A DNA stretch of 57,063 nucleotides, filler included, from Sphacelaria rigidula (GCA_964200075.2; 8 parts of 8 records of this genome joined end to end with filler, not necessarily neighbours in it); one strand, 5' to 3'; numbered from the whole stretch's first letter, positions 1-57,063 are shown. The notes: generated by a model from the sequence alone, not told the origin. Numbers and translations: made by a program.

Positions 1-199
1 TTGTATCCACACAATATCTAGACTATACAGTAGTGTCGAGTGTGCATATCATCTGGCGCAGAGGCCGGAGGTATAGGCAGGAAGGCCACTGGACACCGCT
101 ATTATACGATCCATCTCGTCACTCGTCACATAATAATGCCAACCGCCCGTATTGCGCAACGAGCTCTTCGAATATTCGAAAAAATAATCTTGTTTTTTA

Positions 200-343
200 G
201 TTTCGTCGAAAAACCGACCGAGAAGTGCTCGGGTTCGGTTTCCTTTTTTTCGTTTTTTTCAAAAAACCGACCGAAACCGACCGACTTTTTCGAAAAACAG
301 CGAAAACCGACCGAGCCATTTCCATCTCCGGGTCACAACACTG
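200..343. repeat. Partial DNA-transposon end with repeated AAACCGACCG motifs, ending ...CACAACACTG (hAT-like terminus)
   Basis: Four AAACCGACCG copies plus an inverted TTCGGTTT, followed by a terminus whose reverse complement is CAGTGTTGTG. The matching other end was not found. Confidence 0.4.
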
Positions 344-489
344 TGCAACCACACTCGCCCAGAAAATGAACGTTCGTGCTCAGAACAATTTCAACAAAAA
401 GTTGTGAAGCCAAGCTATACACGGGTACACACGAATCTGAGTTTCACGAATCTGGGTCCCCCCGATTTGGCACAAATTCGAGTCCCGCC

Positions 490-797
490 AGATTCGGGAT
501 TGGCTGCCATACAAAGTGGTCTAACTGATGAAGAATCGGGAAAGTGACCCCCGACCATCGCGGCTTTCTTTTGCTTCGAAGGCTTTTTCGTGGGCGAGGG
601 ACAGGGTACACACACCAACTTGACAGTGACATCAATCCCGGCGACAACCCCTTCCCACTGGTCGTTCGGATGCACGATAAATTTCGCCTCGCCGTGATTG
701 GGCAGGTCGCTCCCAAACTTGTCATTACAGTACTTCGTACTTTGCACTATTTTACTAGTGCATGAACCCCTTACTACTGAGCTTCAGTCCCAAAAGG
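490..797 (-). mobile_element. Interspersed repeat family A, inverted copy of 3008-3290
   Basis: Reverse-complement similarity to 3008-3290, e.g. GCTTCGAAGGCTTTTTCG versus CGAAAAAGCCTTCGAAGC, and GAACCCCTT...GCTTCAGTC versus GACTGAAGC...AAGGGGTTC. Confidence 0.65.
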
Positions 798-1015
798 ATG
801 AAACATTATTCGGAGGGGGGGGGGGAATCAAGGGAACACGGTGTCGACACTACTGTGACATGGAAGCCTCACGCCCTCCTAAAGATTTACTGTGGGACAG
901 CTGGAGACAGCACTGTCGGCGCTGACCGTCCCATTCTATTCCGTACAACCCCCTCTCAGTGTATATTTTATGACTGCATGGTACGTGTCCTCAATCAGCG
1001 ACTGGCTGCTCTTAC

Positions 1016-1105
1016 ATTCTTATCAGGATGCCACACAAGCGCTTCCCTCCTGTAGGCCTTCTTGATGTCGCTAGAGCTTGCATCACGCCGAACGTTCAAA
1101 GCTAC
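1016..1105 (-). CDS. J-domain (DnaJ/Hsp40-type) protein, single internal exon
   Basis: 90-nt phase 0/0 exon between a CAG acceptor (1108-1106) and a GTAAG donor (1015-1011). It encodes [30 protein letters not shown], with the IKKAYR helix and HPD motif. Other exons were not identified. Confidence 0.85.
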
Positions 1106-1713
1106 CTGGGTATGCACATCAGTAGCAAAGCACACAACGAACCATCCACCATGTGCGGTCAGCACGCCAGGAAGAAATTCAGTCTCTCCTCCACACCCCA
1201 GAGACGACACACTTGTACAGCAGAGCAGCATAGTCAGATGTGCTGCCGTGAACCACCACAAGAAAAAAATACACGGCAAACCACTCGCTCTTTCAGCAAA
1301 ATAAGGTGAGTAGGCTTGCGCCGAGAAAAGTACACGCCATTGAGTGTCCCAAGCTGCAATTAGGCTCGGCTAAGCTTATGCGGCACACCTGGTCGTTGTA
1401 CTCCTGCTGTTGTCCTTTGTATGGAACAGATACAACAGTCAGGGGAGGACGATATACGCGGAGCGGGGCAATGTGTCTGTGAGTACGATGTCGAAATACA
1501 AATGTATGAACCCAAATAATTATCGCCATGTCTACCTTATACTCACATATAGACAACGAGTGGGTGCATGCGTACTGCCTCCACTAGCCCCGCTCATGCT
1601 TCTAGCTATTGCAGCTGGTACATGCGGGAGGTCTGCTCCTTGTTATCGAACGATTGGAACTTGTAGAGAAAATATTATAATTTAAATTATTTCAAACCGT
1701 GAAGTCGTGAAGT

Positions 1714-1780
1714 ACAACACTGACAGTCCCGTCTCACGAATACATCACAACACTGACAGTCCCGTCTCACGAACACATCA
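1714..1780 (+). repeat. 33-bp tandem duplication
   Basis: ACAACACTGACAGTCCCGTCTCACGAA(T/C)ACATC twice. Confidence 0.85.
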
Positions 1781-3007
1781 CAGAGTACACCTCAGAGAGT
1801 ATACGACCGCACTGTCCCACACTGTCTGTCGAGTATTCATGTGTCAAGTATGAAGAACAGAATGGTGATGAACGTGAGCATCCCAGCCGCAGCGGCAGCA
1901 CTGGCACTACTCATTCCCACCGCCGCGCTGCCGCATAGGTGCCATCATCAACATCGACACAGGAAGGTGACATCATCATCATCATCGCCGTCTGCGGGCC
2001 GAGCAGCCTTCGTTCACAGAGTTCCGTTTCTGCCCGCACTCGGTCGCGTTGCCACCCCTGCGGCGCAGTCCATGGATGGACCTGCCGAAAGTCAAGGTGC
2101 GATAAGATTGTAGCCATAGAACTGTGGGCGTTTGTGTACTGGTAGCGCTGCGTTGCACTATGCTTCGGTGTCGGTCGACACGTATTTGCTCCTTGCCGTA
2201 CTCATGCTCTGGCGCTGTGTGCACATATATGTTGATGCAACTTGGAAGCAGTATACAACGGTCGGTGGAGGACCGCACATTACAGCACAGAGTAGTGCAG
2301 TAGTGCACATACATCATGTAGCAACCCGCTACAGCGTTAACTCGGTTGACATACATCTCTGCGACAGATGTTACGGTGAGAGAGTTGTTACCTAGTGGAT
2401 GCGCTGCACAGGCTGCTGGATACCGTACGTATCGCTGACATTTCATCAGTACATGCCTCGATGGTTCTGTGTCTTCACGTTCTGGCAACCCGAACTTGCC
2501 CCGTTACGACCATCACAAACACCCTTGTAACCTGTATGTATGCCGTGCCATGCTGTGCTGTGCTACTCGTTAATCGTACTGCGGCCGATACCGTACTACT
2601 GCACCTCACTGCATTGCGTCATCCAATCCCCTGCAGAGATGGCAGGGTGTCTTCGTTTCCACGCCAACTTCGCACAGGTGTCGGATCGTCGTGGTACCCT
2701 CGCCAAAATCATACAAGAACTACTACAGTACACTACAAAGCAGCAGTGCACAGATAGTCTTTGCTGCCGAGTATCCAGGCGGATCCTCAGGCTTCCGTTT
2801 TAGAGTATATGTTTATAAACGCACATATAGTGGGGTCAACCCCAACTGCTGCTTACGGTGATCTTGTCTGCAGTCCGACTTCCATGAATACAAAAACAAC
2901 ATACCCCAGTTGCTCGCAATGAAGTATCATATATATATATATATATATGTCATACGGGGTATAACACTCATGACAAGAGGAAACCTGAACATCGATTACC
3001 GGCTCAA

Positions 3008-3500
3008 CCCTTTCGAGACTGAAGCTCACTAACAAGGGGTTCACTATTTGTTCGTAAAATAATAATTAACAAGTCTGCAAGCGACCTGTCCAATCAGGGC
3101 GAGGTGAAATTTATCGACCACATCAGAACGACCAGTGGGGGGGCTGTTGCCGGGAGTGACGTCACTGCAAGGTTGGTGTACCCTGTCCCTGGCCAACGAA
3201 AAAGCCTTCGAAGCAAAAGAAATCCCGAATTGTCGGGGCTCGGATTCCCGATTCTTTCATCATTTAGGCCAGATGTTTTGGCAAACAGATTTTTCGCACA
3301 CGGATTGTTCACTTTTGGGACGTTTGACCCACTTTTTGACCCCCGAGCCAAGAAAACCGCCAACACGTCTCGGACACTTTCACACGTCGGACGGATCACT
3401 TTCTATAGGATGCGGGTCATACAGCTCAAGTGTGAACATACATATGTACCCGATTCGGGTGATTCAGTTCAACTAGTTATAGAACGGTCCTCGTGATCCG
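3008..3500 (+). mobile_element. Interspersed repeat family A (non-autonomous DNA-transposon-like, possibly piggyBac-like end)
   Basis: Starts CCCTTTCGAGACTG after TCAA. Homologous in inverted orientation to 490-797 and to 5660-5785. Confidence 0.6.
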
Positions 3501-3659
3501 GATCTCATCGATCAAGGGGGAGGTTACTTGTACGGCACTGGGCCGACAGATAGGGGCACGATTTATGAGTTGCAAAGTTTCTCGACCAATCAGAGTCTTT
3601 GAATACACCACAATGCGGCGACCTTTCTTCAAACAGATGAGAGATATGAAAAGCATGTA

Positions 3660-3912
3660 AGTAAAAAAAGCAGCTTTGATTGGTCCACACATTGCACCGC
3701 TGCGACACAGACAGCTGCTACCGGCATTAAACGAGGATACAGCAGCTCCGTGCTGGGTGAGTTTGTTTATCCCAACCTGCACGCACCCTCCTGGCGTGTT
3801 TCCCCCGATCACAGCACCCGACTATAATTGAAGTACCAGAGAAGACTCAACAGACAGCTGTACAGCCGTCATGTGACGATTGTTTCAACATTTCTTTGTT
3901 CCGACAGCACCT
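3660..3912 (+). repeat. Interspersed repeat family B (copy 1)
   Basis: Colinear similarity to 50575-50829 (CAGCTGCTACCGGCA...GAGGATACAGCAGCTCC...GAGAAGACTCAACAGACAGCTGTACAGCCGTCA). Confidence 0.8.
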
Positions 3913-4546
3913 TGATCCCACCCCAATTCTGTGCAGCCCGAAACACGGCATGCAGCAGTACGCACTCTCCAGTGCACATCGCACCGTGATCGTCGTAAAG
4001 TGTTTAGATGCCCAACAGCACAGCGAGAACTACAGTATAGAAATGATGGGTTTGGGGAGCGCCTTATTCCTTTGACTCGAGACGAAACAGCCAACGCACC
4101 ATGAACGTTTCAACGGTGTGTAGAGAGCACTGCGTGCCGACAACATTATTTTTCATAGAGACGAACGGAATTACAGTATGAAGCAACTCAGGCACTCCCA
4201 GCAGAGATCAAACCGTCTCCACAAAGGCCTGAAGACGCCACAGCGCAGCGACACCTACAACACACAAGACAGAGCATGAGTGTGTTTGTGCTGCAGCACA
4301 GTGGTACAGGACATGTCCTATTCGATAGTTCTTTCCCTAATTTCAGGTGGGTCCTCGATTTTTGCCCAGTGGCGATTTTCAAACGCTCGGCCATAGTTGC
4401 GCTTCGCGCGAAAATGTTTTATTTCACTTTGAGTTACCCCTATCTGTGGGAAGAGAGCCATTTGTACGGGTTATGAGGATACACAGGTTCTTCTTGACGT
4501 TTCGGTAACACCTGATTCGGATTACAGAAGGTGTGCCGAAGGAAAT

Positions 4547-4697
4547 CATGTACAGATACTCGGGTCATACAGATCATCATCAGACAGACATGTACGGATC
4601 GCACGGGTAGTACAGGCCATCATCACACAGACATGTACGGATCGCACGGGTCATACAGGTCGTAATGGGACAGATATGTACGAATCACACGGGTTGG
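4547..4697 (+). repeat. ~43-bp tandem repeat, about 3.5 copies
   Basis: Repeated CAGACATGTACGGATCGCACGGGT unit. Related degenerate units occur at 3400-3470 and 5290-5440. Confidence 0.75.
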
Positions 4698-5140
4698 CAG
4701 GTGAGGAATACTGGATACTGTTTATTGTATACTTCATTCGGATGCGCTGACAGTGCACATCTTCAGAAAAAATATGCAGCCCTACCGTGGAACCACCCGG
4801 AATAAAGTATGCGTACTTTATGATTCACATGCCCGGGTTGCTACAGCCAACATACGGACTTGTGAATATGCACATTGTACCAGAGCCAGGTTAGCAAGTG
4901 AGGACTACTGAAAACTGTGTATTGTATACTTCATTCGGATTCACCGACAGTGCACATCTTCGGAAAAAATATGCAGCCCTAGCGTGGAAGCACTCAGAAT
5001 AAAATATACATACTTCATGTTCCATATGCCCGGGTTGCTACAGCCAGCGTCCGGACTTGTAAAACGCATTGTACCCGGGCCATACACGTGAACAGGTGAG
5101 GGAGCTGAATACTGTTCTCTAGCATACTTTATCCGGATCT
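4698..5140 (+). repeat. ~197-bp tandem repeat, about 2.2 copies
   Basis: GCA(G/A)GTGAGG...TTGTATACTTCATTCGGAT...GCCCGGGTTGCTACAGCCA at 4698 and 4895, with a partial third copy at ~5092. Confidence 0.85.
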
Positions 5141-5659
5141 TATGGGTGCGGGAAAGGGTTTCTTGTACACTAGATTCGGATTCCACAGGTAAGGGGTAAC
5201 TTTTGGTGTAGATGAGATTCGAATCGCACGGGTCGACGACAAGCTACTGCGCTTGCCTGATCCGAGTGATATAAATGACAACTATGTGATGTTGTACAGA
5301 TGACACGGGTCTGTAGATCAGTTGTGCACGAAAGTGTGTGTGTGAACCGGGTCGTACAGCTCGTCGCTCGGCAAACATGTACGGGTCAAGCGGGTCCTAC
5401 GGATCAGCATCGGAGAAACGTGTACGGGTGAAGGCTCACCTCGGACGGATCATGATCTATGCCCCAAATGAGCTGACCCGGATCTGTCACGAGCTGATCC
5501 GTCCGACGTGTGGACACTTTGCATCACCCCACAGAGAGGAGCCTAGTCTGGTTTTCAGATTCGCTCGGCTCCGAGGTTTCGAGATTAGCCGCTGAACAAA
5601 AAGATGTGCGCAAAAATCTGTGCTTGCCGGCCCCCGTCAGTTTGGCTCTGTGGGGTGAT

Positions 5660-5785
5660 GCAGAGTGTCCGAGACGTGTGTTGGCGGTTTTCTTGGCTTG
5701 GGGGTGAAAAGGTGGCTCAAACGTCCCAAAAGTGAACAATCCGTAGGCCAAAAATCTGTTTGCCATAACATCCGACCTTATTACT
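5660..5785 (-). repeat. Repeat family A fragment, inverted relative to 3266-3380
   Basis: GTGTCCGAGACG...TTGGCGGTTTTCTTGGCT...AAACGTCCCAAAAGTGAACAATCCG matches the reverse complement of 3266-3380. Confidence 0.75.
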
Positions 5786-5877
5786 TGCATTTTATGTATG
5801 CCGGACCTCCCATTCCCCGATTTTTTTGGGTCACCATCTTATAGTAAATAAACCCTAGTTGATAACACTAACACTTA

Positions 5878-6215
5878 GTGTGTGTTGTCATCCCATTTAT
5901 TCTAGGCGCTTGTCTACCCTTTTTCGGGGTATGTGGACACATCAGCTGGGGTCACACAGGAGCTTTTTCTTTTCTATTTGTTTTTAGTACCCCCCCTTCC
6001 TTCTGCGGTGCTGGCCTTTTATTTTTTTTTTCGCGAGAGGGGTTCGGCAGTCCCTGTCCCTCGTCAACCGTCAAGTCGAATTTTGTGTCCCCACAACATA
6101 GTCGCCCTCCACTGTTGAGCATGGTATAAGAAAAAATCCCAGATCCCTCCGGGATTCGAACCCCACAACTTAATCACCAGAAGGTCACGAGATTACCATC
6201 TGAGCCACCGGGCGC
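5878..6215 (-). mobile_element. tRNA-derived SINE, family 1
   Basis: Minus strand begins CGCCCGGTGGCTCAGATGG (pol III A box) ... GGTTCGAATCC (B box). The body is shared with 35993-36351 and 42252-42773 and ends GGGATGACAACACAC. Confidence 0.8.
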
Positions 6216-7046
6216 TCGGTGGAAAACCGGGAAAAAATGTACCCTACTATACATGTGATCATGTTCACAAGGCGACTAAATGTAGCTACGCAGTGCAACG
6301 AGAGACGGAGCTAGAGCCATGAGTTCTGCGTATCCCTCTGTCGAGGCGGTACAAGCGGCGGTGAGGTCGTATGTAATCGACGGTATCGAACTTGCGATGT
6401 ATAAGCAGCTCATCTCTGTCGCGGAGAACTGCCCAGAACATGTGAGGGAGTATGCAGCGCCATAGCCGCTGCTGCGCTGTACTGTATCTGCGGCGCAATG
6501 GCCATGCCGTTCGAAGAGAATTTGCCACTTGCAACAAAGAGGGAAATCGCGACCCACCCCGACCACAAAGGGCTGTGTAGCAAGGTGATGGGGACAATAT
6601 TCCAGGCCACAAGTGGCGGGCGGCGGTTGCCACATCCTGTCGAAAGCTCTCCACGGCGACTCATACTGCTTGATGCATCTGTACATTCCCTGATGCGCAC
6701 AACCCCCGAATTATAGTACAGGCACTTTGTACCAACACCTGAAAATAGATCGGACGAAACTTTCGGTCTTCATCTGAACCTGCCGTTACATACATACGTG
6801 GATATTTAGCAACATGAAGCCTCTGTTTCATGCATATGCGGGACGCGTCATTCCTAACCAACCCCATTGGTCGTTCTGGAGGCCCAGTCCCAAAAGGGCC
6901 AAGTTGTAGCATTTTTACTGTTTTTGCCGCAACTTCAACTTCCTGTCTTTGTTTTTCTTCCTCTACTCCGATTTTTTGCCTGCCTGTGACCACGGAAGGC
7001 GTCCGCATCAGATGCCCAGTACGAATGTACCGCGCAGATATCGGAA

Positions 7047-7146
7047 NNNNNNNNNNNNNNNNNNNNNNNNNNNNNNNNNNNNNNNNNNNNTTAATTAATT
7101 AANNNNNNNNNNNNNNNNNNNNNNNNNNNNNNNNNNNNNNNNNNNN
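7047..7146. other. Artificial contig spacer N44-TTAATTAATTAA-N44; also at 14193-14292, 21339-21438, 28484-28583, 35629-35728, 42774-42873 and 49919-50018
   Basis: An identical 100-bp six-frame-stop linker recurs every 7145-7146 bp. Confidence 0.98.
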
Positions 7147-10100
7147 AGATAAGGGTACCAGGAGAGCGGGGAACGAAGGACTTCTTCGCAGAGAACATCT
7201 ACATGCCCCCAGAATCGAAAAGTAGGGTGGACGGTATTCAGCGTAGGTTTGGAGAGATAGCAGCAGATGCTGTGCATAAGTATTAAAAGCAAGGAGAAGT
7301 GATGTCAGCGGGAGATTTGAATGCAAGGGTAGGAAAATCAGGTCAACCGGGTGATATCATTGGGCAATACGGGGAAGATACGAAGAACACGAATGGGGGT
7401 AGAAATGCTGAAGTTCCTTGAGCATAACGAGATGAAGACGCTGAACGAAAGAGTACAAAAGCCAAAGGCGCAATGGACATGGACGAGGCAATGCACACGA
7501 AAAAAGAGAGAGCGTTCCGTTCTGGACTATATATTTGTAAAGCATGGAAATAGTAAAGAAATGGAAGTACATGTATGCGCGGCGGACATGAGAACCACAA
7601 ATCACTGCCTGATATGGACAGAAAGTCAACAGAGAAGAGCTGAAAGAAATAGGCGGGGTAGGAAGATGTACAAATCGAGAATCGAAAAACTCGATATGGA
7701 AGAACAACAGCAAGAGTTCCAAGAGGAGATGACCAAAACTGCAGTGAAGGTTTCCGAGCTGTTGGAACGCGTAGGTACAGTTGATACGGAAATGAAGAGA
7801 AATCGGACAGGAGCGAAGATTGTAGAAGGATGGGAGCAGCTGGTCAAGAACGCAGCGAGTAAAGTCATAGGGAGGAAACTGATGGTATGCAACAGAGGAG
7901 TACAATGGTGGGATGAGGAAGTGAAAGAGGCTACCAGAGTAAGGAGAGAGGCCCACGCGAGATGGATGTCGAGCAAAAGTACGGTAGGATGGCAGGAGCA
8001 TACCAAAGCTCGAAAAGAAGTACAAAATATGGTACGGACGAAAAAGAAGGAAGTATGGGAAGACGTAGTGAATATAACGAATGAAGATTTCGACGGCGGG
8101 ATGAAACAAATGTGGGTAGGAATAAAAGGGGTTATGGGAAACCAGGCAAGAAACATAGACGACGGGATAGCCACACTACGGGCACAGAACGGTAGAATGG
8201 TCAGCAGTTCGAAGGGGAAGAGAGGAGTGCTAGTCGAGCACTACCGTAAACTAGAAACATCAAAAACTGACACGAAGTTCAACACGGAATTCGAGAAAGA
8301 GATCAACGAATGAGCAGGAGCAAATGTAGAGACGTCGAAACGGAAGAATAGTGGCTCGAAAGAATTACAGAGAAAATATATGAGAGATGAAGTAAAGGAA
8401 TGCGTAGCTAAACTCAAGAACAAAAGGCAGCAGGGGCAGACGGAATAGTGAATGAATTTCTGAAGCATCGAGGGGAAGAAATGATTCCCATGATGGTTAT
8501 GCTGTACAACTGGATATGGGACAACGAGTACATACACAAGAGGCGGAAAGAAGTAGTAGCCGTCAATCTTTTCAAAAAGGAAGACTAACCTGGCCCCGGA
8601 AATATAGAGGGACAGCGCTACTGAGCACGGTAGGGAAAACGTTCTGTAAGATTCTGAAAGATAGAGCAGGAACGATGCTAGAAAAAGACGAGAAAATCAG
8701 CGAGGGACAAGCAGGTTTTAGACCAAACCGTAGTTGCGTAGACCATGTGTATACACTAGGTAAAATTATTCAAGGTAGGCAAGACGCCGGGCTGACAACG
8801 TACTGCTTTTTTCTGGACGTGAAAAAGGTTTATGGCACAGTTTGGAGGAATGGGCTGTGGAAAAAGTTATGGGAAGCTGGGATCAGAGGAAAGATGCGGA
8901 GGATGGTAAAGAAGATGATAGAATGCGCCAAAAGTGCCATGATGTTAGACGGGAAAATATCGAAACATTTTGATATCTTACAAGGAGATACAGAAGGATG
9001 GACGAAATCACCCACTTTATTCAAGGTATTCATTGATGACTTGATAGTAGCGATATAATCAGCAAATCAAGGGGCGAAGGTGGGTGAAGATGTGATATCA
9101 GGTTTGATGTTCGCGGATGATTTTGTGGGGATTTCAGGAACACCAGAAGGATGCAAAAACGGATAGACAAGGGGCTAGAATACACTAGGAAATGGAGAGT
9201 AACGACGAGTGTTAACAAGTGCGCGGTACTGGTCTGTAACGAAGATAAGAAAAACCCGGTAAAGTTCAAGTGGAAGTGGGGAGGAGAGGAACTGCCGATC
9301 GTAGACCAGTATACAAACCTTGGCGTAGAGATCTCAAGGAGCTGTTCTTGGGTTGCACACGTAGACAAAGCAATAAAACAGGGTAAGGCACAGATAGGCA
9401 GAATGGACGTGGTCCTCAGAGACTCGCATCTCGACACCAGGATTAAGAGAAGAATCCCGATGAACGTGATCGTACCAAAGCTGGACTATGCAGCAGAACT
9501 ATGGGAGAGGAACGTGAAATTGGTGAAAAAGTCAGAAACAGTACAGATGGCAGCAGCTAAGAAGATACTTGGATGCTCGAAGACGACGAGAAATACAGCT
9601 TTCAGAGCAGAGTTGGGAATGTACGCACTTGAAACAAACAGAAACATGAGGAAGTTGAGGTGCCAATATAGCGTAAAGAACATGCAGAGAAAGAAATAGC
9701 CAACTCTAGTTGGTAGGGCTGTATGGAAGAAAAGGACGAAAGGGAAGGCTAGAGTAGGGTGGGACAAAGAAGTCGAGAAAGTGTGGAAAGAGATAGGCGG
9801 AGACCAAGACGAAATACTGTCCATCGGTGAAGGCGCGGGGTACAAGACAAACGTAAGAGACATGATGAAAATATGGGGGAAAGGAGCGCTCACACGCAAG
9901 GTAGACGAGGAAGAACACCTCGAGATATACCGGGGGTTGCGAGAGGGGATACGGATGAAAAGATACCTGCATGGCGCCATGGACGCGGCGAAAAATCTGA
10001 AACTGCGATCTCGGTTGGGGGACCTAGACCTGCCAGAAAGAAGAAAGAGATACACCAGTAGTCGGGTGGAGGAGGAAGTAGATGGACATAATTGCCTCTG

Positions 10101-10534
10101 TGACAAAGCAATAGAGGGCAGAAGTCATGTAGTGGCAGAATGTGAACTATACAAGGAGGAACAGGACGTGATAGAGACGGAAATGCGGGACGTGAACGAA
10201 GGCGGCATGGAATCGTTTGATGCGTTAGACAGTAGGGGAAAACGATGGCTATACTAGGAGATAGATGGTGGCCAGAGACGGCGAAACAGGGCGGGGATAA
10301 GATATGTAAAAGGTTTTTGTGTCATGTTTGGACGAAACGTAATGGGCGCCGGAATGTTGGAGGTGTCTCTGTTGGGAGTAGGAACGGTGCTCCGTCTCGA
10401 AAAAGGGATGCGTGGTCAATGGTCACACGACTAAGGAGGGCAACAAGTGAGTACGCACCCCCCCACACGATCTTCCCGTGCCGGATTACCGGACCTCCCT
10501 CTGGTCAACCCCTCCCACGCCGCAGAAGAAAAAT
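7147..10534 (+). mobile_element. Non-LTR retrotransposon (LINE), APE-endonuclease C-terminus + reverse transcriptase + C-terminal CCHC; inactivated
   Basis: APE motifs SVLDYIFV and TNHCLIW. RT motifs RGTALLSTVGKTF, QAGFRPNRSCVDH, FLDVKK, QG...SPTLF..FIDDL, LMFADD (~9105-9122) and YTNLGV. Terminal CLCDKAIEGRSHVVAEC. Split over several ORFs by stops and frameshifts; 5' end cut by the contig start. Confidence 0.92.
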
Positions 10535-10829
10535 NNNNNNNNNNGCCCCGCCGAAAAAGAGAGTGGGGGGGAAAGGGACACACACAAAGAGAGGGAAAAA
10601 AAAAAAGAGCCCCCCCCCCCCCCCCCCCCCCTTTGACTCCTTGGTTTGCTGCTTCTTCTACTACCATCATGACATTAACAGTCGACCAAAAAAATGAGGA
10701 TTGAGATTTTCGTTGAGGATGATAAGCCGAAAAATTCAAATCTTCGTATCCACACCAGTTGTTCGAGTATGGTTACATTCCTCACCTACTGGTAGCTATC
10801 GACAACTACTACACGTCATATAGGTTTGG

Positions 10830-12440
10830 ATTCCGGTAACCAAAATTTTGGGGCCCCAGGCGAACGATAAATCAACGAAAAATATATACTACTTCGCAAC
10901 AACATACATCCTTTTACAATTCCCTGAAAAATCAAATTATGAAGATATTGCCCACCCAGCATCGTGCCACTTTTCGCACATTCTGCCATCCTCTTACCGT
11001 TTCCCACACCTTTCCTCTAATTCCAGTTTCCCACATCTTTTTCTACAGCCCATTTCTTCATGCGGTACTTCAACCATTCTGTACGTCTAGAGAAAAATAG
11101 CACATTAGCTCTGCGTCTTTCCTACTTCTGACAATTCTTCCTGGTGTGTACACATTGTCTACGAGGCTCCGGTTTGGTCTAAACCCTGTTTCCCCCTCAC
11201 TGGTATTTCCTTCCTCCTCCAGCATCGTTCCCACGCTATCGTTCGGAATTTTGCAGAAAGTTTCTTCACAGTGCTCAGTAGCGTTATCCCCTATATTCCC
11301 TGGGTCGGTCTTGCCTCCTTTCTCGAAAATGATTACTACTCCTCTCCATTGTGTACTCGTTTTCCCAGACAGACTCGATTACGCAACATATTCATGGAGG
11401 TGGTCATTCTCTTGCCCCACGTATACTTCGTAAGTTCATCCACATCTGCCCCTGCTGCACTTGTATTCTTGAGTGTAGCCACATACCGCTTCACTTCGCC
11501 TCTTGTACACTCTCTCTGCATCTGCTTTTGAGCCACTGTCTTCCCCCTTCGATGCCTCTACATTTGCCTCCGCCCACACGTCCATTTCTTTTTATCGAAT
11601 TCCGTCGAACCTCTTGATAACTGTTGGCGTTCCTAGTCTTCGGTACAAAAGTGCATTACTTACATTATTCTTCTTCTTCTCCTTCTTCTTCTTCTCCTTC
11701 TTCTTCTTTTTATTATTATAGTACTCATCTTTCCTTCCTCGAACCACTAACCAGCTTATCGTTTCGTGCTCTTCTACTGTGTCTATCTTCTTGTCTGTCT
11801 CCCCTGCCTGTTTGCCCCCAATATCTCTTTTATCCTTACCCACATTTGCTTCATCCCACCATCAAAATCTTCACTTGTTGCAACAACTATATCTTTCCAT
11901 GTTCCCTTCTTTTTCTCTCTCTAGCATATTTTCTACCTCTTTTCTAGCTTGAGCATACTCTTCGCACCCTGCCGCAGTTTAGCTCGATTTACATCATTTG
12001 TGGACCTTTCTCCCTACTTCAATAGCCTCTTTTATTTCCTCATAACAGCATTTTACTGCTCTATCGCATTCAATCAGTTTCCTCTCTATGACCTTACTGG
12101 CCGTGATCTTGACCAATAACTCTCGTCCTTTCATAACCTGTGCTTCTGTCCGATCCCTTCCTACTTCGTATCAGGTATTACCTTGTTGTCCAACAACTCA
12201 GGAAATTTCCCTGCGTTCTTGATGATTTCTCCTTGCAAATCTTGCTATATTTATTTATTTCTGGTTAATCTATTCTCCATTTGTACAACTTCCTACCTCG
12301 GGTATTTTTTACATTCTTCGTTTGCTGGCTGTCTGCCCATGTTTGGCACTGATCCGTGGTTTTAAGCCCGCTGCGCATACGTGTAGTTCCGTTTCCTCAC
12401 TTATTCCATATTCTATCACTATATATGCCACACGCGGCCA
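10830..12440 (-). mobile_element. Second, more decayed copy of the same LINE family (linker plus RT N-terminal half)
   Basis: Minus-strand remnants align with 7550-9080 (YRRLGTP, EVKRYVATLKN..AAGAD, GFRPNRS, MAECAKS). Confidence 0.85.
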
Positions 12441-12463
12441 TTCGGCTCACCCCTCCGTTCCTG

Positions 12464-12960
12464 CAGAATGGTAGGTTTTGCTGCCCTCTGGGGAGAGGAC
12501 TTTCCCCCTATTCCCTTCAGAGGGCATCCACGGAGACCCTCTGGAGGAACAGCGAGCCTTCAGAATGGTAGGTTTCGCTGTCCTCTGGAGGGAGAACATC
12601 ACCCCTGTTCCCTTCAGAGGGCATCCACGGAGTCCCTCTGGAGGGACGACAAGCCTCCAGAATGGTAGGTTTTGCTGCCCTCTGGAGGGAGGGAGGGCAT
12701 CACTCCTGTTCCCTCCTGAGGGACTCCGTGGATGCCCCCTGGAGGGACGGTGAGACTCCAGAATGGTAGGTTTTGCTGACCTCTGGAGGGAGGACATTGC
12801 CCCTGCATGCTTCTTTCAGAGGGTATCCACGGAGTCACTCCGGAGGCACGGAGCGAAAAAGTCGAACCTCTAGCGGGTAGGTTGCGCTTTACTCTGGAGG
12901 GAAGGGGTCACATCCAGTTCCCTCCAGAGATACAGAAGAGACAGCCCTCTAGAAGGGAGG
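12464..12960 (+). repeat. ~97-110-bp minisatellite, 5 units, rich in CCCTCTGGAGGG quasi-palindromes
   Basis: Units begin CAGAATGGTAGGTTT at 12464, 12561, 12658 and 12759, with a degenerate fifth at ~12871. Confidence 0.9.
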
Positions 12961-13199
12961 GGTGGGGTGTACTCATGATCATGCATGCGATCGTCATAAG
13001 ACCATTGGGCGGGGGTGGACAATACTCTAGAGGCGAAAGGGGAGCCAAGACTCTAGCGAGATGTCGACCCCCTACATCCCGTAGGAGGGGGGGGACATCA
13101 GCAAACCCTCTACAGGGATTGAGGGCGCCCCAAAGAGGCCAATAGCGTGGTATTAGATCCTCTGTTCGGTTATTTGAGCCCCTGACACAACAGGGGGGG

Positions 13200-14192
13200 G
13201 CATGTCGATCTCAAGCATTTGTTTTTGTGACATTGAAGGTGGAGGATACGATCGATAGTGAGAAGCGGTCCATGAATGAATGATTCGTTTCAGTTCCGAA
13301 ATGTCCTTACACGAGGCTCGATACGCTTTCTGTAGTAGCTTGCCACTGAAGCGCTTGATACCTCTGAGTAGGATATCGACGTGTAGCTGGAAGCACACGA
13401 CAATGCTGCAAGCAAAGAAAAGCAAACACCGAATGAAGCATTGGTCAAGCTAAAGCGAATGATGAAACTCACTTTAGATCAACGATCTCTTAATCTCACG
13501 AGCACATAATCACTTTGTTGTCCACGGGCTGAATACTTGTGCACTAGTCCGTGGGCTCGAGAGCCCGCCTGTACAAGATGGAATGCGGCGCCATCCAACC
13601 ACAATTCAACGATTTGCTGTCTACGCAGAGAGAGAAGAAACATTCGTAACCTGAAGAACACAATAAAAACAAAAGACAACCCCCTGACGAAGACAACACC
13701 TTAAACAAGACAACTGCTACCGTGCAACCTTGACAGACAAGGAATGCACCCATAAGACCAGTGCCACTCATGAAATGACTCATTCGAGTAAATGCATTGC
13801 CCCTATCCCGAAAATAAATCAGACCGAAACCTGCTGACCATCGAAATGAGCTCAAGTCTCCAGGCCCTCATGTTGGTACGCGCGCATCAAAGTCTGCGCG
13901 GCATTGGAACTCCCGACACTGACTTTCGTCATGCCGGAATTGAGATGAAAAGCACATGCCAGTCATGCTGCCTCCACCGGTTGGACACCCATGAGGCAGT
14001 GTAAAAGCCATGGCTGTCTCTGGAGGTGGCGATACCACAGAATAAAGCAACTCAGGGTAGGCTGTCATCCAAATGCAAGATGATCAGTGGGCGTCGGGTC
14101 GAAAAATCTTAGCACGATGCAGCTCATCCTTTATGCGAGTCACCGAACACCCCACGGCGCTTCGCGCTTGGTGGTTTGAGTGCAAGCCTGGT
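13200..14192 (+). pseudogene. Possible decayed LTR-retrotransposon gag/protease fragment
   Basis: Stop-interrupted coding-like frame (FRNVLTRGSIRFL**LATEALDTSE*DIDV*LEAHDNAASKEKQTPNEALVKLKRMMKL), a Cys/His remnant near 13740-13810 and KAMAVSGGGDTT near 14005-14040. No diagnostic motif is intact. Confidence 0.3.
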
Positions 14193-14292
14193 NNNNNNNN
14201 NNNNNNNNNNNNNNNNNNNNNNNNNNNNNNNNNNNNTTAATTAATTAANNNNNNNNNNNNNNNNNNNNNNNNNNNNNNNNNNNNNNNNNNNN

Positions 14293-14401
14293 CTATCGTA
14301 CTTTTCTTCCATACAGCTTTATCAACTATAGCTGGCAATCTCTTTCTTAGCATGTTCTTTACGTCATACTGCCATCGCAATTTTCTCATGTCTCTGTTTA
14401 A
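14293..14401 (-). mobile_element. LINE fragment, same family as 7147-10534
   Basis: NRDMRKLRWQYDVKNMLRKRLPAIVDKAVWKK matches NRNMRKLRCQYSVKNMQRKK at 9637-9730. Confidence 0.85.
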
Positions 14402-14643
14402 GACACTCGCGGTGCGCTTGTATTTGGGTTGCAGCGGTGTCAAGCAGTATGAATGAGCGTTCTTTATCGGAAGCAAGCGCGTTTGAACAGTCGGTGCTGC
14501 TATCAACGACGATTTCAAGTATAATTTCGTGAAAGGAAACGGCTCAAAATACCCCCCCCCCCCTATCGTAGCATGATGCGAGGTCAATGGTCTGATGACT
14601 GTGGCATGCATGATCATGAGTACACCCTATCGTAGCATGACTC
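14402..14643 (+). mobile_element. Two adjacent partial GAG-TIR MITE ends (subfamilies II and III)
   Basis: 14402-14577 matches the internal sequence of 20670-20918. 14581-14643 (AGGTCAATGGTCTGATGAC...CCCTATCGTAGCATGACTC) matches 21440-21510 and the reverse complement of 12961-13007. Confidence 0.75.
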
Positions 14644-14729
14644 TGCCCGGCGCAGTCCTTCCCCCGCACTCCAAAAGGTCATGCATTGTTGATGGTATGA
14701 ATATCTCAAAGAAAACCCGTCAGCCGCAG

Positions 14730-15950
14730 TTATGGATGGCTCGTTCCGCCCCCGCTCCCGACCTCGTTCTCGGTTGCTGGTGTAATGAATCGACGTTCGA
14801 CAACTTCGCACGCAGCGAACACAAAGGGACGGCGCAATGATTTTCCGGACGTTATATTCCAACTTTCACCGTTTTTCACGCGAGGGAGGCAAGGAGACAG
14901 AGCAAGGTTTTTGCTGACGTAGGATTTCAATGTGAAGTTCAAGCGTAGCCAGTACAAGGACACGGAGCAGCGCCTTGTCCTTCTCAGATGATGGAATAAA
15001 GGCAAAGCGTCGTAATTTCCTCCTACATCGTCGCTTGGTCGACTGTACTCCCTTCTCTCAAGTCTCAAAGGACAGTCACGTGTACGCAGCCCACCATATG
15101 GTTCGAAACGAGTCACCGGCCCGCTAACGCTTAGCTCTGTGTCGCTACGCCGCCCTCGTTTTCCGGATCGCAACCCCGATACACGCAGTTTCGACACAGA
15201 CACCAAGTCTCTGTCTATCGTGGCCGCATTCTCCCGGAGCAACCTGGTGATATCAGCCCTCGCCCTCACTGCCTCAACTTACACACCCATCGCCGCTACG
15301 GGGGAACGTGATGAAAACGATGGATACGCGACCGACGGGCCTCCGCTTGTAGTTGCCGTCGCCGATCGCACAACAGCGACCGTGGCGATGCTGACTTGTC
15401 CCGCACCGCCGCTACCCGCCGCTCCCATCTTGGACAGTAGTGTCCGACGTTCAGTATGTCCTCGGGGAACCGAGGAAGACTCTCGAGCTCCAGGAGTTGC
15501 CAGAGCGCAAGCGGATGCGGGCGGTAATGAGGGTGGAGGGGAGAACGGAAATGATCCACTACCGCGAAATCAAAAGCGAACCGGATCGCCTGTCCCGCTC
15601 TCGACCAATACTCCGTCGTTACGACTGACACGTATGTGGCCGTGTGCGGAAACGGTCAGATGTCTGGAAGCGTCGGGTACATGTGCGATAACAGGGGTAG
15701 GCGATATTGGTTATGGTGATGGTGATGGTATGGGTTCGGGCGTGGAGAAGGACGCACCACTGTTTGTGGTTGGGACTGAGGAAGGGGCGATTAGGATCAT
15801 TCGCCCTGATTTACTCTGGAACACAGCACCACCATAGTATATCGTCATGGAAGAGAATATTCGGTTGGTTGAAAGTTCCAGGCAGCAGGCATATAGGCTG
15901 CCATGGCGGGGTTTGGGAAAAAGTGAGTTTTGATGCCATTTCAGGTGCTG
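14730..15950 (-). pseudogene. Possible decayed retroelement gag-like region
   Basis: Long minus-strand frame with few stops: Pro/Ser-rich start, then RARADITRLLRENAATIDRDL. No diagnostic motif. Confidence 0.25.
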
Positions 15951-15963
15951 AAAGATGGACGCG

Positions 15964-16220
15964 GAGCAATGCTACGGTAGGGGTTCACTTTTTGCGCGAA
16001 ATCTTGTTTGGTTCAGGGGTTCCCAACGATTCTAGACGCACAAGAACATGGGTCAGGGCATCCCCGTTTGCAAATTCATTCGGGATATCCCCAGCACATT
16101 GGAATGGTGATCCTGGCGTACTCTCACATGTTTTCATAAGTTGTGTTTTGGATGAGATGAAGGGCTCCTAACAATTCTAACCTTAGAAAATAACTGTGCA
16201 CCCCTACCGTAGCATTACTC
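15964..16220. mobile_element. GAG-TIR MITE, subfamily I (257 bp)
   Basis: TIRs GAGCAATGCTACGGTAGGGG / CCCCTACCGTAGCATTACTC, flanks CGCG/CTCG. The internal sequence is an inverted homolog of 18466-18721. Confidence 0.85.
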
Positions 16221-16719
16221 CTCGATTGACTTCGAGCCATGTCGTACGTATGCCCTCGAGATCGTCAAGATACTGCGAAGTGACGCAACGTGTGCTGACA
16301 AGTGGTGTTGATTTCAAATCCCCCTTCAACTCACGAAGAAGGATAGCAAGATTTTGCACGGGCAAGTTTCAAGGGCACTTAACTTTCCCTGTCTTTCCAT
16401 TGAAAAGAAATGTGGCGGCCATGGCCACGAGGGATTACGTTGAGGCACAAAGAGAATATCACATCTACGTGTGCCTACGCCCGCCCCCTTGGACCGTGTA
16501 CGTGTAGGGTGATGTTCCGGCTGAGGCATGTTACTGTCGTGCAGTGTCTGTGATACTGTGCGCGTGAAAATGAGCAACGAGAGCTGGGCGCGCACGAGAT
16601 AACGAACATCTTGGAAGGCATCGTCATGCGTACGCGCGCTATGCAAGCATCACGCCCGTACCGTACGATGGGGTGCAGCTAGTCTTGCATTATCATCCGA
16701 TCTCCGCCCGGGACACCAT

Positions 16720-16890
16720 ATCAACCCAGATTGATCTGATGACATCCCAGATGGATATTTCAGATGGAACTGATATCCCAGATCGATGTCTCAGGTAGAG
16801 CTAACACCTCAGATGGAGATCCTAGATGGAACCGATCCGATCCGAAATGGACATCCCAGATGGATATGATATTCCATGCAGATGGAGGTT
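16720..16890 (+). repeat. Degenerate short tandem repeats (ATCCCAGATGGA motif)
   Basis: CAGATGG(A/AT) and ATCCCAGAT motifs recur many times. Confidence 0.6.
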
Positions 16891-17385
16891 GCACGATAGT
16901 GCAGGCCTCCGCGGTGCGTCCCTGGGCGTTGCGCCCTGCACTGCTGTAGGTGCTTCAATCAGACGGTGAAAACGTCAATCGTTCCTACCCGGGGGGGCTC
17001 ACACACACCTCTTGCTCCACGTCATGGTCGAAAGTGCATGATGGTGTCTTCGAGTCCTACCTATTATCATGTTCCGCTGTTCGGATGTATGGATCTATCG
17101 GCTCCAGGCGCTTTATCTCGGTCGTCGTACGTTGCAGTTGAAAAACGGACGAGGCTTGAGACAACTATCGGAAACATTTGACTACAAAGCGGAGTAACGA
17201 ATGATACATTAACGAACGGCTCATGGTTCCGGTTCGTGTTTTAGCCACCGTCCACTGTTCGGGTATCTCAGCAGCCTTACGAGGTGAGGTAAAATGTTAT
17301 CCCGATACCCGATGATCCTCAACAGTACTATGCCATCATGCAACAGTCAATGAATCACACGCAATAGATTACGCATGCGGATATG

Positions 17386-17638
17386 ACGTTTGCCGAGTTG
17401 GTTAGCAGCACAGAGAGCTACTTTATTAGACTCCTGGTGATCATGCACTTGCCGTCGATTCCGAGGGGTTCAAACTAGCGTTGCACTTCGGGTTTACGGT
17501 GTTCTTCTGTTCTTTCTTTTTCTCAGAGCGTGTTTCAAATTCGTTTTTCTTGGGGACGTATGTCATGAGACCACGGCTGTACCCCTGGGGGGTCAGTTAA
17601 AGTGCGACAACCAATCAACCAACCAATCGACCAATCAG
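17386..17638 (+). mobile_element. tRNA-derived SINE-like element, family 2
   Basis: A-box-like TTGCCGAGTTGG, B-box-like GGTTCAAAC, 3' GACCACGG...CCTGGGG...AAAGTGCGACAA (shared with 21190-21240) and a (CAAT/CAAC)n tail. Confidence 0.55.
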
Positions 17639-18465
17639 TTACCGAAAGGGGTACACGTCGAGTTGGCTATGGATGAGTCAATATTTGTCCCTCAGGTGGG
17701 TGGAGCAGTTTCATATTTAAAAAAAGGAAACACTTTGGTTTGGTATCGTTCCCGACCGAAATGACGGGGGCTTACCGCTCATCGCATGCGTAAGGAGGCG
17801 TCACTCATGCCAAAGAGCCGTTTTTAATTTGAAAGGAACATAACATTCCGACCTGCCCGCAATAATCCCCTGGCATTATATCCGTAACAATGGCATTGTT
17901 TTAGACGAAGGCGACAGGTCACAAGACGAAGAGGGAAGTTCCTCGCCCATTCCTCATCATCCTGCAATTGTGCACTCATGCACCCCGAAGTGTGGGGCCG
18001 TGTTTTTGACCATCCAAACGCGGACATCCGAAATCGCGGGGGAGGGGTGTACTCGCGGGGGGAGGGGGGGGCAGAGACCCGTTGTGTGAAAGGTTGCCGG
18101 CCCAGCACCACCTTAAAACTCGCTCACTACCAACCAGCAACACTCACCGCGCTAAGAGCCTCTTACTCCACCAATGACCACACTCCACATATTTTGGCGT
18201 ATGCGTGTGTCTTCCATCTTTCCATTTTCCAATCCCAGCCACGTGAAATTTCCATCACCTCCGAAGGATGCTTCTCAAACGAAACAAATATCTACATCGT
18301 ATAGCCCGTACTAGATGGTTCAGGTTTCCTCTAATTCACCACCTACGAAGAACATATACATAGGTTTCCCACTCCCTCCAAGTGACTTGTATACAGGTAA
18401 GTTTCATTCCTCAGGCGACGCAAGGGATCGGGTGTTCCCCATCACCCCTTTCGCCATTTGCTTCC

Positions 18466-18721
18466 GAGTGGTACTACGGTAGGGGTGCACAAATATTTTA
18501 TGAGGTTCAAATTGTCGGGGGCCCTCTATCTCATCCAAGAGACGACTTATGAAATATGTGAAAGCGCACCACGATGAGCATTCCAGGGCGATGGGCCAAG
18601 AATACCCCGAACGATTTTCAAAGCGGAAACTTACCCGTATTCTTGCGTAGCTCCTAACTTTGGGAGACCCTGAATGAGAAGATTTGGGTCCGAATGTGCA
18701 ACCCCTACCATAGCATGACTC
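18466..18721. mobile_element. GAG-TIR MITE, subfamily I (256 bp), perfect 4-bp TSD TTCC
   Basis: TTCC|GAGTGGTACTACGGTAGGGG ... CCCCTACCATAGCATGACTC|TTCC. Confidence 0.9.
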
Positions 18722-18749
18722 TTCCGCGATTAAGCTCTTCCGCTAAGTA

Positions 18750-20660
18750 ATTTTGTCTTTCTACGAAGGATCCTCTTGTGTCCACTCCCGTCGGCAGATT
18801 CACGTTGCAATATCGTATCTACAGGGTTTTACATCAGCGCCTCCTCTCTTGATGCCTCTTCTCCTTCGACGATTCTGGTTTCAGATTTTGTCTACATTAT
18901 GTCCCCTTGAAAACTTCCTACAGCGAACAAAAAATGTCTAACTGGAGTGGCGTGAAGCTGTCACTAGCATCCTCTTCAGCCAGCCAGTATGATTCGCCCC
19001 CTTCTTGGAATCACTTTTATACTGCTACTTTTGGGTTCCGTCGCCATGCCTAACCACGCGGCGGTCCACAAGCGTAATCGATATCAAAGTCATTTGGATT
19101 ATCCCTTTAAGGCCAGATCCGATCTCCACGTTTTGTTTGTGTCTTCGTCCTCAACGCCGTGGCTCAAGGGTTCCAGCGAGACATGAAACTGCTTCATGTC
19201 TGCCGCCGATACAGTTCTTGTGCGCAACCTTCGCCGTTGATGCTGATTTAGGAGAGGAGTCCTGGCTGCACAACCTCTGCCACAATCCAAGGTATGGTCA
19301 AGTGCTCGTGAGTTTGCTTCGCGTGCACTCCCTCGCGACTTGAAGAGCTGTCGGCTTCTTCACCACCATCACATCCCCAACACTCGGCTGTGTTGCCACT
19401 TGTTAACGGACGATGTTGTTGCCGTTGTACGGTTCTCGACTTTTGTCCATGTCAATGCATTGTTCGTCGGGGGCTGTCCGTATCCCGACGAGCGTGTACT
19501 CTCCCCTACCACGACGGTCTCAAATCTACCCCAAACGCCACCGTCATCGACATCGGATATAATTACGCCCTACTGCCTGAAAGCGCCTCTGCCAAACAGC
19601 AGTCGGAACGGAGTCACCAGCGAAGGCAGGCGTAGGCCAGATATGCTGAATCCGGAAGGCGACCAGCACGTATTGGTCCCGTCTGAGTAGCCAACTCGTG
19701 CACAACTCGAAACGTTTCCATGGAGTCACCCCCCGATCCTCTCAACAGTCCCCTGGCTACCGGAGCCGTTGGCTCGCCTGTACCCTATCGTTAGCCCGAA
19801 ACATCGGCGAAGAAAGTTGACCACCTGGACAGTTGAATCATCTCTACTGTCGCCCCGAATCAATGACGACATCCCGAGCGTCAAACATTGCCCCCAACAA
19901 GTTTCGGGCCACTCTAAGGGTCTCTTTAGATGTGTGATGGTTCAAGAGACAACCAACTAGACTACTGACCAGTCAGCGCTGACTGATCAGTGGTCTAGTT
20001 TGTTGTCTCTTAAACCGTCACAAATGGCAGCAGATACACGAGGACGAACTTACGAAGAGATGTTTGCCAGCCCTGCCGACCAACGACAACGAGTATCTGT
20101 TCCCTGCGTTTGACTCCACCTCCAAGCCCTGGAAATAACCTTTCTGTCTTACACGGTGCCAGGAACTGCGGCGGCATCATGACAACGTGCTGACGTATCG
20201 AACATTTCTTCTTCGGAATGTACAAGATAGCACGTAGTACCGCGTCGGGTAAGGATTGATGAGACAGATTTCGAGCCAACGAGCACTGTACTCGTGGCAG
20301 TCTCTGGGTCCTCAAACACGCTGTATGCCAGTGACTCGAGGGGTTGCCAACGTAGGATTCTCCTGTGAGATATTTCCACAGAATATCGCCATCGTCTAGA
20401 ATACAGGCTTCCCTCCCTGTACCTTGCCTTCCACTTTTCATCAGGTCTGTGCGTATGCGGCCCAGTTCCGTTTCCTCAGCTCGACCACCTTTTCCATCAT
20501 GGGTAGCAGGACTCCCGATTTTCATCGCTTATCGCATCAACGGCTCTCCACTTGAAACCCAATAGGTCTCTACTTTCGAGCTCTACCGTTTCGACCGATC
20601 TCCTACTTTGGATCTCCTTTGACCCTTCGCTTCTCTCGTTTTGACTAGTGGTCTTGCGTA
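18750..20660 (-). pseudogene. Decayed LTR-retrotransposon pol (gypsy-type integrase region), interrupted by a palindromic MITE
   Basis: Frameshifted minus-strand remnants (ELGRIRTDL...CILDDGDILW...MMPPQFLAP), resembling the RNaseH-integrase linker of gypsy elements. Heavily degraded. Confidence 0.35.
19933..20022. mobile_element. 90-bp fully palindromic mini-element with TGT...ACA ends
   Basis: TGTGATGGTTCAAGAGACAACCAACTAGACTACTGACCAGTCAGC|GCTGACTGATCAGTGGTCTAGTTTGTTGTCTCTTAAACCGTCACA, flanks GATG/AATG. Second copy at 42874-42941. Confidence 0.85.
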
Positions 20661-20669
20661 GGTAGTTAT

Positions 20670-20918
20670 GAGCCATGCTACCATAGGGGGGAGGGTGTTC
20701 GATTCCACGGGAAAACGTGCTCATAGATGCGTCAAACGACCTGAAACACTCGCGGTGCGCTTGTATTTGGGTAAAAGCGGTGTAAAGCAGTATGATCGAG
20801 CTTCACTTGCCGGGAGCAAGTGCGTTCGAACAACTGTTGGCTGCTTTCAACGGCAATTGAAGTGGAATTTCGTGGAAGGAAACGGCCCAAACTACCCCCC
20901 CCTATCGTAGCATGACTC
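20670..20918 (+). mobile_element. GAG-TIR MITE, subfamily II (249 bp)
   Basis: GAGCCATGCTACCATAGGGG ... CCCCTATCGTAGCATGACTC, flanks TTAT/ATAT. Internal sequence shared with 14402-14577 and 52702-52975. Confidence 0.9.
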
Positions 20919-20935
20919 ATATGACGCGCTACGCC

Positions 20936-21243
20936 GCGCCCTGGTGGTGTAATGGTCCGACTGTCACCATCAGGGTGGAGAGAACGAGGGTTCGATTCCC
21001 GATGTGTTGGGTTTTTCTTGGTAATATCTGATTTCTACCATGGAAAGCGTGAGAACGTGAGCAAACAAAGTAGTCGGCTGAGTTTATTTGACGTGAGTTG
21101 ACGCGGTGCGGGAGTGCTGATAGTCATGATCCAATCCGCGAGACCAAAATGCAAGGCGTGTACCGGGGGAGAGATGGGTTAATCCCTTCGGACCACGGAC
21201 TCGTCCTGGGGAAGGGGAGAGGTTCAAAGTGCGACAAAAAAAA
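20936..21243 (+). mobile_element. tRNA-derived SINE-like element, family 3
   Basis: A box TGGTGTAATGG and B box GGTTCGATTCC, no intact cloverleaf. 3' end ...AAAGTGCGACAAAAAAAA resembles 17566-17610. Confidence 0.6.
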
Positions 21244-21257
21244 CGCCGCTTGTTCAA

Positions 21258-21338
21258 CCGTAAGTTCTCCCTACTGTCTAGTGCATCAAACGATTTCATG
21301 CCACCCTTGTTCACGTCTCGCATTTCCCCCTCTAGCAC
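21258..21338 (-). mobile_element. LINE 3' fragment, same family as 7147-10534
   Basis: EGEMRDVNKGGMKSFDALDSRE matches ETEMRDVNEGGMESFDALDSRG at 10174-10240. Confidence 0.85.
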
Positions 21339-21526
21339 NNNNNNNNNNNNNNNNNNNNNNNNNNNNNNNNNNNNNNNNNNNNTTAATTAATTAANNNNNN
21401 NNNNNNNNNNNNNNNNNNNNNNNNNNNNNNNNNNNNNNAAGGTCAATGGTCTGATGACTATGGCATGCATGATCATGAGTACCCCGCCCTCCCCTATCGT
21501 AGCTTCACTCGTATCAAGATCGTTTT

Positions 21527-21784
21527 TTGAGGATTCAACTCGATTCGGGGTATGGAAAGACGCTTCCCTTTGAGCCAAAGCGCCAACACCGCACAACGCC
21601 CATCTCTTCAAGACCATATCGAAAAAATTCAGCCCTTACCAAAGACGTGAACGCTACACTGGATGCATGCTTAGGAGCCGGCTTGATCCGACACTCCCCC
21701 CTTGGGCATTGCCCTCCGCCGTCAGTGGTCGTCCCTAAGGGAGATGTCAGCATACGAATCACGGTGAAACCTGTAGCCAAATGA
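21527..21784 (+). pseudogene. Ty3/gypsy reverse transcriptase N-terminal fragment
   Basis: PISSRPYR...VNATLDACLGAGLIRHS...PSVVVPKGDVSIRITV matches the canonical gypsy RT start. Confidence 0.75.
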
Positions 21785-23487
21785 CACCAAGCCGTAGGTT
21801 TCAGTATCATCGCATGCATGAATGGAGCAGTCGCAGGGGACAGGGCATCCTGGATTGATGACCCTCATCTGTGTTGCTCCTTGCTGTCCAGCTCTTGATG
21901 TGATCTGTTGAGGATCACTCTGTGATAATAACAAGTGAGAAGAAAGATCTTGTCGAGCACGAGGCCAGCGCTACTGGAGGAGTCCCTCGTGGATAGTCCT
22001 CTTGTCCAGATCGTCTGGCAGAGGCTATAATAAATAGATAATATTCTTCCGGTAGTCTGTCAGAGGAGTTTGGCTGAGGAGAAGTGGGCTGCATTTTAGA
22101 GCCAGTTTAGCCCACAGACAGGAGGAGACCAACTTGGAGCGCAAGGCAGAGGGGGACGCTCCGTGAGCTGGAGGACGCACAAGTCAGGCAAGAGTCTCTC
22201 CGTGAAGTGTCAACGGCTAAATCGCGTCACTGTTGTCGAGAATCTCCCAAACCCTCGTAACAATGGAGTCTTCGATTCAAGGTTCGTCTTTCGACCTGAT
22301 GAGTGGTACCATGATCACGACGACAGTGAGCGGTGAGCAATGGAGATAGGTATCAGCCCAACCCATCTCGCCAACACGCAGAATGACTCAGACGGCGAAG
22401 AGTCCATGAATTCCTCTATCGTGGGAGCACGACCGAACGAGACAGCTAGAAAGAGCGCATCGTCTAGCCTGGTTCGTCGGTGTCCTCGTCTAACAGTGCA
22501 TCAATTAGCGGCTTGCCAGCATCATCGGACTCTCCCTCTGCGTTGCCATCGAACAGCAGCTAGCGGGTCGTCAGGTTTAAGCGCGGGCAGCGACGTTATT
22601 CCGATACTGCGACGCCCCCTTCTCCGTCTCCATATGTCACGTCGCCCTCTGAAAGCAGTCTGGAAGGTGGGGCGGAAGAGAACGGAAATAAACTTTCTTC
22701 CGGCTCTGGGTTGCACTCAAGACCTACATCGAAACAAACACCCGTCGGTAGCTTGGACAGAGCGACAGCTGGTAGGAGGGAAAAGGGAAGTAAAGCAGGG
22801 AGGCGCCGTCCAACCATGCGAAACGTCGCGCGGGCGAGTCGGAAAAGGGGGACATAAATAATGGAGTTTTCGGACTCAGCCCCCCTCCGAGAATGAACAA
22901 GGAAAAGAAAAACAGTAGCCACATTGCGTTGAGAGGAGATATCAGCAGAGAATAAACTGTTGGTCGTTTTCCCAGGGATGCTGTCTGTCGCTGGGTCTGG
23001 TTGAACGTCGCCATCAACGGATGATGAGGCAAGCTTGGGTGACAGCAGCACCATACGCACAGAACCGAGAAATAAATAAAAAGAATAGGGGTACATAGTG
23101 AGAGCGATATCACATATTGCAGAGAAGCGTAGTCCGCAGGATTGGCCGGCGAAAAGACCAAGGACGAACGGAAGAGCGCTGATGAAGGATGGTGATCTCC
23201 AGAAATAGATGAGAAGTGAGGTCAAGTATGCCCGGAAATAGAACGGCAGCACACCGCCGTCTTGCAGTTTTCTGTGGTAAAACACTCTCTCTTGTCTCGC
23301 CCAATATGGCCTAGACCCTGCGTCACGCACACACACACAAACATATGGACGCACACTTTCCCCATCTACCTCCGACGAAAGAAGCACCGCCTATCCGTGT
23401 CACCTACTAACCGAATACTCCACTCTTGTCTAGTGAACAGCGCATTTACACATATTGCTTTACTGGTGAAGGGCAATCATCACTTCG

Positions 23488-23900
23488 TACATGCATTTCT
23501 GGGCGCTCGTCTTTTCCTCGCCTCGGACCGCGTTCGTGAAACGCTGTGTGCCGCTCACGGAGCGCGCGAAACGGCGCCCACAGGCTGACGGCATCGAATC
23601 GAATCGATGCACACAGCACGCGTCACACCTTGCAGCTCGAACGCGGTGCGTCGTGTGTGTCTCCACACACAGTGTACGGCGAGGAAAACCTGGACACATC
23701 GAATCGAATCGATGCACCCATAGCGCTTCGACCGAACATCTACCAATTCTCTCGAATCCTCGAAGCTCTCAAAACGCACGAACACGCTCAGACACGGCAC
23801 TCCCAAGATCAACTCGCACATGCATTTCTGGGCATTTGACTCCTCGCGTCGGGGCGCAACAATAGCCTCTGCGACACACTGTAATAGCCACTCTCAAAAC
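23488..23900 (+). repeat. Cluster of short direct repeats (transposon subterminal-like)
   Basis: ACATGCATTTCTGGGC twice (23490, 23818) and CATCGAATCGAATCGATGCAC twice (23592, 23697). Confidence 0.6.
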
Positions 23901-24959
23901 GCGCTGTCACTATACAAGGAACGGTACGCATCGGAAGGCGTACGGTCGGGCGAAGAACGGAAACGACCATTGCTCACATGCTTCATCGGTGGACGCAGAT
24001 TGGAAAACATGCTCCACACTACACGCCATCTCTACTTCTTCATACACACGCATACAAGTTTCCTTCGGCCACAAAGGTTGAAGAGGCCGCCATCGAACAT
24101 TCCACCTTCGGACAACACACAACCCACACGACGCCACAAAGAGTAAGAACACTTGAAAGGACGCCGACGGGCCTGACGGATCTTGAATACATATAGAATA
24201 AGCTCGACTCAGCGCGCGAAAATGCTTGCATGGCGCGTTCCCGGCACCTGAAGATAAACCCAAGCAAATCGAGCAGCGAGCGTATTTCAGTGCGTACGAC
24301 ACAGAGGGGCGAGATAATGTAGGTGAATGAAAGGGGCAGTACGATGAATGACGCTTGTGCCGTTTCGCAAGGCTAGCTTGTCGTTAAGGCACGCCGTGCA
24401 TTGCGCGTTTGCCATGTATGAGAAATCAATCAATTATGATGCCATTCGTCTACCGTCTACAACCACAGTGACAGAGTTTCCAGGTAAACTGCACGTCTTG
24501 TTTAACGGGTTCGCGGGGTAAGTGTTGGATGAGGTCTCGTCCTTCCTTCAAGAAAAAAGAGAAGAAAGAATCGTTTTGCATCACATATCTTGTTTCTCAT
24601 CTACTCCTCGGGTCATCTGTTTTGTAACATGTTTTCATACTACTGGTCAGCGATACACTGTCATAATGTAATGTGACATCCGGAAAACGCCAAACGTTGT
24701 GGAGCGGGAAAAGGGTGGGGGAGTGACTCAACCCAGAAGCTATTATGGCACAGGAATTTCGCCGGCGTAAGGCAAATTGGATTAGACGGGGATGCTACGA
24801 GCTGAGCTGGGCCGGTAAGGACGCGGATTGAAGCTCTCAAAGCAATATCTCACCGGCACAGACGAGTTGGGCCGTGTTCCGCATATCGTATTAATCATCT
24901 GATCAAGAGGAAGGTGCCCATCAACTCGAAAGTCTGGGCCATTTTTCTTTCTTGATTAC

Positions 24960-25460
24960 ATCCTATGTCTAGTAATTCCTTTACCGTACGGAGATGGCGT
25001 CCATACTAAAGTCAATATGGAACCCCGAACGATATATACAGCGGATGATGGTGATTTTTGGTGTGGACATTCCCTGGAGCACAGGGAAGCGATCGGTATA
25101 CCTCGAGATATGGCGCACACAAGGTTCAACACCAAAAACGATATATTACGAGCAGAGGGACTAAATGCACTAAATCTGAATATCGCGTCTCAGTTTTGAA
25201 GGGTCGTGCTTCGAAATCTCGTATGGAGAATCGCTAGTGCATAATGAAACGAAAAAAAATAAACGGCTTCCCCCCCCCCCCCCTCATTTTCTTCCCCTTT
25301 TGTTCCTCTTGTTTTTTCCGTTTTCTTACTGGAGTTTTGAGGGAAAATGGACGAAGCTCTCGGACCTCACTCATCTCAGCTTTTCAGATCAGTTTTTACA
25401 ATTGTGATTTGAAACTCATCATCACGGAGAATCGCGAAGGCATGCCGAAGGAAAAATAAG
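24960..25460 (+). mobile_element. Interspersed repeat family C (copy 1)
   Basis: Inverted homolog of 35790-35992 plus 36352-36640 (GACATTCCCTGGAGCAC, ATATCGCGTCTCAGTTTT, CGTATGGAGAA.CGCTAGTGCA). Confidence 0.75.
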
Positions 25461-28400
25461 TATCGACGTTCGATTTGATATTTTAATGGGAAAGCTACAG
25501 ACGTTGTCGTGAAAGTATGGTCTTCAATGTACAAGAACGTCCTGAACAAGCGAAGAAGAAATAATATTCAACATGTCCCGTTTTTGTGGTTCATTATGGC
25601 CTAGGGAGGTCCCATACAAGATTTCAAAACACAAGCACCAAACCTTGGCCGGTAAATAAATTGACTGGAAAACACTGTTCCGAATTTTCCCCGTCCCGGT
25701 TTCTATAATGCGCCACCTAGGCTCAATTTTGAGAGTTGAACTTTTAAATTTGGTACGGAGAGTGAATAGGGCATAGCAACGATGCTCGGGGCGTGACACG
25801 TCATCGTTTCCTTTTGAAAGCAAGAATACGGGGCGAAAGACACGAACAACTCACCCTGATAGGTCCACGTTATCTAGATTCTTGCTCCATAGAGCTGTAG
25901 TGTCTCGACTTCTTGTCGGAGCATTTTTCACGTCCTACCGGAAGGGTCCAAAAGAAGCAGCAAATTTGAAAGGACAAAGTAACCCGAAAATGCACGGCAC
26001 CAGTCAGAAAAGGAAAGGGATGCCTTGGTTCCATGTAGGCGAGGTGCGACCGCTGGATACGCGTGTTCGACTTCAACGCGTGCGTGAGCAGCTAGAGATA
26101 CGCGCGCTAGAGGCATTACTCCGCAGACGTCTAGCCATGGCCCCAACTCCGCACGAGGTACTTATTTCGTGGAGTCGATGCGGTATTGGGCGAGCACCAG
26201 AAATCTCCGTGAAGGTGTGATGCGATCTGTTTTCAAACACGGCCAGTAACGACCTGCTGGGAGTGTCCAAACAAGCACCTCTGCTTTCAGTTTGTGGCAA
26301 ATTGACACGGATCACCAAGCACATCATGTGTGAGTACTGGTTTACTGAGAGCTATGGCCTCGGCTATCGGGCATAAAGTAGGGGGGGCAAGGTGTCTCGT
26401 GGTCAGCATGCGAACAGGTTTGAAATGGGGGGTGTTGGTCGCCGTTGATTGGTAGGCTTCCCCGCAACCTTCGGTTGTACGAGTAGTGACGTTCCTGAAC
26501 CCCAACCGGGAAAAATGCGGAATAAATGAACGACATAACAGAAGGTGCCTTTGCTTCGCTGTCCAGAAAACATCAATCCGCCCCACCTTGTTCAGTGCGT
26601 CTGTTCACGCATAACTATACTGCACTTCGTTTTGCATTGACTTGAGAGCGATGTCGTGCCTCCATACTGTACAATCCAGCAAAAACGCTGCAGCCCGGTT
26701 AAGTGCTCTTCGACACCGAACCACCCTACATACAACTGCCGTTGAAGGCATAACTGTACTGTACTGTACTGTACTGTTGTTGTAGTGCTGTTTGTGAAGA
26801 CTAAGATATCATCATCTTGTAATAATTGTAGTAAAAACGTCTACAGGGCGGTACAAACGTACAGACCGCACGAACCCACACAACAGTCGTAGTCAGTAGC
26901 AGCAGAGGAAAGACCACTGATTTGAAGTGGCACTCCCCCCAAAACGAAAGTCGGCGCCGTGAACGGAGAATACACAACCCCAGCGATCCTTCCATCGGCA
27001 TATAGACCGAGTCCACTGACCTCTTGCTGTTGCGAAAGTCGGCTTGTTCGTACAACTTTCATCTACTCACGATTGAACCGCTCATGATACGTGCCTGTTC
27101 GACAAGACTACTACAGTATACTCGTACTGTTGTTGTACTGTTGTACAGAAAGCGCTGTGCAGTTTGTAGTGCTCGTAGATGTCATGCCTTCCTTCCATGG
27201 AATTTAATTGGCCAACTCGTAGCATGATGTGGAGACGTAAAACCCATGTTACCAACCTGTCCGACGTACAATCTTGCAACGTGTAAATGTATAGTAACAC
27301 CCCTCCTACCCAACATGCTGATCGATCATATGTAAGTCTACACACGAAAGCCGCCTTCTCGTAGGACTGGAAGGCAATCCAATCTACTAGTGGTTGTACT
27401 GCAGATTGAAAGAGGATCGTACACCTCAGGCGTTTTTTCGCAATTTTACTCGCGAGCTGCTTGTCATCGCAACCACCCGACGAAAACACGCAACAACAGT
27501 GTCTTCGCTCACATGACGCATCATATCCCGCCTCTTTTGACACTCTCCACCGGCATGCTGATCTGGGCCTGCGCTCCTGGGAGCGCAGGCCCAGAGGGGC
27601 GGCAGCTGCAACTGAGCCAAAGGGTATGAGTAGATGTGGCCCTCCAGCGCTTTTTATGGAAAGTACTTTCGCTCCTTGGTTCAGACTCGCAGCGGAACGT
27701 TCAGGTGGCAAAATAGTGTTTTGTGTCATCATCGGCTCTCTATACTACCCCGTTTCCGCCCAGAACATGAGAAGCAAGTACGCGTCGGCATCCAAAAACA
27801 TAGCACGCATATGCCTGATGCGATGCATGACATATTGATCTCTGGAAAGCTCGTGTTTGAGAGCTTTTGGCCGACGAACATTTCTCGAACAACCAAGGGT
27901 CTGTCAAAAATATATTATTTCGGGACACGTAGTAGGCCCCAAGATCGAAAATAATTGGAGTTTTTGAGGGGGGGGACACCCAGCCTGCTGTCCCCTAGTT
28001 GAATACCGAGGCGTTGGCGGATGCGGTCTGCTGCCGTCTACAGAGATCGTTGGCATGGAGACCGCTGAGATGACGGGCACACCGCCCCTCCAAGTTCATC
28101 ACATACCATTATTACATTTATGGGATCACGTTCCGTGTCGTGTGCCTCGACTATTTACCGCTACTACCAGTAGTCCGGGCGAATTTGGCGAGGCGTGAGA
28201 TAATGTTGCTACTTTGGCTACAGGCTGTCGGTACCGTGCGCTTGTGTGTTGCACAGAGATGTGTGTGAGCGTTGCCAGCATCCGAGGTCATCGGGATAGA
28301 TAGGGCGGGCAAGGAGCGGAAGGGAATATTCAAACCTCGCAAAGCACGCCAGAATTTCCGGGTTTTTTGTTATTTTAGTGCCTGTTGTTGTTGAGCAATT

Positions 28401-29156
28401 ATTACAGTAGTAGTAGTACCGGCCCGCTAGTAAGAAACGTGTCAGTAAGAAAATCAGCCTCAAATTTTAGACAAACTTAAGAANNNNNNNNNNNNNNNNN
28501 NNNNNNNNNNNNNNNNNNNNNNNNNNNTTAATTAATTAANNNNNNNNNNNNNNNNNNNNNNNNNNNNNNNNNNNNNNNNNNNNATAAGAGCTGGGGAGTC
28601 CCTCAACAGCATTTAGACGCTGCAGTACTAGCAGACCTGCTAGCCTAGCGTCACAGACCGCAGTCGCCAGCAGATGTAACGCACATGCTCGTGCTAAAAT
28701 CGCTCTCGACGCCTTAGCTTCTGTACTGGAGCCATGACATAAATCAGCCGCCAGCTTTGTCTTTCTTCTGTCAACTCTCCCTCTGTAGTTCAACACTTCA
28801 AAGGATACTCGACATGCGCACCGATTTTTTTTATTTGCCGTCTTCGACCTCGAAAGACGCTACTGATCCTCAACCCAAAAGGGTCAATCGCGCAACGCTT
28901 ATAACTCGACACCGAAGCGGGGGATCGGACTGCGGTTTCTTGCGCGCGCTTCCCACACACCCAAGGTACGTCACCTAGTTTGGTTTTCGCGTTTGAGCGT
29001 GATGCTGACTCGCAAATGACCCAAATGTACTAAAAGGGTATTTCCCGCTCTGGGGGGGGAATTTTCGGGTCGCCGACGCGACGCCAGCAAAATATCAAAC
29101 TAGGTTCTCTAAATCTTGTGTGTATACGGGGGGCTGTCAAGTGCCGTGGACCGTCC

Positions 29157-29460
29157 GCACGAGAAGCAGCAGCAGCAGCAGTATCAATAGCATATTTGTT
29201 GCCAGTAAATGTACGTGGCTGGGGGCGGGTCTGAATCAACCGGAGGCGATGCTGCTGCTGCTCTTGATCGTAGACGGTCCGCGTTTCGACCGTGCGACAA
29301 AACCCACGCACCTTGCGAGTGATAGCCACCGTGCTGGACAGCGCTGACACACACACGAATCGGTACCGGCAGATTTAGACCCACCCCCAGCCGCGTACAT
29401 CTACTGGAAGTAAAGATGCTACTGATACTGCTGCTGTTGCTTCTTCTCCTTCTCGTGCGA
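29157..29460. repeat. Inverted-repeat (hairpin/MITE-like) element with ~85-bp arms
   Basis: GCAGCAGTATCAATAGCAT...CCAGTAAATGTACGTGGCTGGGGGCGGGTCTGAATC is mirrored by GATTTAGACCCACCCCCAGCCGCGTACATCTACTGG...ATGCTACTGATACTGCTGC. Confidence 0.75.
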
Positions 29461-31450
29461 AACGCGATTAGAACAGCGCGTGATTTCTCGTGATGCTGCA
29501 GAACTGTTGTGTTGTTTTGTGTTGAGTGTAGTACTCTGTACTCCATACACCACTGCAAAGTTGTCTTGTGTTGAGTGTACTATCCTGTACTCCAGATAAT
29601 GGGGTCATGGTTTGAGCAGTTTTTCGAACAGTTCTGCTCGGGTTTTTTTTTTATTTCTGCTCGTTTTCCAAAAAATTCTCCTCGCTTTTTTAAAGTTTTG
29701 ATCGTTTTTTCAAAAGTATTCCGAAAAAACGAGAGTTTTTTCTGTCACAGAAATCTAATGCCGAATCTGGAATAGCCTGAAACAACAACCAATTTGAAAA
29801 TTGGAATTGGAATTCTTCCACGGTCACGACGAATCATCACGACTAAGAATCACCATATCCACGATTTCTTCGGCCTGATTGCCCAAAAGGGAGGAAAAAG
29901 TCGACCGCTGGTCCAAGGGGTTTCCACGCAACTTTTGCGCCATCCCACATGTCTGGGCTGCGTGTACCTGGGTTGCAACGCTGAAAATAAAGCCCAGGGG
30001 TTGATTCGTACGAGTCGAATCAGTTATCAAAACCAAGTCATTTCCAGACGAATCATTATTTGTCCGACCCTTAAATTCTTTGCAACAGTACTCAATCAAG
30101 AAAAGTATTTCAAAAGTCGTGCAATTTTCGAAAAAATGCCCTCCGGGAGGGGCTCCGTGCCCGAAAGTCCTCTCTCCGTAGCCCCCTGTAATGTGTATTT
30201 TGAAGAGTTGCCGTGTTTCCTCTTTTCAACTCACTCGCTCGTAAAATTTCAAGGTCAAGTATTTGCTTTATAGGGTGTAACAGAGAATTCACGACGAAAA
30301 TTTTGGTGCACATAGCCACCCGCCCCTCGATTTCTCCGAAGTGGGACTCGAAATTATGACAGGTTACATAAGAGGGAAAAGGGAACTCGACGGCACATTT
30401 CTTCACTCAACTTCCTTTTTTCCCCAAGATATGAAAAACCCATATTTTACATGAATGAAGAGTCGGAGGTAGTCGGCGAAAGACTAAAAAGGCGTGGGGC
30501 GAGGAATTGCGTCGGCGAGTTCGTTGCAGATCACAAGTCACAATTTCAATATAATAGTTCATCTCCCAACTTCAAAAAGTGAGCTAAGCGTGGCGATATT
30601 GACGAATCTCAAGCTCTCAGCCGGCCCGGCTTGCACAGGCCTCCATACAACAAGCCATGCAGATTTCGATGCACTGACGGTACGTGCAAACCAATACCCT
30701 CGTGGAATGAGGGCAAACGAACCCGTCGCCGTGAAAACAGTCCCCATGGCACCAACGTGGCGCAATAGCGTAACAGATCTGAATCGACACAACAACACGC
30801 TCACCTCAACTTCGACGTATACTAATTCAAAACATGCTTCTGCGTGTCAACATCAAAGAAGTGGCCATTCCAAGATTCCTCTGTATTTACATGCACGGAA
30901 CGGGGGGCAACGCATTCGTGACGAAGGCATGACGAATTTAGTAGTATCAACTAACGCCTATGCGACATGGCAGATCACTCACGACAAATCCATCGCAACT
31001 AAGCTGGGCAATACCGAAAGGGCAGCCTCCCCCCCCCTTCCAAGATACTATTTATGGGCTACAGGAGAGAACACTATCTGCCGGCCGAACACTCAAGGAA
31101 GCGGGACTCACAAACCCAACCGTATGCACAAGTACAACGCCAGTCACGCGCAGTTCCATATAATACATGTTATACTCTATAGAAGGTTAACCAACGATAA
31201 CAAACCACACGGGTGCGGTTAGCAAGAGCCCGCAGCATCAAATGGCCAAAATAAAGTCAGCATTTCAACATGCTTTTCCGATCAGACGATGTCACCATCG
31301 ATCGATCACATGATTCATGACATAATCCCCAACCGAAAAGAAGAAAAAAAAAAAAACCTTTTTTGGCTCTTACACTATCGTGCTATCCGCGTCACAGGCT
31401 ACACTTGGCGCCCGGCAGGTCTATTTGCTAACTACCTGTCTTGATTCAAT

Positions 31451-34400
31451 TCAATGGCCTGTTGTGGTGCCTGTTGTGGTTTTGGCACTTTCAGAACCCA
31501 TTGGTTCTTCCGTGCCTGACATGAGGAATGCCCCTAGTGCGCCCAGGTAACCCTCGTGCTCCAAAAACAACGCCTCCATTTCCCCGCTGCTCCAGTAGTC
31601 GATCGCGAAGGCCAACTGTCGCCCGGCCAGATGATTGTGCCGCAAAAAGTTCCCTACGAAGTAGATTCGTGTTGTGTCGAAGAGTTTGGCGTTGAGGTAT
31701 GCCACCTGCTTGACATCGGGAGCACCAGTGACATCAGGAGTATCAGCAACACAGAGCGAGCGACTATTCGGTCATCTCAAAACGCTACAGTAAGTTCAGG
31801 AACGTTAAGTGGAGTTAATCGCGCACATGAGCATTGAAAAAATTCAACCACGCGTGAGCATCAATGGACAACGCTGATTCGCTCGCTGTCAACCACAAAC
31901 AGCCATCCGATGATTATGTTTCGGGGTGTGAACACACAACTGACCAGGTTTCAATGCTGCGAACTAATATCTGTATCGCCCTTACTCGATTCCGTGGGGG
32001 GACATGGTGCGTTTCAAGGGTTCGGCAGGATCCATCACTCGCGTACATCGACACGGCACAATAATAGCCTCAGTATCTGCGACCGATTTCGCCACGAAGC
32101 AACTACGATGCCGTCGAGGGGGCCCGGGCTTACTGCAGCCTACTGCAGCTTGTTTTCTCCTTCACGATACTGACTGATCAAACATGACAATTAGGGTGCC
32201 TTGAGATACTTTGCCACGCGACGAATAAACACTGTACCCGTCGCAAACACTCGGTATTTCCCCGCCAAAGGCTATGCTCTCATCAAAATCAGCCTTGCTC
32301 GAACGACCCACTCACTACCCGCTTTCAAATACCCTGAAAGATAGGCCTCGGTACGACCATGTACTGAACGTCGAATCCGAGCAACGAACAATATTGTACT
32401 GCACGGAAGGCAGTTGGCCCGTCTGAGATATGTAGCATGTAGCATGTAGCATGTAGTATGTATAGGTTCTGTTCGTTTTTCGGGTGAAGATGAGAAACAA
32501 AGACATGAAACACATCAACGAAACGCAGGCGTGGCCCACCTTTTGTCCGCCCGGCTCAGCTGTTACAAGTACACTAGCCTTGTGTTGACAGGAATCTCAC
32601 CAGTATTCCAGGAGCCACAACAATTTGCGTTGGTGCCTTGGTGCCAAAATTTATAGGACGATCTTGCGATTCACGAAATCGCGGACGGTGCTGTGCTGTA
32701 CGAATCTGTTGGTAATACCGCGAATAAAAAGCGGACCGTAATCTGTGAGATACTGCACTGTCTTCACCGTTAATAAAACAGCACATAACTTGACTTCACG
32801 CATGGGAAAAGTCTGCAAGTCAAGACGACTCCCACGGCTTCCTCGGGGAGTTGGAACAAGACGGCGTTGCCAGCGGTGACCAAACTACGGACCAACGGTG
32901 GAGTATATCGTCGCTTCGTCGCACGCCCGGTCTCGTACTGTCCCGTGCTCTACGCGGACGGTACAGGTATGGTGAGATATGTTCAACCTTAATACCCAGT
33001 ATATTTCTCAAGATCGGCCAAATACCCCCTCAGCGAACAAAAATCACACCCCAGTACCCAACCGCCTGGGAACCGTCAACCGACGATATTGTTCCAAGAT
33101 ACGGCCTCACGTCAAGCTGTAGGGGTTAATACACACTGCTACAGAACCGTACCGGCCGGGAATCCCCAGGCACCCGCTCACCTGTCCAATATTGAGCGAA
33201 ATCATCACCAACAGCGCTTTTGCAAGGTCGTCCTCGCTCACCCCCGAGTCCGCTCCCCTCGGAGCCTCCATTCCCCCGATCTTTCCGAACGAGCTCGCCA
33301 GGGTATTCGAGCTGAGCTGGAATTTACTGTACCCTCGCCCGTAGATGTCCCCCACAAGCATATCCACTCGGTCTGAATCCCCGCGACTCGCCATTGTTAT
33401 GGACTCGTCGTAGTTGGTGGCCTCCGTGAGGAGCTTACATAGTCCCCAGTATGTCCCCCCACCTATACTGCTGCCGCTCACGCGCTGAAAAATTGCGGGG
33501 CCGTCAACCTGAGGCCGAGGATGTCGAGGTAACATGAACCCAACGGTGATACAAACAAGCGGATGAAGGTCGACACACGTGACCCTCATGTTCTTTTTTC
33601 CAGGTCGAAGCACGCCGATATAAGTTGTTTCTCCTAGCCAGTTAATAACGGCACGTCCAATCTAAACTGGAAGAATACAAAAATACGACCTGCCGTCGGT
33701 AGCCAAACCCAAAGCCCTTCTCCGATCATACCGTGCTGTTTGTGGAACGACTATCGACTTGTCGACGTGTTTGATCCGGATAATCTTCTGCAGTAGCAGT
33801 ATGTGGAACTTGGGAGCAACGGTGGGAAGGTAAACATTTGTGTCAGTAAGAAAAAATACAGTACATCCGGCTGTCAATCTAAGCTGCACAAAACAGTCCG
33901 AGTCAAGCCTTTGCGAAAGTGTCGGGACAGATACCCAGCATGTTAGACATAGCGCAATAATTACACCTGAGGGAGGATCACGTACACACCGTTAGTAGCG
34001 ACAGCAAGGGGCCTGCATGGGGGAGCTAAAACACGCAGATGGAGAACGGTCGCTGGGCGACGCTTGCTAGCATACGCTGTGGAACCCTCTACCTTAATAA
34101 TGCTGACGCCCGATCCCAGGGACACGACGAGAGCTGGGTAGGCGGTGGATGCTGGCTCGTTCTCGATGGAACGATTAACCTTCAACGAGTATTCCTGTAT
34201 TCAAGAGGCACATGGCGACACATCACCGACAGCGCGGGTTACGTTCAAAGCGTAGGCTAGACACGCGCTGGAGCATTTGTATGCAAGCGAATGACCTAAA
34301 AGCTACCCTGTGGCGAGACAAAATACGGGATGACCACACTTCTTTCTGATCGGACACCAGGTGCAACACAGGTGTGTAGCCACCGTGCTCTAGACAAGCA

Positions 34401-35303
34401 GATGCTCCCGACACAGTGGAGAATGACGGGAATTTTGTGCTGGGAAAGGCAAAATACCGATACGACAACGGGCGAGCTCACGACACTCATCATTCTTCGG
34501 CACGCTGGGAAGCCACACTACACATCTCCACCTCTCTGATGTACCGCCAAAGGATCTTCCTCGTGACCCTCACGAGTAGCCTGACAAGGACAACAGCCAC
34601 ATCATATGTACTTGTACTCCAGAATCGGTCCTTCTAGGTATTGCACCGGTCAGATGTCACCTAGCTTGTGCGCACATTTTCGTCATCAGTAACAATGACA
34701 TTCACCGCCATCCACTGAGCGCATGCTTACCCGCTTCACTCCACCCTCGGTGATCTCGCGCATTCGCTTATTTCTCAAGTGATCCTCGGGTCCGATATGA
34801 TGGCCATCACAATCTCCCTTGGCGTTGCTCGTTCGTCCCCCGTCTGCCGCGTCCCCTGGACCTTCTTCCGGGTTCGTTCGGGTCTCCTCACTGGGCGGAC
34901 GATACGTGTAGCACTCCTCCGGAATGTTGGCGAGCGCAAACTGCATGCCCCTCACGAGACACTCCATCTCGTCCATCTGCAACATCCGCACCCCTAGTCG
35001 CCGGAGGAAAAAATCCTCAAACTTGAACGCGCCTCCACCGGTGCACCCCATGGCTTGAATATTTCGGTGCACTCTGCTGTTCGAGATTATTTCTACGGCA
35101 GACTCCATGAAGCGCGTCTCGAAATGAAAGAAGTGAAGCACGCCCCCCAGGGCATGACTATACGCGCTTAGGTGCGTATCTTTTACTCCGCTGTCCCCCA
35201 ATCTGGAAGCCTGGTCCATGAAGCTATAGAACTCCTTCAAGGCCTCTTGCTGCTCTGTCGTGTCGTGCAGGTTTCCGAGGCTGACAGTGCGCTTCATTTC
35301 CAC
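31451..35303 (-). CDS. PANK: Type II (eukaryotic, Fumble-family) pantothenate kinase, 5'-incomplete; exons 35303-34731, 34194-34093, 33508-33182 and 31705-31451
   Basis: All four exons are phase 0 with canonical GT-AG sites. Motifs LHFFHFET, CTGGGAFKF, DEMECLVRG, YPALVVSLGSGVSIIK, RVSGSSIGGGTYWGL, VDMLVGDIYG, ASSFGK, ISLNIGQVAYL, YFVGNFLR and FLEHEGYLGALGAFL. The N-terminal DIGG exon is missing because the contig ends at 35628. Confidence 0.95.
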
Positions 35304-35789
35304 CTATTAAAGGCAAACGGTTCGCCCATGCCGCGTGCGGTATCTGGTCAACAACTGGAAGGATTGTTACTGCCTTGGTTGACATATTTTTTCACGTTGG
35401 AGACTAGTGAGTACTCGTAGCAACGGCTGGCACCGGCTAGCAACGGCCATGCCAGTGAAATGCGAGTCTATCCACACGTGTACAGTGTGTTCACCCCCCG
35501 ATTTTTATACGGCGCTGTGTCTTGCTTATTCTCAACCATTTTTGCGGTCCCCTTAACACTAAGGCAAGCAATGAATGAGTACACATCACCCCTCCTGACC
35601 GCCGGGAACAACCCGCGTCCCACATAAANNNNNNNNNNNNNNNNNNNNNNNNNNNNNNNNNNNNNNNNNNNNTTAATTAATTAANNNNNNNNNNNNNNNN
35701 NNNNNNNNNNNNNNNNNNNNNNNNNNNNTTTTAATCCTCCGGGTTCTCATCCTCAATGAAAAGCACCATCCTCAACATAGATGATCGGC

Positions 35790-36640
35790 TGTTTTCAGCA
35801 TACCTCTGCGGTTCTTTATATTGAGTTTCAAATTACAATTATAAATAATTGAGCTAAAAAATTGAGATAAGGTCCAAAAACAGTGTTCGTTTCGCGTCAA
35901 AACTGTCCCCAAACTCCGAAAATAATGAAGAAAAAGGAAAAAAATGAAAAAGCGGTGTTTATAAGCTTCATTGTGCACTAGCGGTTCTCCATGTGTGTGT
36001 TGTCATCCCATGTATTCTGGGCGCCAGTCAACACCTTTCTTCGGCATATGTGGGCGCATCAGCCGGGATCACACAAACGTCAACACAGGGGCGTTTTTCT
36101 TTTTTACTTGTTTTTAATATGCAACCTTCCTTGTGCGATACTTGCCTTTTTTTTGTCTCGGGAGGGGTTCAGCAGCCCCTCTCCCTCGTCGACCGTTCAA
36201 TCGAATTTTTGTGTACCCACGCCATAGTCGCTCTCCACTGTTGGGCATGGTGTGAGAAAAGATCCCACATCGCTCCGGGAATCGAACGCCACCACTCAAC
36301 CCTCAGAAGGTTACGAGGTTACCAACTGCGCCACCGGGGCGACCGGTCCACCTCCATACGAAATTTTATAGCATAACTCAAAAACTGAGACGCGATATCC
36401 AGGTTTAGCTAATCTAGCGCATCTGCTCGTAATATACTGATTTTATCATGTCAACTTACGTGCGATCTCGAGATAGATTGCGAATTAGGTGAAGGTGAGG
36501 GTACCTATCGTCTCCCCGTGCTCCAGGGAATGTCGACACCAAAATTCGTCATCCGCTGAATGCATCGATCGGGGGTTCCATAGAGATTCTAGTACAGACT
36601 CTGTATCTCTCAGGTACAGGAATCACTAGACATGGGGTTT
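35790..36640 (-). mobile_element. Interspersed repeat family C (copy 2), split by a SINE insertion
   Basis: The two halves are colinear with the reverse complement of 24960-25460 and are interrupted at CTCCAT. Confidence 0.75.
35993..36351 (-). mobile_element. tRNA-derived SINE, family 1, full length with 6-bp TSD
   Basis: A box TGGCGCAGTTGG, B-box-like CGTTCGATTCC and (CA)n tail. CTCCAT is duplicated at 35987-35992 and 36352-36357. Confidence 0.88.
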
Positions 36641-37428
36641 CATGAACAAAAAAACATGGGCCCAAAATTTTGAGCAGATGGGCACCTTCCTCTTGGTGGG
36701 ACGATTAATACGATATATGGATCATGACCCAACTCGTCCGTGTCGACAATATATTGCTTTGAGAGCTTAAATCCGTGTCTACGCTGTCTTCTAGCTCGTA
36801 CTGCCTTTCCCGATTTCCCCCCCCCGATGCTCGAAAAAATCGAGATTGGTGACTGCCATAAAATATGGTCCAAGACACGCCCCAAGACCTCCCACTCCCA
36901 TTCCGACCTATAACATCTCACACACAACCCCCTTTGTTGTACTTGGCTCTTCTACTGTAATAATTCCCACTATACAATTGTGTGTGCTGTTGTAGCGTTG
37001 TAATCCTGTCGACAGAAAATAATGCCGATTCACTTGTGGCGATAACAGATAGCTCCATCCCTGCCTGCCATCGACTAAATGTTCGTGGTGGACCCACAAG
37101 TCTGCAAAACAACATCCAACCGACAAACCTGCACACACACACGAACTAATCTGAGTTGAATTGTTCGAGCGCAGTCGATTTGTTTTAGCAAAACAGTTTG
37201 CTGGCCGAGTTTCCAGAACGATCTGAGCACAGATTTGTGGAGAAACTTCCAGTCCAATCAGTCCATTCACACTATAGGCACGTAAGTACGTCCGTGCGGC
37301 GAGGTACGATGCGATTGCAGGAGACGTCATACCGTTCATTACGACAGTGTTATCGAAACGCTTGCGCGAAAAGCAATAGAGTGTCATGAGCTGTGAGGGC
37401 ATATATGTTCATGCCGCAGCTGACGCAG

Positions 37429-40400
37429 GTGCGGTGGCAGCTTCGTGGGGCAGGAGATTCGCAACCTGCACCCGGCTGGACAGAAAATGCAAAAAAACGA
37501 ATGATGCCATGCCCCTTGGCCATGGCGGAAGATTCGACGCTCCGCGGTATGTACAGCATACATTAATAAATATTGACACATCACAATACTGCTGTGAGGA
37601 AAAAAAAGAATTTATCGTGGTACTACACTGCTTGCCCTCTACAACAGTGGTAGTAGTAGTACCGTATTGCGCTCCAGCCGTCTGGTTTAGAAAACACAAG
37701 AAAGCAACTATGGTTGAACACAAACATGGACAATACTCGTACACTGACGCAGTAAATGCTCAGAAATTATGTCATGGCCAAGTATGCTATTAGGCTAGCT
37801 TTTGGCTAGAGCAAAACAAGCGTCTAAAAAGCGTTTCGACCGGCCATCCCACCCTTTGGGATAGGCCTGCATGACTGGAGCTATTAGCGTGCTTTCCGAT
37901 TTTTCCCAAACAGCATTCCTGTACTACTGTACTGTACTCACACTCGAAGGATACTTTGTTCGAAGTCTGTTCTACTCAGCAATGCGCAATGCCTCATTTC
38001 TTCGAAAACAAATGAACCATGTACAAAATTTCGAAAACAACTTTGCAAACCAACGAAACACTTCCGATAACCCTTCTGTGTTCAAGTAACCTAGTTCATA
38101 ATACGTCGAGTCGGGTGTGGTTGGCTAGTATTGCGCAGTCTACGACTCACAATGAAATAAATACTTTTTACCACGCTGCAGAGTCGACACAACCACGTAT
38201 TGCCCACTCCCTCCACCCCTCCCGCACCGACTGCTTTTGGTCGACTCTCGAGTTTCAGGGTGCGCTGCATAATCTGACAGGGATATATCACTTTTTTGGT
38301 CAAGTGTGTGTCTTCACGCCAAGAACTAACGCACATGCTGTAGCCATTGTAAGAGCTCGACGAAACTGATGAAAGTAGTCTGATGAAGTGGGAGGGTCGT
38401 TTCGTGTGACGCTCCAAGATGAGGGCATAATCATCCCCGATTTGTTGTCCCGACATTCAAGAGCGAAAACATGAAACGTTGTGCAGACTTTACAACCCCA
38501 ATAGGCTACACCGACTGCTCTGTGGAGAGTAGTGAGGCATAAGCGATATGCTCTGCGCTATGCACTCAGACTCATTGAGCTCAACCAAGCAGCTGTTGCC
38601 AGTTAGTTATTATTGCGATGGTTGCTCATTGACCTTGGGGTGCGTTTTTCACGCATGGGCGGGGGTCATTTCTTTTTACTTCCGAAAACCCCAAAAAGTC
38701 GATAATGAGGTACCGAGGTAGCTCGGTGCCTCATTGTATTATTCCGCAAATCGAATGACAACTATTTATATTTCTGACCGATGTCGAAGCTAGAACTACA
38801 CTTCGCTGCTGCTGCCGCTGCTGCCACATCGTTGTGTACACCGCGAGAGGGCTGCCGCAACATGGCTACAAACTTGGCGAAGCAGCCGGCTGTCGCTCTC
38901 CATACGCGATTCTTCCTGCCGGTGATGTGAAATGCGTGGACGCAAGACTGCTACAATCAAATATATGTGTAGGACATCCATGTCGCACATACACGTCGGC
39001 ATTTTACCGTTTTCTTGGAAAAGCCGGATGTGTCCCGCAGAAGGTCAAGGCACATACTATCACGCGTGAAGCAAATGCTCTACAATGAGGCACCGGTGCC
39101 CATAGCTCAGAGTGTATTACATGGGCCAACCTAAACGGGGGCAAAACCTCCAATTCAAGGTACGCGCAGACATGCCCTTAAACTTCTGTCCATCTGATGA
39201 AGCGCGCTTACCTACTCAAATCATGGTTCGTATTAGGTTACAGTATGCATGATGCAATTGTGACATCGTTCCGTCATACATCTCGGTCCTTGTTGTCGTG
39301 ATGTCACGAGGTAACAACAGGCGACAAGCAAAGCGCAGGAGGAGAGCAGGTACGAAGGCGCACAGCGGTACTATCATGGTACTCCACCCCCAGGCGACAT
39401 GATATTCCCCCCATTGAAAGGAGACTACAACACGGTTTTTTTGTATGCACGAGGAACAGTCATGTTTCCTGTGATCATGAAGCACAAGGTGTAGATTTTG
39501 TTGTACGAGAGAAGCAAGGGGGTTGGCTTACAATTGTATCCGGGGTTTTTCTCGTGTCGAAAGAACCACAGGTGGTTTCTTTCTGGTAATACGATGGATG
39601 GTAGAAAACAACATGGATCAACCAAGCCGTACATATACAATGCAACATGCATTCCCACCCTACAGAACATCGCACCGTGTAGCTGACGAATCCATGACCA
39701 GACTTCGAGGCAATCGTCCAGCCCGCCGTCCTCTGGCTTCGGTAATGTGATCCGTTGTTTGAGCTGTTCCCACATTCCACCTCTGGCCCCTGTTGAGAAA
39801 TCTTTGCCGTTCCTCACTACTATATGCTCGTCGTGTATTCTTGAAATTACTGAACGTTACACCCGCTTCGAGATTTGGTTGGTGACGAACCGCAGACAGG
39901 TGTATTGTCGTACTCTCAGCCCACGGTTCGTCGTAGCAATTGACGCCTGCCCTGTTCTCGTTGTTATTGCCTCGTGTCTGAGTATCACATCACCATAATA
40001 TGATTCGGGTCATGTCCGGCGACTATGCGATGGCCCACCAAGTGCTCAGGCACGTGCGCAGTTGTGCGTGTTGTGGGTCGTCTGTTGGAAACATGGCGAG
40101 CAGTCTTGTGAAAGAGCCCAATCACCAAAAACGATAATTCGATTCTTCATTTCTATTTAGCAGGAAACCAAATTTGTGCGGCGTAACTGCCTTGGGAACC
40201 CGCCGCCTTCTCGCGGCGGTTAGACATTTATGTCTCCGTGCTCCCCCACAACAGATAGTACAGTGCAGTCGACAATAACATTACTCTACTAAACTGTATC
40301 ACTACCGCTGTCGAATACATGCTAGAGGAAAAACCAAAGCGATGACTCATGTTTATGTTACGCGATATAGGTGCTGCATGTTGCCTTTGCTCCGCTTCGG

Positions 40401-41015
40401 TTTAACTACTGCTCCAACAAATAATTGACTACATCAGCAAAGTAGACAAGGGGTCATAACCTGCTCTTGAGTTCTGGCGTATCTTGCTATATCCATTAGA
40501 ATTGGACCGTGCGCACTCGCAGCCCAAATATTGAAACAGAGAATTGTACTGACTGTACGGTAGAGCAGATAATACGTCGCTCTGTGGTTCTTGGGTGCCA
40601 TGAAGACAGAACCGGGCTAGTCACGTTTACAAACTCCGTCTCGCCTGCCTTACCCCTTGACACATGTTTTGATGATCGAATGCTCGTCGAGATGCAGCCG
40701 TCACTCCGTCTTGGTCTTGCACCGCATGTATGGTAGGGTTCTTCATACCCGTCCGTGTCGCTGGAAACACGCCACCGTCGTATTCATTGTACTCGTCCTA
40801 TGACGATGACTGGTGTTGCACTTGAGTCTTTCCTGGAGCCAGACTTATCGAACTACAAATATCTATAAACCGGTGGCAACTTGATCTCCACATAAATTTT
40901 CATAGGAGGTGAAAGGGCATAAGCCTTGTGCCGTGTGGTTTTAGGAGGTAGCTCAAGGATACGGCTGTCCGAACATGCATCGGAGCTCGTATGTGAAATT
41001 TATTGCTGCATTCAG
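37429..41015 (+). CDS. Putative exons of an unidentified host gene (37429-37546, 39666-39741, 40945-41015)
   Basis: Each has an AG acceptor and a GT(A/G) donor and the phases are compatible (...GRFDAPR|TSHRVADESMTRLRGNRPARRPLAS|EVAQGYGCPNMHRSSYVKFIAAF). No recognisable domain. Confidence 0.25.
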
Positions 41016-41314
41016 GTGAGCGCAGAGTGGGGGTGCGATATGTCAACCGTCGTATTCATTGTACTCGTCCTATGACGATGACTGGTGTTGCACTTGAGTC
41101 TTTCCTGGAGCCAGACTTATCGAACTGCAAATATCTATAAACCGGTGGCAACTTGATCTCCACATAAATTTTCATAGGAGGTGAAAGGGCATAAGCCTTG
41201 TGCTGTGTGGTTTTAGGAGGTAGCTCAAGGATACGGCTGTCCGAACATGCATCGGAGCTCGTATGTGAAATTTATTGCTGCATTCAGGTGAGCGCAGAGT
41301 GGGGGTGCGATATG
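40774..41314 (+). repeat. Recent 272-bp tandem duplication
   Basis: 40774-41045 and 41046-41314 are nearly identical; only two internal substitutions were seen by eye. Confidence 0.95.
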
Positions 41315-42251
41315 CCGAAAATGCTGCTGGAATAGCGATGAGCGGTCTTCGGTGTTCATAGCCAGCCAAGCCAGCCGCAACAACTAGCTTCAGTCTTTCG
41401 CGGTACTATTCGTAATATATCAGTCAGCTCCGTTTGTTATGTTGTCATGTACAGCACACAACATTAGCCAGCACGGCTTCTCGTAGCACCTGAAGCACCC
41501 GAAAAAAACACTTGCCTTTACAACAGTAGGCTTTATGGTCAGTATCCCCGTGGTGCAATTCTGTTGTCTCCTCCATGGATCTACCGGATATCAATCCTCC
41601 GAACCACCATTGTCGCACCGTCTTGACACTCTTCGTGAGTCTGTCTCACGGCAACCACACTCACCCATCATCCGGACACTTCCTTCACGCCGCGATCGCA
41701 TGTCGGCGGCGCTTCTGTGGCGTTTTCAAACAGAAAGGAACTCGAAATTTCGGTTCGAAACTGAACTCTATATTCAAAATTTCGACCCCTTCTGAACCCG
41801 TGACGGGGTGTAAACCTGTGAGCGTGTCAACTCCACGAAAACTTCCTACACGTTTTCGGGTTCACCTCTTCAGGGACTGGCAGAACAGTACCGCACAGTA
41901 GTTGTGGGACTGGTCGCACAGACCCCAAAGTATGCAATATCAGTTATTGGACGTACTTGTATCATCAATAACTAATTGCACAGACTCTGACGGCGTAGTT
42001 GTTCGCACGCAATTGAATACTTGTACGTGTCCGGGGTGTGAAACAATGAAATAATACAAGGGTTACCGTTACGGCAGGACAACCATGATACCGCGCGTAG
42101 TTGTTTGGCCGTGTCTTAACGAAATAAGGAAGGTGAGAAAGATCTCGTGGGAATAATTAGTTAATGGCGACTCAAGGCTCTGTTATCTCGAGAAATCACG
42201 CGGCGTTCGAATTCGGGGGGGAAATTACTACCCTCTGCCGACGGACCACCG

Positions 42252-42773
42252 CTCGCTCTGGTGGCTCAGCTGGAAACGTCAAATTCTTCTGACGGTTGGG
42301 TCGTGGGTTCAAATCTCGGTGTGATGTGTTTTTTTTCACATCATGCCCAAGAGTGGGGAGCGACTATGTCGTGGGTACACAAACTTCGACTCACCGGTCG
42401 ACGACGGAAAGGGACTACTGAACCCCTCTCGCGATGAAAATAAAGGCTATTTTTTTTCACACCATGTCCATGAGCGGAGAGCGACTATGTTGTGGGTACA
42501 CAAATTTCTACTCACCGGTTGACGAGGGAAAGGGACTGCCGAACCCTTCTCGCGATAAAAATAAAGGCAGGCAACGCAGAAGGAAGGTGGGGTACTAAAC
42601 ACAAATAAAAAACAAAAGAACTCCTGTGTTGACCGTCCTCCTGTATGACGCCGGCTGGTGCCCCCAAATAGACCGAAAGGCGTAGACCGGCGTCCAGAAT
42701 AGAAGGGATGACAACACACACACGCACACGCACACACACACACACACACGCACGCACGCACACACACACCCAC
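42252..42773 (+). mobile_element. tRNA-derived SINE, family 1, with an internal ~120-bp duplication and a long (CA/CG)n tail
   Basis: A box TGGCTCAGCTGG and B box GGTTCAAATC. The body segment TTTTTTCACA...AAAATAAAGGC occurs at ~42329-42447 and ~42449-42567. Confidence 0.85.
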
Positions 42774-42873
42774 NNNNNNNNNNNNNNNNNNNNNNNNNNN
42801 NNNNNNNNNNNNNNNNNTTAATTAATTAANNNNNNNNNNNNNNNNNNNNNNNNNNNNNNNNNNNNNNNNNNNN

Positions 42874-42941
42874 CACTAGACTACTGACAAGTCAGCGCTG
42901 ACTGGTCATTAGTCTAGTTGGTAGTCTCTTAAACCGTCACA
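42874..42941. mobile_element. Second copy of the 90-bp palindromic mini-element, cut by the contig start
   Basis: ACTAGACTACTGACAAGTCAGCGCTGACTGGTCATTAGTCTAGTTGGTAGTCTCTTAAACCGTCACA directly abuts copia RT sequence. Confidence 0.85.
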
Positions 42942-45900
42942 GACCATACCCACCACCTCGTCTCCCATCATGAAACGCAGGACACAGGGGTTAGACAGAG
43001 ACTCCTGGAAACCAATCCTTTTCGGGTCTGATACTGGCCTCTTGTAAAATGTTCTCGATGCCTGTTTCAATCCGTACAAATTCTTGTTCAAAACGGACAA
43101 CCTTTCCTGACATCGAACCGCAGCCAGGAGGCAACTTCATGAACACCTCGCAATCCAATTCCGACTGAACAAACGCTTGCTCAATATCCCAGTGGAGTAA
43201 TTCCAAGTTGTACTTGCACGCTAACACTACTAGCATTTGCAGCAGGCGAGAAAGTTTCAAGATAGTCCACAACATACTTCTTCTTGAAGCCCTTCGCTAC
43301 AAGCCTAGCCTTGGCCTTCACTATCTTCCGTGTTCCGTCTGCTCACTATTCGAAAACTTATCTAGCATCAATCACATTACCGCCTACTGGGATCTTTACT
43401 GCTAACGTGAACGTTCCTGCTCTTATCAAGCCTTCAACCTCTGCAGGCATGGCTCCATCCCAAATATTTGCATGCTTCGATTGCCGGGCTTCTTGAAAGC
43501 TACCAGGCTCTGACTCAACATTCTGAACGAGTTTGCGCACGAGTTCTACCTTCTCTTACTTCATCATTCTCACGCGCATCAGTATTAAAAGTAGCAAGCT
43601 CAGCGACATGGCTCGGACGACGAGCGGCTGGAGGAGGTGCCTCCGCCTCCACTTCCTGCTCTTCCGGCCCAATCGACTCTACATCACCATGCCCTCCCGG
43701 CTCCGCCTCCACTTCCGTCATCGATTCCTGGACCATAGGGTAACACTGCATCACGATTCACACGAATACGAATGGGTTGAATTCCCTTTCCTGCAAGCGG
43801 AAACACTTGAGCTTCTACATCGTCGTCACTATTCTCCCCTCCCTCTTCCGCGATCTCAATCGGCGGAGGAGGTTCCGGTGGAGGGAGCTGTGACGGCAAC
43901 GCCTCCTACGCCACATCTCTCGTTACCTGAATAGTCCCAGCCCTCGTAAGTACTCCATGACAATCACGCGGGTAGTCTCTCGAAGGACCGACAAAAAAGC
44001 AACTCTCACCTTTCGGTAGCAGCTTAGACGGTCGCTGCCACCTGCAGTAAGCCTGCTTCAAAACGGATACGGTCTGGCAGGACGAGGTTCTCCATACCAC
44101 ATCTCATACGGCGACTTAGAGTCAGGGTTAGCAGAGCACGCTGTGTGGTTAAGCGCCTCGCAAGCCTAATGCATTGCCTCAGCCCAGAGTCTGTCAGTCT
44201 TAGGTAACTGCACATGCCCAAACAGAACTTTCGCCTGAATACGAGCCGCCATAGCGGCCTCCTCAATCAATCCCAATGCACGCTCTGCAACACCGTTATA
44301 TTGGGGACTGTAAGCCGGAGTAACTCTTGTTTGATCAAAAGCTCATTGCATACGGATGCAAACTCCCCCCCGAAAAACTCCCCTCCATTGTCAGATTTAG
44401 CGAGCTCAACCAATGATGGGATTCCATCAGCACGCACACTAGCAAGGAAACTTCGGAAGGCACTCCCAGCGTCTAATGTACTTCTGAGGGAATACATCCA
44501 TGCACGCCTTGTGAAATCATCCTTCACAATCATGGGGTAGTGTTTACCCCCGACGGACGCAACGTCCTTCCTCCCTCCCAGGTCAACATATCCTCTGCCC
44601 AACGTTTTCTCCGATCTACGTTTAGTTTAATGAGCAATTCCTTTCCTAATAGCCTTCGACATCGGACATCCCGTACAAGCATGCATGTCACCGATCAACT
44701 CGGTACTTGGTCGTTTTGCAGTAGTACGAAGTAATCCCTTGTGCGAATAAGCATAAATGTTATGGAACTCCTTCACATCCATCTTCTTTTCATGCTTGAG
44801 GTTTGAAGGAGTGAGGGCAGCCAAAACCGAACCAACAGAGTCATCTCCCAGCCGATACGCAGTCGCAATTAGTATGCCATCGAAATTCTGAAAAGTAACA
44901 TGTCCGTCGTATGCAGTCATCACGCCATCAGGACCACCAAGATCATTCCATGACTTGCCATCAAAGTCTGCGCTGGGGAAATAGAGGTTATACCCTACGT
45001 TCGGAGAGTACAACACGTTCTCCAGCTCTACGAAGAATCCGCTGTCAGCAGTCACAAACACCAACTCCAGAGTTCCAGAGAGTAATACCTCACAAGTCAC
45101 GCCACCAATTCCTTTTATGTTCTTGTGGCAAGGCTTTACATCCTTCATACAAGAGAGAGAATCAGTCATGTGGAAAGCAGTACCCGTGTCTGCATACCAA
45201 TCTTCGACACACCTATCCTTCCTTATAAGAGAAGAGAATTCACGAACAGAATAATCACTGTACAAGCACTCACGCAGCATGGCATCGTAAACTGCTACCA
45301 GACACGTCAGATCACTCGAGTTGTTCAAGCTGGTTAGAGGGAGCAACAGCAAACGAGACCTCTTACCGTCCTCATTCTCGGCATCCTCGGATTTTCCGGT
45401 CTGGGTAGGATTAGCGATCACGCGAGCCAGGCAGTCCTTCCTCAAGTGACCCTTCTCTCTATGAACGATGAGTCATTCGGACAGAACACCACAAAGTTTC
45501 ACGCAAAGTCTTGTACTCGTGCGGCAGTCCCTCAAGCATCAGGTTGCACACCTCTCTGTCATCTTTCTTGAGTTCAAGATATCTACCATCACGGATCCAC
45601 ATGAAACGGTACTGCACCCAGGGTCATTACTGGGGCCCTTTCTAAACCGGAATCTATTGCACCGCTATTTTTCTACAGCAAAGAAGAACAGAACGAAGCA
45701 AGCAGCTAGATTACTGACTGTATAAACTTTCAACAACAATATCATGTTGGTAAGTCGAAATCAATGTCTGCAATCGGAATATCAGCTTCAGAAACAAACG
45801 CCTTATACATATTGTTGTGTCGGGCACCTAACAAGAAGTTCTGCGACCATGAGGGATACGACACATCGATACCATCAAAACCAGGAGCATTGGGAACTTG

Positions 45901-46700
45901 AAAAGGATCCCTACCCAACTTTTCTCCTGTGTCGGAAATGTCAGCCCCAGGAATCAGAGTGTTCCTACTGGCTACGTTTTCCCACCTCTTACTTGGCGGA
46001 GAAGGAGCGGGCGGAACAGAGGACTGACCTTAAGCCCCACCTACAGTCCCGATCGAACCAAAGCTTACTGCAGCAATAGAAGAACGACTTAAAGAAGATA
46101 CATGTGGATTCAAGCCTGAGTCTGCAAGACTGCTATTCCCAACCCACATGCTGGACACGCCCAAGCCTTGGGCATCGCCACCCATACCTCCCGCGGTCCC
46201 ACCAGTACCGAATTACAGTAAATACATGAGGATTCAAGCCTGAGTCTACGAGACTGTTACTCCCAACCCACATGCTGGACATGCCCAAGCCTTGGGCATC
46301 GCCACCCGTACTTCCCGCGGTTCCACCAGTAGCATCGTCAGAAAGATGCGTACTAGTCTCTGGTCCGTTGCCTCCCGGCGCGGCAGCTACAAAACCAGAA
46401 GACCCTACTTTCTCTCCCTGTTGCTCAACTAGCGACGGTACTACAGTCGCAAGCTGAGACAACTGTCTCTATGAAACAAACTCTCTCACCAACTTCCTAC
46501 GATCCACCCTCAGCTGGGTCAAGCGCAGGATCGTTGTTGCCCAGTTTAGCCATGACGAGGCAGGTTGATCAAGCCTCCCTCAATAGTCTCATGCACGGCC
46601 CAGGGGGACGAAGCAGCAGTCGACTGATGCGCTATAGCGTGTTGGTAAACTCGTAACTGCTGGAGAAAAATATGTATTGTTGTATTCTCGAGACCTTGGT
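42942..46700 (-). mobile_element. Ty1/copia LTR retrotransposon (gag remnant-protease-integrase-RT), inactivated
   Basis: Protease WYADTGTAFHMT, pre-integrase H..Y.YSH...CTGCPMSK, integrase YVDLGG...KDDFTR...KSDNGGEF, EPGSFQEA, and RT HWDIEQAFVQSELDCEVFMKLPPG and LNKNLYGLKQA. INT precedes RT. Many frameshifts; LTRs not delimited. Confidence 0.92.
46098..46331 (+). repeat. ~123-bp tandem duplication in the copia 5'/gag region
   Basis: ATACATG.GGATTCAAGCCTGAGTCT...CCCAAGCCTTGGGCATCGCCACCC...CCACCAGTA twice. Confidence 0.85.
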
Positions 46701-49700
46701 CCAAAGAGACGGGTCAGGAAAGTGGAGTGAGTAAGGTAGGCTAGCTTGCGTCACCTACATTCCAGAAACTGTAGAAACGACATGGTTCCCGCAATAGAAC
46801 TCGGACCAACGCACTTCCGTACGTACCACAAAAACCTCGGGTTGTTCCCCGCACCATAGATACCGTGCTCGGACTAACGCAGTATCCACGAAGAGTATTC
46901 CTACATAACCAACAGAAAGGACCGCGAATGTTCTTCGCTATTCTCAAATATACGATACTACAGCAGCTATCGCGGACAGTCCCATGAAAACATATTAAAA
47001 CAGTGTGGACGAAGACATATTATTGCACGACCAATACATATTTACCAATAATACATTGGATACGTTGGGGGTCGCATTGGTGAAACATATTGACAGGTCA
47101 ATATATTTTTGTGATATGATAAGGGTGAAGGCACCTTGTGAAGGGTGTAATGGTGTTCACCACGATTGTTCCAGGTTCAGACCTCTGTGTACGTTGTTTG
47201 TTTACTCGGCTCAGCAGCACAGGCTGACCACAGTCGCTCTCGTGTTGCTTTCACACAAGGAAACAACAAGCAAATAATACAGACCAGAATAGCACTTTTA
47301 TCACGCAATTGATTGTATCCAACTTCATCTACAGAACAGGGAGATACAACACAGATCGAAACAAGCTGAAACCGAAATCAGTGAAACACACCAGACAAAA
47401 CAGCAGCCCGACTACTGCTCTTATCTCCGGGACTCACTTTCTCGCGGTATGTAGATACTCCAATGGGGAACTGTTGAGTCGCAGCCAAAACCGGGAATGA
47501 AAAGAGAGTGGGGCTCGTAGGGGCTGCTTATTCAAACGTGTGTCGCCGCCCCCTAAATCAACACAAACTGAGGTCGTACCATATAATCCAAAAGCCGTGC
47601 TCCTCAATTCATGCCATGGTTGGGTTACTACATTTTTTCGAATTCAAATACATACTCTCCGTAGAACGTCAACCTCAAGGGGCAGTCAATTCTCCGCTAT
47701 TTGAATATGAAAAGGTCCATCATTCAATGTCACCTTTGTGCAAGATCATGGCTACGTCCTGCAGTCACATCATATCACATTTTGGGGCTGCGTGTATGTC
47801 AATATGTCGGAGATAAATATATATTGGGGCCGTGTGAGTGTGAATATATTGCCCAATCAGGGTATCAGTACACGTATATGTAGCGACGTAGCGTGTGTTA
47901 CAACATATTACCCACCCAGTATAAGCTGAGTGGACTCATCGATGTGGAGTATACATTCCATCAATCCATATTGTTCAAGTACTTTACTGTGCCGCGTCCT
48001 AAGACCCATGCCGTCAAAACAATCTCTTCGTGTAATTCGCCACGTAAATATTTCAATATGTTGTTGGCGTGCAGGGTGTCTACACGAGAGCCAGTTCGAA
48101 TGATTTCGAGAATTAAAGCAAGCGCAAGTGTTGCGGCATCCCTGTGGGATATTTCGAAGTATATACTCGAGGGAAAGTGCGATCCAACTCATTTTTTACC
48201 TGACTCTTTGGCTGTGAGGTTACGTTGGCTGATAAATCGGCATCACTCAATTTGACTCAAACAATGCCATGATCCGGGGCCAGCTAACAAACCAGGAGTG
48301 TTGAACGTATTCCAAGATCCAAGTTCCGGTATTTTTTACTGTAAATTACGGTCGAATATACCGGGAGTCTAGAGTTTGAGATACCTCTGTTGTGTACGAG
48401 CTAGTCAGCTCTCAAGGTATGTACTATTTTGTGACTGTAAGCTGCGCAAATAACGAATGGCCACCAGCTGCCTACGGAAAAACACACATCTGTGGCTCTT
48501 TGCTGTCCACGGGAAAACATGCATATGTGGCTCTCTGCCCCCTACACACCACCCCAAACCCCCTTCCTCCACCGCATAATAAACTAGCAGAGCGACTGTT
48601 TGCGTCAAAAGGAGACAGTCATAAGCAGTAGAAAATAGACGCATTGTTTTGTAGAGCAGGTCGGCAAATCGCTAGGGACGAGTACTGTGCTGATTCGACA
48701 AGGTCAGACGCTGGAGGTAGTTGTGGGATCTCGCAGGGGTCGAGAGACAAGGACTGTGACGTCTTGCCGCGGCAACCGGTTGCGGCAACCCGTGTACTGG
48801 ACGCCGACAAGACGGCAACCGCCGACAATGCGGTCCTGCAGGGACATCGGCCCTGCAAGATCCCGCCAACCTCGAAGGCTATGCGATGTTATAAGTGTGG
48901 TGCACGCTTTCAAAAAGATCCAGATGCAATGAATGCCGGGTGCAGATTGGCGAAAGCTTAGAAGAAAGCCGCAGGAGTTCGCATATATGGCTACGGAGAG
49001 CTGTCGAATGAATTTGATACATGTGTATTGGCCGGAAAAATATGGTGTCAGGAGGGCCAACCCGGTATATAAAGTTCTTCCGATACCTATCTGGCGACCG
49101 GTGCGGTGCCGTTCATCCCCTTCACAGTATGTAATACATCTTGGCTCAACAGTGCGACCGCAGGAATCGCGGGTCGATCCGCGCCGTTTGGTACCCCTCT
49201 GTTCACCGGTGCTATGTTGCTTATACCCTGGACAAAACAAAATTTTCCAATAAGATACCAATGATTTATATTGGAGACAGCGCAAATGTTGTCCTTTGAA
49301 TAGAGAGGTTCATGAAACGTTTTGTCAGATCTTAGAGTCAGAGCGGAAGGGAAAATATCCGGTAACGGTGCACTTTCCGTCATGAAGTTTTTTTCGGAGA
49401 GATGTTTTCAGAGTGAGAATCCCTTTTGCACCACGTCACTCTGAAAACCGTTGTTCCTCCTCGGGGTTCATAGCGGAATGAAAGAGAACCATGCCCACCT
49501 TCACCACCATGGTCACGTCCAGTTTAAAGCCAATACACCCTAATAAGCGAAGTGGGACATTTATCATCCATCAAAACTTCCATACTTAGCACCATAGGCC
49601 ATTTACGAAGTAGAAAAGCTTGGCATCGCAATCAGAAGAACTCCTTGACGCCGCCATGGTATCAAGAATCCGCTTGGTTGTGTTGCGTGAAAATTCCGAT

Positions 49701-50574
49701 GCTCGACAGGTACACGTTGGGTGGAGTTCCTCATTCTCGCCAGCTTTAGCAGGAAGAAGACGGTGGGAACGATTCGTAGTCTACAGTGCATAAGCAGTTC
49801 TACACCTGGCTGCAATTCCATCCCGTGAGAGATTGTAACGTCTTGCACCTCCATTAAACAGCCAATCATCTATGTTGAGGATGGTGCTTTTGATTGAGGA
49901 TGAGAACCCGGAGGATTANNNNNNNNNNNNNNNNNNNNNNNNNNNNNNNNNNNNNNNNNNNNTTAATTAATTAANNNNNNNNNNNNNNNNNNNNNNNNNN
50001 NNNNNNNNNNNNNNNNNNTCAGTTCTCTCTGCTTACAATGCGACTCGAAAATAACTTCAGCAACGTGCAGCTATGTACTGCCTGCATTGTCCACGAGCGT
50101 GCACACAACTCCGTTGCCCACCGTACCGCACGCAGTTCCGTCCCTGATGACTGCCATGAAAGAAGATGCACTGTTTTCGCCAACAAAAAATAAATAAAGC
50201 ACTACCCAACTACTTTCGTGTATATATCCCTGCGCTCAACTCATGTTCTATGCTGCAGGGTTGCGGTGGTAGCTGAGAATGCGTTGGATGGAGTTTGCAT
50301 GGTCCTGCGGAGGGTGTTATTTGGCGTGGTGGTCTGAAAGACAAGAGTCAAGTGCCGCTTCGCACCTTTCGACTGCATGTTTTCGATCGAAAAAAAATGT
50401 TTTTTCACTCCTTGCATTCTTCTCCGCGCGCCGCTATTTACAATTTTGAGTTGAAGCCTTCGAAAAACATAAACGCGGTGGACCTATCAGATAGGCAGAA
50501 AAAACTTCGACCGCACTTTTTCGATCGAAAAAAAAGCGCTAAGACACGCCCTGAGAGATACGAGAGGGAGGTAT

Positions 50575-50829
50575 ATAAAAAAGCGGCTGTGATTGGTCTA
50601 CACATTGTGCCGCTACGACACGGGCAGCTGCTACCGGCAATGCACGAGGATACAGCAGCTCCGGCGTGCTGGCTCAGGTTGTGTGTCCCAACCTGCGCGC
50701 ACCCGCCTGGCGTGTCTTGCCCGACCACAGCCCCCGACTATACCTGAAGTAGCAGAGAAGACTCAACAGACAGCTGTACAGCCGTCACGCCACGATTGTT
50801 TCGACCTTTCTTTGTTTCGTCAGCACCTA
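50575..50829 (+). repeat. Interspersed repeat family B (copy 2)
   Basis: Colinear with 3660-3912. Confidence 0.8.
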
Positions 50830-50855
50830 TCGAAACAACGTGTCCGCACAAAGGG

Positions 50856-51078
50856 TGTAATGCGTGAGAGGACCGCGTGCTTAGAGGATCGCGCTGTAGT
50901 TCAAAACACCTCAGTATCGACGTTTCTCAAAACCAATCGGGCCAGTCCCTGCAGGTACTACGCCCCTGACCATAACCTCGACACTAACCCCAACCCCAAC
51001 CCCAACCCCAACCCTAACCATGGGGATATTCAAATTCCGATGCGGTCCTCTAAGCACGCGGTCCTCTCACGCATTACA
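50856..51078. mobile_element. MITE with 37-bp TIRs (TGT...ACA) carrying telomere-like (CCYAAC)n repeats
   Basis: TGTAATGCGTGAGAGGACCGCGTGCTTAGAGGATCGC / GCGGTCCTCTAAGCACGCGGTCCTCTCACGCATTACA, with internal CTAACCCCAACCCCAACCCCAACCCCAACCCTAACC. Confidence 0.88.
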
Positions 51079-52325
51079 AAAGGTATGACATCTATACCAT
51101 GATATATATACCATATATATATATATATGTCATACCCTTTGTGTCCGTAGTACATACACGCATGATGAATGATGCAGCAGTGGGTCATTGCAGCCTCTGG
51201 GCACAGCGTATTACAGCCTATGGGCTCTCGCCATCTAGCTTCAAGCTGCAGTCTATAGCCCCCCCCCATCATCTACCATCAGTCGACATTTGAAATCACA
51301 TTATCACGAGACTGTCTTCTGCTGCTTTCACTGTTTACCCCTCTAAAACGCTGTAGGTCGTGCGCTATACGCTGCACAATGCACAATGTACAATCAAACC
51401 CACGGTACAACTATTGCGCAAAATATACATCACATTTTTCAATTCTACGTAGCATCAAATATGTACAAATAACATACAACAAACAGGAACGTTTGGCGGA
51501 TCAGACCCGCAACCATGGCATTTTCGAGTGCTGCAGTACTGCATTGAATATTCAAGCCCGTCCGGTGACGAGTGACGCCATGGGTCGTAGAGAGCAGTTT
51601 CAAGCAGCTGATACACAGGCTGCAGGAGGCGCGTCAAAACAAAATCGCAATTTTATGCGCGTTTTGAGCACATGATAAGCTTTTGAAACATTTTGAACTA
51701 TTTTAAAGCTTTTCGATAAAAAGGCTTAGTTAACCCTTAGCCCGCGAGGTTAGTCTCCTGTTGAATCGGCATCAATTTCAAGTGAAGAAAAGTATGCATG
51801 ATCCAGAAAGACTGATCTCACGGTCTAACGATTAAGCCCGAGGACCTCAAGTTGAACTCAACCTCAAGTGCGCTTACGGAGGTGCAGAGTGAAAAAACAG
51901 GCCTTCATTATGTTTTTATGGGAGGTTAGGCCGTTCTTGTAAAAAAATGGTCGCCACCATACTCGAACGCCCGAGATCAATGAAAAAAACCCATAAAATC
52001 CAACCTCCCGAATTCCTTCGGGACTTCACAGACAGCTGTACTTCATGCCTGTTGATTGTTCATGCCAAATTTCACCGCCCAACTCAAGAAACAAAATTGC
52101 GAATTCGCCTGCAAATTACAAATCCGCTTGTAGGCTGGCCCAGCCTGTATCTCACCCCAACAGTAACCATGAAGCACCATCACAGAAGTACTCCACGTCC
52201 AAGGGCATTCTGATCTCTGGTTGGCCATGATTTTGCCCGCACCGCGGTTCGAGCATGTCAGACAATAACCACCGCCCGTAAATAAATGCGTGTCGACGCG
52301 CCTATTTCGACACTGCATATGTCAG

Positions 52326-55300
52326 GAATCGCGGCGGCTGTCAGGCGAGGAAAGAGTCCGACCGCGAGCGAACTCTCCTCGCTTACCTGGATTGGTATGC
52401 CGACGTGTCCGGTGAGCTCATGCCCCACGAGGATGCGGTATATTTTTACATGCGCAACAAGAAGGTACGTACAAATAGCGGTTGGCGAGTCTCTGACGTA
52501 TTCATCCGTAGTCCCGCGTGCGCGCTCAGCAGCTGCACTTGCAAATCTTATTCGTGCCGTTAGGAAAGCCGCTCCCACCACGCAGTGGCGCAACCGCGCG
52601 GCGTTGTCAGCACACTCACCGAGACTCGCCATCCGCAATCGATACTTCTTGTCCAGAAAAAGGCGCGCCTTTCAAACGTTTTCCGTCACGTATCTTTCGT
52701 CGAGTCACGCTACGAAAGGCAGGGAAGTGTTTGAACCCACGAAAACATTGGTCCATAGATACCGCAGACGACCCAAAACGCTCGCGGTGCACTAGTTCTG
52801 TGGCAAAAGCGAAGCAAAGCAGTATGAGCGAGTGTTATTTATGTAGGACAGCGCGTCGGAACAACCACTACTGCTATCGACGGCAATTTCAAGCACAACA
52901 CCATACAAAAAAAAGGCCCGAAATTCCCCCTTCCACTCCCTCCCCCCTCCCCACTGTCCTACCGTAGCATGACCCTCTCCACTATCGATTCCACGCAAGC
53001 GCAGATTCGCGCGATCCATGGCGTTACTTATTCCTCCGATGCACCGGGATGTTCGGCAGGAATTGTACGACACTTACGTGGCAGAGGCGACTCGCGCCGG
53101 AGCGGCAGCCGTTAGCAAGGCCTATTTTTACCTCACGCTGCGGAAACGCCGTCCACACTACAAGATACGCTCCGGATGCTCGTTTATCAAGTGTTACAGC
53201 TGCACGCTTTTTCACGACACCCTGAATGGGACAGCAGGTGTGAGGGTAACGGCGAACCCCGACACGATGAAGAAGGCCGCATTGGGGCAAGCTGAGCATA
53301 TGAAGGTGAGGACATCGTGAGCTTATTCTGTATGCAGCGTCCCCACGACGCAAAAATACCGCGAATGGGCTACGACAGCCCAACCCCCAAAAGTCATGAG
53401 GAGACTCTGGCCTCGTACTCTTGTTGAGTAACTTGGTGTTGGTTTAACCGCGAGAAAAACGCGCATCCATGCACTCAACGACAACTAAATTGCGCACTTT
53501 TCTGCGCCGGGCTACGCCTCTGGTACGCCGAGTTAGATTTTTCACATATTAGCTGCAAACAATCTGTCACCATCACCTCCTGTTCATGTATTTCCAGGAT
53601 GCATCTTCACCACCCTCGGCTTGTTCAGGACTCAAGACCTTTTGTGATCGTACAGTTGCGCTAGTAGGGCGTGGATTTGGACGCCTCGTCCATTGTGTCA
53701 CTCCCCTCGCCCAGTACCACTTCATCCTCCTCTGAAGGCACGCTATCCCGCGAGTAGAGTGCCTCAGTCGAGCCGCGGGCGGCAGACAGGTCTTCCCGGG
53801 CCAAAGCACGCGTATTTGTTGAGGTGTCGCGATCGAGAAGTGAGTTTACCCAATCCCGCAGAGCCTAGTGCACCACCAGGCGCCCCTGGAAATGCCGCAC
53901 GTCGCCACCTCGCCGCTCCTTCAGATGTTGATGACAGACCGACAGCGGCTGACCACCATCAGCTCCGGTGCCATTAGAGCAAAGGCGAACATGGAACCAC
54001 TCAAGTACGTGTCCATGCAAGCAGACGCAGCAGCCCAAACGGCATTCGCGTTACCGATGTGCTCGCCGTTGACCCTCGGCACAGATAGGTGAGAGAGCGA
54101 TTATCGCGACAGCACGGATAACGAAGCATCATTCCCCCCCTTCCCCTTTGTATTTCAGTCCGATGCGATGATATTTCCCTGCATATCTCCAGGCCGTACA
54201 CGTGTGTTCTACGCCGTTCTGTCATCGTCTGCGCCCCCCCTCGCTTCAAATTTTCCCTCGCTTTTCTTCAGCCCCTAGAATTGGACGATTCCTTATACCT
54301 TCATTCTCTGCCCCTCATCTCGAAAAATACAAGGGCACCACACAGTATCCTGCCCGGAATATGCTGCGTTCTGGTGCAAACATCTTGTGTGAAGTGTGAC
54401 GAATGTTCCAATGTGTTTTCTCACGACCGTTTTGCTGCAAAGACGGTATTCGGAGAATTGTCTCTTCCGAGACCGCAGGTGGTGTCAAGGCATATATCGA
54501 GTTACTTATCGCCCTTCGAGGGTTTCTGTCATGAGCCGGGACGCCATAACAACTACGTGAGTAACTGATTCCCTCAATATCCATTCATGTTGCTTCAGTG
54601 GTGCATATGACTTGTGCTCGTCGTTGTTGGCGATCACCACATCTGGCAGGGGATACGCGGAGCGCCAAAACGTTATGGCAGTACTTGTGGAAGGGCAGTT
54701 CGTGGGATTCTTCCTGTCTTCCCTCACAGTCGGAGGAGGTGAATCCCTGCTCTCCCACGCGATGTGCACGCACTCACGGCATTTTTGAGCCAGACACCGC
54801 CCGCGATGAGCTGCGCACCGCGGGGGGTGACACTCGGCTATCTTGCTTTCTTATCCGAGCAATCTGCTCGGGATGCCTTTTCGTATCCCGACCGAGAGTA
54901 AGAGATGAGTTGTTACGGCATTCCTCGTAGCCAACAACCCCCGAGAATACTGACATTCGCGCCCTGACGCCGTCGTTGCTCGCCGCTGTGCAGGGAGCAA
55001 TCTCATTTGCACTTCAATCCACCTCGCGCTCACCCGATTATACGACTTGCACTGCACCAGCGACACACCAGCTTACATCGATGAGCTGTATCTGCAACTC
55101 GACAACTGTGTTGGTGAAAATAAGAACCACATCGCGCTGGGATACCTCGGATGTCTTGTGGCCCGTGGGACAATCGGCCGCGTGGAGATTAATTTCATGA
55201 TGGTGGGACATACCCACATCATGATAGACCAGGTCTTTTCGAGGTGCGTCGGGAATATCCTTGCAGACAACAGTGACGAGTGGGGGAAATTATGTAGCTT

Positions 55301-57063
55301 TGTGTCACGGGAAAAAATGGTCGTTCCTTATACGAACCGTAGTGAATCCAACCAAGACGTTGATTTTATCTCGTACACGAACGGACCCACCCACCCGAAC
55401 GGACCCACCCATCACAAGACCCGATGATGGTTACATCATCTACCCGCGACCCCCTGTTCCTCCCCGTGACGACGTCAAACTAACTCGTAATTTATCCGCG
55501 AATACGACAGGGGGCAAGGAGACATCATCCCCACCGCACTGGGAGGGATGAACGAAACCGTTTGCCTTCTACTGTGATACTGCAGGCGTGAAACCGTACC
55601 CATCACTCATTACTCCCGCCATATTTTGAAATTGTTTTGTCGTTCACGTTATCGTATTTTTTTCAGACGAGATATCTCACTGCACGAGTACCTCTGCCGT
55701 TGTTGACACGGGTTGCACAAGTCATGCGTTGCCTCCACAGACGCCGTGGGCAAAACCTTAAGAGCAGATGAAATACCGCCTCCGGCAGCGATATTCCACG
55801 CGACACGGTGTCCAGATATATGCGGTTTCGAAGCGCCGTAGGTGGACTGGACGTGAATCCACGATGACCCACAGCACACGTACTTACGCTCCAAAATAAC
55901 ATAACAACATGGGTCGAACAAACCGGCCTGATTTCGTACTGGCATATTCAGGGATATGTGTTATGCGTACAGCGAGGTGGCGATGAGAAGAAATTTAGAT
56001 GTATATAGCAATAACCGACGACAAAAGCATTGTAATTGTTTACCAGGATTTCCATTCACTGCAAGGGGGTTTGGCTGTTCACGAGAAGGCAGCAGGCGGA
56101 AGCTTTTCGCAAGGCATACAAGGCACTGGAGGTGTTCACCACTCTTCGCTCCCTCGGCAACTTCAAAGGAGCTGTCGGTGGAGGTGGCCGTGTGCTGCCC
56201 ATTTGTGACGTGACTCAGCCCCGTTCATTCGAAATCCGCCCAGCGGGGACGAAGCAGGTGACCGTCGGCATGAAGAAGCACATGCATGCTACAGTCTTCA
56301 CGGGAAAGACGGCCGCCGGGATCTACGAGGGAGCCCCTCACCCGCTCTTCTGCATGGGTGTTCCAGATCTGGAGTGCGCACCTCCGTTCGACCTGAAGGA
56401 AGCGGATGCCGCACAGCGAGATAACATACTGGCTCGCTACAACGCCGTCCACAGTCGGCTAGCTGCCCTCTGCCCCCTCGGTGCGTTGCACCTCTGGCAC
56501 CCCAAGTGATGACACTGTATCCTGATCGCTGTGTACTCTATTTATTTTGTTTTCGCTGCGGACGGCGGGTCCAAGTTTCTCACCCATATTTCTCATATCC
56601 TTTTCCCCACCGCAGGAGCGCATCCGAGCCCTGAATACCTTAGATGGACTGCCTCCACCCTCCCGTGCGACGCGCAGCTTTCGACAAACAGCAGGCCATC
56701 AAGGACGACATGGCGACGTCCCACCGACTTCTGGCCGCGAAAGGCTCAGTACCGTGGAACCTCCCGTGTCATTGGTTCAAACGTAATGGCCTGCAGTCAT
56801 CTGGAGGGTCACGGGAAGAGAGAGCGGGGGCAGATGGGGATGTTGATGTAGTCGAGGGGTCTGTGGGGGGGCAGAAGGCGCCTGTCGGTGAGAATCCGGG
56901 AAAAGGGGGTGTCCATAACTTAGTGCTAGGTAGCGGGGGCGACGGAGATGGCAATCCAGCAGGGTATGTTCCCTCGTTCGACAAGGGACATCTTGTTTTC
57001 TTTCTCGGTGACAAAGCTCCGTTTTCGGTGGGTAGGGTTACAGACAAGCGCGAGGGGACCGAT
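52326..57063 (+). CDS. Intron-containing DDD-type transposase (Sola-like / DUF7869-type), 5'- and 3'-incomplete; exons 52326-52464, 53060-53305, 53925-54088, 54650-54738, 54994-55243, 56047-~56480 and ~56644->57063
   Basis: The first six exons join in frame through canonical GT-AG introns (phases 0, 0, 2, 1, 2). Motifs: YLDWYADVSGELMPH, SKAYFYLTLRKRRPHYKIRSGCSFIKCYSC, YVSMQADAAAQTAFALP, VMAVLVEG, GSNLIC, LYLQLDNCVGENKN, FMMVGHTHIMIDQVFSRIS, QPRSFEIR. The last junction is uncertain. Confidence 0.8.
52702..52975 (+). mobile_element. GAG-TIR MITE, subfamily II, inside an intron of the transposase gene
   Basis: GAGTCACGCTACG ... CCTACCGTAGCATGACCC, with internal CTCGCGGTGC...AAAGCAGTATGA...ACGGCAATT shared with 20670-20918. 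Confidence 0.8.

Follow-up and report, generated by a model that had tools for sequence, protein, structure and literature searches.

The window, that is, the whole stretch of 57,063 nucleotides of Sphacelaria rigidula DNA that we analysed (filler included), carries from 52326 to its last position what is very probably most of a transposase gene, belonging to one of the many copies of a cut-and-paste DNA transposon in this brown-algal nuclear genome. By its sequence match, the predicted product is a member of the Pfam family DUF7869, and the evidence marks DUF7869 as the catalytic part of a DDD transposase that is widespread.

Six exons lie on the plus strand between 52326 and 56480, and a check of the sequence found an AG before and a GT after each of them. 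Joined together, exons 1–6 amount to 1322 nt, which, read from 52327, give 440 codons with no stops, while the remaining two frames contain many stops; the one stop-free frame of roughly 440 codons proposed in a preliminary description of this DNA was thus reproduced. Exon 1 (52326–52464, coding from 52327 and aligned with the brown-algal predicted protein P0154) forms the start of a conserved N-terminal winged-helix-like region, which ends in exon 2 (53060–53305). Exon 2, to which P0154 is 83% identical across all 82 residues, also contains the CxxC motif (53192–53203), in a region with the family consensus F..C..C. Exon 3 (53925–54088) carries the first putative catalytic Asp (54024–54026) at the end of strand β1, exon 4 (54650–54738) corresponds to the region of strands β2 and β3, and exon 5 (54994–55243) holds the DUF7869 core with the second and third Asp (55101–55103 and 55227–55229). 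Exon 6 (56047–56480), placed by the family-profile alignment and 63–66% identical to the predicted protein P0001, follows the catalytic core. The five introns between them, which had been described as canonical and 255–800 bp long, measure 255–803 nt and are all bounded by GT..AG: intron 1 (52465–53059, 595 nt), intron 2 (53306–53924, 619 nt), intron 3 (54089–54649, 561 nt), intron 4 (54739–54993, 255 nt), and intron 5 (55244–56046, 803 nt). The gene does not end at 56480, as had been assumed. A sixth intron on the same strand (56481–56677, 197 nt; GT at 56481, AG at 56676–56677), absent from the earlier model, leads to exon 7 (56678–57063), which encodes the C-terminal region; P0154 joins directly to the residues coded from 56678, and P0010 spans the junction. 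The seven-exon frame comprises 569 codons without a stop and is open up to the window end at 57063, where the gene is incomplete. In total, 1707 coding bases contain neither a stop nor a frameshift, and GT..AG is kept in all six introns. A possible frameshift in the window copy, suggested by an extra C after 56490 in other copies, was rejected, since 56490 lies in intron 6 and exon 7 begins at 56678 according to P0154.

Such a chain could in principle be an artefact, in which chance GT..AG pairs connect unrelated open stretches; scanned singly, six of the seven pieces are without a Pfam match, and one junction only is bridged by a contig, from a run merely guessed to be RNA. However, both alternative frames contain numerous stops, and every junction is crossed by brown-algal proteins: in addition to the junction between exons 6 and 7, the junctions 1/2, 2/3, 3/4, 4/5, and 5/6 are crossed by P0154, P0006, and P0001, with homologues crossing at intron 2, P0006 and P0154 contiguous across intron 3, P0001 and P0006 across intron 4, and P0001 across intron 5. 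Furthermore, the spliced product is collinear with intron-less relatives and gives a single alignment to a profile built from 67 family members (positions 5–500 of 599, 372 bits, E 3e-115), part of this score coming from near relatives because the profile takes in six brown-algal fragments as well as the intron-less relatives. Five of the six junctions fall in gap-free conserved columns of the profile. Judged by these protein and profile alignments, the exon chain goes beyond chance, and the artefact reading, which we consider extremely improbable, is already refuted.

The gene had also been called intact, which the open frame does not by itself show, as the start codon was not found and the 3′ end lies beyond the window. 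An in-frame ATG does not occur upstream of exon 1, and the earlier model therefore lacks the 5′ end of the gene. A tblastn search of the window with 57 relatives of at least 450 aa returned no match upstream of 52300 with an E below 0.02, and a Pfam scan of all 118 ORFs of at least 60 aa in 36000–52330 returned only Copia fragments; the upstream flank of the gene is a patchwork of other repeats. The tRNA and Rfam scans of 50000–57063 gave no matches. These features of the 5′ side would suit an immobile relic, 5′-truncated or defective, which looks intact because it is young, makes no transposase, and does not move by itself. We regard this reading as possible but doubtful. Against it stand the undamaged coding bases and splice sites described above, the presence of the three Asp and of the nearly invariant family residues, and the start of the conserved part of the family profile at exon 1, so that little of the gene would be missing. 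In addition, a short first coding exon may exist on the plus strand at 52227–52246 (ATG at 52227, donor GT at 52247), which, as read from the sequence, would be in phase with 52326 via a 79-nt GT..AG intron; this candidate is speculative, and its sole hint is X1 contig record 1, which extends 29 letters past 52326. The present copy may still make a working enzyme or move.

Exon 5 alone matches Pfam DUF7869 (PF25273) with an E of 4e-21 and 75.9 bits (cut-off 26), over profile positions 38–112 of 192, which bears out the earlier designation as a DUF7869-type protein. In the 67-row alignment, 16 columns have a conservation of 90% or more (Q.DN....NKN and GHTH...DQ.FS), and window exon 5 matches all of them. 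The family is large: at E ≤ 1e-3 it numbers 3836 cluster representatives, of which 892 remain at E ≤ 1e-10. DUF7869 was found in all 15 long members scanned, with no other Pfam family above the cut-off, and no Pfam family besides DUF7869 exceeded the curated cut-off in 27 family proteins or pieces. No BAH or chromo domain was detected by Pfam on exon 7 or on the paralogues of the liverwort Riccia sorocarpa that UniRef names BAH or chromo. The closest relatives occur in Sphacelaria, Choristocarpus, Undaria, Ectocarpus, Cladosiphon, and Pylaiella, which points to a brown-algal host. In the other brown algae, each species has several predictions among the closest homologues, all of them fragmentary and divergent from one another. 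Pfam lists DUF7869 as a family of unknown function, and no mention of it was found in the literature searched.

The fold was assessed on P0082, a 697-aa liverwort relative with ~25% identity, and was carried to the window protein via the profile alignment. The AlphaFold model of P0082 has a mean pLDDT of 74.1, and within residues 130–490 nearly all 10-residue blocks reach at least 84 and most at least 90. The model shows an RNase H-like integrase/transposase core (Z 9.8) with the secondary-structure order β1-β2-β3-α1-β4-α2-β5-α, and the RNase H fold expected for the window protein is thereby predicted in its relative. The best 22 rows of VIA-align are all integrases or transposases (Z 9.8 to 7.4), either retroviral and retrotransposon integrases or the Mos1, Metnase, Sleeping Beauty, IstA, and TnsB transposases; the rmsd is ~3 Å over 123–174 residues in most rows and 8.6–11.7 Å in three, and the rows span the model from ~123 to 618, mostly 242–428. 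The SIV and PFV integrases reach a Z of 9.8 and Mos1 reaches 9.6 and 9.5, and 19 chains have a Z of at least 8. The best Foldseek matches are also RNase H-like enzymes, only two of them at E ≤ 1e-3. The first Asp of the window protein corresponds to D271 of P0082 and is Asp in all 56 rows that cover the column; the second, in DNC..ENKN, corresponds to D352 (66 of 66 rows), and the third, in GHTH..D, to D394 (65 of 66 rows). The three sites of the triad in P0082 are located at the end of β1, after β4, and in the helix after β5, and the window protein has Asp at all of them, with a short spacing of 42 residues between the second and the third. The DDD triad that had been proposed for this gene therefore occupies invariant or near-invariant family positions, and the CxxC motif and the ENKN and VGHTH strings were likewise found in place.

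One contig of run X1 joins 52464 to 53060, skipping 595 nt bounded by GT..AG, with an identity of ~93% to the window; its match ends at 52326, and the difference of ~6–7% indicates that it comes from a paralogue. The joint is not listed in the three other runs, and runs X1–X4 are only guessed to be RNA. Of the six splice junctions now in the model, that of intron 1 is bridged by this contig and the other five are unbridged. It is probable that a family member is transcribed and spliced. As a separate observation, X1 cover is absent in the intron bins 53360–53917 and 55406–55963 and very low in some others, which we do not take as evidence.

The copies found in the sequencing runs speak to how the gene spreads. 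These are coded public runs, which may or may not derive from the source of the window. Both exons and introns are covered by contigs in runs X5, X6, and X8, and different contigs of one run were counted per intronic site: 10 at 54270, 7 at 52925, and 6–7 at 54480. Run X5 has 3089 contigs on a 5564-nt stretch, of which 315 are at 99% identity or more, 1070 at 95–99%, and 1704 at 90–95%, a count that takes in short high-copy repeats upstream of the gene; contigs at 90–99% identity lie over exons and introns alike. No second copy of the gene is present inside the window. Up to 10 variants per site over exons and introns point to a repeat spreading as DNA, not to a single-copy domesticated gene. 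Among 30 listed differences (of several hundred) in 52326–57063, 11 are exonic, compared with the 36% of bases that are exonic, and 4 of these 11 are synonymous; in this small sample, exons are no better conserved than introns among copies, and the differences look neutral. Internally deleted forms also exist: in one X1 contig, 54085 is followed by 56830 with 7 filler letters between them, and in P0154 the residues of exon 4 run on into those of exon 7.

The preliminary description had left open whether this was an active intron-rich DNA transposon or a domesticated transposase gene. The first branch stood, and the second was not borne out, given the many variants in introns and exons. Domestication would mean that one host gene had arisen from a DUF7869 transposon and been kept for a cellular function, with ordinary host introns, and it would account for a frame open over 569 codons with all nearly invariant family residues kept, for a probably transcribed and spliced family member, and for the host-like size of the introns, a claim which stands, as they are comparable to the Ectocarpus median of 524 bp given in excerpts of PMC12477816. 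However, the variant numbers, the exonic share and character of the differences, the internally deleted forms, and the fragmentary, mutually divergent homologues in other brown algae make it very unlikely. The neutral appearance of the differences and the ~6–7% divergence of the copy behind the spliced contig also fit the immobile relic considered above. It was also observed that the 569-codon frame is open despite a DNA divergence of ~6% from the nearest transcribed paralogue, a counterpoint that would also fit a gene under selection.

The transposon reading is further supported by relatives with defined ends. Of 80 loci, 54 were scanned, and in these terminal inverted repeats (TIRs) flank DUF7869 ORFs at L011, with 37 nt, at L026, with 34 nt, and at L074, with 22 nt; one shared right terminus occurs in 11 loci with 10 different flanks; distant family members thus sit in TIR-bounded elements at many insertion sites. 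Among these three complete distant elements, L074 has AAAA, a low-complexity sequence, on both sides as a possible target site duplication (TSD), and L011 and L026 are without matching flanks. Pfam gave no match for the second ORF of L011. Two further loci were set aside, L034 for its subterminal repeats and L056 for low complexity. In Riccia sorocarpa, dozens of paralogues with 50–98% identity are distributed on many chromosomes. For the window element itself, a TIR search of 50020–57063 gave no convincing pair, all being local except a single A/T-rich long-range pair; neither terminus lies within the window, the 3′ end being outside it and the 5′ end undefined.

Intron 1 contains an interspersed repeat (52702–52930), with ~70% identical copies at 20670–20858 and 14400–14556. 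The insertion that had been called a MITE is thus seen only in part, as a repeat with these two further copies in the window and a weak 19-nt inverted pair.

In the proposed mechanism, the gene would be transcribed and the host spliceosome would remove at least six GT-AG introns. The N-terminal winged-helix-like part with the CxxC motif may bind DNA, and in the RNase H-like core the three Asp (codons 54024, 55101, and 55227) would hold metal ions, so that the core would cut the ends of the element and join them into a new site; the C-terminal extension runs beyond the window. Movement as DNA would copy the introns along with the element, and paralogous copies would therefore share them. With DUF7869 marked as a transposase domain, gene sets containing such "genes" carry transposon fragments, for example, the fragmentary brown-algal predictions and the dozens of Riccia proteins. 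For brown-algal genomics, the list of spliced DNA-transposon families that will escape ORF-based repeat annotation grows by one. The finding is of practical use for annotation; by itself the gene raises no new biological question.

The intron-split state had been presented as remarkable and the gene as hidden. The excerpts of supplement file 1 of PMC12477816 apply the remark "spliced gene" to most of the curated autonomous DNA transposon families of Ectocarpus, and do so across nearly every superfamily, so splitting is the rule for brown-algal DNA transposons, and by this analogy it would be the normal state of such elements, not the sign of a hidden host gene. The TcMar, Harbinger, hAT, PiggyBac, KDZ, EnSpm, and MuDR families of Ectocarpus are likewise spliced and multi-copy, with host-like introns and repeats nested in them, according to the same excerpts, but the window element encodes a different transposase family (DUF7869).

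The Tc1/mariner transposases (Mos1, Metnase, Sleeping Beauty) and the retroviral integrases share the RNase H-like fold with P0082, with the acidic triad likewise placed. The best mariner and integrase chains align with P0082 at Z 9.3–9.8 and an rmsd of 3.0–3.6 Å over 134–174 residues, and Sleeping Beauty at Z 8.1 and 4.8 Å over 174 residues. In contrast, these enzymes are without sequence similarity to DUF7869 proteins (Pfam, 27 scanned), which are much larger (700–1000 aa) and possess an additional CxxC region and a C-terminal extension.

A further comparison is with the Sola superfamily of eukaryotic DNA transposons (Sola1/2/3). Ectocarpus contains the brown-algal elements Sola1-1_Ec32 and Sola2-1_Ec32, with a TSD of 4 and with introns suspected in the Sola2 gene (excerpts of PMC12477816). 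Sola had no Pfam model in 2017 in the part of PMC5751038 consulted, which gives a model for most other Ectocarpus superfamilies, and in the excerpts of PMC5751038 and PMC12477816 it is the only curated autonomous Ectocarpus superfamily without one; this would fit a recent "DUF" entry, and Ectocarpus does have DUF7869 proteins. A ParB/methyltransferase accessory gene, as in Sola1-1_Ec32, was not seen upstream in the window. Sola enzymes, in the work of Bao and colleagues from 2009, are said to be DDD enzymes with 4-bp TSDs. The window protein likewise has a DDD and not a DDE triad (third residue Asp in 65 of 66 rows), a likeness to that description of Sola. With regard to the 4-bp TSD, one of the three complete distant DUF7869 elements is compatible (the low-complexity AAAA of L074). 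The termini of the distant elements L011 and L026, which begin with AACAC and AACAT, resemble that of Sola1-1_Ec32, which begins with AACCG. In the case of Zator, which Bao and colleagues reportedly linked to PF07592, the bacterial "transposase 36" model (PF07592, DDE_Tnp_ISAZ013) appears on 11% of one ESM-Atlas cluster of DUF7869 proteins, but exon 5 and 26 other family proteins or pieces gave no match to it at E ≤ 0.01 to 1. It is conceivable, though on the whole unlikely, that DUF7869 elements are not Sola and form a large unnamed DDD cut-and-paste branch in plants, animals, brown algae, and protists. Its transposase could combine a winged helix, a CxxC region, an integrase/mariner-like core with a 42-residue D-D spacing, and a C-terminal β-strand module, which some database names call BAH- or chromo-like. 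If such a branch existed, the C-terminal module might steer insertion to particular chromatin, and the brown-algal lineage would be its intron-rich form.

The stretch carries part of one copy of an intron-bearing DDD DNA transposon that belongs to the DUF7869 family (Pfam PF25273) and is present in many copies. The six exons assigned to its transposase gene in the preliminary description, on the (+) strand at 52326-52464, 53060-53305, 53925-54088, 54650-54738, 54994-55243, and 56047-56480, hold up: all have an AG just before and a GT just after, and introns 1-5 measure 595, 619, 561, 255, and 803 nt. Joined, the exons amount to 1322 nt, which, read from 52327, yield the claimed uninterrupted frame (440 codons, 0 stops); the other two frames are stop-rich. 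The claimed motifs were also found, with the CxxC at 53192-53203 and the Asp codons at 54024, 55101, and 55227. However, the gene does not end at 56480, since its stop-free frame continues via a sixth intron. P0154, an incomplete protein of Sphacelaria rigidula that shares 83-84% identity with the window, spans exons 1-4 uninterrupted and then proceeds with residues encoded in the window from 56678, which places the sixth intron at 56481-56677 (GT..AG), followed by exon 7 up to the window end at 57063. Once this intron is removed, 569 codons can be read up to the window end without a stop, the frame still being open there, and the alignment of the Ectocarpus protein P0010 (model residues 240-561) crosses the exon 6/7 junction. 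An extra C after 56490 in other copies had suggested a frameshift in the window copy; this idea was rejected because the position lies inside intron 6. There is no in-frame ATG upstream of 52326, leaving the gene model without a start.

The splice junctions are bridged by brown-algal homologues. P0154 is continuous over junctions 1/2, 2/3, and 3/4, P0006 over 3/4 and 4/5, and P0001 over 4/5 and 5/6. The family profile, comprising 67 members, mostly long single-ORF proteins but six of them brown-algal fragments, matches the spliced product in one collinear alignment (profile positions 5-500 of 599) with 372 bits, part of which is due to near relatives, given the six fragments. All but one of the six junctions coincide with profile columns that are conserved and free of gaps. 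In addition, one contig of the public sequencing run X1, which is RNA by guess only, no run being on record as RNA, joins 52464 to 53060 and skips 595 nt (GT..AG); as the contig is ~93% identical to the window, it originates from a paralogue. Its match ends at 52326, and the 29 further letters beyond point to an upstream exon.

Exon 5 alone matches Pfam DUF7869 (E 4e-21, 75.9 bits vs. a cut-off of 26), and the other six exon pieces, each scanned singly, gave nothing above the Pfam threshold. DUF7869 was the sole family above the curated cut-off in all 15 of the 15 long members scanned, and we found no mention of the term in the literature searched. Run against 1.84 billion cluster representatives, the profile recovered 3836 proteins at E<=1e-3, and the nearest named relatives belong to brown algae, namely Sphacelaria, Choristocarpus, Undaria, Ectocarpus, Cladosiphon, and Pylaiella. 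The Pylaiella littoralis protein P0039 (467 aa), with a full N-terminus, represents a distant second DUF7869 lineage, so brown algae carry at least two diverged lineages of the family.

We folded P0082, a 697-aa relative from the liverwort Riccia sorocarpa, with a 67-row alignment, as a stand-in for the spliced protein of the window. The model has a mean pLDDT of 74.1, and in residues 130-490 nearly all 10-residue blocks reach 84 or more, most of them 90 or more; its secondary-structure elements follow the order b1-b2-b3-a1-b4-a2-b5-a. Among 48,161 solved chains, retroviral integrases and Mos1/Metnase rank highest, with the best matches at Z 9.8, 9.8, 9.6, 9.5, and 9.3 and an rmsd of ~3-3.6 Å over 134-174 residues, and integrases or transposases fill 22 of the 22 best rows. 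Models without a true match typically reach Z 7-8 in this search; hence, the similarity of the predicted structure to the integrase/transposase fold is clear but not overwhelming. Foldseek returned the same kind of matches with weak E-values, two of them at E<=1e-3. In the P0082 model, D271 lies at the end of b1, D352 after b4, and D394 where the following helix begins, and Asp is conserved at these positions in 56 of 56, 66 of 66, and 65 of 66 rows, respectively. The window protein has Asp at all three triad positions, together with 16 of the 16 nearly invariant family residues. Residues 120-207 of the model, whose counterparts are window exons 1-2, resemble winged-helix domains. At ~614-697, P0082 carries a conserved C-terminal β-strand module (pLDDT 80-95), of which window exon 7 (56678-57063) reaches only the start. 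Truncated Riccia paralogues bear the UniRef names "BAH" or "Chromo domain-containing"; Pfam found neither a BAH nor a chromo domain, and the module may be a chromatin-targeting part.

In X5, X6, and X8, sequencing runs of unrecorded kind, contigs lie over exons and introns alike, and several distinct contigs of one run overlap at individual intronic sites (10 at 54270, 7 at 52925, 6-7 at 54480, and 6 at 54641). X5 has 3089 contigs over the 5564-nt stretch (315 at 99+%, 1070 at 95-99%, and 1704 at 90-95% identity), a total that takes in the short high-copy repeats at 51686-52243. Since the introns are covered like the exons, the unit that is repeated includes them, as one would expect of an element spreading as DNA. 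Between 52326 and 57063, 11 of the 30 listed copy differences are exonic, compared with 36% of the bases, and 4 of these 11 are synonymous; in this small sample, there is no sign of protected exons among the copies. The gene had been proposed to be either an active intron-rich DNA transposon or a domesticated gene. The repetition of introns along with exons bears out an intron-rich, multi-copy DNA transposon and, together with exons that are not visibly protected, speaks against domestication. Two forms of the family with internal deletions also occur. In run X1, the contig that is deepest among the pieces shown leads from 54085 to 56830 across 7 filler letters, and P0154 passes from exon 4 directly on to exon 7; the latter jump preserves the reading frame, as exons 5 and 6 total 684 nt. 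No second copy of the gene was found within the window.

An interspersed repeat occupies 52702-52930 in intron 1 and is probably the intronic MITE previously proposed; further copies, ~70% identical, lie at 20670-20858 and at 14400-14556. A weak inverted pair of 19 nt is present at 52475-52493/52621-52639. Upstream, at 50856-51078, lies a MITE-like 223-nt unit whose 37-nt arms show 97% complementarity and which encloses CCCCAA/CCCTAA telomere-like repeats at ~50985-51020. The segments 51730-51828 and 52093-52150, with a summed contig depth far above their surroundings and many loose contig ends at their borders, are probably very abundant short repeats; neither gave a tRNA or Rfam match. Elsewhere, an intron-split Fumble (pantothenate kinase) host gene lies at ~33107-35300 (-) as two ORF pieces (Pfam E 5e-41 and 8e-24). 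In a broken Copia-type pol at 42994-45472 (-), RVT_2, rve, and Pol_BBD are spread over three ORFs; together with a lone RVT_1 Pfam fragment at 8456-9055 (+), this agrees with the earlier report of broken retroelement ORFs. Paired 44-N runs with 12 bases between them recur every ~7145 nt (7047, 14193, 21339, 28484, 35629, 42774, and 49919), and a single 10-N run lies at 10535; these runs in 7047-50018 look more like regular masking than assembly gaps.

Relatives elsewhere show marks of mobility. Riccia sorocarpa has dozens of paralogues of the protein at 50-98% identity, and inverted repeats around the gene were sought at 54 of 80 metagenome loci with distant DUF7869 members. Locus L011 (98-7691) is a 7.6-kb unit with 37-nt TIRs, an 890-aa DUF7869 ORF, and a second ORF of 566 aa on the opposite strand without any Pfam match; L026 has 34-nt TIRs, and L074 has 22-nt TIRs with AAAA flanking both sides. 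Two further candidates, L034 with subterminal repeats and L056 with low complexity, were dropped. The L011 and L026 types have a right terminus that is found again in 11 loci, where the similarity ends at an identical base beside 10 different flanks. Of the three complete elements, one shows matching flanks, a possible TSD.

Is this family Sola? A clean 4-bp TSD, as curated for Sola1-1_Ec32 (21.5 kb, termini AACCG..CGGTT, TSD 4) and Sola2-1_Ec32 (4.6 kb, TSD 4, "possible introns") in the Ectocarpus repeat library (PMC12477816), was not found in the distant DUF7869 elements. However, the triad of the DUF7869 proteins is DDD, the termini of L011 and L026 start with AAC like those of Sola1-1_Ec32, and the fourth base is A in 6 of the 10 distinct right flanks. 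The 2017 account lists no Pfam model for Sola (PMC5751038) and one for most other curated autonomous Ectocarpus superfamilies (PMC5751038), and among these superfamilies Sola alone has none recorded in either source (PMC12477816, PMC5751038). On these indirect points, for and against, membership in Sola seems somewhat favored. The opposite-strand ORF of L011 recalls Sola1-1_Ec32, whose accessory gene is on the opposite strand (PMC12477816). In the same library, most autonomous DNA-transposon families, in nearly all superfamilies, carry the remark "spliced gene" (PMC12477816), and the Ectocarpus intron median is given as 524 bp (PMC12477816); thus, for a brown-algal transposase gene, being split by host-like introns is the norm.
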